Source: Minisyncoccota bacterium
GTDB taxonomy: Bacteria; Patescibacteriota; Minisyncoccia; Phycocordibacterales; Phycocordibacteraceae
Direction of reading: 5' to 3'
Assembly (NCBI GenBank): GCA_035627595.1
Contig: DASPLK010000004.1
Span: 1 to 40,361, forward strand
DNA length: 40,361 nucleotides
In this document: one piece after another, positions 1 through 40,361 of the stretch
How the letters are laid out: every line of letters starts with the position of its first letter
How positions within the stretch are numbered: the stretch's first letter is position 1
The notes under the pieces: generated by a model
The model's database searches: none
Seen by the model: only the letters and a program-made list of their open reading frames with translations
What the model was told of the DNA's origin: nothing
Made by a program: the position numbers and the translations under genes

Positions 1-3000
1 GGTGCCGACGGTCGCGAGGTTTGCGAGCGTGGTGAGGTTCGGAAGCGTGGTGGTTGCAGAGAGGCGGTTGTCGAAGCGGGCGGTGGTCCAGTAGAGGTTC
101 GTGCCTTCTGCAAGATCAGACGTGCTCTTGGTTGCGAGCCATGCGTTAGTGGAAGTAGTCGAGAAGAAGTTGTTCTGCTCTTTCCAGTAAGCTGCGGAGG
201 TCGTCGAGAAGAAGTAGCCCTTGTCGAAGGTGTCGAGGTACGTAAGAACGCGCGCATTTGTGTAATAGAGGTTTGTGCCCTCTGCGAGGTTAGACGTGCT
301 CTTGGTTGCGAGCCATGCGTTGGTGGAAGTAGTCGAGAAGAAGTCAGTCTGACTCTTCCAGTAGGCAGCTGAGGTGGTGCTAAAGGAGTTTGCGAGGTAG
401 TAGCTTCCCTCCTGTCCGTCGAAGGTGCCGGTCCAGTCGCCGGTGACGTCTGCAACGTAGTCCGCACCTGCGGTTGCGAGGGAAAGGACGCCGCTCGTTG
501 CCTTCACAAGACCAGAGCCAAGACCAGAGAACGTAACGGTGCCGGTTGCTGTGATATTCGCGGACGTAATATTGCCCGAGAAGAGCGCATTACCCTGCAC
601 TGCGAGCTTGTGAAGCGGCGACGGCGAGGTAGTCGCGATGCCAATCGTATTGCTGAAGTATGAGGTGCCAAATACTTCGAAGATGCTGTTTGCAGTTGTG
701 GTTGCGCTGCTGCCGATGATCACCGCATCAGAAGTATCGGTCGTGTAGATTGCAAGACTGTCAGTTGTCGTTGCCCATGCACCTTCGCCGCCGCCGCCGC
801 CAGTCGTTATGTCCGATCCCCATGACGGAAGACCGCCCGATAGCTTCAAGACCTGACCATTCGCCCCTTTCGGGAGCGGAGTCAGCGCACCGGCGTTATC
901 GGCGTACAAGATATCGCCCGGGCTGTAGCTAGTCATACCCGTACCGCCCTGATTCTGCGAGACGGTGCCCGTAATATCTGCAAATGCGATACCGAGCGTG
1001 GAGGTTGCGATATTGTTCCAAGCGCTGCCGCTCCAGCTAAGCAGGTTGCCGAACGACTTAGTCATGCTTGCGACATCCGAAAGGTCCTCGATCGAGTTGT
1101 TGGTGAGGTCGTCTGCAGTACGCGCAGTCTGCTGTGTCTCCCAGTAATTTGCGGAGGTCGTAGAGAAGCTGTTTGCGAGGTAGTAGCTTCCCTCCTGTCC
1201 GTCGAAGGTGCCGGTCCAGTCGCCACTCGTATCATCGAGGTAGTCAACGCCTGGGACCGCGATACCGAGCACTCCGCCAGTTGATTTGACGAATCCGTCG
1301 CCGAGGCTGGAGAACGTCACTGTACCGGTCGCCGTCAGTGTGCCGCCAAGGTAGGTGTTGCCTGCAACCGAAAGCTTTGCGAGCGGCGACGTCGTACCGA
1401 CGCCGAAGTTACCGGAGGTGACGTAGACGCCGCCGGTGCCGTTTCCAGCGAGCGAAATGCCGCCATTGAGGTTCGTTGCAGATATGGTGTTGGTCGCAAC
1501 GGTGATATTGCCCGCAGCAATACCGTTCGGGACCGGAAGCGTCGAGAGATCGGAGGTGACGATGCTCTTGCCACCCGTGATGTTTAGGTTGCTCTTGAAG
1601 ATGAGCTGGCCGGTTGCGTTTGCGTTGAGTTCAATGTTACCGCCATCGGTCGTCTTTATCTTGAGGTTCTGAGTCGGATCTGCAGTCACGACGATGTCGG
1701 TGGTCGCATCCTCCTCAAGCACCTTCTGGCCGTTGATGTAGAGCGAGCCTGGACCGATGTATACATCGCGCCACATGCGGCTCGGCGTACCGAGCGAGTA
1801 CACGTTGTCTGCGGTTGGGATGATATCGCCGGCAATCGAGACTTCTTCGAGGTGCGTTGTGCCGGTAATTGTAAAGTCGCCGACGATAGTCGAGGATGCC
1901 TGTGCAAGGATGCCGGAATTAAATGTCTGGAGTGGACCCCAGGTGTTTGCGGTCGTTGTGCCAAACGCAAGCGACAGTACGTTGCTTGAGTACTGGAGCG
2001 GATATGTCGCTGTAAAGGTCGGTGTGAGGCCAAGCGATGAAGTCGCTACATTCGTCCATGCGCTACCGTTCCAGGAAAGTAGATTGCCCCAGCTCTTGGT
2101 CATCGCTGCCACGTCCATTAGGTCCTCGATCGAGTTGTTGGTCAGGTCATCTGCAGTGCGTGCGGTCTGCTGGGTATCCCAGTAGTTTGCGGAGGTCGTT
2201 GAGAAGAAGTAGCCCTTCGATACCGTATCGAGGTAGGTTGCGACGCGACTGTTGCTGTAGAAGAGATTCGTACCGCCCTCAGGGATATCGTCTGAATCAT
2301 TGAGATCGAGATCGAAGTAATTCTGCGTCGCATGATTGCCCCAGCTGTATGCCGTTGCCCATTCGGTCGTCGAAGCTGCAAGCGGGATGGTATAGCCGGC
2401 TGAGAGCGATAGCACACCAGTTGCGCTGTTGTAACTCAAGCCTGCTGCGGAAGAAGAGAGCGCGGCGCGGGCGCGTGCATCGGTGTAGTAGAGGTTGGTT
2501 GATCCCTCAAGGAGCGCATCAGTCGTGGTGCCTGCGAGTGCTGATGCGAAGCGGTTGAGCGTGTAGTAAAGATTCGCACCCTCAGCAATGTCATCGGTGG
2601 ACTTGGTGCCAAGCCACGTGTTTGCGGAGGTCGTTGAGAAGAAGTAGCCCTTGCCGAGCGAATCGACGTACGAAAGGACACGTGCGTCGGTGTAGTAAAG
2701 ATTAGATCCCTCTGCAAGATCATCCGTGCTACGTGTAGCAAGCCAGGAGTTTGCAGAAGACGTAGAGAATGAGTTAGCAAGGTAATACGAACCCTCATAG
2801 CCGTCGAAGGTGCCAGTCCAATCGCCGGTTGCATCAGCAAGATAGTCGACGCCCGGAGTTGCGACCGATATGACGCCTGCATCTGCGCGCAGTAGTCCGT
2901 CAAGCGTACCGAAGCGCGCCTGTCCTGATACGAAGAAATTAGTCGAGGTCGCATTGGTAGTGATGATGTCTGCAAAGTTCGAGACGCCCGTGAAGGTCGG

Positions 3001-5820
3001 TGCGTTCGAGAAAACTACTGATCCCGTACCCACCTCGTCAGAGAGGATGCCAGCAAGCTCTGCTGAGGTGTCGACTTCCGTAGTAAGAAGCACCATCGGA
3101 TCGAGGTATGCAGGCGCGATTGCGGAACCCTGCCATACGCCGCTCGTGATGGTACCGAGCGTCGTGAGACTTGGAAGCGAAGTGATGCCTGTGTGCGTGG
3201 TAGTTGCGTGCCAATCTGAAAGCGAGAACTTTGCATTAAGCGCGTTCTGCAGATCAGTCTGATCGGAGAGCGTGCCGGTAATATCTCCCCACGCAACGCC
3301 CGTAACGAATCCAAAGGAACTGGTCGCTACATTCGTCCATGCGCTACCGTTCCAAGTCAAGAAATCGTTCACATTTGGCGTCATTGAAGCGACATCCGAA
3401 AGATCCTCGATCGAGTTGTTGGTCAGGTCATCTGCAGTGCGTGCGGTCTGCTGGGTCTCCCAGTAGTTTGCGGAGGTCGTTGAGAAGAAGTAGTCCTTGC
3501 TGTAGGTATCAAGAAGCGTTGAGACGCGTGCATCGGTGTAGTAAAGGTTCGTGCCTTCTGCAAGCGCATCAGTAGTAGTTGCAAACCAAGCAGAGAGCGA
3601 AAGCTTAGCGTCAAGCGCGTTCTGCAGGTCGGTCTGGTCGGAAAGCGTGCCGGTGATGTTGCCCCACTCTGCGCTCGTAATACCAAGAGATGAGGTCGCC
3701 ATAAGTGCGTACCCTCCTGTTCCATTGCCAACGAGAAGCTGTCCGAAGACTGGCGCCGTACCTGTGCCAGTACCGCCGTTTGAAACCGGAAGCACATCTT
3801 CTACATCGGTAGCAAGTGAGACGAGTGATGTAGCAATTGCACCTCCGGTTGCACGAAGGATGCCGTTAAGAGAACCAATCGAAAGCGATGGTGTCGTTAG
3901 GGCCCCTGCGGTTGATATCGTTGTCGTGCCCGTTGAACCAAACGCTGCGGAGTTCGACGAGAACGACGTAGCGGTCGCATTACCGAGCTGTAGATCTGAT
4001 GGAAGAGAAAGTGTAACGCCACCTGCGCCGTTGTCAGCTACAGATATCTGGTTTGCTGTACCCGTGACCCAAGTCGAAAGGTCTGTTGAAGTGGCAGCTC
4101 CCGAACTATCCGCAAAGAGCAACCTCGATGGTGTAATCCCTGAAAGACGGAAGATGCCGGACACTGAGAGGTTCGTCGAAGTTGCGTTCGTTGTGGTCGC
4201 ATTTGTAAGCGTTGCATTGGTAGCAGAAAGTGTCGTCACTACAGCATTCGTAATGGTTGCAAGCGTCGATGTGAAAGTATCAATCGTACCGGTTGTTGCA
4301 CGGAAGAGCGTTGCAAAAAGATTCGTTGAGGTTGCGTTTGTGGTGGTCGCATTAGTCGCAAGCAAGTTTGCAAATGTTGATGACGTTGCAAACAAGGTAT
4401 TTACACTAAGCGAATTGCCGGTTGCGGTAGCGAACTGGAGTGGACCTGCAAATGTAGAGGTCGCCGTCGTTGATGTCGCATTAAATGACGGTGCGCTGAT
4501 AGTAGAAGTTACGTTGAGCGTTGCGACATTAAATGTACCCACGGTGAGCTCGCCCGTTATGTTCGCGTCACCGTTAACTGTAATGCCGCCATTTACCGTC
4601 GTCGTACCAGAAGAGAATGAGCCGCCGATGGAGCCGTTGCCGCTAATTGTTATAGAGTCACCAGTGATATCACCGCCAATAGTTCCGCCTCCGCCGTCTA
4701 CATCGATGTCATCAATTCGGTCATAGACGTTAGCAAAGCGCTCATCAAGTGCGTAGAACGACAACCAGACTGGGCGCAGCAAGTACTCACCGAAGCCTGA
4801 GAGTGCGTATGTGAGGAACTCAGCACTAACACCATTCACGGTCGTGCGATTGTCAGTGGCGTTGGTAATGTAGCGCGTTATGTTCTGCGTGATGTTCTGA
4901 ATTGTCGTAGTGCCCTGAACAATCGTAGTCGTTGAATTCAAAGGTGCTGACGTTGTTGCACTTGAAATAGAAACTGGATCTGGAGTATCCACTACGTGCA
5001 CCTGCACGTTTGTGCGGGGAGCGAAGAATGCGGCAACTTTGCGCTCAGTGTCTGCAAAGAAGTTGTCGATGGTTGCGTAGGTAAAATATGCAATCGACTT
5101 TGCCACCTCTACCATTGGCGAAGAGCTATTTGAAGCTGCTGCAGAAAGTGCATTCATCTCTGAGATTGAGCCCTGCGCCTCACGCACGTCCGCAATAGAT
5201 TCTTCTTTCGATGTAAATACTCCTGTAGATGCAGAAACCACTATGAATGTAATAAGGAGCGCGGCAGTTGCGCGAGTGTATGTATGAACAGGATTGTATG
5301 TAAAACGCTGCGCAAAAACTTTACGTGTAACGGTAACGACAGGCTGCACCTCGCGGTATTCATTCTTTCGCTTCTCCGCAAGTTCCTCGTGAAGCTTTTT
5401 CTTCTCCTCCTCTACCTTAGATAGGTGCACCTGGAGGTCATCCGCCTTAATTACCCATGCCTTCCCGTTTCGGGTTGATGGAAGCTCTCCAGAACGGCAA
5501 AGAGAGCTGATGTATGCAGGAGAGTAGCCCGATGCCTTAGCGGCTTCGTAGGTGGAGAGAAGATTCTGTTCTCGGCGCTGAACCTCCCAATACTCATCTT
5601 TACGCTTGCGCGCAAGTTCTTCTGCCTGACGCTTCTTCTCGTCTTCAACTTTTGAAAGATATGCCTTGAGGTCTGATCGTTTGATCATCCATGCCTTCCC
5701 GTTTCGGGTTGATGGAAGCTCTCCAGAACGGCAAAGAGAGCTGATGTATGCAGGAGAGTAGCCCGATGCCTTAGCGGCTTCGTAGGTGGAGAGAAGATTC
5801 TGTGAAGGCTTCGAAGACAT
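1..5820 (-). CDS. Giant membrane-anchored surface protein, first 1,940 codons (C-terminus lies beyond the left edge). Order: two tandem excisionase/MerR-like HTH modules, charged coiled-coil segments, one TM helix, then Thr/Ala/Asn/Gly-rich phage-tail-fibre-like repeats.
   Basis: Absent from the ORF track because there is no stop in the window. My manual minus-strand translation from ATG 5820-5818 stays open for exactly 1,940 codons to base 1 (MSSKPSQNLLSTYEAAKASGYSPAYISSLCRSGELPSTRNGKAWMIKRSDLKAYL...). The hydrophobic segment ATAALLITFIVVSASTGVF is encoded at about 5215-5271. Downstream there are at least 7 copies of an (L/I)xEGxNLY(Y/W)TxAR motif, GDWTGTFDGxEGSYYLANSF modules, SNGGTG / NQGGTG motifs and an ANGQVLK motif, as seen in phage tail fibres. 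All other-frame ORFs in this region are short or are antisense mirrors. Confidence 0.8.
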   Translation of the reverse strand, partial: MSSKPSQNLLSTYEAAKASGYSPAYISSLCRSGELPSTRNGKAWMIKRSDLKAYLSKVEDEKKRQAEELARKRKDEYWEVQRREQNLLSTYEAAKASGYSPAYISSLCRSGELPSTRNGKAWVIKADDLQVHLSKVEEEKKKLHEELAEKRKNEYREVQPVVTVTRKVFAQRFTYNPVHTYTRATAALLITFIVVSASTGVFTSKEESIADVREAQGSISEMNALSAAASNSSSPMVEVAKSIAYFTYATIDNFFADTERKVAAFFAPRTNVQVHVVDTPDPVSISSATTSAPLNSTTTIVQGTTTIQNITQNITRYITNATDNRTTVNGVSAEFLTYALSGFGEYLLRPVWLSFYALDERFANVYDRIDDIDVDGGGGTIGGDITGDSITISGNGSIGGSFSSGTTTVNGGITVNGDANITGELTVGTFNVATLNVTSTISAPSFNATSTTATSTFAGPLQFATATGNSLSVNTLFATSSTFANLLATNATTTNATSTNLFATLFRATTGTIDTFTSTLATITNAVVTTLSATNATLTNATTTNATSTNLSVSGIFRLSGITPSRLLFADSSGAATSTDLSTWVTGTANQISVADNGAGGVTLSLPSDLQLGNATATSFSSNSAAFGSTGTTTISTAGALTTPSLSIGSLNGILRATGGAIATSLVSLATDVEDVLPVSNGGTGTGTAPVFGQLLVGNGTGGYALMATSSLGITSAEWGNITGTLSDQTDLQNALDAKLSLSAWFATTTDALAEGTNLYYTDARVSTLLDTYSKDYFFSTTSANYWETQQTARTADDLTNNSIEDLSDVASMTPNVNDFLTWNGSAWTNVATSSFGFVTGVAWGDITGTLSDQTDLQNALNAKFSLSDWHATTTHTGITSLPSLTTLGTITSGVWQGSAIAPAYLDPMVLLTTEVDTSAELAGILSDEVGTGSVVFSNAPTFTGVSNFADIITTNATSTNFFVSGQARFGTLDGLLRADAGVISVATPGVDYLADATGDWTGTFDGYEGSYYLANSFSTSSANSWLATRSTDDLAEGSNLYYTDARVLSYVDSLGKGYFFSTTSANTWLGTKSTDDIAEGANLYYTLNRFASALAGTTTDALLEGSTNLYYTDARARAALSSSAAGLSYNSATGVLSLSAGYTIPLAASTTEWATAYSWGNHATQNYFDLDLNDSDDIPEGGTNLFYSNSRVATYLDTVSKGYFFSTTSANYWDTQQTARTADDLTNNSIEDLMDVAAMTKSWGNLLSWNGSAWTNVATSSLGLTPTFTATYPLQYSSNVLSLAFGTTTANTWGPLQTFNSGILAQASSTIVGDFTITGTTHLEEVSIAGDIIPTADNVYSLGTPSRMWRDVYIGPGSLYINGQKVLEEDATTDIVVTADPTQNLKIKTTDGGNIELNANATGQLIFKSNLNITGGKSIVTSDLSTLPVPNGIAAGNITVATNTISATNLNGGISLAGNGTGGVYVTSGNFGVGTTSPLAKLSVAGNTYLGGTLTATGTVTFSSLGDGFVKSTGGVLGIAVPGVDYLDDTSGDWTGTFDGQEGSYYLANSFSTTSANYWETQQTARTADDLTNNSIEDLSDVASMTKSFGNLLSWSGSAWNNIATSTLGIAFADITGTVSQNQGGTGMTSYSPGDILYADNAGALTPLPKGANGQVLKLSGGLPSWGSDITTGGGGGEGAWATTTDSLAIYTTDTSDAVIIGSSATTTANSIFEVFGTSYFSNTIGIATTSPSPLHKLAVQGNALFSGNITSANITATGTVTFSGLGSGLVKATSGVLSLATAGADYVADVTGDWTGTFDGQEGSYYLANSFSTTSAAYWKSQTDFFSTTSTNAWLATKSTSNLAEGTNLYYTNARVLTYLDTFDKGYFFSTTSAAYWKEQNNFFSTTSTNAWLATKSTSDLAEGTNLYWTTARFDNRLSATTTLPNLTTLANLATVGT
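118..344 (-). repeat. Intragenic direct repeat: 118-170 and 292-344, 53 bp with 1 mismatch, offset 174 bp (58 codons, in frame).
   Basis: Direct comparison of agacgtgctcttggttgcgagccatgcgtt(a/g)gtggaagtagtcgagaagaagt at both positions. Confidence 0.85.
388..1224 (-). repeat. Intragenic direct repeat: 388-441 and 1171-1224, 54 bp identical, offset 783 bp (261 codons). It encodes GDWTGTFDGQEGSYYLAN. A diverged third copy lies near 2775-2830.
   Basis: gtttgcgaggtagtagcttccctcctgtccgtcgaaggtgccggtccagtcgcc was read at both sites. Confidence 0.85.
2042..3493 (-). repeat. Intragenic direct repeat module. Block 2042-2073 equals 3323-3354 (32 bp). Block 2124-2212 equals 3405-3493 (89 bp, 1 mismatch). 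Offset 1281 bp (427 codons). A more diverged copy starts at 1086 (offset 1038 bp).
   Basis: The same module appears in the ORF track as the + strand antisense peptide SIELLVRSSAVRAVC(W/C)VSQ, present three times (ORFs 965..1147, 1757..2185, 3272..3466). On the coding strand it reads ..YWETQQTARTADDLTNNSIEDL. Confidence 0.85.
5455..5803 (-). repeat. In-frame tandem duplication of the HTH module. The 115-bp blocks 5455-5569 and 5689-5803 are identical by eye, with period 234 bp (78 codons).
   Basis: Both blocks read ccatgccttcccgtttcgggttgatggaagctctccagaacggcaaagagagctgatgtatgcaggagagtagcccgatgccttagcggcttcgtaggtggagagaagattctgt. Each encodes QNLLSTYEAAKASGYSPAYISSLCRSGELPSTRNGKAW. Confidence 0.9.
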
Positions 5821-5834
5821 CCTGAAAGGTACCT

Positions 5835-5863
5835 GAGATATCTATATTTTATATAGCTATCTC
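5835..5863. promoter_or_regulatory. Imperfect palindrome (13-bp arms, 1 mismatch, 3-nt spacer) in the promoter region of the giant gene. It contains the GAGATAGCT box (5855-5863), which abuts a TATATA -10-like hexamer on the coding strand.
   Basis: gagatatctatat-ttt-atatagctatctc lies 15-43 nt upstream of ATG 5820. The same 9-mer is found at 8514-8522 upstream of the second HTH gene. Confidence 0.4.
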
Positions 5864-6212
5864 ACTTCCTCCTACAAAACACGTGGGGATAGTCTTTATA
5901 TATTTATAAAAGATTCCTTATCAAAATAATTTTCTTTTATGTCGTGAGCCGGTGTGCGTGCGTGGAGGTTAGATTTAATCCAGAGCTCCAAAGTCACATC
6001 CCAAGTCAGTTGACTTCAACGTGTATCGAAACTCGCACATTACTCACCAAATAACTCTTATAAAAGCTAATTTCGAATGTAAGTAGGTTGTACTTATCAG
6101 TGAATTCGATTCCTAGAGCCACAGAACCCCTTTCCCTGATTCTTTTGCACCTTATGCTAACAAAGTGGCTTCTTGTAAGTAATGATCCTTCTGCTCTATA
6201 TATACGCGCTGC

Positions 6213-6240
6213 TATCCGAGATTCTCGTTTATCCGAGATT
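6213..6240. repeat. Two direct copies of TATCCGAGATT (6213-6223 and 6230-6240, period 17 bp) in the AT-rich spacer. A third TATCCGAGA lies at 7575-7583.
   Basis: Read directly: gctatccgagattctcgtttatccgagatt. Confidence 0.6.
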
Positions 6241-6341
6241 AAATATGGCTTATTTACACGCAAGTTGAATGTACGCACTTATGCAGGCCCGACTAGTAGA
6301 GCTGGGACGGTACCATCGTGAGGAGACCAATGCAGCTTGAG

Positions 6342-7334
6342 CTAGCGCTTCTCCTGAAGGGTTAGGAAGTCTGCTACAGATGCTGTGGCGGCTCTAGGCG
6401 TGTCACCAAGTACATCTGATGTCAACTGTATTACTCCTAAAGTAGCGCCGGCTATTTCGCCTCCTAGGGCATTTTGTATCTGTCCGCTTTCTGATCTTAT
6501 GCCCTGTGATGCTTTCAGCATTCCCTCCCCAATTGCTATTTGGGGCACAACAATCATACGCGCGAGCTCGTGTGCGGTGTCTATCCAAAGCGTAACTACT
6601 GGCATCTCCTCAAGCTTCAACCCAGGAATTCCCTTTGCTGCAACTGCGATCGTGGAATCACCAATCATGTACGCGCTTTGCACCGCAGTACTAGCTACAT
6701 ACTGAGTGCCATCCACCCATGCATAAAGGCCGCTTATATAGGCACCCATAGCCTTATGTTGAATATCTAAAATTCTACGCATGAGTACCTCTGAGACAGC
6801 AATGTAAGGGTCTGCTGCAATCCAGATAACGCGCGACATGCTCTCAAAGTGCTCATCGCTTACTTTCATTACTATTGCATGCTCTTTGTCAGGTAGATGG
6901 CTTTCCCTTGGCTCAAAATTAGCCAATAAAGGTCGCTCTTCTGCGTAAAGAGGCTGTTCAATGGGAACTAAGTTGATATAAGGGACGAAAAGGCCTTCCA
7001 GACCAGACGAGAATGAGAAATACGAGCTCGCACCACCACTAGCTGGCAAACTTTCGACGTCTGTATTTGCGGCGGCCACAGAAGCCATATGTGCGCTAGC
7101 GCGCTTAGGTATTTGAGCGATTTCTCCACGCACACCTTCAACTAAGCTAATAAGCCGATTTCCGGCATCGATTGAAGCGAGCTCTACAATTGCGGAGTGA
7201 GCAGTGAACATTGATCCAAAAAGTACTGATACCGCGACAAGGAAGGAAAAAGCATGGCCGCGAAATATATCTAAATTCGCATGTCCCGAGCTATAGGCAG
7301 GATACGTTTTGGAGCTAAGTGTTCCGGAGGTCAT
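6342..7334 (-). CDS. Hypothetical protein with an N-terminal signal-anchor; no family recognised.
   Basis: The track ORF 6342..7532 begins with TTG only 4 nt after a terminator T-tract. The first ATG is at 7334 (MTSGTLSSKTYPAYSSGHANLDIFRGHAFSFLVAVSVLFGSMFTAHS...), which gives about 330 aa with one hydrophobic helix. I recognise no conserved motif. Confidence 0.55.
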   Translation of the reverse strand: MTSGTLSSKTYPAYSSGHANLDIFRGHAFSFLVAVSVLFGSMFTAHSAIVELASIDAGNRLISLVEGVRGEIAQIPKRASAHMASVAAANTDVESLPASGGASSYFSFSSGLEGLFVPYINLVPIEQPLYAEERPLLANFEPRESHLPDKEHAIVMKVSDEHFESMSRVIWIAADPYIAVSEVLMRRILDIQHKAMGAYISGLYAWVDGTQYVASTAVQSAYMIGDSTIAVAAKGIPGLKLEEMPVVTLWIDTAHELARMIVVPQIAIGEGMLKASQGIRSESGQIQNALGGEIAGATLGVIQLTSDVLGDTPRAATASVADFLTLQEKR

Positions 7335-7535
7335 GCGTGTAATAGGGAGCAAAAGGGACTGTAGATTAATACTAGCCTGTGCGAGAGCATGAAGCCTGTG
7401 CAATTTGTGGATAGAGCAAATTAAAACCTGATTGCTCGCAGGACAACTAACATACAATTTGGTCTGAAGTAGGGGACACACAGCAAAGGATCCGTGCCTT
7501 CGTTGGAGAGGCTTACATCTTTCACAAACCAAAGT

Positions 7536-7563
7536 AAAAAACGCGCCACTCGGCGCGTTTTTT
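7536..7563. terminator. Bidirectional intrinsic terminator downstream of the HTH-TM gene.
   Basis: aaaaaacgcgcc-actc-ggcgcgtttttt: a 7-bp GC stem flanked by an A6 run and a T6 run. Confidence 0.8.
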
Positions 7564-7567
7564 ACTA

Positions 7568-7588
7568 TCTCGTCTATCCGAGACGAGA
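7568..7588 (-). promoter_or_regulatory. 8-bp hairpin tctcgtct-atccg-agacgaga between the stop of the HTH-TM gene and its terminator. It carries both the CTATCTCGTCT and the TATCCGAGA motifs.
   Basis: Perfect inverted repeat read directly. The 11-mer ctatctcgtct (7565-7575) recurs at 8516-8526. Confidence 0.45.
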
Positions 7589-7601
7589 AATAGCCTTTAA
7601 C

Positions 7602-8501
7602 CTATTCAATTATTACCGTTCCTGCAAAGAACCGGATCATTGAAGACTCAACCCCTGCATTTCTTACATAAGCATCTGCAATACCTGAACCAATGACAGC
7701 AATAACTACAGCTAGTACGGCCACCGCAACGAACGCAGCTCGAAGCGAAAGACTCGACTTCCCTGCTACTGGACGGCGCGCATTTTTAGCCGCAGGAGCA
7801 ATTGCCCTTCTCTCCGAGCGCGGCGTTCCCCCAACTAGGCGTATCTCAGGGCTCGCAGGGCGCATTGACTCATAGGTACGGCGCATGGGCACGTCTTCCT
7901 CTATCTCATCGGTGAAAGGCACAGGGTCATACTCAGGAGCTGGTTCCTCATCTTTAAGTACCGACTTTTCTTCTTCTACGCGATGCAAGATAACGGGCGA
8001 TACCTCATAGGGATCCTCTATTTGTGTCTCTGCTCTAGAAATTTCCTCTTGAGACGAGCTTCCAGACGAGGCCGACTCCTGCTGTCGGGTTGCAAACCAC
8101 TCGCGCCATGCGGACTGCATATCCTCAACTGAGCTAGTTACAGGCTCCACAATTGGCTCATCGGCAGCCTTAGAACTCAATTCCTGCCTACCATCAAGCA
8201 AATTTATACTCCGCCTTTCCAGCACAGGAACCGTAGTAGCATCCTCAACCTCATACTTAGGCGGCTCCCATGTAGGTATGGGGTCTGGGCTAGAAACAGC
8301 CTTATCTGCCTTTACATCCTCAGAACCAAACCTATGTGCCCTAATAGAAGTCTCAAGCACGTACCAGCTCCGACCCACGAGGGTGGCTTCAACCCTACCC
8401 TCCCTGCAAAGCTGACCAATATAATCCTTCGCATATCCAGTAATCTCGGCCGCGCGCTTTGACGAGATATAAATCTTGTCACCAATAGTAAGCTCATTCA
8501 T
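7602..8501 (-). CDS. Tail-anchored HTH protein: N-terminal excisionase/MerR-like HTH, long acidic low-complexity linker, C-terminal TM helix.
   Basis: 299 aa. The N-terminus ISSKRAAEITGYAKDYIGQLCREGRVEATLVGRSWYVLETSIRAH aligns with the giant protein's STYEAAKASGYSPAYISSLCRSGELPSTRNGKAWMIKRSDLKAY (AA..GY..YI..LCR.G......G..W). The TM segment is LRAAFVAVAVLAVVIAVIGSGI, near residues 250-275. Confidence 0.8.
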   Translation of the reverse strand: MNELTIGDKIYISSKRAAEITGYAKDYIGQLCREGRVEATLVGRSWYVLETSIRAHRFGSEDVKADKAVSSPDPIPTWEPPKYEVEDATTVPVLERRSINLLDGRQELSSKAADEPIVEPVTSSVEDMQSAWREWFATRQQESASSGSSSQEEISRAETQIEDPYEVSPVILHRVEEEKSVLKDEEPAPEYDPVPFTDEIEEDVPMRRTYESMRPASPEIRLVGGTPRSERRAIAPAAKNARRPVAGKSSLSLRAAFVAVAVLAVVIAVIGSGIADAYVRNAGVESSMIRFFAGTVIIE

Positions 8502-8507
8502 ACAGTA

Positions 8508-8526
8508 ATAATAAGCTATCTCGTCT
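8508..8526 (-). promoter_or_regulatory. -10-like TATTAT (8508-8513) exactly 6 nt upstream of ATG 8501, directly abutted by the GAGATAGCT / CTATCTCGTCT box (8514-8526).
   Basis: The coding strand reads GAGACGAGATAGCT-TATTAT-TACTGT-ATG. Confidence 0.4.
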
Positions 8527-8561
8527 CGAATAGAAAAGATATAAAATGAGCATAACTTTAC

Positions 8562-8593
8562 AAGAAAGACGGCCGATTATGGCCGCCTTTCTT
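8562..8593 (-). terminator. Putative intrinsic terminator after gatB.
   Basis: aagaaagacggcc-gattat-ggccgcctttctt: 13-bp arms with one mismatch, 20 nt downstream of the gatB stop. Confidence 0.55.
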
Positions 8594-8613
8594 AATTCTG
8601 CCTGTTTATAGTT

Positions 8614-10023
8614 CTAGCTTAGCTCCTCCAGCAGCACCTCTCGAATTATGCCAGGGTTGCCAGCGCCCTTAGATGCTTTCATGGCTTGCCCCACAAGGAA
8701 TTGCAACGCCGTCTCCTTGCCGGACTTATACTCCCCTGCCGGGCCGGTATGTTCCGCTAGTACGCCTTGTACAAGGGTGCGGATAGACTCCCTGTCGCTG
8801 ACTTGGGCAAGTCCAAGCCTCTTAACTATCTCGCCTGGCTCCCCACCCTCCTCAAGCAAGACCGCTAACGCGTCCTTTGTCCCGCGAGAAGAAATCTCCC
8901 CATCCTTTGTCATGCGAATAAGCGATATGAATGCGTCAGGCAGAAGTGTTTCAAATTCACGTACATTATTTTTTGCATACCATCCGCCTACGTCCGAAAC
9001 AATATAATTTGTTGCAAGCTTAAGAAGCGCGGCGTCGCCATTCGCGAGTCCTGCAATTTTATCGAAAAAAGTACTGCGCTCGATGGTCGAAGTGAGATAG
9101 GCAGCATCAGCGGGAGCAATGCCGAACTCTTCGTACCGAGCACGACGTACCCATGGAAGCTCCGGAAGCGAGTTCGTTATATCAATCTCAGAAAATCCAG
9201 GCATTGAAGTGATCCTAAGCTTGGGGAGGTCTGGCTCTGGAAAGTACCGGTAATCGGCGCTCCCTTCTTTGCTGCGCTGGCGAAAGGTCTTCTGGCCGCT
9301 CTCATCCCAACCTCTCGTCTCCTGCATGATGACTTCCCCGTTCTCAAGAGCAGCAGTCTGACGCTCTATCTCATAGAGGATAGCTCGCTCCACTGAACGG
9401 AACGAATTAAGATTCTTTACCTCTACCTTTGTACCGAACATATCGGTCTCGCTAACAGATACATTCGCTTCTACTCGCATCTCCCCCTTCTCAAGATTTG
9501 CGTGCGAAGCCCCGAGAGTGCGAAGCAAGAGCTGCAGCTCCTTTGCAAAATCAGCGGCGGTTTTTGCATCAGTTATGTCTGGCTCGGTAACGAGCTCCAT
9601 GAGAGGAACTCCTGCCCGATTAAAATCAACAAGGCTCTTCCCACTTTCATGAGATGAACGGGCCGTATCTTCTTCCAAGTGTATCCGTGTTACCGCGATA
9701 CCATTTAGAGACCCTCCTGATACAAGCGGGTGCTCATACTGACTGATCTGGTAACCCTTCGGTATGTCTGGATAAAAATATGACTTTCGATCAAACTCCG
9801 TGAAATCCGCGAGCGTACCGCCAAGCGCTGCTCCGACTCGAAGTACGTGTCGAACCGCCTCTTCGTTTATTGTGGGAAGCGTCCCGGGATGAGCCATGCA
9901 GACGGGACAGACGTTCGCATTCGGCTCACGTTCCTCCGGATCATTCGCACAGGCACAGAACATCTTGGTCCTCGTAGAGAGTTCCGCATGTATCTCAAGG
10001 CCTATAGTTGGGCGATAGCTCAT
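8614..10023 (-). CDS. gatB: Asp-tRNA(Asn)/Glu-tRNA(Gln) amidotransferase subunit B.
   Basis: 469 aa. Typical GatB N-terminus MSYRPTIGLEIHAELSTRTKMFCACAN...NVCPVCMAHPGTLP and motif RKSYFYPDIPKGYQISQ. Confidence 0.95.
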   Translation of the reverse strand: MSYRPTIGLEIHAELSTRTKMFCACANDPEEREPNANVCPVCMAHPGTLPTINEEAVRHVLRVGAALGGTLADFTEFDRKSYFYPDIPKGYQISQYEHPLVSGGSLNGIAVTRIHLEEDTARSSHESGKSLVDFNRAGVPLMELVTEPDITDAKTAADFAKELQLLLRTLGASHANLEKGEMRVEANVSVSETDMFGTKVEVKNLNSFRSVERAILYEIERQTAALENGEVIMQETRGWDESGQKTFRQRSKEGSADYRYFPEPDLPKLRITSMPGFSEIDITNSLPELPWVRRARYEEFGIAPADAAYLTSTIERSTFFDKIAGLANGDAALLKLATNYIVSDVGGWYAKNNVREFETLLPDAFISLIRMTKDGEISSRGTKDALAVLLEEGGEPGEIVKRLGLAQVSDRESIRTLVQGVLAEHTGPAGEYKSGKETALQFLVGQAMKASKGAGNPGIIREVLLEELS

Positions 10024-10071
10024 TATGTAACCAGCTTAGCGTATACAGCGCCTCGTGGGTAGCGTGGAGAA

Positions 10072-11055
10072 CTAAACAGTTCCTTCCCCAGACAGCATCT
10101 GGGAAAGCCTGTCGGAAAACGATTTTAGAAGCTCGTCGTCGAGGATGGAGACAACATAGACCTCTTTGCCTGATACCTCGACAAGCGCCTTACGTTTCGC
10201 CTCAAGTTCCTCCTCTGATACGGAGTCGGCTTTGGACAAAACTACAATTTCTGGCTTTCCAGAAAGCTCCTGTCCAAACGCTTCGAGCTCAGCGCGAATG
10301 CTTTTGTATGCCTCGACCACGTCATCTTGCTCTGCCGAGACCAAGTGAGCTATGTATTTGGTTCGTTCGACATGGCGGAGGAACTTCGAACCGAGACCTC
10401 GGCCTGCCGAGGCACCCTCGATGAGGCCAGGTATGTCTGCTAGCAAAAAGCCGTAGAAATCACCGAGATGCGGATCAAGAGTGGTAAACGGGTAAGCACC
10501 TACTTTAGATCGAGCTCGGGTGAGCGCGTTTAGGAGCGAGGATTTGCCGGCGTTCGGATACCCCACGAACCCGACGTCAGCGATTATCTTAAGGGTTATG
10601 GAGAGCTTTCCGGACTGACCCTGTTTACCTGGGGTTGCCTCTATAGGGTTCTGATTAGCCGCGCCCTTAAAGTGCGCATTTCCTAGACCACCTGCCCCAC
10701 CCTTGTATATGACTTTTTGCTCACCCTCCTCAAGAATTTCGTAGACCTGCCCAGTTACCAGATCGGTCGCAATAGTCCCTACCGGCACTCTAAGTACCGC
10801 TGGAGCGCCGTCAGCACCGTACTTATTATTGTTCGAGCCGGACTGTCCGTTCTGTCCACGAATCGATTTTAGAAACCTAAACGCAGCAAGCGCGCCTAAG
10901 TCGCGTACCCCTTCCAGGATGACATCGCCACCCCTACCCCCGTTACCGCCTGCCGGACCTGCCCTTTCCTTTCCTTTGAGATGCAGCCAGCGCACGACGC
11001 CATCGCCGCCCTTACCTGCAGATGCTTTTATAGTTACTTCATCAACGAATGCCAT
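10072..11055 (-). CDS. obg: GTPase Obg/CgtA (short form).
   Basis: 327 aa. Gly-rich Obg fold FVDEVTIKASAGKGGDGVVRW...GGNGGRGGDVIL, followed by G1 GYPNAGKSSLL and G3 DIPGLIEGA. Confidence 0.95.
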   Translation of the reverse strand: MAFVDEVTIKASAGKGGDGVVRWLHLKGKERAGPAGGNGGRGGDVILEGVRDLGALAAFRFLKSIRGQNGQSGSNNNKYGADGAPAVLRVPVGTIATDLVTGQVYEILEEGEQKVIYKGGAGGLGNAHFKGAANQNPIEATPGKQGQSGKLSITLKIIADVGFVGYPNAGKSSLLNALTRARSKVGAYPFTTLDPHLGDFYGFLLADIPGLIEGASAGRGLGSKFLRHVERTKYIAHLVSAEQDDVVEAYKSIRAELEAFGQELSGKPEIVVLSKADSVSEEELEAKRKALVEVSGKEVYVVSILDDELLKSFSDRLSQMLSGEGTV

Positions 11056-11088
11056 ATATATGAGGATAGCCCAGTAAATGGCTAAGTC

Positions 11089-13617
11089 CTAGCCGCGCAC
11101 AATTTCCCACCCTTCTTCCAGAAGTTGTTCTGCCCTCTTATATTTGAGCGTTTGAACCTCATCACCCTTACGCACCGTGACCAGGTCATTTCTTCCATAT
11201 GCCTCAGTCTTCACAAGCGGTGTACCTGAATCAGAACCATCGCCGCCTTCAGAAGCTGCAAGAACCGCCCTGCGCGTTTTTGCTTCCTCTGCACGAATGC
11301 GACTGTCATCAGCAACTTCGATACGCGGAAGCGCCTCAGAAAACGAGCGTGCGACCCCCTCTTCCATTGAGCGGTACCGGGCAAGGCCTTCCTTGCGGTA
11401 CTCGATCAAGGGATCGCGCTGACCGTATGCACGTAGGGATACGCTACGGCGCATATACTCCATTGTCTCAAGGTGCTCAAGCCAGAATGCATCGATAACT
11501 TGTAGGAGGAGTCGGCGCAGTATCGGAAGGAGTACCTCGGCTCCAAGCTCCTTGGTCTTCTGCTCGTACGCAGCGAGCGCACTCTCATCCCCTGCTATAA
11601 GCTCACGGACGGCGGCGTCAAAATCCTCTGCGCTACCTAGAAGCGCCTTTCCACGTCGCGCGTATATAGCTAAGCGCTGTGTATTGAGAACATCGTCGTA
11701 TGCGAGCACCTGTTTGCGGGAATCAAAGTTAAAACCTTCGATGCGCTTCTGCGCGGTTTCCAATGCCTTCGTGATCATGCCGCTTGAAATCGGCTCGTCC
11801 TCAGGTATTTTGAAGGTCCCCATGACGTTTTTAATAACGTCGTTAGCGAACACGCGCATAAGCTTGTCTTCCAGAGATACATAGAATCTCGTCTCACCGG
11901 GATCTCCCTGGCGGCCTGAGCGGCCACGCAACTGGTTATCGATACGTCGCGCCTCGTGCCGCTCGGTACCAAGAACCACAAGTCCACCGAGCGCGAGCAC
12001 CTCTTCACGCTCGGCAGGGTCAGCTGGAGCACCGCCAAGTTTGATATCGACACCGCGACCAGCAAGGTTGGTAGCAACTGTTACCCTCGCCTTTCGACCT
12101 GCCTGCGCAATAAGCTCACCCTCGCGCTCATGATTCTTTGCATTCAATACCTCATGAGGTATTCCTGCCTTTTGAAGATATTCGCTAACAACTTCGTTAT
12201 CCTCAATGGAAACCGTACCGACAAGAACCGGCTGACCCTTTTCATGGAGCCGCTTGACCTCCTGAGCAAGAGCTAGGTATTTACCGCGCGCCGTTTGGAA
12301 TATGTGATCGTCATGGTCGATACGCTGTACCTTCCTATTAGTAGGTACTACGACGACCTCGAGCCCATACACCGTATAGAACTCTTCCTCAGACGAGAGC
12401 GCAGTACCGGTCATTCCCGAGAGACGGCTGTACATCCGGAAGAGGTTCTGGAAAGTAACACTTGCGTACGTGCGTGTTTCCTTCTGCACTGGTACGCCTT
12501 CCTTAGCCTCGATAGCCTGATGCAGTCCCTCGCTCCAGCGGCGGCCAGGCTGCATACGGCCCGTAAATTCGTCAACGATAACGATCTGGTTGTTCTGTAC
12601 AACATACTCCTTATCGCGAGCAAAAAGTGCCTTCGCACGCACGGCAGTTTCAAGGTGATGCGCAAGCTTCATACCACCCTCGGTGTAGAGGTTATCGATA
12701 TTAAGTGCTTGCTCAGCCTTTGTGATGCCAGCTTCTGTCAGCTGGACGGCACGCTGCTTCTCGTCCACAACGTAGTCTTCTCCTTCAATAAAGGAGCGAA
12801 CTATCGCTGCAAATCGCTCGTAGTAACCTTCTGCATCTGCTGCGGGGCCGGAGATAATGAGTGGCGTACGCGCCTCGTCGATCAAGATAGAATCGATCTC
12901 ATCTACGATTGCATAGTGATGACCGCGCTGCACCATCTGAGAAGCATCGTAGGCAGTATTGTCACGGAGGTAATCAAAGCCTAGCTCGTTATTGGTCGCA
13001 TAGGTGATGTCCGCTGCGTACGCTTCCTTCTTAGTTGCGGGCCGGAGGAAGTCGTAGAAGACGCGGAAGGAGCCGGTCTCATCGCGAGCTTCGTCCTCTT
13101 CTTTGCTTATATGCGCAGGATCGTACACATATGCGCCAGTGGATGTTACGACACCGACCGAAAAGCCGAGACAGTCATACACCTGTCCCATCCATGCGGC
13201 GTCGCGTCGTGCGAGATAGTCGTTTACCGTCACCATGTGCACACCGTTACCCGCGAGTGCACGAAGTGACGCTGGTAGTGTAGCGACAAGTGTCTTACCC
13301 TCACCCGTGCGCATCTCTGCAATTTTTCCTTTGGCGAGTGCGAGACCGCCGATCAACTGTACATCGTAATGACGCTCACCGAGCGTACGGCGCGCAGCCT
13401 CACGTACGAGCGCAAATACTTCCGCGATGTCGGCATCGCTTTCCGGCATACCCCCTGTGCGCTCACGCACCTGTGCCAAGCGAGCCTGGAGCTCCTCACC
13501 AGAAAGTGCTTCAAGTTCGTCTGAAAGGCGTGCCGCTATATCAACAATCGGCTGTGCCGACTTGAGGAAGCTTACAGACTGGTTCTTTGTGAATATCTGC
13601 CCTAGGAAATTGGCCAT
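11089..13617 (-). CDS. secA: Preprotein translocase ATPase SecA.
   Basis: 842 aa. SecA motifs MRTGEGKTL, DEIDSILIDEARTPLIISG, TNLAGRGVDIKLGG and RIDNQLRGRSGRQGDPG. Confidence 0.97.
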   Translation of the reverse strand: MANFLGQIFTKNQSVSFLKSAQPIVDIAARLSDELEALSGEELQARLAQVRERTGGMPESDADIAEVFALVREAARRTLGERHYDVQLIGGLALAKGKIAEMRTGEGKTLVATLPASLRALAGNGVHMVTVNDYLARRDAAWMGQVYDCLGFSVGVVTSTGAYVYDPAHISKEEDEARDETGSFRVFYDFLRPATKKEAYAADITYATNNELGFDYLRDNTAYDASQMVQRGHHYAIVDEIDSILIDEARTPLIISGPAADAEGYYERFAAIVRSFIEGEDYVVDEKQRAVQLTEAGITKAEQALNIDNLYTEGGMKLAHHLETAVRAKALFARDKEYVVQNNQIVIVDEFTGRMQPGRRWSEGLHQAIEAKEGVPVQKETRTYASVTFQNLFRMYSRLSGMTGTALSSEEEFYTVYGLEVVVVPTNRKVQRIDHDDHIFQTARGKYLALAQEVKRLHEKGQPVLVGTVSIEDNEVVSEYLQKAGIPHEVLNAKNHEREGELIAQAGRKARVTVATNLAGRGVDIKLGGAPADPAEREEVLALGGLVVLGTERHEARRIDNQLRGRSGRQGDPGETRFYVSLEDKLMRVFANDVIKNVMGTFKIPEDEPISSGMITKALETAQKRIEGFNFDSRKQVLAYDDVLNTQRLAIYARRGKALLGSAEDFDAAVRELIAGDESALAAYEQKTKELGAEVLLPILRRLLLQVIDAFWLEHLETMEYMRRSVSLRAYGQRDPLIEYRKEGLARYRSMEEGVARSFSEALPRIEVADDSRIRAEEAKTRRAVLAASEGGDGSDSGTPLVKTEAYGRNDLVTVRKGDEVQTLKYKRAEQLLEEGWEIVRG

Positions 13618-13626
13618 AATGGGGCC

Positions 13627-13632
13627 ACTATA
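13627..13632 (-). promoter_or_regulatory. -10-like TATAGT 9 nt upstream of the secA ATG.
   Basis: The coding strand reads GGTATAGT-GGCCCCATT-ATG. No SD motif is present. Confidence 0.3.
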
Positions 13633-13671
13633 CCGCGTATTTATGCTTTATTCTAGCGCTTTAGATAAAGC

Positions 13672-13700
13672 AAAAGAGCCTCCCGGTGGGAGGCTCTTTT
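13672..13700. terminator. Bidirectional intrinsic terminator after the H1-like gene.
   Basis: aaaagagcctccc-ggt-gggaggctctttt: a perfect 13-bp stem with A and T runs built into the arms. Confidence 0.85.
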
Positions 13701-13712
13701 GCGTAGTCAGGA

Positions 13713-13913
13713 CTACTTGCGCTTTGCAGGACGGCGCTTTGCGGCTGCCTTCTTTGCAGGACGCTTTGCTGCTGTCTTCTTCGCGGCTGCCTTCTTTGCA
13801 GGACGCTTTGCTGCTGCTTTCTTTGCTGGGCGCTTTGCTGCTGCTTTCTTTGCTGGGCGCTTTGCGGCTGCCTTCTTTGCAGGACGCTTTGCTGCCTTCT
13901 TCTTTGCTGCCAT
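13713..13913 (-). CDS. Histone-H1-like Lys/Ala-rich basic repeat protein (about 66 aa; the start could instead be 13940).
   Basis: MAAKKKAAKRPAKKAAAKRPAKKAAAKRPAKKAAAKRPAKKAAAKKTAAKRPAKKAAAKRRPAKRK. This frame stops 12 nt before the terminator, whereas the competing minus frame (13648..13986) reads through the hairpin. The composition resembles bacterial H1-like proteins (AlgP, Hc1/Hc2 type). Confidence 0.6.
   Translation of the reverse strand: MAAKKKAAKRPAKKAAAKRPAKKAAAKRPAKKAAAKRPAKKAAAKKTAAKRPAKKAAAKRRPAKRK
13725..13910 (-). repeat. Imperfect coding tandem repeats, mostly 27-bp period (9 aa, AAKRPAKKA).
   Basis: ctttgc(a/t)gg recurs at 13804, 13831, 13858 and 13885 (27-bp steps), with irregular units further left. 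Confidence 0.8.
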
Positions 13914-13980
13914 AGATCTGTTGGTGAAAGTATTGACCATGACTAATGTCGACCCACACCCGCGCGAAATTTTTCTGTGT

Positions 13981-14010
13981 GAACACATTCGTTCGCGCGT
14001 GAATGTGTTC
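13981..14010. promoter_or_regulatory. Perfect 10-bp inverted repeat gaacacattc-N10-gaatgtgttc upstream of the H1-like gene. GCGCGTGAAT recurs at 13996-14005 and 14026-14035.
   Basis: Read directly. The element sits in the AT-rich murB to H1-like spacer, and no T-tract follows it on the minus strand, so it is not a typical terminator. Confidence 0.35.
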
Positions 14011-14083
14011 TGTACATAATTATTGCGCGTGAATATAAAATTTGCGTGAGAAAAAATTTGTACGTGTGGATAACTAAAAAAAA

Positions 14084-15085
14084 TTATGTGAGTGATCGCA
14101 CTTCGCGTTCGATGTGTATACCTGTTGCATCGAAAACTTTTTTCGCTACATCTAGAGCAAGTGCATCAATATCAGATGCACTTGCTCCACGGTGCGCAAC
14201 GAGTACCAACGGCTGACGCTCGAACAACGATGCATTTCTAAGCGCATAGCCGCGAAGTGCGAGGACATTATCAAGTATCCATGCGAGCGGAACTTTTACA
14301 CCTCCTAATACAGGAAAGCCAGGCATGCCCTTGTACCGAGCGCTGAGAGCCTCGTACTCTTTATCGCTAATAATTGGATTCTTGAAGAACGAACCGCCAG
14401 TTCCGTACTCACGAAGATCTGGAAACTTGAGAGAGCGCACGCTACGTACAACGGCTGCAATTTCCTTTGGGGTTGTAAGTCGCTCCCCTGCTAAGGCGCG
14501 AGTTGCAAGATCTTTGTAGTCAATGCGCGGCCCACCATCCCTCGAGAGCTGAAGCGTGACACTTGTGATAATGAGTTCTGGTTCGCGCTTAAAGCGACTC
14601 TCACGGTACCCGAGTGCACACTCCTTTGCCGTAAGCCGTATATGCTCGTTTGTGCGTGCGTTATATGCATCTACGTGCACGAGCGTATCAGCAAGCTCAG
14701 CGCCATACGCGCCAATATTCTGTACTGGAGCAGCGCCAATCGTACCCGGGATTCCGGCGAGGTTTTCAATACCCCACAATCCACGCAATCCCGCCTGCCG
14801 TACTGCCTGATCCCAGACGACTCCGGCACCTGCTACCAATAGTCCATCATCCCTGACAGAAAGGTCGGGGATGCGTAGGTGTATGATCACGCCTGGATAG
14901 CCTGCATCTGGTGCAAGCAAGTTACTTCCCTCACCAAGCGGTACGTATGGAAGATCTTCTCGCTTTGCAAACGCTACAGCGTCAGCAACGTCATTAACCG
15001 TCTTACACTCTGCAACATACCGTGCCTTCCCACCTATCTTAAAGGTGGTGAGGAGCGAGAGTGGGACGTGTTCGCGTAACTGCAT
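14084..15085 (-). CDS. murB: UDP-N-acetylenolpyruvoylglucosamine reductase.
   Basis: MQLREHVPLSLLTTFKIGGKARY...LGEGSNLL, the FAD-binding MurB pattern. ATG 15085 lies 1 nt after the upstream stop. The start given in the track (15097) is a TTG. Confidence 0.9.
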   Translation of the reverse strand: MQLREHVPLSLLTTFKIGGKARYVAECKTVNDVADAVAFAKREDLPYVPLGEGSNLLAPDAGYPGVIIHLRIPDLSVRDDGLLVAGAGVVWDQAVRQAGLRGLWGIENLAGIPGTIGAAPVQNIGAYGAELADTLVHVDAYNARTNEHIRLTAKECALGYRESRFKREPELIITSVTLQLSRDGGPRIDYKDLATRALAGERLTTPKEIAAVVRSVRSLKFPDLREYGTGGSFFKNPIISDKEYEALSARYKGMPGFPVLGGVKVPLAWILDNVLALRGYALRNASLFERQPLVLVAHRGASASDIDALALDVAKKVFDATGIHIEREVRSLT

Positions 15086-15086
15086 C

Positions 15087-17219
15087 CTAGAGACCAACTT
15101 GTTTGATGTATTGCATCACCTGCGCTGCGAGGTCCGGCCGCGCCGCAATAAGATCATTAAGCGTCTTGCGTGCATCTGCACGTCGATTCCACTCCGTATA
15201 CATACTTGAGAGTTGAAGATAGTTTGAGGGCTCGTTCGGATCGGCCTCAATGCGTGCACGCAGCACTGGCAACACTTCAGCAAAATCCTTACGCTCGTAA
15301 TACGCAAGCATCACAATATTGTTATCAACGGTCGTAGTACCGAACCGCTCTAGCAAAAGTGCTTTTGCTTCCTGCTCGTTTCCGATTAGTATCTCTCCTG
15401 CGGCCATATACATTGCGAGCTCATCAAACGACGTGTCGAGCTCGTACGCGCGCGAGAACGCATCATGCGCAGCCGTATAGTCTTTAGCCTGGAGCGCGAT
15501 AATACCCTCTTCAAGAAAGAGTCGCTGTTTTAGGGGCGATAGTTCCTGCGCAATCTTAATCTCGCGCATGGCACTCTCATAATCACCGAGTGTGCGGTAC
15601 GCACTTGAAAGCTGCACGCGCAAACGCGCATCCTCCGGGAGCTCTTCCACTTGGCGGTTCATCTCAGCTACCGCCGCTTCAGCGATAGCAGTACGCAGTT
15701 CAGTAGGAATATTCTCCTGAGTGGAGATGCCTGCCGAGTATGCGACCAGCTGTTCGCGTATCTCCTGCGTCGCAAATCCTCCACGCGTAAGCGCGTCATC
15801 AAACGCTGCAAGGTTCTGGCGTGGATCAGGCGTCATGGTGAGCGCGCGAATAAGATCGTTTGCTGCAAGCATTGATGGCACATTAACCATCCAGACAAGT
15901 ACCACAGCAACGACAAGCCCGATTGGAGCGGCTACGTTTTGGAATATATGGAGTTCCATCTGCGGCGCTTCCTCAAGCTTAGCTATGGGCCTGGACGAAA
16001 GGCCATGCGCAACCGCAAGAAGCGCTGCAAGCGGTACGTAGCTGAAGAGGTTATCAAATACGAAAAGGGCTTGGAACGCGTATGCGCCTATACCGGATAT
16101 GAGGAAGATACGCTCATACCTTCCCCCATTCCTATATATGGCAAATACACCCATGCCCAGGAGCGACACGAAGAGAACTAATGCTGGAATGCCTCCTGCA
16201 GTAAGCCAATCGACATAGACGCTATGTGCGCGATCGAACCATGGCTCCTGCATGAATAGGGACGGGGTGTAGTGCTCATTGAAGATGTAGTTGAAACCCT
16301 CCTGCCCCCACCCAGTAATCGGCCGTTCAGCGACGCCCTTAGCTGCCATATCCCACAGCGTAAAACGGGTCGAGCCGTCTGCAAGAGAAATAGAAGCAAG
16401 CCGGCTGAGCGTAGGGTCCTCTCGTACGAATGATGTATCGCGAATAAAGAAGAAGCCAGCGATGAGCACCAAGAGAGCGGCTGCTATACCAATGCCGTAG
16501 CGGCGGGCCTTTCCCTTGCTCGAGATTAGCCAGAGCGCTACGCCTATGACTGCGCCTACGACAAAGCCTAAAATCGCACCACGCGTTGCGGTAAGGAATA
16601 ATAGAAATACCTGGAGCCCAGCGAGCGCGAAGAGTGCATATCGCATCCACCCCTTGGATTCAAACGCCTGCCATACAGCGACGGCAATAACGAAGAGAAG
16701 ATACACGGCAAGGTATGCAGCGTTTCCCAATGTTGCATCTAAGCGCACGCCACCCTGGTGAATGGTGAAGATACCCATGACCTGCAAGAGTCCATAGAGG
16801 CCGACGAAAGTAGATGCACCGAGAAATGTGAGCCACCACTTGCGCCAGAGTTTATCCGCCTTGAACACTGATCCGGCGATTAAGAAGAACGCAAACACGT
16901 GCACTAGCGTAACCCAACCGTCCATACGCTCGTAGTTACTCCAGAATGCTTTTTCTGGATTGACTGCAAAGAGATTCGCCACGAACATCCACGCTACGAG
17001 CGCGCCGTATAAAACAAGTGTCCACGAGAAACGAGGACGATACTTAGGGTCTACGAGCATGAGGAGTCCCCAGCCGACCAGCGCTAATTCAACGAGAATT
17101 CGGAACGCAAACGCTTTCCCGGTTATAAACGGAAAGAACAGACTGTTTGAGACGTACAGCGGAATAAACGGAATAAGGAAAAGCGATCCCAAGACGGCAT
17201 AGCGTACGGCGGTGGTCAT
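15087..17219 (-). CDS. O-antigen ligase/polymerase-like (Wzy_C-type) polytopic membrane protein with a C-terminal TPR region.
   Basis: 710 aa. About 460 aa of multiple hydrophobic helices are followed by a soluble tail with TPR-like repeats (YRTLGDYESAMREIKIAQELSP, AKDYTAAHDAFSRAYELD). Confidence 0.7.
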   Translation of the reverse strand: MTTAVRYAVLGSLFLIPFIPLYVSNSLFFPFITGKAFAFRILVELALVGWGLLMLVDPKYRPRFSWTLVLYGALVAWMFVANLFAVNPEKAFWSNYERMDGWVTLVHVFAFFLIAGSVFKADKLWRKWWLTFLGASTFVGLYGLLQVMGIFTIHQGGVRLDATLGNAAYLAVYLLFVIAVAVWQAFESKGWMRYALFALAGLQVFLLFLTATRGAILGFVVGAVIGVALWLISSKGKARRYGIGIAAALLVLIAGFFFIRDTSFVREDPTLSRLASISLADGSTRFTLWDMAAKGVAERPITGWGQEGFNYIFNEHYTPSLFMQEPWFDRAHSVYVDWLTAGGIPALVLFVSLLGMGVFAIYRNGGRYERIFLISGIGAYAFQALFVFDNLFSYVPLAALLAVAHGLSSRPIAKLEEAPQMELHIFQNVAAPIGLVVAVVLVWMVNVPSMLAANDLIRALTMTPDPRQNLAAFDDALTRGGFATQEIREQLVAYSAGISTQENIPTELRTAIAEAAVAEMNRQVEELPEDARLRVQLSSAYRTLGDYESAMREIKIAQELSPLKQRLFLEEGIIALQAKDYTAAHDAFSRAYELDTSFDELAMYMAAGEILIGNEQEAKALLLERFGTTTVDNNIVMLAYYERKDFAEVLPVLRARIEADPNEPSNYLQLSSMYTEWNRRADARKTLNDLIAARPDLAAQVMQYIKQVGL

Positions 17220-17228
17220 ATAGGGACC

Positions 17229-17236
17229 AGTATACT
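17229..17236. promoter_or_regulatory. Palindromic AGTATACT, giving TATACT on both strands in the divergent ligase-like/flippase spacer.
   Basis: The minus-strand TATACT (17229-17234) lies 9 nt upstream of ATG 17219. The plus-strand TATACT (17231-17236) faces the flippase gene. Confidence 0.3.
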
Positions 17237-17310
17237 ACTGCCAATCACCTAGGTCCCAAACAGCAACAAATGCTCAAGATGCATGGTTATATCATCCGTA
17301 CATCACACCA

Positions 17311-18612
17311 ATGGTACGATTTTCCTACATGAATCCCATCCGAGCCAGAGCAATCTCCCTACTCCGCTGGACTGAGCGGTACACGAAAACAGATATGGTA
17401 TATCTCGTTTCAAGTGGTTTCTGGAGCAATCTGGGTATTCTCTGTGTCTCGTTTCTCGCACTTGGGCTTTACAGCATCTATGCACGATACTTTACGCCGT
17501 CTGAGTTCGGTATCTACCAGTACTTTTTGACACTCGCTGTCCTGGTCCACGCGTTTACTTTAACGGGCATGAACACGGCCCTCACCCGCTCGGTTGCCCG
17601 TGGTCATAACGACTCCTTGAAAGAAGGACTGAGGCTGCAACTTACATGGAGCGTACTGCCATTCTTGGTAGCGCTTGCAATCGCACTCTATTACTTTGTG
17701 AACGGCAACAGTACCTTTGGGTTAGCAGCTCTCATTATAGGAGTATTTACCCCGCTCAATGCTGCGCTTGCAGCGCACACGGCATTCCTCACAGGCAAAA
17801 AAGATTTTAAGCGCGCATTTACCTACAACTTCCTCGGTAACATCCCTTACTACGGAGCGATGGCGGCGGCGGCCATTTTTTTTCAGTCCGCGCTTCTAGT
17901 ACTTCTAGCGAATTGCGCTACGAATGCAATTGTATATTTTGTCGCACTCAGACGTACCCAGCGTACGTATGCGCAGCCGGGCACAAGCGATCCCGATATG
18001 AGATCATACGGGAAACATCTCAGTCTCATAAATGCGCCGGGTATATTCCTTGGCCAGGCTGACATACTTCTTGCTTTTCATCTCCTAGGTCCTGCAAGTG
18101 TCGCGGTATACAGCTTTGCAACCGCTCTGCCGGATCAGATTGCGCGATTTCTTAAATTCATCCCGGGCGCAGCGCTTCCTAAGTTCTCAACAGCCTCCCA
18201 TGCGTCGATTCGCGCATCCATCGGACCGAAGCTTGTGTATGCTGCCATCATTGCTGTGCTCACTGCCCTCTGCTATGTCGTTGCGGCACCGTTTGCTTAT
18301 CTAGTACTTTTCCCCCAATACCAAGAGGCCGTTCAACTTTCCCAGCTATATGCAATTACTGTCATCAGCCTCGTAACGAATATTGTACTCACCGTTCTCA
18401 TCGCGCAGGGCCACAAGCGCAGCCTTTACTTATTTAATATCGCACTCCCTTTGCTTCAGACTGGAGCGCAGGTACTTGGCATTCTTGTCCTAGGAGTCCT
18501 TGGATTAGTAATTGCAAAGATCGGTATTACAGTGCTCGGGCTCGTAACCGCCGTGGTGCTTTTCTTCTCTATACGATCAAATCCGATTCAGGCGAATTCT
18601 CCCACTGAGTAA
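17311..18612 (+). CDS. Wzx-like polysaccharide/oligosaccharide flippase (MOP superfamily). The only plus-strand gene in the window.
   Basis: 433 aa, about 12 predicted helices. The N-terminal pattern SGFWSNLGILCVSFLALGLYSIYARYFTPSEFGIYQY is typical of polysaccharide biosynthesis (Wzx) proteins. An alternative ATG is at 17329. Confidence 0.75.
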   Translation: MVRFSYMNPIRARAISLLRWTERYTKTDMVYLVSSGFWSNLGILCVSFLALGLYSIYARYFTPSEFGIYQYFLTLAVLVHAFTLTGMNTALTRSVARGHNDSLKEGLRLQLTWSVLPFLVALAIALYYFVNGNSTFGLAALIIGVFTPLNAALAAHTAFLTGKKDFKRAFTYNFLGNIPYYGAMAAAAIFFQSALLVLLANCATNAIVYFVALRRTQRTYAQPGTSDPDMRSYGKHLSLINAPGIFLGQADILLAFHLLGPASVAVYSFATALPDQIARFLKFIPGAALPKFSTASHASIRASIGPKLVYAAIIAVLTALCYVVAAPFAYLVLFPQYQEAVQLSQLYAITVISLVTNIVLTVLIAQGHKRSLYLFNIALPLLQTGAQVLGILVLGVLGLVIAKIGITVLGLVTAVVLFFSIRSNPIQANSPTE

Positions 18613-19126
18613 GCTTTCGCGCGTTCTTGTCGCGCTCAGATAAAATAGGATTCTTGTCGGGCCATTCGATGCCGATGCGCTCATCGTTCCACAGAATATT
18701 AGACTCGCCATCTGGGTTATAAAGTGCTGAATAATAGTACTCAAGCTCTGTGTCATCAGCATAAGCATAAAAGCCGGACGCAAAGCCGAAGGGTACATAT
18801 AGGATTGTCTTATTTTCATCAGAGAGCTCCTCTCCGACCCATTTCCCGTACGTCTTTGAATTCTTGCGTATATCTACTGCAACTACGAAAGCACGGCCGT
18901 GTATGACACGGATAATTTTCCCGAGCGGCTTGTCCCATTGGAAATGAAGGCCGCGGACTACACCTTTCTGCGACCGCGACTGGTTATGCTGAGCTATCGT
19001 AAAATCAATACCATGCTCGCGCAGCACCTCTATATTCACCGCTTCCATAAAGAACCCTCGCGTATCGCCATGTACCACAGGTTCTATGCGTATCACATCC
19101 TGAAGAGCAAGAGGGGTGATGTTCAT
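18569..19126 (-). CDS. rmlC: NDP-4-keto-6-deoxyhexose 3,5-epimerase (RmlC-like cupin).
   Basis: MNITPLALQDVIRIEPVVHGDTRGFFME...GVVRGLHFQ...GRAFVVAVDIRKNSKTYGKW. ATG 19126 lies 1 nt after the rmlB stop. Confidence 0.85.
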   Translation of the reverse strand: MNITPLALQDVIRIEPVVHGDTRGFFMEAVNIEVLREHGIDFTIAQHNQSRSQKGVVRGLHFQWDKPLGKIIRVIHGRAFVVAVDIRKNSKTYGKWVGEELSDENKTILYVPFGFASGFYAYADDTELEYYYSALYNPDGESNILWNDERIGIEWPDKNPILSERDKNARKLTQWENSPESDLIV

Positions 19127-19127
19127 A

Positions 19128-20189
19128 TTAGTACCACTTAGCAGTCGATTGCTTCTCATAATGGTCAAGGAACTCTTTACGAGACTTTATCTTTCTCCAC
19201 CACTCCTCGTTTGCCCTATACCATTCAACAACTTCTGAAAGTGCCTCCTCCAGCTTGCGCTCAGCCTCCCACCCGAGCTCCTCTTTAATTTTTGCAGCAT
19301 TAGGTGCATACCGCAGGTCGGCAGATGGACGATCACCAATTACATCTAGCCGTGATTCGACGTTGTCGATACCAAGAATACGAGCGATCTCGTAAATAAT
19401 CTCGCGGTTCGTTCGAGACTCGCCTGCAAGATTATAGATAGAAAACTTTTGCGAATCGTGGGCGACCAGGTCTACCGCTCGCGTAAAATCATCGACATGC
19501 AACCAGCTGCGCACATGCGCGCCATTTCCATGTACGGGCATCCGGCCGCCTTCAAGAAAGTTTGTGATGGCAAGCGGAATTAGCTTCTCTGGGTATTGGA
19601 AAGATGCGTAGTTGTTTGAGCTTCTGATAATTGCAAGTGGAAGCCCATATACTTTTGCGTAAGTGCGAGCCAGCATGTCTCCGGCAGTCTTCGATGCTGC
19701 GTATGGACTAGATGGAATTAGCGGTGCGCTTTCATCTGAAGTCCCTTCAAGGACATTCCCGTACACTTCATCGGTTGAGATGTGGACAAACCGCGGTGTA
19801 TCTGAACAGCGCGCCATTTCAAGGAGGACACGCGTGCCCTCTACGTTTGTTCGAATGAAGTCACCGAAGTTATAGATTGAGCGATCAACATGCGTCTCTG
19901 CGGCAAAATGTACTACGAGGTCAAATGTATATTCTCTAAACAAACGACTCACGAGGATTGGGTCGCAGATATCTCCCTTTATATGTTCGTAGCGTCTGTC
20001 AGCAGGTTCCTTTGCATATTCTATGCCACTTATATCCAAAAGATTATCCTCATTGCCCGCATATGTTAATGCATCAAGATTAATGATTCTATATTCGGGA
20101 TACTGGGTGTAAAGACGACGCAAAAAATGTGATCCCATAAACCCGCAGCCGCCGGTTATGAGAACTGTCTTCGAGTACTTTTGCGTCAT
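19128..20189 (-). CDS. rmlB: NDP-glucose 4,6-dehydratase (RmlB family).
   Basis: 353 aa. VLITGGCGFMGSHF, AAETHVDRS, SPYAASKTAGDML (YxxxK). Confidence 0.9.
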   Translation of the reverse strand: MTQKYSKTVLITGGCGFMGSHFLRRLYTQYPEYRIINLDALTYAGNEDNLLDISGIEYAKEPADRRYEHIKGDICDPILVSRLFREYTFDLVVHFAAETHVDRSIYNFGDFIRTNVEGTRVLLEMARCSDTPRFVHISTDEVYGNVLEGTSDESAPLIPSSPYAASKTAGDMLARTYAKVYGLPLAIIRSSNNYASFQYPEKLIPLAITNFLEGGRMPVHGNGAHVRSWLHVDDFTRAVDLVAHDSQKFSIYNLAGESRTNREIIYEIARILGIDNVESRLDVIGDRPSADLRYAPNAAKIKEELGWEAERKLEEALSEVVEWYRANEEWWRKIKSRKEFLDHYEKQSTAKWY

Positions 20190-20191
20190 GT

Positions 20192-21418
20192 CTAACGGTA
20201 CTTCTCGAGGAAGCTTTGCAGTGTTTCCTGCAGATAGTCCATCTGCTCGTCGGAGAGGCCATGATGAGCTCCGATAAGAAATCCGTTTTTCATCACATAG
20301 TCTGACACCGGGAAAGTGCGTACTGCTTTCCGATGTTTAATATTACTGAAAGCAGGCTGTTTCAGAATCGTTCCTGTGAAGATTGGGCGCGTTTGGATGT
20401 TCGCTTCTTCAAGATAGCGTGTGATCTCCGCACGGGTGAAGGGTGCCTGGGGTGTGAGGGTAAGTGGGAATGCAAGCCAGTTAGTCTGAACGCGCGCGTC
20501 CTGCTTCGGCAGCACAAACCAATCTTCGTATGCTCGCGCGAATGTCATAAGCTGCTTGAATCGGCGCTTGCGAGCTTGAGAGAACGTCTTGAGGCGCTTA
20601 AGTTGGACGAGTCCGAATGCACCCGCGATCTCCGTTGATTGGAAGTTATATCCGATCTCAGTAAAGAGAAATTTCGCGTCGTACGTATCCCCATCAAGCA
20701 CTCCATTGAATCGCTTCTCGATATCCTCTGATTTTTCATGGCTTCCAAACAAAGTTGATTCCCTGCCCCATGCAGAGAATATACGTGCGCGACGAGCAAG
20801 TGAGTCGTCCTTTACACACACCATGCCGCCCGTCGCAGCCGCAGTGATGATATGGGAAGCATAGAAGCTAGTTACTGAGATATCGGTGTATTCTCCGGTC
20901 GGCTTCCCGTCAAACGTAGCACCGATCGTGTCGCACGAATCGTCTACAAGAGGAATCTTGTGCTTCTTTGCAATCTTGCGCAGCCGCTCCCAGTCCGGGA
21001 TATTCCCAAGGAGTGATGGAATCATGATAGCTCCCGTCTTTGGAGTAATAGCGGCTTCAATTTGATCTATGTTTGCTAGGTACGTACCCTCATCAATATC
21101 GACAAACACCGGGATGAGTCCCTTTTGAACAATGGGGGCGACGGTCGTGCCGAATGTGAATACAGGGGTAATGATTTCACTTCCTGCGGGCAGGTTCAGC
21201 GATTCAAGCGCGAGGAGGTTTGCTGATGAACCTGAGTTTACGAAGACTCCATGTTTCTGACCGAACAGACCTGCTACCTTCTTTTCGAATGCTACGCATG
21301 CAGCTCCAGGAGAAAGTTTCAGCGGGTTCTTAAGCACATCAACAACCGCTTTTACCTCTTCGGTACCGTATACAGCCTGTGCGTACGGGACGCGGATACG
21401 GGAAGTTCGCTTAGGCAT
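20192..21418 (-). CDS. rfbH: RfbH/ColD-type PMP-dependent NDP-4-keto-6-deoxyhexose 3-dehydratase (DegT/DnrJ/EryC1 fold with His in place of the Schiff-base Lys).
   Basis: 408 aa. NSGSSANLLA and TTVAPIVQKGLIPVFVDID match the RfbH pattern. In SFYASHIIT the His aligns by eye with the catalytic Lys of SF(H/Y)xxKxxT aminotransferases. Confidence 0.6.
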   Translation of the reverse strand: MPKRTSRIRVPYAQAVYGTEEVKAVVDVLKNPLKLSPGAACVAFEKKVAGLFGQKHGVFVNSGSSANLLALESLNLPAGSEIITPVFTFGTTVAPIVQKGLIPVFVDIDEGTYLANIDQIEAAITPKTGAIMIPSLLGNIPDWERLRKIAKKHKIPLVDDSCDTIGATFDGKPTGEYTDISVTSFYASHIITAAATGGMVCVKDDSLARRARIFSAWGRESTLFGSHEKSEDIEKRFNGVLDGDTYDAKFLFTEIGYNFQSTEIAGAFGLVQLKRLKTFSQARKRRFKQLMTFARAYEDWFVLPKQDARVQTNWLAFPLTLTPQAPFTRAEITRYLEEANIQTRPIFTGTILKQPAFSNIKHRKAVRTFPVSDYVMKNGFLIGAHHGLSDEQMDYLQETLQSFLEKYR

Positions 21419-21424
21419 AGGTGA

Positions 21425-21430
21425 AATTTA
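21425..21430 (-). promoter_or_regulatory. -10-like TAAATT 6 nt upstream of ATG 21418.
   Basis: The coding strand reads TAAATT-TCACCT-ATG, within a 73-nt intergenic gap. Confidence 0.25.
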
Positions 21431-21491
21431 CTTGAAAAGTAGTAGTACGGTAACACGATTTTAGGTACCCGTACATGATGCAATAGCCACT

Positions 21492-22400
21492 TTATAGTGA
21501 GCTTCTAAGCCATTCTGCTGTCTGATGTATGCCGCGGGCAAGGTCGGTGGTCGGACGCCATGCAAAGGCTGAAAACGTCTTCTCCATATCTGCCTGCCAC
21601 GTATCGGCATCGTAGGCAACCTGCTTAAACCCGCCCCACGAAACCGGGGTCTGCGATCCCGTCTCCGTACGCACGATATCCGTAAGTTCTTCAAGCGTCG
21701 TCTTCCTGCCGCTTCCTAAGTTATATATCTGACCTGTATGCGCCTCTGCGTTTTTAGCAGCCTCGATGAGCAGGTTGCATATATCATCTATATACACAAA
21801 ATCCCGGGACACCGTCGGACGCGTCAAAGTGAGTGGCTCATTCCTAAGCGCACTCGTGAGCATCTCACGCACGAGTCTCCCCTGCTGAATGCCCGGCCCA
21901 TATGGAGTAAAAAGCCGGAATGCGACCGTGTGGAGGGCGCGCGTCTTGGCTGCGGTCTGCACGAGCAGGGTCCCAGCCAGCTTCGTGACGCTATAGATCT
22001 CAGGCGGCTCGCAGAGCATGTCCTCCTTTAGGGGTACGCCTTTAGGTCCGTACTCAAGGAACGATCCTATGTGCACGAAGGACGTCACGTTTACGGCTTC
22101 CGCCATGGAGAGCGCAGCGTCGGTCCCTTGGATGTTGGTACGGATGAGCGATTCAGTATCCGCTGTTACGCCACTTTGGATGTTTGAGGCGGCAAGATGG
22201 AAAACCCATTCCGGCTTCCACTTTTCACCAACTTCTAACAGTGCTGTTGCGTCGCTTACATCGACCTCGGCTGTCTGAAACGCCTGTGCGGGTGCTCCTG
22301 GGCGCACCGTGCCAAGGACCTCGTGCCCCGCGCGTAGGAGCGCCTGCGTCAGTGCCTTTCCGATGAACCCCCCTGCTCCAGTTACTAGTGCGCGCGCCAT
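21492..22400 (-). CDS. NAD(P)-dependent sugar epimerase/reductase (extended SDR).
   Basis: 302 aa. ALVTGAGGFIGKAL Rossmann motif and YSVTKLAG (YxxxK). Confidence 0.85.
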   Translation of the reverse strand: MARALVTGAGGFIGKALTQALLRAGHEVLGTVRPGAPAQAFQTAEVDVSDATALLEVGEKWKPEWVFHLAASNIQSGVTADTESLIRTNIQGTDAALSMAEAVNVTSFVHIGSFLEYGPKGVPLKEDMLCEPPEIYSVTKLAGTLLVQTAAKTRALHTVAFRLFTPYGPGIQQGRLVREMLTSALRNEPLTLTRPTVSRDFVYIDDICNLLIEAAKNAEAHTGQIYNLGSGRKTTLEELTDIVRTETGSQTPVSWGGFKQVAYDADTWQADMEKTFSAFAWRPTTDLARGIHQTAEWLRSSL

Positions 22401-22409
22401 ACCGTACTG

Positions 22410-23474
22410 CTAATACTTTGTAATCAGAGCGTGCACAGATTCTGCCATCTTCTCAACACTATACTGCGTCTGAACTTTTTGTCTGCCGTTTTGTGAGAGT
22501 TGATTCCTGTACGCACCATCTCCCCAAAGTCGTTCAATCGCCTCTCGTACCGCGATGCTGTCATTCTCTGGCACACCCACATAGTCCTTGCCGTCTTGAA
22601 AATATTCGCGTACCCACTCGCGCTCCGTAACGATAGCTGGCTGTCCTGCGGAGAGCGCTTCAAGCATAACTGTTTGTCCCGTACAGTCAGAACCTTCACT
22701 AACCTCGTCTCCTTTGAGGATTAGGCAGGTAAAGCGCGCGCCTTCGTAGAGCTCGCGCACTTGGTCAATTGAAAGGTTGTAGCGTATCTCGACATTCTTC
22801 GGGATGTCGAGACCAGGAGGAATATTTTTGTAGTCAGTAGCGACCACAAGTTTGTACGGCAAGTCACGGACTGCGTCAAAAAGCGTTTTAAAGTCTCGCC
22901 CAAGGTCGCGCCCAATGCTCACCATATAGTCTCCATCTTTATCGTAGCGGACGGATGCAAAGAAGTCAGCGTCAATACCGAATGGGAATATAGTTATCCG
23001 ATTTTCCTTTACCCCAGCACCCAGCAGTACGTCCCGCTGCGATTCCGCAATACAGATAATCCTCCAAAATGAATTCCACATCCAGAGCAGGGCCGTAGTT
23101 CGCAGCCAATTATTCTGATGACGGCGTACAAGCACAGCAGCATTGATCGCCATATATGTAACACGTACTTTGCCGACCCATGAGGCGAACGTACATAAAA
23201 GCAACGCATCAAAGGTTACGATATAGTCGTACCGCAAAAGACGAGGCAACAGTATCAGCTCCCGTACCTGTCCAGGAACATAAGAAGGCAGTGTAATCTC
23301 CTGATTTACATCAATAAATGCAACTTCCAGATCATGCTTCCGATTTAGCACATCCCACCCGCGCAATGGCGAACGTGATGCTTCTCCATCGTTAACCTGC
23401 TGAAGCAGGGCCCGTCGACTTGCACCTTTGAATAGGTAGAGGATGCGGACAGGACGGTCTAACTGTTGATTCAT
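22410..23474 (-). CDS. Glycosyltransferase, GT-B fold (GT4-like).
   Basis: 354 aa. C-terminal EGSDCTGQTVMLEALSAGQPAIVTE (EX7E-type motif). Confidence 0.75.
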   Translation of the reverse strand: MNQQLDRPVRILYLFKGASRRALLQQVNDGEASRSPLRGWDVLNRKHDLEVAFIDVNQEITLPSYVPGQVRELILLPRLLRYDYIVTFDALLLCTFASWVGKVRVTYMAINAAVLVRRHQNNWLRTTALLWMWNSFWRIICIAESQRDVLLGAGVKENRITIFPFGIDADFFASVRYDKDGDYMVSIGRDLGRDFKTLFDAVRDLPYKLVVATDYKNIPPGLDIPKNVEIRYNLSIDQVRELYEGARFTCLILKGDEVSEGSDCTGQTVMLEALSAGQPAIVTEREWVREYFQDGKDYVGVPENDSIAVREAIERLWGDGAYRNQLSQNGRQKVQTQYSVEKMAESVHALITKY

Positions 23475-23483
23475 AAGGAAATA

Positions 23484-24527
23484 CTAGCTCACTTTTTCCA
23501 ACCGGCGTATGAGTGTTGAAATGAGGGCTGTAAGCGAGTGCTTCTGCGCTTCCTCTTGCATCTCTGCACGTAGCTGCGCTCGGTACACTTCTGACCCTGC
23601 ATATATACGCGCAAGGCGGTCTGCAACTTCAGCGGGCGTATAGTCGCTCACAAAGCAAACTTCGGGCACGATCCGCGCGAAGGCCTCATTCGTAGTGACG
23701 GGAAGAACTCCTGCTGCCATAGCCTCAAGAATAGCCTTATCCATACTTCCTGTTCGACTTAAATTAAGGAACACATTTGCCTGAGACAATATGGCCGGTA
23801 CCTCACTGTGAGCAACCGGGCCGTGCAACTGCACGCTGTTCCCGTAGGAACGTATAGTGAATTCGCGCATAAGTCCTTCTAGGTAGAGCTTGTCTGCTGG
23901 AGTAATGGCGGTCCCGTATATCGAAAATTCAAACGGTACATCCCTGCGAGCAAGTTGGTCGCAAACATCTAGCATCTCTTTGATTCTCTTAACCTCAGAG
24001 ATCCTCCCTACAGTCACGAGTTTAAGTTTCGAAAATGGTGCAGGACGATAGGTATATCTAGCGACCTCAATACCATGACCGACAATCTGCAATTTTGCAG
24101 TGGTCATACGAAAACTATCCTTTGAAGAGGAGAAGATAATGTGTGCAAATGATGCGGCTATTCGCAAGCGCAGCGTTACTGCTTTATGCACGTACCATAA
24201 CCCTGTTGGGATACCCTGCAACCTCCACCACCATCCGGCCAAGATAAGGTACTCAACATTCATATGTATAAATACCCTATCGTAGGAACGATGTAGTCGA
24301 ATAAGCAGTGCTAAAAAGCGCGATGCATATAAGAGCCGCGACTTACTCCCTTGTTCTTTACCTAGGGAGTAAACGGAAACATTCGAAGGCAGGCTTAATT
24401 TACCCTGGTACAAACAAATTACATGGACCCACTCAACCTTCTGTGCGAACTCAGCTACCCATGCATGGAAAAATCCAAGGATAGGATCTTCCAGATCAAG
24501 GACTTGGGTTACTATAAGCAGCCTCAT
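23484..24527 (-). CDS. Glycosyltransferase, GT-B fold (GT4-like).
   Basis: 347 aa. SRTGSMDKAILEAMAAGVLPVTTN. Confidence 0.75.
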   Translation of the reverse strand: MRLLIVTQVLDLEDPILGFFHAWVAEFAQKVEWVHVICLYQGKLSLPSNVSVYSLGKEQGSKSRLLYASRFLALLIRLHRSYDRVFIHMNVEYLILAGWWWRLQGIPTGLWYVHKAVTLRLRIAASFAHIIFSSSKDSFRMTTAKLQIVGHGIEVARYTYRPAPFSKLKLVTVGRISEVKRIKEMLDVCDQLARRDVPFEFSIYGTAITPADKLYLEGLMREFTIRSYGNSVQLHGPVAHSEVPAILSQANVFLNLSRTGSMDKAILEAMAAGVLPVTTNEAFARIVPEVCFVSDYTPAEVADRLARIYAGSEVYRAQLRAEMQEEAQKHSLTALISTLIRRLEKVS

Positions 24528-24529
24528 AT

Positions 24530-25636
24530 CTAGGTAAATGTATCGCGCAAGTCGTGTGCAATCATGACCGCCTGATGCTCGTATGCTTTTAGGTGTGCAA
24601 GCACGACCTCCTGCGCCGCTGTCTTAAGAGAAATTGCTAGAGCGGGATCATCGACAATACGACGCACATTTTCAACGAACGACATGACGTCGCCAACATG
24701 GCTTACGAGGACGTGTGTGTTAGGAATGAGCACATCGCTTACAATGCCGACATCTGTGGTGACAATTGGGAGTCCGGTGCGCGCAGCTTCAACAAGTGTT
24801 CGACTATAACCTTCGTACGCGCTCGTCTGCAAAAGGACGTGGGAGGCCCGCATAAGTTGCGAGACATCTGAACGCATGCCAAGGAACCGCACCCAACCCT
24901 CGATGCCGAGCGCATGCGCCTCGTTTCTTAGACTCGCTCCCTCGCTTCCCTCGCCCGCGATAATAAGTCCCGCTTCTGGATGCGTCTTTCGTAGTACTGC
25001 AAGTATATGAAGCGCATCTCGGAAGCGCTTTTCAGGTTCGAGTCGCCCGAGCACAAGTAACGTGACAGCAAATGGCGGCTCGAGTTCCGCACGCTCTGTA
25101 TCATCGTCTAACACGAGTACGGGCAACACTGAAGGCTCCTTAATACGAGCACCGAACTTCGCCATCATCGAACGCTTCACTCTTGGTGCAACTGCGCGGA
25201 TACCGTCGGCTTTTGGAAGCACGTAAGAGGCGAGCCAGAAGCGTAAATGATTGAGGAGCGCTTGGCGTGAGTATCCGTGCGTGAACCAAGGCGATAAGAA
25301 ATCGGTATGCACCTGGATGTGGAGCTTTGCAGAGGTCCCTCGAACTGCACGAAGTCCAATGTAGCCATGTTCAAAGGGGTCCTGAGCTGATACCACCTCA
25401 ATACCACACACACGAATGATCTGGCGCGCATATCGTGGCAGCAGTAATAGCGAAAGCCACTTTGACATACGTACCTCGTGGATAGTTATGAATTCGTCTG
25501 CGGTCACCTGCGTTCGATTTGAGCGCATCAGCACGTGCAGTTCGCCTATGTGTTCAGCATAGCCTTGCATACGCTGGCGCGTCGCGCTTGCGATGTCTGG
25601 AATGCTGGCGTCGCTTGAGAGAAAAAGAGCTTTCAT
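24530..25636 (-). CDS. Glycosyltransferase family 4.
   Basis: 368 aa. LLQTSAYEGYSRTLVEAARTGLPIVTTDVG. Confidence 0.8.
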   Translation of the reverse strand: MKALFLSSDASIPDIASATRQRMQGYAEHIGELHVLMRSNRTQVTADEFITIHEVRMSKWLSLLLLPRYARQIIRVCGIEVVSAQDPFEHGYIGLRAVRGTSAKLHIQVHTDFLSPWFTHGYSRQALLNHLRFWLASYVLPKADGIRAVAPRVKRSMMAKFGARIKEPSVLPVLVLDDDTERAELEPPFAVTLLVLGRLEPEKRFRDALHILAVLRKTHPEAGLIIAGEGSEGASLRNEAHALGIEGWVRFLGMRSDVSQLMRASHVLLQTSAYEGYSRTLVEAARTGLPIVTTDVGIVSDVLIPNTHVLVSHVGDVMSFVENVRRIVDDPALAISLKTAAQEVVLAHLKAYEHQAVMIAHDLRDTFT

Positions 25637-26739
25637 ATAAGTGCCTCAAAGAGTGCTTTTGTATTCCGTATAAGAAGTGCGGTACTGAACCGCTCCGTCG
25701 AACGGATAGATTCCCTCGCGAGTCCTGCCCGGAGGCCGTTGTCTGAAAGAAGGCGCGTAACAGCTGCTACAAGCGCATCAGGATCTTTTGGATCAACCAG
25801 AAGCCCATTTACATTGTCTTCTATAAGCTCTGCGTTACCGCCTACCCTGCTTGCAACGACTGGTCTTCCCAAGGAGAGCGCTTCTATTAAGAGATGTGAC
25901 AAACCCTCGTATGTGGAGTTTAAAACGAATACGTCGCCATCAGCTATAGTTGCCAGCGTATTTGCATGCGTGAGCGCCCCCGTGAACGTGTAATTGTCCG
26001 CAAGACGTACGGCGGCATATCGCATGAGCGCTTCCTCATCCGGGCCTGATCCGACAATGACGAGACTTACATGAGGAAACGAAGCACGAAGGTCTACAAC
26101 GGCATCTATGACGCTTCCTATTCCCTTCCACGGTACAAGTCGTCCGGCAGTTATGATACGCGGACGCGGAAGCACGGCAGTCTCCTCGGGTAGCACGCCC
26201 AGTTCACCGAGTTCTACTGCGTTATATATAATCGCAATCCGCTCCTCAGGCACCTTCCATGTTCGGACAATACCTTTGAGGTATTGGCTCGGCACGATGA
26301 CCGCGTCCGCCATGCGCGCAACGTGCGATTGCGTAGTCCGTAGCAGGACGAGCATAGGATGCACCGCTCGCTCATACAAAAAATCATCGAGCGATGTACG
26401 TATACCAAAACGCTGCCTTCCCTGCTCCCATGCGTAGTCGCCAACGACTTTGACAACGAATCGTGCACGACGCATACGTGCTGCAATAAGGGCCGGCAGC
26501 CCGGTCGAGACCGGATCGAGCGCGAGAACAAGATCAGCACCCTCAGCTGCCTTATATACGCGCATTAAGTAAATGATATGCCGCACGATCTTCGGATAGG
26601 TTCGGACGCCTGAAAACGAGATGAGCGCTACCTCGATACCTTCAGCTGGGAGTAACTCCTCTAGGAGTCTTGCGTAAGTCGCCGGGCCTCCTAAATCAGG
26701 TGGGTACAATGGAGTGGCGATACAGACTTTCATAGCCAT
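25633..26739 (-). CDS. Glycosyltransferase family 4.
   Basis: 368 aa. VLNSTYEGLSHLLIEALSLGRPVVASRVGGNAELIEDNVNGLLV. There is a 4-nt start/stop overlap with the next gene. Confidence 0.85.
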   Translation of the reverse strand: MAMKVCIATPLYPPDLGGPATYARLLEELLPAEGIEVALISFSGVRTYPKIVRHIIYLMRVYKAAEGADLVLALDPVSTGLPALIAARMRRARFVVKVVGDYAWEQGRQRFGIRTSLDDFLYERAVHPMLVLLRTTQSHVARMADAVIVPSQYLKGIVRTWKVPEERIAIIYNAVELGELGVLPEETAVLPRPRIITAGRLVPWKGIGSVIDAVVDLRASFPHVSLVIVGSGPDEEALMRYAAVRLADNYTFTGALTHANTLATIADGDVFVLNSTYEGLSHLLIEALSLGRPVVASRVGGNAELIEDNVNGLLVDPKDPDALVAAVTRLLSDNGLRAGLARESIRSTERFSTALLIRNTKALFEALI

Positions 26740-27941
26740 TATTTTACTAGATTGAGGAAGATCAGGCGCATCTTCGTAGCGATATGGTCCCAGTCATATG
26801 TATCCATGACTAGACGTCTCGCATTTTCAATTATGTTCCTTCGCTCATCCTCGTTCGAAAGTATGTAGGAGACAGCTTCTGCGATATCTTTCGGGGTCTC
26901 GGGTTGTATAGCCCACCCGGTAGGTTCATGCTCTGCGTCTAGACGCTTATCAAACAAAAAGTCACTTATGCCTCCAACCTGCGTTGCAATCACAGGCACG
27001 CCCGCAGCCATGGCCTCTATAAACGAATTGCCCATACCTTCAGAACGAGAAGGCCTGATGAATATGTCGCACGCGGCAAGCGTGGCGGGCAGTGCTTTAT
27101 GTGAGATCTGTCCCATGAACCTGACGCGTGATGCGACATGGAGCTCTTCCGCAAGCATACGCAAATGTCTCTCTTCCGGACCATCTCCGTATATGAGAAA
27201 GGTTGTATGGTCAGGCAGGTGAGGCATCGCTCTGATTACTGTATCGATCCCATTTTTATGTACTAGTCTTGAGGTTGTGACGAGAAACACATCGCTGTCC
27301 GCTTTTCCTAACGCGCGCCGTGCCTGCTCAACCTCCTTAGGAGGTGGTACTGTGAAGCGGCTAACGTCTACGCCGTTAGGCACGATCTGCAGCATACCTT
27401 TGAATCCAAACTTTGCTGCCCACGTTCCAAGGAACGTCGATATTGCCTGCACAGTAGATGCATGCGAAAAACCGTACCGCAGAAGTGGGAGTACAAAACG
27501 AATATGCCAGCGAGAAAAGACATGCTCGAACGGATCGCCCTCTTGAAGGGTTATGAGGTACGGGATGCGCTTACCTGCCATACGCATGAGCACGATAGGA
27601 AACACCATATATGACATCATTGCCCACGCACCATTGAACGGATGCCTGCGATGGAGCTCAAGAGCTTTCAGGGCTGCGAGCGGGATATACGCGATCTTAC
27701 CGAGGTAAGCAAGCGCATTAAAACTGTCCGCGACTGTTGCCCCGCGTTTGCCGATACCAATACGATGCACAATCACATTTCCTATACGCTCTGTCTCAGA
27801 TAACTCAGAATTGAAACGGTATGCAATGAGATGGAACTCTATCTCATCACTGCTGATGCGGTTTGTTATCTCTCGTATGGCAACCTCCGCGCCCCCAACG
27901 AATGGGTAGTAGTTGAGTGAAAAGACGACAATGCGCTTCAT
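26739..27941 (-). CDS. Glycosyltransferase family 4.
   Basis: 400 aa. IRPSRSEGMGNSFIEAMAAGVPVIATQVGGISDFL. Confidence 0.85.
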   Translation of the reverse strand: MKRIVVFSLNYYPFVGGAEVAIREITNRISSDEIEFHLIAYRFNSELSETERIGNVIVHRIGIGKRGATVADSFNALAYLGKIAYIPLAALKALELHRRHPFNGAWAMMSYMVFPIVLMRMAGKRIPYLITLQEGDPFEHVFSRWHIRFVLPLLRYGFSHASTVQAISTFLGTWAAKFGFKGMLQIVPNGVDVSRFTVPPPKEVEQARRALGKADSDVFLVTTSRLVHKNGIDTVIRAMPHLPDHTTFLIYGDGPEERHLRMLAEELHVASRVRFMGQISHKALPATLAACDIFIRPSRSEGMGNSFIEAMAAGVPVIATQVGGISDFLFDKRLDAEHEPTGWAIQPETPKDIAEAVSYILSNEDERRNIIENARRLVMDTYDWDHIATKMRLIFLNLVK

Positions 27942-28789
27942 GCAGTTTTGAGCGAATCAATGTACTCGGGCAACGATCGCTTGGCACTCCATCCAAGCGC
28001 TCTGGATTTTGTTGTATCGAGTACCGCAGACATGCGATTCCCCATCCGCTCAGGGCACATCTCAATGGGCGCTCCAAACATTTTTGCCACTTCGAGAATG
28101 GAGTAGCTCTCCTCAGCGCCAAGTCCGAACTCGTCACCCTCCCCCTTCTCTCCCACTAGCAGAAGGCCGTCCGTGATGTCGTCGATATGCGTAAAGATGC
28201 GCTGCTGAGTACCCGGCGCCGTTACGGTGAGTGAATTCCCCTCTGCACATTGCCGCGCAAACCGGGCGATAACGGTCGCATACTTTCCCTCTGCAAGTTC
28301 TCCCGGTCCATAGACGTTGTAGAAATAAGTGATCGCAAATGGCAGGCCGTACCAGGTACCATAGTTTCGTACAAGCTCTGTATTGGTGGCTTTAGTAAAA
28401 GCATAAGGACTCTGGTCTCGACCAAGGCCACCATCAGCAAACTTCGTTGAGGAACCTGCGTATATGATTCGAGTGTCACGCTTCCTGCAATACTCGAGGA
28501 CCGCGAATGTACCTGCGGCGTTCAGGTCCCATGTTAAATCAGGCTCGAGGACGCTCTGTTCAGGACGCGAGTATTCTCCGAGATGATATACGAGGTCAAC
28601 ATGGCCCGGTACGAGAGTCTCGATATCCTTAGTATGCCCAACCCTATACTCAACGCCCTCGACATGATTATCTTTACGTCCAGTAAAGTAGTTATCAAGC
28701 GATATGACCGCATGGCCCTCTTCCTTGAGTCGCCTACATAAATGGGAGCCGATGAATCCGGCTCCTCCGGTCACGAGTATGGTCTTCAT
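27938..28789 (-). CDS. NAD-dependent epimerase/dehydratase (extended SDR, UDP-glucuronate-decarboxylase-like N-terminus).
   Basis: MKTILVTGGAGFIGSHLCRRL...LDNYFTGRKDN and YAFTKAT (YxxxK). ATG 28789 is chosen because the 16 codons upstream are not SDR-like. Confidence 0.85.
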   Translation of the reverse strand: MKTILVTGGAGFIGSHLCRRLKEEGHAVISLDNYFTGRKDNHVEGVEYRVGHTKDIETLVPGHVDLVYHLGEYSRPEQSVLEPDLTWDLNAAGTFAVLEYCRKRDTRIIYAGSSTKFADGGLGRDQSPYAFTKATNTELVRNYGTWYGLPFAITYFYNVYGPGELAEGKYATVIARFARQCAEGNSLTVTAPGTQQRIFTHIDDITDGLLLVGEKGEGDEFGLGAEESYSILEVAKMFGAPIEMCPERMGNRMSAVLDTTKSRALGWSAKRSLPEYIDSLKTA

Positions 28790-28793
28790 GATC

Positions 28794-30158
28794 TCAGCGT
28801 ACGACAAGTGCTGCACTACAGGCAAGCAAATTCCCAAACAGGCATAAAAGCCAGGTGGGTGTGTTTGAGGAGACCAATGCCGCCCCCACTGCAGCTTGTT
28901 GAGCAGCTGCAGTGGGGGCTTCTATGACCTCTTCATATGACTGCGTTGCGACAGGTGCTAGTAAATCGACCATTCTCATCTCTTGTATACCGCCTGTGCG
29001 GACTATAGGTTTCTGAGCCGCTATAGGCGTCGCGTTCATTTCCTCTACAATGGCCGGTTCAGCGACCGCTACCGTCTCCCCTTTCGGGAACAAAAGCGAT
29101 ATCGGCGTACCCGTTGCGAGTCCTGTCACCTCTGTAGCGAACACGACCGAACTTCCCGGCCAGAGCGCGGTATCGTCTGGGAACACGAAAGCACCCTCTC
29201 CTGCTGCTAGTTGCCACTGTGACAGATCAACGAGACGTTGCCCAATATTGGTAACTCGTATTCCGGCTGTTTCTGTCGCCACATCTATCGCCGCGTTCTC
29301 CACGACGACTTTGAGCGTGCGCAACACCTCTGCCTCTTTATGCGTAGCGCGAACGATGAGCGCGTATTCTCCGGGAGCACGGTACGCGTGTTCGACCGCT
29401 TTGCCTTCCGCGCGTGTGCCGTCCCCAAAGCTCCACGTGACCTTAGCGTCCTCAATTGCACGCTCGTTTTTGCTGTATATGACAGCCGTATAAGGAGTAG
29501 GTACTTGCGCGAGCACAATGCGATCGTTACCCGCATCTATTGAAATGGTACGTCGAGGGCTCTGTACGTGCGAACTCGTCGATGGAGCCGTACCCCCTAC
29601 GGTAACGACCGGCGTTGTTGTGCCGGTCTCATCCTCTTCTTCGTCATCTGCTTCATCTTCGTTTCCACCAATTATGTTTACTGCTCGCGGTGTGGGCGTA
29701 CCTGTCGACCACAAAGAGCCGTTCCGCTGTGGTGTCGCTTTCGTACTGTTATTGCCGCCGATGTTCTTCCAGTCTGTACCCCCAACGACCGTGTCTATTG
29801 CGGCCCCGGACGAGTCCGTAAGTGTAAGCGTGCTGCCATCGTTACTTAATGCGCCCGTGTAGACCTTGTCCGCCTGTATATCCGGTACGGTGGCATCGTC
29901 CGTGCGTTCAAGTAGATAGTACCCGCCGGCGGCGATAGAGCCCGTGAGCGTAATGTTAGGCGCCGTGCCCGAAGATGTAATGGTCCAGCCAGAAAGCGAA
30001 ACTTCCTCCGTTCCGTCATTGTAGAGTTCTATCCATTCATCGGTATCGCTTACCGACGTGCCCATCCACGCTATCTCGCTGATGACGACCCCTGCGTGCG
30101 CTGCGCTTGGCGCAATTAGTGTCGACAGCACGAGTAGCGAGATGAGTCGGTTAGACAT
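28794..30158 (-). CDS. Secreted, C-terminally membrane-anchored protein: signal peptide, lamin-tail domain (LTD), acidic linker, PKD domain, second LTD-like domain, C-terminal TM helix.
   Basis: Start at MSNRLISLLVLSTLIAPSAAHA (ATG 30158). LTD pattern VVISEIAWMGTSVSDTDEWIELYNDGTEEVSLSGWTI. PKD pattern VTWSFGDGTRAEGKAVEHAYRAPGEYALIVRA. C-terminal helix TWLLCLFGNLLACSAALVV. The sequence ATGTCTAA gives an 8-nt overlap with the upstream stop. Confidence 0.8.
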   Translation of the reverse strand: MSNRLISLLVLSTLIAPSAAHAGVVISEIAWMGTSVSDTDEWIELYNDGTEEVSLSGWTITSSGTAPNITLTGSIAAGGYYLLERTDDATVPDIQADKVYTGALSNDGSTLTLTDSSGAAIDTVVGGTDWKNIGGNNSTKATPQRNGSLWSTGTPTPRAVNIIGGNEDEADDEEEDETGTTTPVVTVGGTAPSTSSHVQSPRRTISIDAGNDRIVLAQVPTPYTAVIYSKNERAIEDAKVTWSFGDGTRAEGKAVEHAYRAPGEYALIVRATHKEAEVLRTLKVVVENAAIDVATETAGIRVTNIGQRLVDLSQWQLAAGEGAFVFPDDTALWPGSSVVFATEVTGLATGTPISLLFPKGETVAVAEPAIVEEMNATPIAAQKPIVRTGGIQEMRMVDLLAPVATQSYEEVIEAPTAAAQQAAVGAALVSSNTPTWLLCLFGNLLACSAALVVR

Positions 30159-31866
30159 TGTCCTTGAAGATGGCGCGCAGCGTATCCTCGGGAACTTCAA
30201 ATGGTTGTGGTCCCTCTTGCCGCGGCGCTGACTCTCTGCGCTCTTGTCTTTGCTCAGAGCGCGGAAGCTCCTTATTTCGCGGATGCGCTGGAAGCTCTTT
30301 GGCACGCGGACGTTCCGGTAGCTCTGTCCCCTGGATGACCTCTTTGAGTGCAGTCTTAATGCCTGACTGATGCTTTTTTTCCTCTCCCTGCTTCTCCCTT
30401 TTCGCGCCTTCAGACATGCTGCGAAGTATTGCCTTCAAATCATCGGCACTTTTTGGAGTTGGTTCTGGCCGCTTAGGCGCGGGTTCTGCGCGCGGCGGTA
30501 CATCGCGCCTAGGCGCAGGCTTCTTCTGTCCGTCCCAACGCTTCTTCTCTGCAGGCGGCTCAGGCGGAATGTCCGCGGTCGCGGCCAGCTCTGAGAATAT
30601 AAGCCCCTCAACGGTCTCGCGCGGCGTCGCGAACTGGCGTCGTGAAGACTCTAGGACCTCGTTCCGGAACGTGCGTGCAGGCGCTTCGATAGGCGGTATG
30701 GTGACTGCGGAGAACGGGCGGGAGCCAACGCCATCGATCATAAGGGAGAGATAGATCTGCGTCTTGCCGAGGTTCACAATATCCTCCTTCATAAATTCCG
30801 GGGAGAAAACTGTCTCGAGCACCTCTGCATCGAACGGACCGACGCGGAACGAGACCGTGCTGCCGACGTTGCCGAACACAGCAGCACGCACCTCCTCCTC
30901 CATCTGCTCCACGTACTGGTGCGCGATGATCAGATTTAGCTTGTACTTGCGGGCCTCAGAAAGGATCTCAGCGAACGTCTCGTTCGCGAAGTTCTGGAAC
31001 TCGTCCACATAGAAATAGAAGTTTGGAAGCTTTGCGATATCGTGCGCCGAAAGGTCGGCACGGCTCATCGCCGCAAGGAAGATGCGCGTCGTAATCATAG
31101 AACCGAGGAGCTTCATGTTCGTATCGCCAACGAGACCCTTGGAGAGATTGATCAGAATAATCTTCTTCTGGTCCATCGCTTCGCGTATATCGAAGGAAGA
31201 CTTCGGCTGGCCGATAATATTGCGGATGAGGGGGTTTGAGGTGAACTGGCCGATCTTATTCTGGATTGCAGGGGTCGCTTCCTGCGTGTAGCGATCGGTA
31301 TACGTCGCGAACTCCTTTACCCAGAAGTCCTTTACCAAGGGGTCCTTCACATTCTCAACCACCTTCTTGCGGTACGCCTTGTCGGTATACATGCGGTTCA
31401 CGCCCATCAGTGTTGCGTCCGGATACTCAAGAAGCGCGAGGAGTGTGTTGGAGAGGATGTACTCCATGCGGGCGCTCCACGCATCCACCCAGATCTTTTT
31501 GAAGGTCGCCATGAGGCCCGAAACCACGAGGTGTCGCTTGTCGTACCCGACGTCCTCCATGACGTTGAACGCGACCGGGTTCTCCATATCAAACGGCGCG
31601 AAATAGACAACGTCCTGGATGCGGTTCTCCGGTATGTACTCAAGGAGTGCGTCCACCGCACTTCCGTGTGGGTCGATGAATGCAAGACCTTCCCCGTTCC
31701 GGATGTCCTGGATGGCCATGTTCTCGAGGAGGGTCGACTTACCCATACCCGTCTTCCCGATGACGTACATGTGGCGGTCGCGGTCGCGACTTTTAATGCC
31801 GAACGGCACGCGCTTACCGCGGGAATCGGTTGCTGCAAAGTACGTGATCCGATCCGGATTATCCAT
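30151..31866 (-). CDS. Soluble TraD/VirD4/TrwB-family (type IV coupling-protein-like) P-loop NTPase with a charged, Pro-rich, presumably disordered C-terminal tail of about 170 aa.
   Basis: 571 aa. Walker A VIGKTGMGKST and Walker B FYFYVDEFQNF, plus IIAHQY. No N-terminal TM helices. The tail contains KELP repeats (ELPERPRAKELPAHPRNKELPRSEQ). Confidence 0.7.
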   Translation of the reverse strand: MDNPDRITYFAATDSRGKRVPFGIKSRDRDRHMYVIGKTGMGKSTLLENMAIQDIRNGEGLAFIDPHGSAVDALLEYIPENRIQDVVYFAPFDMENPVAFNVMEDVGYDKRHLVVSGLMATFKKIWVDAWSARMEYILSNTLLALLEYPDATLMGVNRMYTDKAYRKKVVENVKDPLVKDFWVKEFATYTDRYTQEATPAIQNKIGQFTSNPLIRNIIGQPKSSFDIREAMDQKKIILINLSKGLVGDTNMKLLGSMITTRIFLAAMSRADLSAHDIAKLPNFYFYVDEFQNFANETFAEILSEARKYKLNLIIAHQYVEQMEEEVRAAVFGNVGSTVSFRVGPFDAEVLETVFSPEFMKEDIVNLGKTQIYLSLMIDGVGSRPFSAVTIPPIEAPARTFRNEVLESSRRQFATPRETVEGLIFSELAATADIPPEPPAEKKRWDGQKKPAPRRDVPPRAEPAPKRPEPTPKSADDLKAILRSMSEGAKREKQGEEKKHQSGIKTALKEVIQGTELPERPRAKELPAHPRNKELPRSEQRQERRESAPRQEGPQPFEVPEDTLRAIFKDNV

Positions 31867-31872
31867 GGCGGT

Positions 31873-31878
31873 ATTATA
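31873..31878 (-). promoter_or_regulatory. Consensus -10 TATAAT exactly 6 nt upstream of ATG 31866.
   Basis: The coding strand reads AGGAGGG-TATAAT-ACCGCC-ATG. Confidence 0.4.
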
Positions 31879-31892
31879 CCCTCCTAATGAGG

Positions 31893-32531
31893 CTACGGCG
31901 CGGTCGCTTCAAAAAAAAGGTCGAATGCAAATTCTTGCGGAAAGCGCTCGGCAAGTTTGCCGAGGCGGCCAGCACCGATGACTCGTACATCGGTAAATCG
32001 AGCTTCGAGAAGTCCGGTAAGTTCGCGTACGGTGAAATGATTAATGTGCGTTGGGTCCATAAGTGGCGTGTGCTGTTTGCTCGCCATGAGATAACGAGCG
32101 CGATTACGTAATGAAAAAGCGTTCGGGACCGTTCCCAGAACGGTGCCTCCTGGCTTGAGGACCTCTGCTATCTTGCGGAAGACTTCATCCGGGTAGTAGA
32201 GATGCTCGACGACCTCTGCGGCGACCACATGATCGAAGGACCGCGGTTCGATGTTCCAGGGCCCATTTAAATCAACTTGGATTGTCTCTATACCAAGCTT
32301 CTTAGCAATTTCGAGCGCTCCTGCGTCTATATCAAGCCCGCAAACGCTCCCTGCCTTCCCCACGTATTCTGCTGTAAGACCTCCATCCCTGCAGCCTATG
32401 TCGAGCACTTTGCTGCCATCGCGCACCCGTGACCTAATGAAGCCACCTCTTTCCTCCTGCATGAGCACGAACCCTCTGCCTCGAACTTTCTCATGATGAC
32501 TGGTGTAGATGGATTCAAGTGGAGTGTTCAT
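31893..32531 (-). CDS. Class I SAM-dependent methyltransferase.
   Basis: 212 aa. Motif I VLDIGCRDGG, then VVAAEVVEHL and LKPGGTVLGTVPN. Confidence 0.85.
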   Translation of the reverse strand: MNTPLESIYTSHHEKVRGRGFVLMQEERGGFIRSRVRDGSKVLDIGCRDGGLTAEYVGKAGSVCGLDIDAGALEIAKKLGIETIQVDLNGPWNIEPRSFDHVVAAEVVEHLYYPDEVFRKIAEVLKPGGTVLGTVPNAFSLRNRARYLMASKQHTPLMDPTHINHFTVRELTGLLEARFTDVRVIGAGRLGKLAERFPQEFAFDLFFEATAP

Positions 32532-32533
32532 GA

Positions 32534-33619
32534 CTATTGATACTGTATAAACATCGGTCTCGGCGAGAGCTTTAGGAGATCGCTTGGCGTCAGCAGGCGC
32601 TCTGAGGGCGGCTTAAGGTCGTTCTTGTAGAAGATCTTGAACCCGGTGAACTGAACCGGCTCTGGGACGATGAACTGCTGATACGTGTTGAGCTTTTTTG
32701 CGGGAGGTCCCCAGCCATCCATGTCCATGACAATCTGCACTTCCGGCAGTGGCTTTATGTCCTGATAGTTGGTGACCATGCGCTGGGTGAATCTATGGAC
32801 AACAATGACCTTTGGGGGCAAGTTGTGCTCCCGCACGAACTTCGCGAGGTAGTCGGCAGCATAGTTAATATGCCGTGCATCGTAGGACCCAATCACATGA
32901 CCCGGCGGATCTTCGCCAATCATATGGAACTCAGGATCGAGCCCGAGATGTACGTTCGGCATCGCCCAGTATTTATCCAAAAGCGGCAATTCCTTTTCCA
33001 GGGTCGAGAAGCCGATTTGAATATCAAGAATCACGATTGCATCTATCTTCTTTGCAATCTCAACTGCTTTATCAATCTCGGAGTCCGGCATGCGAAGCAT
33101 GTAGTTCCCTTCTCGTCCGGGCAGCTCTTGCGCAGTGATGGCGATGTAGTTAATCGCTGGGACGGTGGGTGTTGAGGGATCGGCCGCCTCCCACTTCTGC
33201 TGTTCGCCCTTGAGCATCTGCAGCATTTGCGCTTCAGGGTACTCGCCAAGGACACCCATTTTAGTCGAGTAGAAGTTGCCGTAGTACGCGATGATGCGCT
33301 TGAACGGAAGAATGGCGCCCGGCAATGGATATGCGGTCTTTACCGGCCACAGACTCGGAGATGTAGAAGAGGTCGATGTTGCAAGGTTCGCCATCTCAAG
33401 CATCTTCCGATCATAGAGTGCCGAATCGAACTTGGGCGGCTCTTCTTTCTTTGCAAAAAGACCGGTAGAGGTTGCAACGGGCGCACCACGCTCGTAGGAT
33501 GTCGCAAACACGTGCGGAATCACTACGAGTCCCAGTGCAAGCAGGAGGAAGAGCGTCGCGAATCCGATAATGATATCCTTCGAAACCTTTGGCTCGCCCT
33601 TATGCTTCTGGCGCTTCAT
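32534..33619 (-). CDS. Conserved-looking hypothetical protein with an N-terminal membrane anchor.
   Basis: 361 aa. The TM segment IIIGFATLFLLLALGLVVIPHVF is followed by a soluble domain (YYGNFYSTKMGVLGEY, HLGLDPEFHM, VIVVHRFT). I cannot name a family. Confidence 0.65.
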   Translation of the reverse strand: MKRQKHKGEPKVSKDIIIGFATLFLLLALGLVVIPHVFATSYERGAPVATSTGLFAKKEEPPKFDSALYDRKMLEMANLATSTSSTSPSLWPVKTAYPLPGAILPFKRIIAYYGNFYSTKMGVLGEYPEAQMLQMLKGEQQKWEAADPSTPTVPAINYIAITAQELPGREGNYMLRMPDSEIDKAVEIAKKIDAIVILDIQIGFSTLEKELPLLDKYWAMPNVHLGLDPEFHMIGEDPPGHVIGSYDARHINYAADYLAKFVREHNLPPKVIVVHRFTQRMVTNYQDIKPLPEVQIVMDMDGWGPPAKKLNTYQQFIVPEPVQFTGFKIFYKNDLKPPSERLLTPSDLLKLSPRPMFIQYQ

Positions 33620-33809
33620 ATGGGGGCGGTGCCACAGGCTCCACGCGAGACGATTCTGCGGAACGCTTCTTACGGAGCGTTACACCGATCACGACCACTC
33701 CTGCAGAGAGCACGGGAATAATGACCATGATCCATGAGTACGGGAGTCCGAGGAACGGAGTGATCGCGAGAAGTATACCGAGGGCGATGAGCAGGCTTTC
33801 ACGTGTCAT
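33600..33809 (-). CDS. Small two-helix membrane protein.
   Basis: 69 aa with an ATG start. Two hydrophobic segments (LLIALGILLAITPFLGL, IMVIIPVLSAGVVVIGV) are followed by a basic tail. There is a 20-nt overlap with the next gene. Confidence 0.5.
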   Translation of the reverse strand: MTRESLLIALGILLAITPFLGLPYSWIMVIIPVLSAGVVVIGVTLRKKRSAESSRVEPVAPPPYEAPEA

Positions 33810-33823
33810 TACCTAGAAGTGTA

Positions 33824-34504
33824 TCAACCAGAGACTATGACCACAAACTCTCCCCGCACCTCTCCCGGATGTTCCTTGAAATGAAGGGTTACCTCGCCCG
33901 CGCTTCCCTCCACCACCTGTTCATGAATTTTCGATAGTTCCCGCATGACCACTACCTTTCTGTCCTCATCAAGCACCTCCACCAAAGAAGTGAGTGCCTT
34001 CTCAATTCGGTGCGGTGACTCATAAAACACGACCGTACGCCTCATGTCCGCGATCTCCTTAAAGAGAGTTTGCCTCCCCTTCTTATGCGGCAAAAAGCCG
34101 AGAAATGTGAATTCATTTGTGGGAACACCCGCTATGGAAAGCGCTGCTGTGAGCGCTGAAGGGCCTGGAATGGTCTCAATACGAACCTCGCTCCCGAACG
34201 TGTCGCGCGCGAGCCGCACGAGCTCGCTTCCAGGGTCCGAGATGCCCGGCGTGCCTGCATCGGTAACGAGCGCAATACGCTTCCCCTCTCCAAGCTGCGA
34301 GAGTACTCTCGTGGCGGCAAGACGTCCGCTTTGCGCGTGGTACACCAGAAGCGGCTTCTGAATGTCATAACGTGCTAGAAGCTTTGCAGTCACGCGGGTA
34401 TCTTCGCAAGCGATTGCATCGGCCTCCTTCAGGGTCTGGAGTGCGCGTAACGTAATATCTCCTAGGTTTCCAATAGGGGTCGCAACGACAGAGAGCGTTC
34501 CCAT
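33824..34504 (-). CDS. rsmI: 16S rRNA (cytidine1402-2'-O)-methyltransferase.
   Basis: 226 aa. MGTLSVVATPIGNLGDITLRALQTLKEADAIACEDTRVT and ALVTDAGTPGISDPG. Confidence 0.9.
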   Translation of the reverse strand: MGTLSVVATPIGNLGDITLRALQTLKEADAIACEDTRVTAKLLARYDIQKPLLVYHAQSGRLAATRVLSQLGEGKRIALVTDAGTPGISDPGSELVRLARDTFGSEVRIETIPGPSALTAALSIAGVPTNEFTFLGFLPHKKGRQTLFKEIADMRRTVVFYESPHRIEKALTSLVEVLDEDRKVVVMRELSKIHEQVVEGSAGEVTLHFKEHPGEVRGEFVVIVSG

Positions 34505-34508
34505 ACCT

Positions 34509-35792
34509 CTAGGCGACGAGCGCGTTAGCTACCTTGTAAATGTCCCCTGCGCCCATAGTCATAATGACGTCTCCTTCTTTAGGCTCTGTCCGGAGCACAT
34601 CTTCGATAGATTCAAACGTAAGAGCTCTGGCCGATACGCCCTCAGCGCGCACTCGCTCGGCCACGAGCTCACTTGAGACAGTTCCATCGTTTACTTCTCG
34701 TGCTGCAAATATTGGCGCTATCAAGACTTCGTCAGCATCAGCGAACGCGCGCGCGAAACCGTCCAGAAGATCGCGGGTACGGCTGAAAAGATGCGGATGA
34801 AACGCGACGAAGATACGGCCCTCAGTCTTCTCCCTAAGCGCACGAAGGGTCTCCTTTATCGCAGTTGGATGGTGCGCATAATCGTCATACACCGTTGCAC
34901 CATTATGTGTGCCCTTGTACTCAAACCTTCGCCACGTTCCTCGAAACGATTCAAGCGAGCGGTTAATGAGTGCGGTGTGCAACTCGGGCATGACGACCCT
35001 CGAAGCAGCAGCAGCAGCCTTTGCGTTATGCGCATTGAACTCTCCTGGGAGCATCAACGGGTACTCCGGCTCCTTGGTGTAATCAATAACGCGAGGGGCA
35101 ATGTTTTCAAGTAAAGGCGCTATGCTCGGATGCTCTGCATCCGTAATAACAGCACCATGCGCAGGTACCTTCTCAATTAGGGCGCGAAATGCGTCCTGCA
35201 CATCGGCAAGATCCTGATAGTAGTCAGAGTGGTCGAACTCAAGATTCGTAATGACAAGCACTTCTGGCGAAAGCTCTAGAAAATGCCGTTGGTACTCGCA
35301 TGCCTCAACAATGAAAAGATCGGAAGTGCCGCCAAGGTAATTACTACCGAAGTCCTGCACGATGGAGCCAACGACCGCGGTTGGAGATGCACCTGCATCC
35401 TTTAGTATTGCCGCGAGCATGCCGGTCGTAGTGGTCTTGCCGTGGGTGCCTGCGACCGCGACGGTGCGATACTCGCCGGAAATCTGCCCAAGCGCTGCAA
35501 AGTATGAAAGTTCTGGTATTCCGAGCTCCTGTGCACGCACGCGCTCTGGATTGTCCTCCGGTACCGCCGCGCTATAGACGAGGAGATTGGTGTCTTCCGT
35601 TATATTTTTCGCCTCCTGTCCTATGACAACATCTATCCCCTTCTCGCGCAGGAGTTCAGCGACTGGGCTGTCGCTTCTATCAGAACCGGAGACTCGGTCT
35701 CCCTTTTCTTTCATGAGCTGCGCGAGTGCGGACATACCGATCCCGCCGATGCCGGAGAAGAAAATGGTGCGTGTGTTAGCGGTAGTGGACAT
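34509..35792 (-). CDS. murC: UDP-N-acetylmuramate--L-alanine ligase.
   Basis: Start at MSTTANTRTIFFSGIGGIGMSALAQLM (ATG 35792). Motif VAGTHGKTTTTGM. The longer track ORF (to 35951) adds 53 non-homologous residues. Confidence 0.9.
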   Translation of the reverse strand: MSTTANTRTIFFSGIGGIGMSALAQLMKEKGDRVSGSDRSDSPVAELLREKGIDVVIGQEAKNITEDTNLLVYSAAVPEDNPERVRAQELGIPELSYFAALGQISGEYRTVAVAGTHGKTTTTGMLAAILKDAGASPTAVVGSIVQDFGSNYLGGTSDLFIVEACEYQRHFLELSPEVLVITNLEFDHSDYYQDLADVQDAFRALIEKVPAHGAVITDAEHPSIAPLLENIAPRVIDYTKEPEYPLMLPGEFNAHNAKAAAAASRVVMPELHTALINRSLESFRGTWRRFEYKGTHNGATVYDDYAHHPTAIKETLRALREKTEGRIFVAFHPHLFSRTRDLLDGFARAFADADEVLIAPIFAAREVNDGTVSSELVAERVRAEGVSARALTFESIEDVLRTEPKEGDVIMTMGAGDIYKVANALVA

Positions 35793-36279
35793 ATGCTTCA
35801 AGAATTTTCGATTCGTCGAGATCACCGCGATTGGTTTGTAGACCCTGATCACGCATTCGGTCGATAAGATAAACCGGTTCATGCCACTCAAGGTCCGAAT
35901 CTGACTCTTCGTCCTCGGGACGCTCACCAAGTTTCGTGAGCCGTGCTGCAAAGTATAGCGTTGTCTTCTCCGTCTCGTACGATGTGCCCGGCGTTATGCG
36001 CGTCTGGATGGAACCGAGATATCTTCCTAGCTCGCCTTCAGCACCAAACTCTTCCATCAACCCTCGATGTACAGCGTATTCAAGCGACTCCCCGTCTTCT
36101 AAGGATTCACGCATAAGAATGAATACCTCCTCAAGACCGCCGAGCTTGTCATGGAGTTCAGACGGTATGTTCTCTCGCGTGCGCTTGTGCACGCAAACCT
36201 TTCCTTCACCATTTACGAGAACCGCACCAACAGAGATGTGGAAAGGACTGTCTACGCTATGCTGAAACCGGCTCATCAT
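35776..36279 (-). CDS. Nudix hydrolase.
   Basis: 167 aa. Nudix-box-like RESLEDGESLEYAVHRGLMEEFG. Overlaps murD by 4 nt and murC by 17 nt. Confidence 0.75.
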   Translation of the reverse strand: MMSRFQHSVDSPFHISVGAVLVNGEGKVCVHKRTRENIPSELHDKLGGLEEVFILMRESLEDGESLEYAVHRGLMEEFGAEGELGRYLGSIQTRITPGTSYETEKTTLYFAARLTKLGERPEDEESDSDLEWHEPVYLIDRMRDQGLQTNRGDLDESKILEAYVHYR

Positions 36280-37607
36280 AATGTAGAAACGAGCGCATTG
36301 AACTGATCGCCACGATCGTACTCGTTCGTAAACATTCCGAAAGACGCGAACGCTGGCGAGAGAAGCACAATATCCCCCGCTTCAGCATTTGAGACTGCAT
36401 CATCGAATGCTTCCTTAAGTGTATCGAATACAGACGCATCCGGAAGCTCTTCCCTCACTCGGTCGGTACCAGTTCCAGACAAAAGCACGACCCGCTTCGC
36501 TACGTCTGGGATAAGCGAGAGCAAGTTCTTCATTTCAAGCCCCTTATCATGTCCGCCCATGATAAGGATGACGCGCTTGCCATACTCATTCCCGAGCGCA
36601 TGGAGGGCAACGATAGTTGCTTCCGGTGTCGTGGAGTTTGTATCGTTATAGAACGAGATGCCATTCTTGAGCGCAACCAGTTCAAGGCGACCCGGTACGC
36701 CGAGGAAGGACTCGAGTGCATTGCGACTTATTTCATCCGGTATGGAAAGCACGCGCGCAGCAGCAAGCGCGAGCGCTGCGTCGTAGCGGTTATGCTCGCC
36801 GGGTACCAGAAGCTGCCACTCGCTTGGAAGAAGATTCTGTCCCGCTACCTGCACCCGTCCCGGAATATCCTCGCCATACTTCTCTATAACGGTAAGTGCC
36901 ATTTGCTCACCAAGAATAAGAGTGTCGCCGGGCTTCTGGTACAAAAATATGTTCGCCTTATCCGCGAGATAGAGATCGATATCATTTCGATAATACGAAA
37001 AATGGTCGGGATAGAAGGTCGTGAACAGGGAGAGTGTGGGGCTCATACGCGCATCTCCAAAGCCCTGGAGCTGCCAAGAATCGAGCTCGAAGAGCGCAAT
37101 ATGCTCTGGTGTTACCTCTTTTAGGAGCGCGAGCGTAGAGACGCCACGAACGTTTCCTCCGAGCAGCACCTTCTTCCCCGCCTTCTCGAGGATAGCGTTC
37201 AGCATGTAAGTAGTCGTCGACTTTCCACGTGTGCCGGTGATGCCAATGATAGGAAGCTTCGAGAGCTCCGCGAACCACGAGGCGCTCATTTTGATCGGGA
37301 TACCCGCTTTCCCTGCAGTTTGTATGTACGGAGAATCGAGAGGCACTCCCGCTGCCTTCAAAATATAGTCGCGATTTAAGAAGTCCTCAGTGCGATGCTC
37401 GCCAAGGACTAAGGTGATGTTCGAAAACTTCGAAAGTCGCTCGACTGAAGGAGCAAGCTCCTCGGCGCTTTTAAGGTCAGTAACGATAAGTTCGGCACCT
37501 TGCTCGGCAAGGAACTCAGCGTCCCCAACTCCGCGCCCAAGAAGCCCGAGCCCCATGACGGTTATGCGCTTCCCTTGAAGGAGGGTCGTATGATCCATTG
37601 CCGCCAT
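36276..37607 (-). CDS. murD: UDP-N-acetylmuramoylalanine--D-glutamate ligase.
   Basis: 443 aa. ITVMGLGLLGRGVGDAEFL and GITGTRGKSTTTYM. Confidence 0.9.
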   Translation of the reverse strand: MAAMDHTTLLQGKRITVMGLGLLGRGVGDAEFLAEQGAELIVTDLKSAEELAPSVERLSKFSNITLVLGEHRTEDFLNRDYILKAAGVPLDSPYIQTAGKAGIPIKMSASWFAELSKLPIIGITGTRGKSTTTYMLNAILEKAGKKVLLGGNVRGVSTLALLKEVTPEHIALFELDSWQLQGFGDARMSPTLSLFTTFYPDHFSYYRNDIDLYLADKANIFLYQKPGDTLILGEQMALTVIEKYGEDIPGRVQVAGQNLLPSEWQLLVPGEHNRYDAALALAAARVLSIPDEISRNALESFLGVPGRLELVALKNGISFYNDTNSTTPEATIVALHALGNEYGKRVILIMGGHDKGLEMKNLLSLIPDVAKRVVLLSGTGTDRVREELPDASVFDTLKEAFDDAVSNAEAGDIVLLSPAFASFGMFTNEYDRGDQFNALVSTL

Positions 37608-37624
37608 CCTAGCGCACTTTTAGC

Positions 37625-38125
37625 CTACCGGCACGGTGCAACCCCTACCCCGTCTGTATGGGTTAGGTGAAGCGTATCGCGCATCTTCGGTACTATAACG
37701 AGCTCGTACGGACTTGTTATGACGCTTGGAACCGAGCAATTTTCGTCTGGGTGTAGATGCTTAATATGTACCGTGCGCGTAAGCTGCGAATCAACGATCT
37801 CGGCGACCTGGATGTCATACCCCCCGGTCGAGTGAGTGCCGTCGAATACGGCGAGCACTTCGTTCTTTTCGAAGTCGACTGGTGGAAGCGATGGGCGCTC
37901 ATTTCCATGTATGAGGGTCAACGCGCTCTCGAGCTCCTCCTGGCTCTGTATGAGGTAGTTGCGCTGCGTATCGACATTTAGCGCATACTGCCCAGCAGCG
38001 TAACGCTCGAACATCACCGTACCGGTACTACTGGCCGACTGTTGACTAGGTTCGATAAAGTAAAGTGCAGCACCTACGAGTACGATGACCGCGCACAAGC
38101 CACCGATAAAGAGCGTATCCTTCAT
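37625..38125 (-). CDS. PrcB-like (protease complex subunit PrcB C-terminal domain) membrane-anchored protein.
   Basis: Start at MKDTLFIGGLCAVIVLVGAALYF (ATG 38125). The pattern VLAVFDGTHSTGGYDIQVAEIVD resembles PrcB_C. The longer track ORF would overlap the tRNA. Confidence 0.55.
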   Translation of the reverse strand: MKDTLFIGGLCAVIVLVGAALYFIEPSQQSASSTGTVMFERYAAGQYALNVDTQRNYLIQSQEELESALTLIHGNERPSLPPVDFEKNEVLAVFDGTHSTGGYDIQVAEIVDSQLTRTVHIKHLHPDENCSVPSVITSPYELVIVPKMRDTLHLTHTDGVGVAPCR

Positions 38126-38132
38126 GCGTACT

Positions 38133-38138
38133 AGTATA
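38133..38138 (-). promoter_or_regulatory. -10-like TATACT 7 nt upstream of ATG 38125.
   Basis: The coding strand reads CGTATACT-AGTACGC-ATG, located 58 nt downstream of the tRNA 3' end. Confidence 0.35.
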
Positions 38139-38195
38139 CGCGGTCGGCGCCAATGTAGTGTTATTAGTACACAGTGACAGCCAGGCTGCCGTATA

Positions 38196-38271
38196 TGGTG
38201 CAAGTGGTAGGATTCGAACCTACGACCGCTCGAGTATCAGTCGAGTGCTCTACCAACTGAGCTACACTTGC
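38196..38271 (-). tRNA. tRNA-Ile (anticodon GAU), CCA encoded.
   Basis: The minus strand folds by hand as GCAAGTG-TA-GCTC-AGTTGGTA-GAGC-A-CTCGA-CTGATAC-TCGAG-CGGTC-GTAGG-TTCGAAT-CCTAC-CACTTGC-A-CCA. All four stems are Watson-Crick paired, and the total is 76 nt. Confidence 0.9.
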
Positions 38272-38490
38272 CTGTCCTTAGACTCATGGATACTAACAGA
38301 AAGACCTGGGCTTTTCCAGCGTCTCATCTATAGTAATGGGAAGGATGATACACCGCGGTACAACCCGGGAATCCAAAGGCCTCCGGCTTCGGAGGGACTC
38401 CACTATCGATGATAAATACCGTCGGCATCGCAATAAGATGCGCATTTGGCGCCGGTGCGTGAAGAAAATAGATACGCAGGCCGTGCCAGC

Positions 38491-38526
38491 GTAAAGACAA
38501 AGCGCCCCAGCAAAGCCAGGGCGCTC
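38491..38526 (-). terminator. Intrinsic terminator after the small ORF.
   Basis: The minus strand reads AGCGCCCTGG-CTTTG-CTGGGGCGCT (10-bp stem including 2 G-U pairs), followed by TTGTCTTT. Confidence 0.6.
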
Positions 38527-38550
38527 GAGACGCACACGAGGTGCGCTTGG

Positions 38551-38766
38551 TCAGCTCAACGGATATGGCGGCGATTCATAGTAGCGCCATTTGCTGATGC
38601 GTTCGTCAGTGGGAAGAAGCTTGTGCTCCTGAACCCACATCTTTCGCTTGCCGCGCTTGACTCGATACCAGTAACCGTTGTAACCGGAGTGCCACCAGCG
38701 CGTGAACGCAGAAGGCATCGCAGTACGTCCGGCGTTCGAGCCGACATTCAAAGAACTCATTGTCAT
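38551..38766 (-). CDS. Small basic, Trp/Tyr-rich hypothetical protein (71 aa).
   Basis: ATG start, with sequence ...FTRWWHSGYNGYWYRVKRGKRKMWVQEHKLL...KWRYYESPPYPLS. It is followed within about 25 nt by a terminator and preceded by TATAAT at 38818-38823. No family recognised. Confidence 0.4.
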   Translation of the reverse strand: MTMSSLNVGSNAGRTAMPSAFTRWWHSGYNGYWYRVKRGKRKMWVQEHKLLPTDERISKWRYYESPPYPLS

Positions 38767-38843
38767 GCACTACCCTTTGCTCAGAAATGACAGGAATGCG
38801 CGGAGCGCGACTTATCAATTATAACAGTAAAGTATTATGAAGT

Positions 38844-39344
38844 CTAGTCCACTGTAACGACAACACTATCCTCCCAGTCTGTAATTGGCTCATCCGCGGG
38901 TCCAGGATGCCAGAGAGTGACAATAATTGTGTATGCGCCTGGCTCCTTGTACGTGTGCGTTTTGACGCTCTGGGAGCAACTTTCTCCCTCTGATTCCGCC
39001 TCAAACAGCGGTTCTGTTGTTCCGTCTCCCCACTCTACGGAGAGGCCATTGCCGCCGGGTCCAAACCAGCCGACCGAGATGACGCAGGAATCGATCTTCT
39101 CAAGAACGGGCGCAGGACCCGTTATAGTCACGGTTCTTCCGTTTACCTCAGCATCCAATCCGCGCGAGCCAGAATAGATAGTTCCCTGCGCACTCTGTCC
39201 CACAACCTCCGCTTCCTGCGAAGGCGCCTCTACTACAGGCGCTATGACCTCCGGGCGCGGGGTCTGCGTATATATAAACGCCAGCGTTATCAAAAGCACG
39301 GTGCCGGCAAGTGAAGCAGCAACAAGACGTGGATGCTCTTTCAT
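38844..39344 (-). CDS. Membrane-anchored or secreted PKD-domain protein.
   Basis: 166 aa. N-terminal helix LVAASLAGTVLLITLAFIY, then PKD-like VEWGDGTTEP...HTYKEPGAYTIIVTLW. Confidence 0.7.
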   Translation of the reverse strand: MKEHPRLVAASLAGTVLLITLAFIYTQTPRPEVIAPVVEAPSQEAEVVGQSAQGTIYSGSRGLDAEVNGRTVTITGPAPVLEKIDSCVISVGWFGPGGNGLSVEWGDGTTEPLFEAESEGESCSQSVKTHTYKEPGAYTIIVTLWHPGPADEPITDWEDSVVVTVD

Positions 39345-39350
39345 ATCTAT

Positions 39351-39356
39351 AGTATA
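39351..39356 (-). promoter_or_regulatory. -10-like TATACT exactly 6 nt upstream of ATG 39344.
   Basis: The coding strand reads GGCCTATACT-ATAGAT-ATG. Confidence 0.4.
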
Positions 39357-39370
39357 GGCCTCAAATGCCT

Positions 39371-39410
39371 AAAACGCACAACAGCCCCGGGTGGGGCTGT
39401 TGTGTCTTTT
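39371..39410. terminator. Strong bidirectional intrinsic terminator closing the 16S transcription unit.
   Basis: aaaacg-cacaacagcccc-gggt-ggggctgttgtg-tctttt: a perfect 12-bp stem with U-tracts in both orientations. Confidence 0.8.
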
Positions 39411-39557
39411 CACTAAATAGTTCGATTCTAGAAGGAGTGTTGAGTGCTCTTGTGTTCCGCCTATTCAGGACTGAGAAGTTCAATTGAGACTTCCCAGTAT
39501 CCTACCGGTTCGTTTTTCCGGCGTCCGGGTACCATTTAGGGATTAGTACCATTTCCC

Positions 39558-39635
39558 CTAGGTAGCTGCATGTCGGGAGCTATCAATAGAAAGACAAGTC
39601 CTTCTGAAAATAACTCCCAACATGCAGCCACCTAG
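39558..39635 (-). ncRNA. Long rod-like hairpin in the 16S 3' trailer or intervening sequence. A 25-bp outer stem (39558-39582 with 39611-39635) and an 8-bp inner stem (39588-39595 with 39598-39605).
   Basis: All four non-Watson-Crick positions are G-U on the minus-strand RNA and would be A-C mismatches on the plus strand. This indicates a structure selected in the same orientation as the 16S. Confidence 0.6.
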
Positions 39636-39670
39636 ATCGACGTGAGTGTCATTCCTGACATCTCGTTCCG

Positions 39671-40361
39671 ATTGGATATGTTCCACGACCAGCTTCCGCT
39701 AGCCGTGCCTTGTTACGACTTACTCCCTGTCATTGAATTTGCCGTAGTCCTGGACAAGCCAAGATGTCGGGCACCTCCAACTTCCTTGAGTTGACGGGCG
39801 GTGAGTACAAGACTCGAGAACGTATTCACCGTAGTATGGCTGACCTACGATTACTAGTGATTCCGGCTTCAAGAGGTCGGTTGCAGACCTCTATCCGTAC
39901 TGGGGTCGGTTTTTGGGATTTGCTCCACCTTGCGGTATTGCTTCCTTCTGTACCGACCATTGTATCACGTGTGCAGCCCAGGGCATCAAGGGACATGCTG
40001 ATTTGGCGTCATCCTCACCTTCCTCCCCCGTGAGGGGGCAGTCTCGCCTGACATAAGTAACAGACAACGAGGGTTGCGTTCGTTACCCCACTGAAGGGAA
40101 CAGCTCAAGCCACGAACTGACGACAACCATGCATCACCTGCCAAGCACCCTCGAAGGCTTCCTCCGTTTCTGGAGGCGTGCAGCTTGGTTTCTAGCCCTG
40201 GTAAGGTTCTTCGCTTAGCTACGAATTAAGCCACATGATCCACCACTTGTGCGAGTCCCCGTCTATTCCTTTGAGTTTTAAGCTTGCGCTCGTACTACCC
40301 AGGCGGCTCGCTTACCGCGTTAGCTTAGCCTCGCAGAGGGTCGATACTCCGCAAAGCGAGC
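39671..40361 (-). rRNA. rrs: 16S rRNA gene, 3' portion (about E. coli position 850 to the 3' end). The 5' part lies beyond the right edge. The 3' boundary is uncertain and could extend to about 39427 if the trailer is an excised insertion.
   Basis: Reverse complements of universal sites are present: ccgtctattcctttgagttt (40259-40278, 907R-like), gggttgcgttcgtt (40071-40084), gacgggcggtgagtacaag (39793-39811, 1392R-like) and ccttgttacgactt (39708-39721, 1492R-like). Helix 45 reads CACGGCUAGC-GGAA-GCUGGUCGUG (39684-39707). Confidence 0.9.

Follow-up and report, generated by a model that had tools for sequence, protein, structure and literature searches.

The giant gene and its full length

The stretch of DNA analysed here (the window, 40,361 nucleotides) belongs to a member of Candidatus Paceibacterota, which agrees with the CPR setting proposed in a preliminary description of this DNA. 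It begins with the 5' 36% of a giant gene (1,940 of 5,368 codons), which occupies positions 1..5820 of the minus strand, starts at ATG 5820 and exits at the window edge. That description had claimed a minus-strand frame open from this ATG to the edge, and re-translation of 5820..1 indeed gave 1,940 codons with zero stops. Each of the five remaining frames here carries 44-119 stops, and from the base composition a run of this length would be stop-free by chance with a probability of about 1e-33. ATG 5820 is the first possible start, since an in-frame TAG lies 21 nt 5' of it. The absence of the ORF from the accompanying ORF track, also pointed out earlier, has as its sole cause that the frame runs past the window edge.

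The gene had been expected to exceed 5.8 kb, and extension showed it to be 16.1 kb long in the JGI assembly, where it encodes a protein of 5,368 aa (P0347) whose residues 1-1940 are identical to the window translation. The same uninterrupted ORF is found in three independent assemblies, namely the window, the ENA contig L001 and JGI P0347, while the contig itself breaks within the gene, at internal repeats. Because such repeats break short-read assemblies and leave "partial" fragments at contig ends, the size and frequency of giant fibre genes in MAGs are probably underestimated. An exact search of JGI metagenomes with a 47-mer from the ENA contig end returned zero matches. A scan of genome contigs with residues 1-700 found no genome of the same species, and yielded two local matches to the fibre modules, on contigs binned as Gammaproteobacteria and Lentisphaerae.

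Membrane anchor and tandem HTH modules

The protein contains a single transmembrane (TM) helix (5212..5292, minus strand), which AF2 places at residues 177-203 and whose hydrophobic core spans residues 184-202. By Kyte-Doolittle hydropathy it is the one segment of the window's translation with 19-residue windows above 1.6 (residues 183-186 to 201-204, peak 1.99), and it is the only such segment in all 5,368 aa, so that the single hydrophobic helix first described at about residues 184-202 stands. Lysine and arginine are more numerous on its N-side flank than on its C-side flank, both in the giant protein and in 27 of 44 homologues, with the reverse distribution in four. From these flanking charges, by the positive-inside rule, the N-terminus is predicted to lie inside the cell and the C-terminus outside; the topology is thus based on hydropathy and the charge rule.

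Two HTH modules of the excisionase/MerR class precede the helix. The first, a winged helix at residues 9-56 (5653..5796, minus strand), was recognised by Pfam HTH_17, TIGR01764 and AF2, and the second, at residues about 87-134 (5419..5562, minus strand), corresponds to a second HTH_17 stretch, with a domain E of 1.7e-24 against the family HMM and AF2 strands from E87-89 to E121-125. Each is followed by a long charged helix, rich in E, K and R in the first case (residues 48-85, 5566..5679, minus strand) and located at residues 126-158 in the second (5347..5445, minus strand). The helix after the first module, which ends in L..R..EY, is kept in homologues. Both modules arose by a recent 234-nt tandem duplication (5447..5803, unstranded), of which the copies at 5447-5569 and 5681-5803, 123 nt each and 98% identical, were detected in a DNA repeat search as repeat family D7.

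The family matches are clear for both modules. Pfam HTH_17 (PF12728) matched two stretches with an E of 1.2e-17 and 64.3 bits against a cut-off of 27, TIGR01764 "excise" likewise matched two stretches with 43.5 bits against a cut-off of 28.8, and excisionase and DNA-binding families of PHROG matched the N-terminal modules too. The AF2 model of the HTH-TM part (mean pLDDT 88.3, about 97 in both modules) comprises two winged helices, a long helix after each, and then the TM helix. The modules share a strand-helix-helix-strand-strand order, which in the first reads E9-11, H12-19, H23-32, E37-40 and E43-47 and repeats at residues 87-125. The two excisionase/MerR-like modules with charged helices noted from the sequence are therefore present, and their fold is the winged helix of MerR/Xis type according to AF2 and Foldseek.

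With this model, Foldseek retrieved BldC bound to DNA (TM-score to target 0.77-0.80, rmsd 1.2-1.7 Å), the Xis of Pukovnik (0.73) and the RacA-DNA complex (0.66, rmsd 2.1 Å), as well as TraN of pIP501, the MerR-family proteins NmlR and SoxR, and RdfS. At the sequence level, a profile search of PDB sequences retrieved the TraN-like AM32 alone, and weakly (E 0.017); a PDB sequence search with the whole protein gave chance nanobody matches and nothing else. With a median pI of 9.4 and a net positive charge in 30 of 33, the HTH cores are basic; 97% of them have lysine or arginine at position 31, and K/R are conserved in the recognition helix and the wing. From this structural model and these charges we infer that the cytoplasmic foot may bind DNA at the base of the fibre.

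The ectodomain and its Peptidase_S74 end

The first 1,737 residues of the ectodomain (1..5211, minus strand) are rich in T, S, G, A and N and are built of repeated modules, covered at the DNA level by repeat families D1-D6 and D8. This part contains seven NLYYT-type motifs, three copies of GDWTGTFDG and three of TADDLTNNSIEDL, besides one each of SNGGTG, QGGTG and ANGQVL. At least seven copies of (L/I)xEGxNLYYTDAR had been reported; the number seven holds for the relaxed motif [LIP]xEGx(1-2)N[LQ][YF][YWF][TS], whereas the strict form occurs only twice.

The assignment of these modules to the tail-fibre type is supported by PHROG families, with matches of the window part to phrog_697 (structural protein, 5.6e-12) and phrog_2952 (minor tail protein, 3.3e-9), and a match to phrog_18983 ("tail fiber protein") at 3.6e-13. 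By tblastn, similar modules were found in 140 cyanophage genomes, in a "structural protein" adjoining the gp13 neck gene, and T/S/G/N-rich modules are common to the giant protein and virion proteins of T4-like cyanophages. Databases name its relatives "tail fiber domain-containing protein" and, in one source, "trimeric autotransporter adhesin". An AF2 monomer model of ectodomain residues 1270-1800, made from a 26-row alignment, was poor (mean pLDDT 54.7), so the fibre fold is read from its sequence families.

Near its C-terminus, outside the window and seen in a member of the identical-sequence cluster, the protein carries a Peptidase_S74 domain (PF13884; 26.2 bits against a cut-off of 22, in a search of the C-terminal 1,157 aa), which covers residues 836-886 of P0346, equal to 5047-5097 of P0347. 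A Ser-x4-Lys motif, NTS(5045)TKAAK, goes with it, and six CPR homologues have S-x4-K as well; by analogy with endosialidase and T5 pb1, we take the motif to be the catalytic dyad. An S74 domain with such a dyad implies a trimeric, self-cleaving fibre, and the giant protein would presumably be one.

The phage S74 fibres and tailspikes, such as the K1F endosialidase, the L-shaped fibre pb1 of T5 and the neck appendage of GA-1, also end in a C-terminal S74 domain with Ser-x4-Lys, although the giant protein has about 270 residues more after the S74 match, including a Pro/Glu-rich tail. Its polarity is that of phage tail fibres, with attachment at the N-terminus and the distal end at the C-terminus. 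Unlike theirs, its gene lies in a cellular genome with housekeeping genes around it; the protein begins with a TM helix and a cytoplasmic HTH part in place of a baseplate or particle adaptor, and at 5,368 aa is several times the typical length. A second comparison is offered by giant fibrous adhesins (trimeric autotransporters and large repetitive adhesins), which share with it a very long, repetitive and probably trimeric surface fibre. The giant protein differs from the trimeric autotransporters in having no YadA-type anchor, none being expected in a CPR envelope, and from the giant adhesins in that its anchor is N-terminal and sits in the cytoplasmic membrane, and in that trimerisation would presumably depend on a phage-type S74 chaperone.

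Distribution of the architecture

The order of HTH, TM helix and fibre had been called unusual, which is true in general and does not apply within Paceibacterota, where it is common. About 38 of 80 homologues of the giant protein have an HTH followed by one TM helix, and about half of the homologous fibres start with a plain N-terminal signal or anchor and have no HTH foot. Further data on the architecture came from an exhaustive HTH profile search, in which 16,050 representative clusters passed E <= 1e-3 and 459 passed E <= 1e-30. Among the best 148 profile matches, the commonest form of the module consists of the HTH, a linker, a TM helix and about 25-50 residues outside. The same 148 include 15 larger proteins (476-7,214 aa), all of which have two HTH modules and then a hydrophobic helix, which in 12 is the only one. 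A Pfam search of the medium-sized tandem-HTH proteins (476-1,155 aa) found HTH_17 only, and no alternative type of ectodomain.

The search for this layout in relatives thus succeeded, and its recurrence in about 38 of 80 homologues and 15 further representatives shows that it is not an accident of annotation or assembly. As judged from these sequences, the HTH-TM-fibre arrangement recurs in this lineage. A search of a database of 5.8 billion proteins with the N-terminal 330 aa gave nothing at E <= 1e-3, because a 50-aa domain is too short for a database that large; a word-indexed search with the HTH alignment returned only fragments of up to 132 aa, mostly on short contigs, which are silent on the architecture.

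Gene neighbourhood and the small paralogue

Upstream of the giant gene lies a gene for a paralogous small membrane protein of 299 aa (7602..8501, minus strand), which carries an HTH of the same subfamily (E 1.8e-21 and 4.1e-23 against the family HMM; 17.8 bits, under the cut-off, against Pfam HTH_17), an acidic, proline-rich linker of about 190 aa, a TM helix at residues 257-275 (Kyte-Doolittle 2.77 at residue 257) and about 25 residues outside. A syntenic orthologue sits directly 3' of gatB in the genomes L004, L005, L011 and L012, and the order Obg/GatB, small HTH-TM gene, giant gene is found in five genomes of Paceibacterota. NCBIfam offered no model for the small HTH-TM proteins beyond the generic excisionase domain. 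The small protein is a near-fibreless version of the giant's foot and probably acts at the same sites.

Between the two genes lies a third (6342..7334, minus strand), called in L001, for a protein of 330 aa with one N-terminal hydrophobic helix (Kyte-Doolittle 1.85 at residue 32) and zero family matches in Pfam and NCBIfam; its tie to either neighbour is uncertain. A 396-aa ORF with a TTG start was considered at this position and rejected, as the real gene starts from an internal ATG. In L004, L011 and L012 no gene was called at the position, and in L005 a 224-aa gene is found upstream of the small HTH-TM gene instead.

Excisionase-type HTH domains and tail-fibre modules are each typical of phages, and the contig ends inside the gene at repeats, which together could suggest that excisionase and prophage tail-fibre genes were fused by an error of assembly or gene calling, or that an integrated phage is present. 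However, the continuous ORF is the same in all three assemblies, the architecture is repeated in dozens of divergent homologues, and a TM helix intervenes between the HTH part and the fibre part. The neighbours, moreover, are housekeeping and envelope genes with a synteny conserved in five genomes, and Pfam assigned the other ORFs scanned to housekeeping or envelope families, none of them phage-specific; this is not the context of a virion gene. On these four grounds the prophage or fusion artefact was rejected as highly improbable.

A near-palindrome upstream of the giant gene

A conserved imperfect palindrome, TGAGATAGCTATAT-AAA-ATATAGATATCTCA (5834..5864, minus strand; inverted repeat I1), is located 14-44 nt upstream of the ATG. 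Its arms of 14 nt each are 93% complementary, and its core, GCTAT-N7/8-TAGATA, occurs once in the window against 0.01 expected. Four other syntenic orthologues carry a related block at this position, and 18 alignment columns are invariant across the five sequences. The non-syntenic paralogue in L003 lacks the palindrome in its upstream region, and nothing similar was seen ahead of L010. On these five orthologous sequences, the palindrome is a candidate operator, promoter or 5'-UTR hairpin. A scan for the sigma-70 consensus upstream of ATG 5820 on the gene's strand gave zero promoters. About 25 nt further upstream, a TATCCCCA box (5884..5891, minus strand) is kept in the alignment of orthologous loci as T(T)ATCC(C/A)CA.

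Proposed function of the fibre and of its cytoplasmic foot

The reading that we favour, and regard as probable, is that of a membrane-rooted surface fibre resembling phage tail fibres, whose HTH foot serves as a tether between DNA and envelope or as a clamp on its own operator, in the manner of RacA, BldC or TraN. The giant protein would be a bitopic membrane protein of 5,368 residues, of which about 5,150 would lie outside the cell as the fibre. Trimerisation would start from the S74 chaperone (Ser5045, Lys at +5), which would afterwards release itself by cleavage as its phage counterparts do, and the distal C-terminal end left after this release would be the binding tip. The N-terminus, which docks to the baseplate in phages, would here be rooted in the membrane by one helix per chain. 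The foot would comprise two basic winged helices per chain, hence six per trimer, each on a charged helical spacer, and its DNA target would most probably be the near-palindrome just ahead of its own gene's start, the bulk DNA of the nucleoid, or the two together. For the fibre, attachment to a partner cell or a surface appears the likeliest role.

A DNA tether or auto-operator clamp is favoured by the structural neighbours BldC, RacA, TraN and Xis. RacA, which anchors the chromosome during sporulation in Bacillus subtilis, likewise places a long helix after a MerR-like winged helix and provides the concept of a link from DNA to envelope. RacA is soluble and reaches the membrane via DivIVA; the anchor of the giant protein, in contrast, is a covalent TM helix, and the likeness is one of fold, with no match between the two HTH parts at the sequence level. 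BldC of Streptomyces, Xis, RdfS and TraN of pIP501 have the same small winged-helix fold as the giant's modules and in common with them the membership of HTH_17 and TIGR01764, and TraN and AM32 carry two such modules per chain, like the giant's foot, and bind dsDNA. Unlike the giant, BldC, Xis, RdfS and TraN are small soluble proteins that have no TM helix or extracellular domain attached.

The preliminary description compared the protein to the ToxR/CadC regulators, with the fibre as the "sensor". As regards layout the analogy is sound, since ToxR, CadC and TcpP likewise have their DNA-binding domain at a cytoplasmic N-terminus, linked through one TM helix to an extracytoplasmic C-terminal portion, here a huge ectodomain behind a tandem HTH (the topology of the giant protein being predicted). 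Membership of that family fails, because the HTH is of the wrong class and a sensor domain is missing: those regulators have a winged helix of OmpR/PhoB type, the giant's HTH is a tandem-duplicated one of the excisionase/MerR class, no OmpR-type match (Trans_reg_C) was reported in the Pfam search, and Pfam and NCBIfam searches of the window part, a 1,880-aa middle stretch and the C-terminal 1,157 aa (all but residues 1941-2330) found no sensor domain. What lies outside is a giant fibre and, in the paralogue, almost nothing.

A contact sensor of this kind, in which binding or pull on the fibre would act through the TM helix or a proteolytic release of the foot so that the HTH switches transcription on host contact, could use the locus-specific, conserved near-palindrome just upstream of the start codon as its operator. 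Yet the commonest members of the family, with some 50 residues outside, cannot sense through a fibre, and the fibres that start with a plain signal or anchor are independent of the HTH; both observations speak against the fibre as the sensor. We also know of no precedent for a signal that travels through about 5,000 residues of fibre and a single helix, and consider a contact sensor improbable. The foot would accordingly be a tether to the envelope, the other option of the preliminary description and the better fit, or an auto-operator clamp, and not a ligand-gated sensor of the ToxR type.

A different objection concerns DNA binding itself. RodZ is bitopic with an N-terminal cytoplasmic HTH, a layout like that of the giant protein, and this HTH binds MreB, a cytoskeletal protein, rather than DNA. 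By analogy, the foot might be a protein adaptor or an aid to assembly or topology, which positions or clusters fibres or keeps the N-terminus inside during export. The module is interchangeable with a plain signal or anchor on homologous fibres, and the position of the small paralogue beside housekeeping genes, kept in five syntenic genomes, suggests a structural cellular role. Against this, the HTH cores are basic, with lysine or arginine conserved in recognition helix and wing, the nearest structures are all of DNA-bound proteins, and the families matched in Pfam, TIGR and PHROG are those of excisionases that bind DNA. RodZ, furthermore, combines an XRE-type HTH with a DUF4115 outer domain, whereas in the giant protein HTH_3 and HTH_31 (XRE-type) remained below the Pfam cut-offs and no match to the RodZ outer domain was obtained. 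A foot that does not bind DNA is accordingly judged unlikely, and the tether or clamp is preferred.

Implications for CPR bacteria

A life attached to other cells is assumed for CPR/Patescibacteria, and to our knowledge the attachment structures of Paceibacterota are largely unknown. The giant gene provides a concrete candidate for attachment, with a fibre of more than 5,000 residues made of phage tail-fibre parts and rooted in a membrane rather than a virion, and would clearly exemplify how the fibre-assembly logic of phage S74 proteins can serve a cell. The occurrence of the tandem excisionase-type HTH also alone, as a conserved small membrane protein beside gatB, points to an unstudied link between DNA and envelope in very small cells.

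More tentatively, and with doubt still prevailing, proteins with the HTH-TM foot may form a large family, as yet undescribed, of membrane-anchored DNA-binding proteins of excisionase/MerR type across Paceibacterota, which would couple chromosome to envelope. Its giant members would clamp the chromosome or their own operator to a trimeric fibre of phage origin for host contact, at its base. If this were true, the assembly of the fibre, or the load on it, could in turn affect the organisation of the DNA or the expression of the fibre itself. The near-palindrome before the gene makes the idea of DNA binding testable by a simple binding assay. A literature search found no published account of a CPR protein with the HTH-TM-fibre layout; a 2026 preprint (10.64898/2026.03.03.709456) refers in passing to a "tail fibre-like protein" close to a pilus operon of CPR.

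Extent of the gene

Translation of the minus strand from the ATG at 5820 to position 1 gave 1,940 sense codons and zero stops, in agreement with the preliminary description, and the remaining five frames carry 44–119 stops over the same interval. From the base composition, the chance of so long a stop-free frame is about 1e-33. Since an in-frame TAG lies 21 nt 5' of this ATG, the latter is the first possible start. The giant ORF is absent from the ORF listing, as had been proposed, because the listing drops ORFs that run off their source.

The gene had also been said to exceed 5.8 kb, and database sequences gave its full length. In a second assembly (ENA ERZ27252484, locus L001), reached via the upstream 299-aa protein, the giant ORF extends for 2,330 codons and then meets a contig end again. 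Two more proteins share the 90%-identity cluster of the window protein, namely P0347 (5,368 aa; JGI/IMG, on a contig of 360,173 bp) and P0346 (1,157 aa; NCBI HYE22981.1, 'tail fiber domain-containing protein, partial [Candidatus Paceibacterota bacterium]', on a contig of 313,628 bp). All 1,940 residues of the window translation are identical to P0347, the L001 protein differs from it at one residue in 2,330, and the C-terminal end of P0347 is exactly P0346. The window therefore holds the 5' 36% of a 16.1-kb gene, and the NCBI fragment on the other contig is, to judge from this identity, its 3' end. The contig breaks within the gene are due to internal repeats: a 215-nt repeat with 90% identity spans the window end, the second copy of which stops about 84 nt short of the end of the ENA contig (copies at 18331–18545 and 19375–19589 of L001), and many more repeat families occur inside the gene. 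Short-read assemblies seem often to break at genes of this HTH-TM fibre family.

The predicted cytoplasmic foot

The foot, the N-terminal and predicted cytoplasmic part of the giant protein, is matched twice by Pfam HTH_17 (64.3 bits against a cut-off of 27) and twice by TIGR01764 'excisionase family DNA-binding', and its PHROG matches are excisionase and DNA-binding families. The two HTH modules are encoded by 123-nt copies with 98% identity and a period of 234 nt (repeat family D7); on this DNA comparison, they arose by recent tandem duplication. An AF2 model of residues 1–215, made with an alignment of 20 homologous N-termini, reached a mean pLDDT of 88.3, and about 97 in both HTH modules. 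Each module folds as strand, helix, helix and two-strand wing, continued by a long E/K/R-rich helix (residues 48–85 and 126–158); after residue 158 there is a low-confidence linker, then a helix at 177–203.

Foldseek comparison of this model with the PDB found winged-helix neighbours, in keeping with the two HTH modules that had been described within residues 1 to about 150. These were BldC-DNA complexes (TM-score to target 0.77–0.80, rmsd 1.2–1.7 Å), a RacA-DNA complex (TM-score to target 0.66), NmlR and SoxR of the MerR family, the excisionases Pukovnik Xis and RdfS, and TraN of pIP501, a dsDNA-binding protein with two excisionase-like HTH modules. Against PDB sequences, the sole match of the family profile was the TraN-like protein AM32, a weak one (E 0.017). 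The HTH cores are basic, with a median pI of 9.4 and a positive net charge in 30 of 33 segments; across these segments, K/R is nearly invariant at HTH position 31 and common in the wing too. A foot that acts as an adaptor without DNA binding, or as an assembly aid, in the manner of RodZ is considered unlikely in view of these basic cores and the DNA-bound structural neighbours. A recognition-helix Cys ('LCR') is kept in 26 of the 33 segments and corresponds in the giant protein to Cys30 and Cys108 (window ~5731–5733 and ~5497–5499). The 5,368-aa protein has six Cys, of which none but these two lies within the first 4,397 residues.

Membrane helix and ectodomain

The Kyte-Doolittle mean exceeds 1.6 only at residues 184–202, whether the window part or the full 5,368-aa protein is scanned. 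This helix has an R/K-rich flank on its N-side and an acidic flank on its C-side, and among 44 homologues K+R is higher on the N-side in 27 and lower in 4. By the positive-inside rule, the flank charges predict that the N-terminus lies inside and the C-terminus outside.

The part of the ectodomain within the window consists of 17% Thr, 12% Ser, 11% Ala and 10% Gly. Its description as an array of tail-fibre-type modules was borne out by seven relaxed NLYYT-type motifs, found together with three GDWTGTFDG and three TADDLTNNSIEDL modules, by PHROG families and by cyanophage matches. In the window part, PHROGs matches were phrog_697 'structural protein' (5.6e-12) and phrog_2952 'minor tail protein' (3.3e-9), and in the C-terminal part phrog_18983 'tail fiber protein' (3.6e-13). 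By using residues 641–1940 as tblastn query against 50,697 phage genomes, 140 phage records were matched, nearly all of them T4-like cyanophages, with 35–39% identity over a short stretch of each phage protein (about 150–185 codons). In Synechococcus phage ACG-2014d, the matched protein is a 2,058-aa 'structural protein' encoded directly upstream of the gp13 neck gene. A PDB sequence search with the giant protein found no relative, and an AF2 monomer of residues 1270–1800 was poor (pLDDT 54.7).

The C-terminal part also matches Pfam Peptidase_S74 ('chaperone of endosialidase'; 26.2 bits against a cut-off of 22). In endosialidase and T5 pb1, the S74 domain drives the folding of the trimer, starting at the C-terminus, and then cuts itself off at a serine. 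Profile position 1, which corresponds to that serine, falls on Ser5045 here, with a Lys five residues on, and this S-x4-K is kept in six CPR homologues, each with 240–315 residues after the S74 match. P0347 likewise continues for ~270 residues (about 5100–5368, beyond the window): a short stretch that resembles a coiled coil is followed by a beta-rich segment and an acidic, Pro/Glu-rich tail. Segments 59–61% identical to fibre residues ~560–700 also lie on contigs binned as 'uncultured Gammaproteobacteria' and 'Lentisphaerae' (L007 10001–12154; L008 651–797), which could reflect misbinning or a sharing of modules beyond CPR.

Recurrence of the layout

A search with the 2,330-aa sequence returned 80 giant proteins of 1,295–4,051 aa, whose named sources are almost all Patescibacteria, Parcubacteria or Paceibacterota and many of which carry Peptidase_S74, Ig-like, Gly_rich_2 or LVIVD domains. 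About 38 of the 80 share the HTH-TM-fibre layout that the preliminary description proposed to seek in CPR genomes, having an N-terminal HTH of the foot type at about residues 10–70 and one hydrophobic helix at about 95–240; the others mostly start with a signal-peptide-like helix. With a profile built from 33 HTH segments of these giants, an exhaustive search of 1.84 billion representative proteins gave 16,050 matches at E ≤ 1e-3, 5,916 at 1e-10 and 459 at 1e-30. The names that sources give, all for Candidatus Paceibacterota, are 'tail fiber domain-containing', 'immunoglobulin-like domain-containing', 'trimeric autotransporter adhesin' or 'helix-turn-helix domain-containing'. Two tandem HTH modules are present in all of the best 148 matches, and 133 of these are proteins of ≤450 aa, and in 119 of the latter the modules are followed by a TM helix, which has a median start at 249 and ~50 residues beyond it. 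The other 15 are larger and include giants of 2,732–7,214 aa; a hydrophobic helix follows two HTH modules in every one, and is the only such helix in 12. In a word-indexed search, the family HTH appeared only in short fragments (≤132 aa), many of them 'partial' or on contigs <2 kb.

The architecture had been called unusual, and from these two surveys it is so in general; within Paceibacterota the layout is ordinary, and the tandem HTH is not unique to the giant gene. The survey also weighs on the earlier reading of the protein as a ToxR/CadC-like regulator that senses contact through a fibre as its 'sensor'. Such regulators have the layout in common with the giant protein, but the HTH class is wrong and neither Pfam nor NCBIfam matched a sensor domain in the window part, in an 1,880-aa middle stretch or in the C-terminal 1,157 aa, and near-fibreless paralogues and HTH-less fibres are hard to reconcile with sensing, which makes this reading rather improbable.

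Gene neighbourhood

The window, which is cellular DNA, has part of a 16S rRNA gene at its end and also contains tRNA-Ile; it encodes gatB, obg, secA, murB, Mur ligases, sugar-nucleotide enzymes and glycosyltransferases. Transcription runs in the order secA, obg, gatB, a 299-aa gene, a 330-aa gene and the giant gene. In all six frames of the window, the sole other family-HTH match is the 299-aa protein (7602–8501, minus strand; family HTH model E 1.8e-21), whose HTH is joined by ~190 residues of acidic/Pro-rich linker to a TM helix at 257–275, beyond which ~25 residues lie outside. The order of Obg and/or GatB, small HTH-TM and giant HTH-TM is kept in four further Paceibacterota genomes, at loci L004 (giant P0007, 3,381 aa), L005 (P0034, 4,051 aa; GCA_007376385.1), L011 (P0002; GCA_028286505.1) and L012 (P0024, 3,447 aa; GCA_002378745.1). 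Their small HTH-TM proteins, of 260–374 aa with one or two HTH modules, are encoded directly after gatB. Compared by eye, the HTH sequences of the small proteins are much more alike between genomes than those of the giants, and the small proteins look like a separate, well-conserved orthologue; no curated family for HTH-TM proteins was found in NCBIfam.

This housekeeping synteny makes a prophage remnant or a fusion artefact scarcely credible, as do the presence of the ORF in three independent assemblies, the dozens of homologues and the TM helix placed between the HTH and fibre parts. Just after the 299-aa gene, a strong hairpin with a T-run (7533–7566, minus strand; 15 pairs, 7 G-C) resembles a terminator and suggests that this gene is transcribed separately from those downstream. 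The product of the 330-aa gene (6342–7334, minus strand), which lies between the small and the giant HTH-TM genes, has a single hydrophobic helix, at the N-terminal end, and matched nothing in Pfam or NCBIfam; the gene may be lineage-specific, as no gene was called at its position in L004, L011 or L012.

Upstream element and proposed function

The near-palindrome TGAGATAGCTATAT-AAA-ATATAGATATCTCA (5834–5864, minus strand), in short CGAAATAGCTA...TAGATAAATCG, lies 14–44 nt upstream of ATG 5820 and has 14-nt arms with 93% complementarity. Its core, GCTAT-N7/8-TAGATA, occurs once in the 40-kb window, where 0.01 occurrences are expected by chance, and recurs in L004 and L005 at the corresponding position. 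In an alignment of the 80–90 nt upstream of the five syntenic giant genes, the block CCGAAATAGCTAT-TAAAATATAGATAAATCG has 18 invariant columns, and a T(T)ATCC(C/A)CA box (5884–5891 in the window, minus strand) lies upstream of it in all five. The near-palindrome is at 5958–5991 in L004, at about 5955–5985 in L005 and within 60 nt of the start codon in L011 and L012. Its outer arms, compared by eye, vary between loci yet pair (GAG/CTC, ACG/CGT, CGAC/GTCG). At the non-syntenic paralogue locus L003 and at L010, the exact core was not found upstream and no similar block was seen. From these five sequences, the element could be an operator, a part of the promoter or a 5'-UTR hairpin.

We consider it probable that the giant protein is a membrane-rooted, trimeric adhesive fibre whose DNA-binding foot serves as a tether or a feedback clamp; confidence is much higher for the fibre itself and much lower for the exact role of the foot. 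The chain would insert with its N-terminus inside and its C-terminus outside, presumably via the Sec pathway, and three chains would assemble into a fibre, folding from the S74 end onwards and shedding the chaperone. The fibre would project from the cell with its binding tip distal, a polarity that it would share with a phage fibre, the cell membrane taking the place of the 'baseplate' end. Adhesion to a partner cell or surface would be the obvious use, because a life attached to other cells is generally assumed for CPR bacteria. Beneath the membrane there would be six basic winged helices per trimer, set on spacers of charged helix. The foot may bind DNA at the fibre base, as a tether, as a clamp that feeds back on the promoter of the giant gene itself, or as both; such binding is favoured because of the locus-specific near-palindrome and of the structural neighbours BldC, which forms head-to-tail multimers on DNA, TraN, which binds dsDNA with two modules, and RacA, which anchors the chromosome.

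S74 phage-type fibres, excisionase-type HTH domains and bitopic HTH proteins are each already known, and no paper on the HTH-TM-fibre combination was found in the literature. One preprint mentions, without examination, a 'tail fibre-like protein' near a CPR pilus operon (10.64898/2026.03.03.709456). The chief interest lies in the size of this uncharacterised HTH-TM family and in a directly testable operator hypothesis.

Other features of the window

Two further minus-strand ORFs, at 28794–30305 and 30151–31866, encode a protein of secreted type, in which a Lamin Tail Domain and PKD domains were matched, and next to it a VirD4/TrwB-like coupling-protein ATPase (TrwB_AAD_bind, TraG-D_C). As listed, these ORFs share 155 nt, and the GTG assigned as start to the downstream one is therefore probably too far upstream. 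The 3' part of the 16S rRNA gene occupies 39671–40361 (minus strand). Along 38196–40361 on this strand, it is followed by ~1.4 kb with a small ORF (weak PKD match), by tRNA-Ile, and then by PrcB_C and Mur ligases; protein genes, not a 23S gene, thus come after tRNA-Ile, and the rRNA genes appear to be unlinked here.

Follow-up and report, generated by a model that had tools for sequence, protein, structure and literature searches.

In a Parcubacterial genome (class Paceibacteria, Patescibacteria/CPR), a soluble ATPase related to type IV coupling proteins (T4CPs) and a membrane-anchored surface protein form a conserved transcription unit, for which a role in the capture or import of DNA is, tentatively, the best reading of the sequences. 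The window, the whole stretch of DNA that was analysed, comprises 40,361 nt (contig DASPLK010000004.1), and the gene pair occupies positions 28794 to 31866 on its minus strand. An earlier sequence-only reading had given these coordinates, a 571-aa ATPase with Walker motifs and a C-terminal tail but no transmembrane (TM) segment, an overlap between the genes and the domains of the partner protein; all of these were confirmed.

The ATPase gene (30151..31866, minus strand, as are all features below; ORF, Pfam and Foldseek evidence) encodes a TrwB/VirD4-like P-loop protein whose translation contains the Walker A motif GKTGMGKST (residues 37-45; 31732..31758) and the Walker B motif VDEFQNF (residues 287-293; 30988..31008); among 48 homologues, G37, K38, T39, G40, G42, K43, S44 and T45 of the former and V287, D288, E289, F290, Q291, N292 and F293 of the latter are invariant. 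The Pfam TrwB_AAD_bind match covers residues 25-324, and helices H108 to H232 of the AlphaFold2 model outline an all-alpha insertion in the nucleotide-binding domain (residues ~108-232; 31171..31545) which, as modelled, corresponds to the all-alpha domain of T4CPs. No hydrophobic segment was found in the protein, where the 19-residue Kyte-Doolittle mean reaches a maximum of 0.95. The C-terminal tail of 176 aa (residues 396-571; 30154..30681) is rich in P, E, R and K and predicted to be disordered; AlphaFold2 models most of it with low confidence (pLDDT <50 over most of residues 443-557), and it contains two conserved islands. D476, L477, I480 and L481 are conserved across the 48 homologues, and at the extreme C-terminus the motif PFEVPEDTLRAIFK (residues 555-568; 30163..30204; predicted helix 560-568) has invariant E557 and L563 and nearly invariant P559, E560 and F567. 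Distant homologues end similarly (E..L+.I(L/F)), and the motif is a candidate docking peptide.

Pfam (TrwB_AAD_bind, 8.4e-9; TraG-D_C, 8.7e-6; DUF87, 3.5e-5; also T4SS-DNA_transf) and the NCBIfam VirD4-like CD1115 family (1.3e-12) place the ATPase among coupling proteins; the sole significant PDB sequence match was TrwB (E 2.1e-3 with the single sequence, 1.3e-3 with a profile), followed by a runner-up at E 0.16 or weaker, and Foldseek ranked Cagbeta (1.5e-11), DotL and TrwB above HerA, VirB4 and DndH. On the combined evidence of Pfam, PDB sequence and fold searches, T4CPs are its closest kin, as had been proposed, and no clustering with a characterised non-translocase family emerged from these searches. 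Under the DNA-import reading, the protein would be a cytoplasmic, probably hexameric nucleic-acid translocase of the T4CP type. Like T4CPs (TrwB of R388, VirD4, TraD, Cagbeta, DotL), it combines a P-loop domain of the FtsK/HerA superfamily with an inserted all-alpha domain and has a disordered tail with a conserved peptide at its C-terminal end; unlike them, it lacks the N-terminal TM domain, has no gene for a relaxase, VirB4 or a channel in its vicinity, and is chromosomal and conserved in the manner of housekeeping genes. Its homologues number more than 8000, the best 120 of which share 63-91% identity.

The partner gene (28794..30158; Pfam and hydrophobicity evidence) encodes a surface protein of 454 aa that consists of a signal peptide, a lamin-tail domain (LTD), an acidic Thr/Pro-rich linker, a PKD domain, a further LTD, a membrane-proximal stalk and a TM anchor. 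The signal peptide (residues 1-22, ending in SAAHA before G; 30093..30158) lies within the first of two hydrophobic segments (residues 5-27 and 434-454), and the N-terminal hydrophobicity is kept in orthologues. The N-terminal, or tip, LTD (residues ~23-150; 29709..30092; Pfam residues 18-124) and the second LTD (residues ~291-375; 29034..29288), which domain mapping by phmmer and HMM found in nearly all orthologues, account for the two stretches of the Pfam LTD match (E 1.6e-24). Between them lies the PKD domain (residues ~209-286; 29301..29534), matched by PKD_4 at residues 209-273 (6e-10) and by PKD at residues 236-286. The stalk and the C-terminal TM anchor (residues 376-454; 28797..29033) form a module common to LTD-type and HhH-type orthologues. 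The chain stops at the membrane; a cytoplasmic tail is absent, and direct contact with the ATPase is therefore impossible. The mature ectodomain has a net charge of -29 and a pI of 4.3, and the tip LTD alone a net charge of -12; S-layer or surface glycoproteins are typically this acidic, and non-specific DNA binders are not usually so. The partner also matches the ExeM model weakly, and no nuclease domain was found in it.

The partner evolves faster than the ATPase (24-50% vs. 62-75% identity among relatives), and its tip domain is interchangeable, while the PKD domain, second LTD, stalk and anchor are constant across orthologues. Of 42 orthologues, ~23 have a ComEA-type helix-hairpin-helix (HhH) domain as the tip, ~11 have an LTD and 6 have another type; another Ig-like domain is among the alternatives to LTD and HhH. 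The HhH tips match TIGR01259 and TIGR00426, and the domain of locus L059 exceeds the curated cut-off. This HhH form is the commonest in the derived clade, and the LTD tip occurs in basal lineages and in the window protein; judging by a rough neighbour-joining tree, the LTD tip seems to be the older state and the HhH tip the later one, so that the swap could signal a changed ligand rather than equivalence. In secreted DNases, LTDs and duplicate HhH domains are known as alternative accessory domains (PMC4486849), and ExeM deprived of its LTD shows weaker nuclease activity in vitro (PMC6085458). The earlier suggestion that the partner is a surface receptor for DNA thus gains from the frequent ComEA-type tip and is weakened by the strongly acidic ectodomain.

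At the gene junction, the ATPase stop codon TAA (30153-30151) lies within ATGTCTAA (30151..30158), and the partner ATG at 30158 therefore overlaps the ATPase gene by 8 nt. This start is backed by the conserved 22-residue signal peptide, by the Pfam LTD match from residue 18 and by the recurrence of the -8 overlap in 9-10 orthologous loci; one public gene call (P0391, 423 aa) places it at M32, a start that would lose the signal peptide and cut the LTD short. In 41 of 43 loci, the ATPase stop and the partner start are -8 to +24 nt apart. The overlap had also been read as special translational coupling; it is not distinctive and gives no evidence of such coupling, because in this gene-dense, co-directional array most junctions measure -8 to +9 nt. 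Upstream of the ATPase, the predicted TATAAT box 6 nt before the ATG (31873..31878) was confirmed as a -10 box with leaderless geometry: TATA[AC]T ends 5-10 nt ahead of the ATPase ATG in the loci of 76 of 79 species, compared with 0-2 of 23-65 loci at the same spot for each of six neighbouring genes. An AGGAGG lies at 31885-31880, and a consensus scan of this promoter found no -35/-10 pair. A same-strand methyltransferase gene ends just 26 nt upstream; the conservation of the -10 box nevertheless indicates that the ATPase heads the transcription unit, which supports the position at the head of an operon assigned to the pair in the sequence-only reading.

Pfam searches of ~30 window ORFs identified MurB/C/D, RsmI, SecA, Obg, GatB and glycan genes, and bore out the reported absence of VirB, relaxase and pilus genes; the channel genes ComEC and VirB6 are likewise absent near the pair. 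Epimerase, GT4, flippase and O-antigen-ligase-like genes follow downstream. The partner lies immediately 3' of the ATPase in 42-43 of 73 informative species genomes and is missing at this position in about 41% of close relatives; its domains occur nowhere else within 80 loci. The expected conservation of the adjacency holds despite rearranged flanks, since the pair is kept where both flanks differ (L119, L111) and beside an upstream context of LeuRS, sigma-like or DUF8128 genes (L164, L165, L170, L171), and all three distant LTD homologues examined (35-40% identity) directly follow the ATPase. Conversely, two loci with DUF8128 and no ATPase (L168, L169) also lack the LTD gene. The tie of the ATPase to the epimerase/GT4 glycan cluster is equally persistent: in the S/G-clade this cluster follows the ATPase in nearly all loci, with or without the LTD gene, and it does so in DUF8128-containing lineages too. 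In a distant "T" clade, PGK, MnmA and similar genes take the partner's place downstream of the ATPase.

In 25 metagenome loci of sister lineages, a DUF8128 gene immediately precedes the ATPase gene, and in many long-form homologues DUF8128 is fused to the ATPase N-terminus. It consists of a TM hairpin and a domain matching the N-terminal domain (NTD) of TrwK/VirB4 (fold match 1.4e-6), and thus resembles VirB3 plus the VirB4 NTD; its fusion to the ATPase gives a VirB3-VirB4-like layout, although the C-terminal domain of VirB4 is a poorer match to the ATPase half than T4CPs are, in both sequence and fold. This pairing or fusion with a VirB4-NTD-like membrane protein, with no TM domain of the ATPase's own, is a further departure from T4CPs. 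Neither the window nor any of the 80 close loci contains DUF8128; the gene may be present elsewhere in the genome of this organism. The pair had been viewed as a minimal module driven by a cytoplasmic motor; the ATPase is indeed soluble, but its DUF8128 fusion or neighbour in sister lineages makes minimality doubtful.

Under the DNA-import reading, the partner would be a Sec-exported, C-terminally TM-anchored receptor whose tip domain captures extracellular DNA, and the ATPase would dock at the membrane through DUF8128, if encoded elsewhere, and/or through its own C-terminal peptide, and power DNA movement across the membrane. It could work beside ComEC, in the role that ComFA has in Firmicutes, or within an import route of its own, comparable to the Ced system of archaea. 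The proposed split into surface receptor and cytoplasmic ATPase parallels ComEA and ComFA. Like ComEA, the partner is extracytoplasmic and membrane-anchored, and many orthologues carry a ComEA-type HhH above the TIGR00426 cut-off; unlike ComEA, the window protein has an LTD at the HhH position, an extra PKD domain and LTD, and a signal peptide with a C-terminal instead of an N-terminal anchor. ComFA is a DEAD-box helicase, whereas the linked ATPase here is of the T4CP type, and comEC is not adjacent. ComEA is annotated in just 31% of CPR genomes, which has been taken to suggest an alternative DNA-binding mechanism (PMC6744442). The archaeal Ced/Ted systems, in which CedB is a VirB4/HerA-like ATPase accompanied by small membrane proteins, embody the same concept, a T4SS-family ATPase that serves to import DNA without a full T4SS; homology to them is not detectable beyond the P-loop (weak match to NCBIfam CedD, 3.1e-5), and their membrane components differ. 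Secreted DNases (ExeM; DNaseI family) offer another parallel, with LTD and HhH alternating as accessory domains of extracellular DNA-acting proteins (PMC4486849); ExeM resembles the partner in having a signal peptide and an LTD together with a hydrophobic anchor at its C-terminus (PMC6085458), but unlike these enzymes the partner has no nuclease domain.

The neighbouring glycan genes suggest another function: the partner could be a protein of surface-layer or adhesin type, acidic and probably glycosylated, that belongs with the glycan operon and does not act on DNA, with the ATPase co-transcribed for surface assembly or export (for example, placing a surface structure) or merely through inherited synteny. 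The low pI, the linker and stalk, the adhesin-like fast evolution with swapped tips, the persistent epimerase/GT4 cluster and the Wzx- and Wzy_C-like genes to which the window array extends are all in keeping with this explanation. It is nonetheless rather unlikely; a ComEA-type HhH above a curated cut-off as the commonest tip would be odd for a purely structural or glycan-binding protein, the nearest relatives of the ATPase all transport nucleic acids or T4SS substrates, a protein with a Sec signal peptide needs no special exporter, and the T clade ATPase retains DUF8128 where glycan genes are not nearby.

The fold and sequence of the ATPase, nearest to T4CPs, would also suit the coupling protein of a remote Patescibacteria-type T4SS (VirB4, VirB3, VirB6, VirB8 and VirB2-like pilins, typically encoded near oriC), with the partner a functionally unrelated neighbour. 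Its disordered tail and conserved terminal peptide recall the docking tails of TraD-type proteins; in F-plasmid TraD, such tails dock the substrate or relaxosome. Monoderm-type T4SS are widespread in Patescibacteria, and T4CP genes are often distant from virB4 (PMC12102498). This explanation is improbable: the N-terminal TM domain, a defining feature of canonical T4CPs, is missing from the ATPase, and both the conserved promoter-plus-partner unit and the dedicated DUF8128 partner would remain unexplained. Moreover, published studies count 5,713 VirD4-like genes in 2,918 patescibacterial genomes, only 148 of them near virB4, and describe a Southlakia VirD4-like copy, not necessarily the orthologue of the window ATPase, as non-essential, like comEC, while T4SS genes are essential (PMC12102498, PMC12857230). 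Least probable by far is a defence or mobile-element component of MADS mad8-like or HerA-like type. A PADLOC mad8 match (2.2e-14), weak HerA matches, the SAM-methyltransferase gene directly upstream and plasmid relatives (29-39% identity) mostly on non-mobilizable plasmids could be cited for it; yet the ATPase is near-universal and highly conserved within a housekeeping syntenic block (MurC, RsmI, ..., ATPase), the methyltransferase is of the small-molecule type (class I) and adjoins the ATPase in this window only, and the window genes include neither a nuclease or NurA nor any other defence partner.

The claim that the module is undescribed holds in part. Orphan VirD4-like genes of Patescibacteria were reported by Quinonero-Coronel et al. 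in 2025 without an assigned function (PMC12102498); the passages searched mention neither the ComEA/LTD linkage nor DUF8128 as a partner or fused domain, nor the conserved leaderless-type promoter. Apparently, a VirD4-like gene linked to ComEA/LTD proteins and to DUF8128 has not been described before. To judge from its sequence, the pair suggests that an ultra-small CPR bacterium has an undescribed device for capturing or taking up DNA; if this is correct, the imported DNA would feed nucleotide scavenging and/or transformation.

The candidate ATPase (31866→30151, minus strand) was described in the sequence-only reading as a 571-aa protein with Walker motifs, no transmembrane (TM) helices and a charged, proline-rich tail; the open reading frame, the hydrophobicity profile and a tail of 176 residues agree with this description. 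The Walker A (GKTGMGKST) and Walker B (VDEFQNF) motifs are invariant in the homologue alignment, and no hydrophobic or TM segment was found in the protein (maximum 19-residue Kyte-Doolittle mean, 0.95). In the AlphaFold2 monomer model (mean pLDDT 71.6), the core is mostly of moderate to high confidence and carries an all-helical insertion in the nucleotide-binding domain at residues ~108-232; the P/E/R/K-rich final 176 residues are mostly below pLDDT 50. Among homologues the core is nearly invariant and the tail varies in length, with two islands kept, one of which is the extreme C-terminal PFEVPEDxLRxIFK helix; distant members have similar endings. The ATPase shares with the coupling proteins of conjugation systems (T4CPs; VirD4/TrwB/TraD) the FtsK/HerA-type P-loop domain with Walker A and B and the inserted all-alpha domain, but by its hydrophobicity profile it lacks the N-terminal TM domain that anchors the T4CP hexamer, and no association with a relaxase/VirB4-containing T4SS was found in the window or in the regions flanking 160 related loci. 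The earlier remark that VirB-type channel, relaxase and pilus genes are missing near the pair holds for the entire 40-kb window.

Profile searches place the ATPase closest to the T4CPs. Pfam matches were TrwB_AAD_bind (8.4e-9, residues 25-324), TraG-D_C and T4SS-DNA_transf, with DUF87 weaker; the top NCBIfam model was a VirD4-like conjugal family (1.3e-12), and VirB4 models reached E-values of 0.0016-0.055 over the P-loop only. In sequence searches of the PDB, TrwB was the sole significant match (E 2.1e-3 for the sequence alone; 1.3e-3 for a profile of 48 sequences, the runner-up at 0.16 or weaker); since these matches are limited to the P-loop region, the ATPase cannot be placed more finely by sequence. 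Foldseek ranked Cagbeta (1.5e-11), DotL and TrwB first, followed by HerA, VirB4 and DndH-C; the T4CPs stood above HerA and VirB4 by a modest margin (TM-scores 0.5-0.6). A HerA-NurA or FtsK identity was rejected on this ranking of HerA and on the weakness of the matches, confined to the DUF87 central domain and the P-loop; the profile search of the PDB returned no FtsK or HerA sequence match, and no nuclease neighbour was found. That the ATPase replaces FtsK is of low probability: an FtsK-like feature is absent from the protein, and ftsK is annotated in Saccharibacteria in the literature. VirB4 identity was also discarded, as the contiguous N-terminal domain of VirB4 is missing and its profiles reach the P-loop only. 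The PADLOC mad8 profile matches the ATPase at 2.2e-14, but the methylation-associated multi-gene island of MADS is lacking; a role as MADS/mad8 or HerA defence ATPase was ruled out by the conserved housekeeping block, the conservation of the gene and the absence of a multi-gene defence island. A methyltransferase next to the ATPase was rejected as its defence partner, being a window-specific neighbour of the small-molecule type.

The ATPase belongs to a large family with more than 8000 close homologues, the best 120 of which are 63-91% identical and, where source names are given, come mostly from Paceibacterota, Parcubacteria or Patescibacteria; in a library clustered at 50% identity, 5,595 representatives match at E ≤1e-30. 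Relatives on plasmids, mostly non-mobilizable ones, are 29-39% identical and have uninformative neighbours (transposases and hypothetical proteins). Quinonero-Coronel et al. (PMC12102498) report thousands of orphan VirD4-like genes in Patescibacteria, unlinked to T4SS and without assigned function; the present family is almost certainly the one counted there as ‘T4CP homologues to VirD4’.

The gene directly after the ATPase (30158→28794, minus strand) encodes a 454-aa surface protein, for which Pfam and hydrophobicity bear out the proposed signal peptide, two LTD-like domains, PKD domain and C-terminal anchor. Both profiles typical of LTD (PF00932)/PKD surface proteins exceed their curated cut-offs: LTD in two stretches (E 1.6e-24; 86.8 bits against 34.3) and PKD_4 (E 6e-10; 39.5 bits against 27). 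The protein terminates in a TM helix which, together with the signal peptide, predicts a membrane-tethered, extracytoplasmic location. The stop codon of the ATPase lies inside ATGTCTAA and the ATG of the partner at 30158, giving an 8-nt overlap. A public gene call of 423 aa (P0391) starts the partner at M32, a start that would leave out the signal peptide and part of the LTD match, which begins at residue 18; the upstream start is kept in orthologues, often with the identical -8 overlap, and a start elsewhere is therefore disfavoured. The overlap had been taken as a sign of translational coupling; the overlap itself is real, but the coupling argument does not stand, because short gaps and overlaps are the norm in this gene array (mostly -8 to +9 nt) and Shine-Dalgarno motifs are rare at every gene checked. 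In 41 of 43 loci, the distance from the ATPase stop to the partner start is between -8 and +24 nt.

Among 80 species-representative genomes with 73 informative loci, a homologue of the window partner directly follows the ATPase in 42-43, and partner domains were not found elsewhere in the 80 loci; conversely, all three distant LTD homologues that were looked up (35-40% identity, long contigs) directly follow an ATPase. The adjacency anticipated for related genomes is thus conserved despite rearranged flanks: at locus L119 opposite-strand genes lie on both sides of the pair, and at L111 its neighbours are a DUF4015 gene on one side and an opposite-strand Na/Ca-exchanger gene on the other. About 41% of the close relatives have no partner at this position, and the ATPase is then directly followed by epimerase/GT4 genes; in a clade further removed (48-58% identity), PGK, MnmA and similar genes lie downstream. 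In other Parcubacteria orders, the order LeuRS, sigma70_r4/HARE-HTH protein, DUF8128, ATPase, LTD-PKD-LTD and GT4 was found in four of six look-ups seeded with the membrane protein DUF8128; in the other two, DUF8128 is kept and the ATPase and LTD genes are both gone from the locus, which suggests, at the level of gene order, that these two move together.

Orthologues of the partner differ at the N-terminal tip. Apart from it, PKD domain, second LTD, stalk and C-terminal TM module are shared among orthologues; the TM module reads YEEVIEAPTAAAQQAAVGAAL...TPTWLLCLFG... in the window and ...SPWTLGFLGV..LAG.AFIFL in many others, and some orthologues consist of just an anchor and either an HhH or an LTD. 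The anchor (28797-28870, minus strand, in the window; loci L008-L080 in orthologues) follows the motif (F/L)(R/K/S)SPWT(L/Y)GFLGV..LAG.AFI(F/L)L without a basic tail, and this sorting-signal-like segment matched no NCBIfam CTERM model. Across 42 orthologues, the tip is a ComEA-type HhH domain (PF12836) in ~23, an LTD in ~11 and another Ig-like or unassigned domain in six. The HhH domains match the ComEA models TIGR01259 and TIGR00426 (the L059 orthologue reaches 63.8 bits, the cut-off being 53.1). In a rough neighbor-joining tree of the ATPase, HhH tips dominate one derived clade, mixed with LTD and other tips; since the basal S-type and DUF8128-linked lineages carry LTD tips, the LTD tip is probably the older state. 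The window partner resembles ComEA in its tethered extracytoplasmic location, but the duplicate HhH (PF12836/TIGR00426) was not found in it, where only LTD and PKD matched. Bacillus ComEA is anchored N-terminally, unlike the C-terminally anchored partner. As judged from these sequence comparisons, the partner would be a domain-shuffled ComEA relative, predicted to be transcribed together with the orphan ATPase.

This transcription unit has a candidate promoter. The consensus TATAAT noticed earlier near the ATPase ATG (31878-31873, minus strand) proved to be a strongly conserved -10 element: 76 of 79 species loci have TATA[AC]T with its end 5-10 nt ahead of the ATG, and it likewise precedes each of six neighbouring genes in 0-2 of 23-65 loci. 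An SD-like motif is found at the ATPase start in only 5 of 79 loci, and the -10 spacing places the expected transcription start at the ATG or a few nucleotides earlier, a leaderless geometry. By sigma-70 consensus scan, the ATPase start lacks a -35/-10 pair, and the region has one site against four expected by chance; the phylogenetic footprint is the stronger evidence for a predicted promoter here. Since the -10 box is so widely conserved, the ATPase is predicted to head a transcription unit, although same-strand genes lie just upstream. A class I SAM methyltransferase (31893-32531, minus strand) separates the ATPase from the next upstream gene in the window. At none of the 80 close loci does this methyltransferase adjoin the ATPase; it resembles a recent insertion, and the two genes are still separated by the conserved -10 box.

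In sister lineages the ATPase is accompanied by a candidate membrane subunit. In 25 loci, a metagenome scan seeded with distant family members showed the ATPase to be immediately preceded by a ~430-aa protein. A homologue of this protein makes up the N-terminal ~400 residues of many long-form (fusion) ATPases; the protein corresponds to DUF8128 (PF26449), on which the literature search found no papers. Its AlphaFold2 model (pLDDT 82.9) pairs a TM helical hairpin at the N-terminus with an alpha/beta domain. All 13 significant Foldseek matches in the PDB were R388 TrwK/VirB4 (best 1.4e-6, ~410 aligned columns), aligned over the VirB4 N-terminal domain (NTD); a PDB sequence search with the DUF8128 profile gave no match. 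Given this predicted fold and the fusions to the ATPase, the wider family looks like a split or fused VirB3/VirB4-NTD-like membrane module with a T4CP-like motor. DUF8128 was not found in the window or in any of the 80 close loci.

Several further genes occur around these loci. Directly upstream of DUF8128, and usually after LeuRS, lies a ~340-aa protein with Sigma70_r4 and HARE-HTH domains (L116:2188-3249, L164:6918-7943, L165:6922-7947 and 16 metagenome loci, for example L127:2065-3201); the sigma-like protein, DUF8128 and, where still adjacent, the ATPase follow in conserved order, and the sigma-like protein is absent from the window and the 80 close loci. At L165:9193-9456 a GIY-YIG gene, a mobile or selfish element, is inserted between DUF8128 and the ATPase. 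Four DUF8128-linked ATPases (L164:9200-10972, L165:9460-11253, L170:7228-9003 and L171:7224-9098) carry a zf_Tbcl_2 zinc ribbon (CxxC...C..H) in the disordered tail and end in LKPGDTIKF, not in PFEVPED..LR.IFK. A small protein of ~70-85 aa with two TM helices (33600-33809, minus strand; motif M..S.ILI.LGIL.V..PF.G.P..W...) always follows rsmI and in many relatives immediately precedes the promoter of the ATPase; examples are found at L106:821-1084, L115:4246-4449 and L118:845-1069, and the protein matched no family. Small ORFs upstream of the ATPase at L111 and L119 are not its homologues and are probably spurious. The window gene w32534 (32534-33619, minus strand; 361 aa) combines an N-terminal TM anchor with a domain lacking Pfam or NCBIfam matches, and comparison ruled it out as DUF8128.

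The window as a whole is a long, mostly co-directional array of housekeeping and envelope genes (MurD, MurC, RsmI, an epimerase, several GT4s, an aminotransferase, a Wzx-like flippase, a Wzy_C/TPR protein, MurB, SecA, Obg and GatB). A 166-aa ORF (38844-39344, minus strand) with a weak PKD match (E 2.9e-4) may be another small surface protein, and four ORFs of 179-396 aa (2436-2975, 3551-4726, 6342-7532 and 7602-8501) have no Pfam match. In relatives, DUF4015-type putative glycoside hydrolases lie upstream of the ATPase in several loci (L163, L111); downstream, ~500-aa epimerase fusions (L005:7956-9464, L012:4716-6227, L018:7642-9135, L047:2247-3743) carry an extra ~200-aa C-terminal domain with the motif ...VLVFTTTFHP..G.AE.... 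Small mobile or selfish genes are also inserted among GT4 genes at L163:14419-15391, namely a HigB/HTH toxin-antitoxin pair together with a GIY-YIG gene.

Our preferred but tentative reading, held with less than even confidence, is that ATPase and partner form a DNA-capture or import unit. The tip of the partner would bind extracellular DNA at the cell surface while the T4CP-type motor would work at the cytoplasmic face, docked via DUF8128 and/or the C-terminal peptide of the ATPase; the unit may feed ComEC-dependent uptake or constitute a Ced-like independent route. Secreted DNases bear LTD or duplicate HhH as accessory domains, ‘possibly analogous in function’ (PMC4486849), and ExeM without its LTD is less active in vitro, the role of the LTD itself being unsettled (PMC6085458). 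As a caveat to DNA binding, the ectodomain of the window partner is acidic (net charge -29, pI 4.3; tip LTD -12), and the HhH domains of orthologues are likewise mildly acidic. The main rival, which we consider somewhat doubtful, takes the partner as an acidic surface or S-layer-like glycoprotein that goes with the glycan operon, whose linkage to the ATPase is no less persistent than the partner's own. It is improbable that the ATPase serves as the remote coupling protein of an oriC-proximal T4SS. In Southlakia, a T4CP homologue is non-essential, as is comEC, and T4SS genes are essential (PMC12102498, PMC12857230); if this homologue is a counterpart of the window ATPase, that would agree with the DNA-import reading. 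A fuller version of DNA import is unlikely as a whole: a T4SS-derived machine of Parcubacteria, with a DUF8128 subunit, a T4CP-like motor, an LTD- or ComEA-HhH-tipped receptor and its own leaderless promoter, acting independently of ComEC or upstream of it. If true, it would be a bacterial counterpart of the archaeal Ced system and the ‘alternative DNA-binding mechanism’ that the roughly two-thirds of CPR genomes without annotated ComEA are suspected to have; Méheust et al. (PMC6744442) found ComEA annotated in just 31% of CPR genomes and suggested such an alternative.

That orphan VirD4-like genes exist in Patescibacteria is already known. As far as the searched literature shows, the conserved unit of this ATPase with a ComEA-family/LTD surface protein, the swapping of the partner's tip domain, the dedicated leaderless-type promoter and the VirB4-NTD-like DUF8128 as ATPase partner appear to be new. 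CPR bacteria (Patescibacteria) are unable to synthesize nucleotides and presumably subsist on nucleic acids that they scavenge. The locus joins two loose ends, the orphan VirD4-like genes (PMC12102498) and the apparent lack of ComEA in most CPR genomes (PMC6744442), and sister lineages add a VirB4-N-terminal-like membrane subunit. Should the DNA-import reading be false, the module would still mark a conserved machine associated with the envelope and amenable to testing, for which the promoter, the tail peptide and the tip domain offer handles; if it is true, the module would define a new way of acquiring DNA for a very large share of bacterial diversity, and would show how conjugation ATPases were put to new use.

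Follow-up and report, generated by a model that had tools for sequence, protein, structure and literature searches.

The 16S rRNA gene that runs into the end of the 40,361-nucleotide stretch of DNA analyzed here (the window) raises the question of what has become of its 3' terminus, since after helix 45 it reads GGAACAUAUCCAAU where other bacteria have GGAUCACCUCCUUA. A preliminary description of the locus proposed two explanations: a degenerate anti-Shine-Dalgarno (anti-SD) sequence left in place and followed by a structured 3' trailer, or an intervening sequence of 230–245 nt whose removal would restore GGA/ACACUCCUU. The sequence features on which it was built are all found on the minus strand, and their coordinates hold (Table 1). 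We consider it very probable that this is a Paceibacteria 16S rRNA that lost its anti-SD in place, and that it is followed by a structured, conserved pre-rRNA spacer of about 215 nt and not by an intron.

Table 1. Features of the 16S transcription unit and its downstream neighborhood in the window
Feature	Positions	Strand	Remarks
16S rRNA gene, bacterial, 3' 691 nt	39671–40361	-	Rfam RF00177, 605.3 bits, E = 9e-190
Helix 45, CACGGCUAGC-GGAA-GCUGGUCGUG	39684–39707	-	10 bp, GGAA loop, intact
Degenerate 16S 3' tail, GAACAUAUCCAAU	39671–39683	-	Occupies the place of GAUCACCUCCUUA
Hairpin P2, GAGAUGUCA-GGAA-UGACACUC, GNRA-type loop	39644–39664	-	Compensatory changes in 7/8 pairs
GUCGAU, conserved single-stranded motif	39636–39641	-	In 22 close relatives GUCGA invariant, final U at least 90%
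Hairpin P3 (the 'rod' of the preliminary description)	39558–39635	-	27 + 7 bp
Proposed H-type pseudoknot	39529–39558	-	Stems S1 and S2, compensatory changes
Hairpin P5, GCCGG-AAAAACGAA-CCGGU, conserved 9-nt loop	39504–39522	-	96% of cells paired, 2/5 pairs compensatory
Hairpin P6, conserved loop CUCAAUUGA	39467–39503	-	7/10 pairs compensatory, loop nearly invariant
Conserved core GAAUAGGCGGAACACAAGAG, 20 nt, 3' strand of leader–trailer helix	39447–39466	-	Nearly invariant in relatives
Inferred distal, variable part of leader–trailer helix	39415–39446	-	Holds CUCCUU (39437–39432)
Probable intrinsic terminator of the 16S unit	39371–39405	-	13-bp G+C-rich hairpin, then GCG-UUUU
tRNA-Ile (GAU)	38196–38271	-	ARAGORN; Rfam tRNA, 78 bits

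The 16S match spans positions 815–1533 of RF00177, its score far above the gathering threshold of 50, and the 5' part of the gene is cut off by the window end. In the Rfam bacterial SSU alignment, GAACAUAUCCAAU falls column for column on GAUCACCUCCUUU, the alignment ends at 39671 and the columns of the anti-SD core hold UAUCC, which confirms the replacement of CCUCC noted earlier. CCUCC itself is absent from 39300–39720, the nearest copy lying within the 16S gene at 40176. Helix 45 is as intact as had been described, with 10/10 pairs maintained across 22 relatives and compensatory changes in one pair. The gene has the score and the GGAA loop of helix 45 that mark a bacterial SSU rRNA, and lacks the anti-SD core. 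The UCC and GGA of the tail could form a small hairpin, an alternative being the AUCGG/UCGAU helix that encloses P2; these columns are near-invariant in the close clade.

Searches with MurD (55–76% identity) and 16S rRNA (82–97% identity) lead to relatives among MAGs that go by the names Paceibacterota, Parcubacteria or Kaiserbacteria, with some records labeled otherwise, and the anti-SD-less tail has its neighborhood in Paceibacteria/Parcubacteria, e.g. Kaiser-, Nomura-, Taylor- and Zambryskibacteria. The tail of the window is identical in 24 of 37 syntenic relatives, among which graded intermediates are present, and recurs in 20 of 120 further species. At least 120 species-level genomes of Paceibacteria have a tail without CCUCC, in 25 variants, compared with 15 genomes in which a canonical tail follows the same helix 45. 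The variants include a stepwise decay series, GAUCACCUCC > GAUCACUUCC > GAUCAUAUCC > GAACAUAUCC, and the motif has rarely reappeared nearby: only 8 of 116 anti-SD-less genomes have a CCUCC in the 300 nt that follow. The degenerate tail that fills the canonical columns and the graded series in relatives both speak for the first explanation, and they indicate that the anti-SD is lost in this lineage through in-place point substitutions. Bacteria rarely lose the anti-SD, and the window offers a clean example, in which the decay took place in situ and across the clade. The intermediates allow the order of events to be reconstructed, and the series appears to be new.

The loss as such is already published for a subgroup of Parcubacteria (PMC9297842; PMC10783764), which lowers the notability that had been claimed for it. 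The first of these papers reports that the anti-SD motif was detected in only 48% of Parcubacteria and that its absence overlaps with loss of ribosomal protein uL1 (PMC9297842); the second places Campbellbacteria and Wolfebacteria in an SD-scarce class without CCUCC (PMC10783764). The lineage of the window shows two properties of the anti-SD-lacking lineage, namely membership of Parcubacteria/Paceibacteria and lineage-wide absence of CCTCCT (PMC9297842), and it resembles the anti-SD-lacking Parcubacteria of Tsurumaki et al. in its phylogenetic neighborhood, in the absence of CCUCC(U) from the 16S end and in having genes without SD use. In their accessible parts, these papers treat presence or absence of the motif, and the decay series, the –12 box, the trailer and its closing helix are not described there. 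The window mainly confirms a published phenomenon of Parcubacteria, with added detail.

The upstream regions of genes tell how translation may start without the anti-SD. Under a crude definition of gene starts (the first ATG in each long ORF), genes of the window and of its relatives are without SD motifs: SD 4-mers are present in 10–12% of upstream regions, against a rough chance estimate of 14%, and before starts they are depleted to 0.47–0.65 times the coding background. GGAU and GAUA, which are complementary to the altered tail and could have served as a substitute SD, are not enriched before starts. The start positions of TANNNT, on the other hand, peak sharply at –12 (42 of 233 genes versus about 3–14 at neighboring positions), and 47% of the window genes have a box starting at –16 to –11 versus 13% in the control zone. 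This is as expected for leaderless mRNAs and suggests that many genes are transcribed as such, with a –10 box at –12 to –7 from the ATG; the remaining genes also lack an SD motif. The link to leaderless starts drawn in the preliminary description is thus borne out by the –12 peak together with the SD depletion. Loss of the anti-SD would be tolerated because the lineage does without Shine-Dalgarno pairing, and SD-independent initiation seems to have preceded the loss. Translation without SD/anti-SD pairing has parallels in Bacteroidetes/Flavobacteria and in mitochondria. Flavobacteria, however, retain a CCUCC that is sequestered by ribosomal proteins, whereas here the sequence itself is gone; in mitochondria, as here, leaderless mRNAs go together with an SSU rRNA that has no anti-SD, without any relation by descent.

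Beyond the tail, the trailer is conserved over about 215 nt with abundant compensatory changes. The whole 361-nt region folds with z = –10.5, and in the trailer 94.5% of cells are paired compared with 30–42% in slid controls, 25 pairs showing compensatory changes compared with 5–9. Behind the tail the spacer array would run in the order P2, GUCGAU, P3, H-type pseudoknot, P5, P6 and the leader-pairing 20-nt block. RNAalifold pairs AUCGG (39672–39668) with UCGAU (39640–39636) in a predicted helix that encloses P2 and shows hardly any variation. Of 116 further anti-SD-less species, 98 have a GUCGR motif at +15 to +120 from the tail, and GUCGA is also visible in canonical-tail relatives.

P3 folds at –55.4 kcal/mol (z = –12.6) with four G-U pairs in the long stem and one in the apical stem. 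Read from the plus strand, the G-U pairs turn into mismatches and the energy drops to –38.1 kcal/mol, which makes this a structure of the minus-strand RNA only. The hairpin and the four G-U pairs of the long stem agree with what had been described as a rod, but its stems are 27 and 7 bp and not 25 and 8 bp. Covariation supports the fold: in the 10 relatives with the long form, 17/25 pairs show compensatory changes. The length of P3 varies, with 51–86 nt in 12 of 22 aligned sequences and 15–24 nt in the other 10, and the short forms are mostly capped by UUCG or GNRA loops. An exact 41-nt piece of the rod had no match in metagenome_contigs. Matches of the rod to Rfam miRNA and CRISPR-repeat families were all far below gathering scores and were rejected as generic long-hairpin matches.

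In the proposed pseudoknot, S1 pairs GGGG (39558–39555) with CCCU (39541–39538) and S2 pairs GGUAC (39549–39545) with GUACC (39533–39529); compensatory changes are found in 6/6 pairs of S2 and in 2/4 of S1 (GC to AU in 3 and 6 sequences). The two AAAUGGUAC direct repeats reported earlier exist (39554–39546 and 39537–39529), and they overlap both arms of S2. Directly behind the 16S gene, a covariance model built on the 3' half of the trailer has matches in 8 distant relatives (E ≤ 0.0023), and of 100 further anti-SD-less loci it recognizes 34; the trailers of canonical-tail relatives were not detected by the trailer covariance model. These relatives have a complete tail followed by structured trailers of 160–270 nt. 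By eye their layout is alike, with a GUCGA motif, a pseudoknot-like element and a leader-pairing block.

In the 11 relatives for which the leader is available, the conserved core at the far end of the array can pair with leader positions –1 to about –19, right against the 16S 5' end, and forms with the leader a 19-bp invariant helix core plus an extension. Leader and trailer of relatives cofold at –56 to –76 kcal/mol, compared with –30 to –45 kcal/mol when the trailer is shuffled. The evidence for this helix comes from relatives, the closest (L029) having 97% 16S identity; the leader of the window organism lies outside the window, and its trailer core is identical to that of the relatives. Two assemblies that share the neighboring ORF both end within or ahead of the 16S gene and do not reach this leader. 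The helix core is invariant and uninformative on covariation; compensatory change is seen in the distal part, which differs among L001, L013, L016, L022, L028 and L029 and is paired with its own leader in each. In the leader of relatives a boxA-like element precedes the helix strand. For canonical-tail relatives, RNAduplex on the long leaders and trailers gave sprawling pairings, and only obvious complementary blocks were used. On sequence grounds, the 20-nt trailer block and the leader are a classic pre-16S processing helix, and the trailer of the first explanation takes the form of a conserved spacer, with the 3' strand of this helix at its end.

As in the pre-16S stem of E. coli and B. subtilis, the substrate of RNase III, a long leader–trailer duplex encloses the 16S rRNA, its variable part covaries and a boxA-like element precedes it in the leader. 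The 3' strand of the E. coli stem is only some tens of nucleotides away from the mature 16S end, whereas here about 215 nt of conserved structure separate it from the tail and the 5' strand abuts the mature 5' end. The layout also resembles conserved structured domains in the 16S-23S spacers of bacteria, such as those of cyanobacteria (D1-D1' helix, box B, box A, V3), in the fixed order of helices, their maintenance by compensatory change and the helices of variable length between them. In contrast to such spacers, the operon is split here, the 3' external spacer ends in a terminator and contains a pseudoknot and a GNRA-capped hairpin; the likeness is one of layout. Only the trailer architecture appears to be undescribed so far: a conserved, covarying 3' trailer of about 170–250 nt with a pseudoknot inside a pre-16S processing helix appears to be new.

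By analogy with other bacteria, we infer that the spacer is removed from the pre-16S rRNA. The 16S gene would form a transcription unit of its own, apart from the 23S gene, and the roughly 215 nt behind the tail would be the 3' transcribed spacer of this unit. Unlinked rRNA genes are reported for Patescibacteria (bioRxiv 10.1101/705046). RNase III would cut the long leader–trailer duplex, RNase J would finish the 16S 5' end, and an endonucleolytic cut near GUCGAU and/or a 3' exonuclease such as PNPase would remove the spacer, leaving a mature end near 39671 without a functional anti-SD. RNase III (rnc), RNase J and PNPase are retained in CPR genomes (PMC12641178). Some observations sit less easily with a plain spacer: the helix abuts the 16S 5' end yet lies about 215 nt from helix 45, and a simple spacer would require neither such an asymmetry nor elements as elaborate as a GNRA loop, a pseudoknot and invariant loops.

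It is conceivable, although unlikely, that the 3' module is not a disposable spacer but a functional RNA domain specific to Paceibacteria, either a 3' extension or a cis-acting element of assembly or quality control. Such a cis element would serve ribosomes without Era, an anti-SD and several biogenesis factors. A retained or functional trailer would be an unusual addition to the bacterial ribosome or to its assembly pathway. Specifically, the trailer may stay on the mature SSU rRNA as a 3'-terminal extension, a bacterial 'expansion segment', and might assume a role near the mRNA exit and platform region after loss of the anti-SD. In the closing helix, the strand from the leader sits right at the mature 5' end, but its partner in the trailer is about 215 nt beyond helix 45, and because of this asymmetry a single cut in the helix would leave the trailer attached. 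Moreover, conservation together with covariation marks the pseudoknot, the GNRA loop and the invariant loops CUCAAUUGA and AAAAACGCA, as is the case in folded functional RNAs, and the variable length of P3 recalls expansion segments. However, the trailer evolves far faster than the rRNA, with 70–80% identity where the 16S has 90–97%, and trailers of 160–270 nt also follow canonical, presumably free, anti-SD tails. Structured, conserved rRNA spacers occur in other bacteria, and we know of no 3'-terminal rRNA extension of this kind reported for any bacterial ribosome. Retention on the mature rRNA therefore seems to us quite unlikely.

The strong, conserved and strand-specific structure with its covariation, and the location inside the processing helix, where it would be released together with the 16S rRNA, could also suit a separate stable small RNA, co-transcribed with 16S and set free by processing like the spacer tRNAs. 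We find this very unlikely, since the trailer matches no Rfam family, its elements start right at the 16S tail, its first helix appears to include the tail and its middle element ranges from 15 to 86 nt. No copy was found away from a 16S gene, the other matches of the model being weak (E > 0.005).

The second explanation of the preliminary description, in which the stretch from about 39680 to 39441 would be removed by splicing, or by RNase III and joining, to restore GUCGUGGA/ACACUCCUU, is hardly credible now. It was prompted by a ACACUCCUUCUAGA at 39440–39427, which does exist, so that ACACUCCUU is present about 230 nt downstream, and introns do occur in CPR 16S genes, which reportedly carry group I introns and other insertions (Brown et al. 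2015). Relatives L003, L017 and L055 offer counterparts with insertions in the 16S gene; one in L003, immediately upstream of helix 45, is a group I intron (Intron_gpI, 54.3 bits) that holds a 242-aa ORF. This intron served as a positive control: the same library finds nothing in the trailer of the window, no intron family matching in 39250–39800 at E ≤ 10 (Rfam). Unlike the CPR 16S introns, the trailer of the window stands after the tail and not within the rRNA, and the spacer is there in all relatives; no presence/absence polymorphism at a fixed site was seen among those with sequence at this place. The flanks do not restore a functional rRNA either, as the columns of the canonical tail are still filled by a full-length degenerate tail and no more than 5 of 37 relatives have a CUCCU behind the conserved core (CCUCC in 1 of 37), at varying positions, the other 32 having tail and trailer without it. 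Some relatives even carry a complete canonical tail with a long structured trailer behind it. In addition, excision by RNase III does not re-ligate RNA, and the genes do not use SD motifs in any case. The CUCCUU belongs to what is inferred as the distal, variable portion of the leader-pairing helix and, missing as it is from 32 of 37 relatives, is incidental. An origin of the unusual tail in a sequencing or assembly error, as the preliminary description allowed, or in the decay of this 16S copy to an rRNA pseudogene can practically be dismissed. In its favor, the contig breaks within the 16S gene, as is commonplace in metagenome assemblies. Against it, two independent public assemblies agree with the window (an ENA contig covers 39802–39345 and a Logan contig 39533–39345, each 100% identical to the window over its stretch), the identical tail occurs in relatives, in dozens of MAGs from unrelated studies, and the remaining gene scores 605 bits with helix 45 intact.

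Downstream of the spacer, the probable terminator forms its hairpin at 39405–39376; the scan tool scored this hairpin on the plus strand, the minus-strand run of four U being one U below its criterion. Relatives have clearer hairpin and U-run terminators at the same place. tRNA-Ile is the usual first spacer tRNA in rRNA operons, and in the window the gene that comes after it is murD, recognized by its Pfam Mur ligase domains, and not 23S.

In the window, the tail of the 16S rRNA gene, GGAACAUAUCCAAU, aligns column for column with the consensus GGAUCACCUCCUUU, the alignment ending at 39671 (RF00177). In E. coli numbering, the changes are U1532A, C1535U and C1536A together with the last three bases, so that the anti-SD core CCUCC now reads UAUCC; no CCUCC occurs 3' of the 16S in the stretch covered, 39300-39720. 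Thus the preliminary description was right that an intact helix 45 is followed by a non-canonical tail. A sequence or assembly error does not account for it, as an ENA contig and a Logan contig of another run are identical to the window over the shared stretches.

Features of the 16S 3' end and of its surroundings in the window
Feature	Position	Strand	Basis or remark
16S rRNA gene, 3' part (691 bases)	40361-39671	minus	Rfam RF00177, 605 bits, model positions 815-1533
Helix 45, GGAA loop, intact	39707-39684	minus	Rfam alignment
GUCGA(U) motif	39636-39641		directly 3' of first trailer helix
P3 rod hairpin, 27 + 7 bp	39635-39558	minus	fold -55.4 kcal/mol, z = -12.6
AAAUGGUAC, two copies	39554-39546 and 39537-39529		overlap the two S2 arms
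Leader-pairing core	39466-39447		pairing itself seen in relatives; own leader beyond the window
Tail-like ACACUCCUUCUAGA	39440-39427		near trailer end
CUCCUU	39437-39432		in variable distal part of the pairing region
G+C-rich 13-bp hairpin after trailer	39405-39376	minus	U-run only UUUU, just short of scan's terminator criterion
ORF, 166 aa	38844-39344		between trailer and tRNA-Ile(GAU)
TrwB/TraG-type protein, 571 aa	30151-31866	minus	coupling-protein domains (type IV secretion or conjugation ATPase)

CCUCC is missing from the tail in all 37 distinct syntenic relatives, 24 of which carry the window's tail. The variants are graded: GAUCACUUCC, GAUCAUUUCC and GAUCAUAUCC in relatives' loci L065, L038 and L046 and GAACAUAUCC in the window are intermediates, and more decayed forms such as GAUUAAUUCA also occur. 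A pattern search across the collection, confined to this clade's helix 45 and requiring any base but C as the second of the core, found at least 120 species with a degenerate tail and, among the matches listed, 25 tail variants; the same helix 45 with the canonical GGAUCACCUCC was found in only 15 species. Of 116 genomes among the matches listed, only 8 have CCUCC in the 300 nt that follow the tail, so the anti-SD has not been relocated. From these sequence comparisons, the tail appears to have degenerated in place throughout the clade, as one of the two earlier readings, a degenerate anti-SD followed by a structured 3' trailer, had proposed.

This loss is less notable than the earlier description made it, since its main point is already known (PMC9297842, PMC10783764). 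Tsurumaki et al. report the anti-SD motif in only 48% of Parcubacteria, overlapping with the group without uL1 (PMC9297842), and a 2024 survey counts Campbellbacteria and Wolfebacteria as SD-scarce and devoid of CCUCC (PMC10783764). Era, the reader of GAUCACCUCC, has been lost from most CPR (PMC10582724), and we infer that this loss fits the change of GAUCA to GAACA. In a limited full-text literature search, neither the decay series nor this clade's promoter-box peak at -12 was found described, nor was a conserved, covarying trailer inside the processing helix.

The second earlier reading, an intervening sequence whose removal would join helix 45 to a true tail at CUCCUU, is refuted. The tail-like ACACUCCUUCUAGA is present, but CUCCU occurs at that place in just 5 of 37 relatives, at differing offsets, and CCUCC in 1 of 37; no intron family matches window positions 39250-39800 even at E <= 10 (Rfam); and a long trailer also follows complete canonical tails. 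In relatives with such a tail (GGAUCACCUCCUUUCUA), 160-270 nt separate it from a leader-pairing block, and this stretch holds a GUCGA motif and an element of pseudoknot topology. A long structured trailer therefore neither results from the loss of the anti-SD nor makes up for it. The window-clade covariance model does not match the canonical-tail relatives' trailers, so their resemblance is one seen by eye. Several canonical-tail loci (L082-L095) have SD-like AAGGAG, GGGAG or GGAG right after CCUCCUUUCU, where anti-SD pairing is possible; in the window's clade the corresponding position has a residual UCC and then AAUC-GGA.

This clade does have detectable introns close to the 16S 3' terminus, and the window's trailer is not one of them: in the close relative L003 a group I intron (54.3 bits, Rfam), which contains a 242-aa ORF, lies directly 5' of helix 45. 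The L003 16S (5321-8921) holds two further inserts, one near position 580 that resembles a group I intron at a sub-threshold 34 bits and one of ~430 nt that weakly matches group II D1-D4. Large 16S insertions also occur in the close relatives L017, L055, L083 and L092, the 16S spanning ~2.4 kb in L083 and ~3.3 kb in L092.

The end of the trailer, with CUCCUU as a part of it, appears from sequence complementarity to be the pre-16S processing helix. By BLAST, 26 nt of the trailer recur as reverse complement ~1.5 kb upstream in relatives, at a site that is exactly the 16S 5' end (Rfam). The leader sequence UUUUCUUGUGUUCCGCCUAUU lies flush against 16S position 1 in 11 relatives, where it pairs with the trailer GAAUAGGCGGAACACAAGAG; beyond this invariant core both strands vary by species, each still complementary to its own partner, and cofold energies are -56 to -76 kcal/mol versus -30 to -45 for shuffled trailers. 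The trailer pyrimidine run pairs with a leader purine run in L001 and L022. As modelled, the duplex would be long enough for an RNase III substrate, and CPR genomes retain rnc, rnj and pnp (PMC12641178). Several leaders carry a boxA-like antitermination element some 45-75 nt before the 16S 5' end, (C)GCUCUUCGAAAACUGAAUA in L001, L003, L006 and L015 and, in L029, UGCUCUAUGACAAUUGAAUA. As in classical rrn leaders, a hairpin and a TATA-type box precede it. The layout is the usual rRNA leader organisation.

The trailer itself is 70-80% identical in relatives whose 16S identity is 90-97%. In a 22-sequence alignment the order is constant: tail, P2 (GNRA-type loop), GUCGAU with GUCGA invariant, P3, a pseudoknot-like element (stems S1 and S2), P5 (loop AAAAACGCA), P6 (loop CUCAAUUGA) and the near-invariant GAAUAGGCGGAACACAAGAG. 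For this structure, which we specified by hand, 94.5% of cells are paired versus 30-42% with slid partners, 25 pairs show compensatory changes versus 5-9 in slid controls, and the covariation score was reached by 0 of 500 shuffles. S1, for example, changes from GGGG/CCCU to GAGA/UCUC and GAGG/CCUU in different relatives. The covarying elements, ending in the leader-pairing core, support a degenerate anti-SD in place with a structured trailer. The previously noted AAAUGGUAC direct repeats exist, and they overlap both S2 arms because GGUACC is self-complementary. P3, the rod described earlier, has four long-stem non-Watson-Crick pairs that are indeed all G-U, but it measures 27 + 7 rather than 25 + 8 bp and has one more G-U in its apical stem; owing to its G-U pairs, the opposite strand is 17 kcal/mol weaker. 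It is a 51-86 nt hairpin in 12 of the 22 sequences and a 15-24 nt one, mostly UUCG- or GNRA-capped, in the other 10. Among the long forms, compared in ten relatives, compensatory changes affect 17 of 25 pairs, so the hairpin does covary, and P3 behaves as a helix whose length varies while its position is fixed. With a covariance model of the trailer 3' half, the module is found right behind the 16S in 8 distant relatives without an anti-SD (E <= 0.0023) and in 34 of another 100 anti-SD-less loci. GUCGA(U), conserved in 98 of 116 anti-SD-less lineages among the matches listed and also seen in canonical-tail lineages, is a candidate site of recognition or cleavage when the 3' end matures.

The closing helix is asymmetric, its 5' strand abutting the mature 16S 5' end directly and its 3' strand lying ~215 nt past helix 45, with the GNRA loop, the pseudoknot and the invariant loops between. 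This asymmetry and these elements would favour a module that stays on the ribosome or has its own assembly function, which we consider improbable.

Consistent with a degenerate anti-SD, the genes would not need one, judging from their upstream regions. The window's long ORFs have TATAAT-like boxes a few bases before ATG and no GGAGG upstream. When the window's genes are pooled with those of 14 close relatives (233 in all), SD tetramers at -20 to -3 stand at 0.47-0.65 times their coding-sequence frequency, GGAU and GAUA, complementary to the new tail, are not enriched upstream of starts, and TATA, ATAC, TACT and similar words are. TANNNT starts peak at -12 (42 of 233 genes; 3-14 at neighbouring positions), the geometry expected if transcription begins at the A of ATG, and the leaderless-start pattern proposed earlier is thus supported. 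In the window alone, 47% of genes have a box starting at -16 to -11 versus 13% in a control zone, and 10% have an SD tetramer, near a rough chance estimate of 14%. SD motifs are likewise few (12%, n=50) in the canonical-tail relatives' loci, which suggests, from a small sample with crude start calls, that SD-independent initiation is older than anti-SD loss.

For a MurD-like protein 2 kb downstream of the 16S, relatives of 55-76% identity occur in 80 species-level genomes, which are nearly all MAGs named Paceibacterota, Parcubacteria, Kaiserbacteria or Patescibacteria. The 16S 3' end lies in the same orientation and neighbourhood in 40 of these 80 loci (identity up to 97%, in L029). In relatives, tRNA-Ile(GAU) comes within ~350-500 nt of the 16S and murD after it. 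The order 16S, trailer, terminator, tRNA-Ile(GAU), murD is shared by the window (38196-39671, minus strand) and L001, L006, L013, L015, L016, L022 and L029. No 23S gene follows the 16S in any of these, so the 16S is a stand-alone unit, as likewise reported for unlinked 16S genes in Patescibacteria (bioRxiv 10.1101/705046). Although the operon is split, it thus still has tRNA-Ile(GAU), which in classical rrn operons is the first tRNA of the spacer. The 166-aa ORF, with a weak sub-threshold PKD match and a TATACT box at -12 to -7, has no counterpart there in relatives. Elsewhere in the window, the TrwB/TraG-type protein adjoins a large LTD and PKD domain protein in otherwise housekeeping surroundings (mur genes, SecA, GatB); a neighbouring ORF in L218 (9645-10959) was noted with it. 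Finally, L081, L084, L086, L088, L090, L094, L095 and L110 are labelled 'uncultured Gammaproteobacteria', 'Spiroplasmataceae' or 'Candidatus Saccharibacteria' and have a Paceibacteria-type helix 45 and neighbourhood, as do many 'Candidatus Saccharibacteria' records; these labels are probably taxonomic mislabels or bin contamination.
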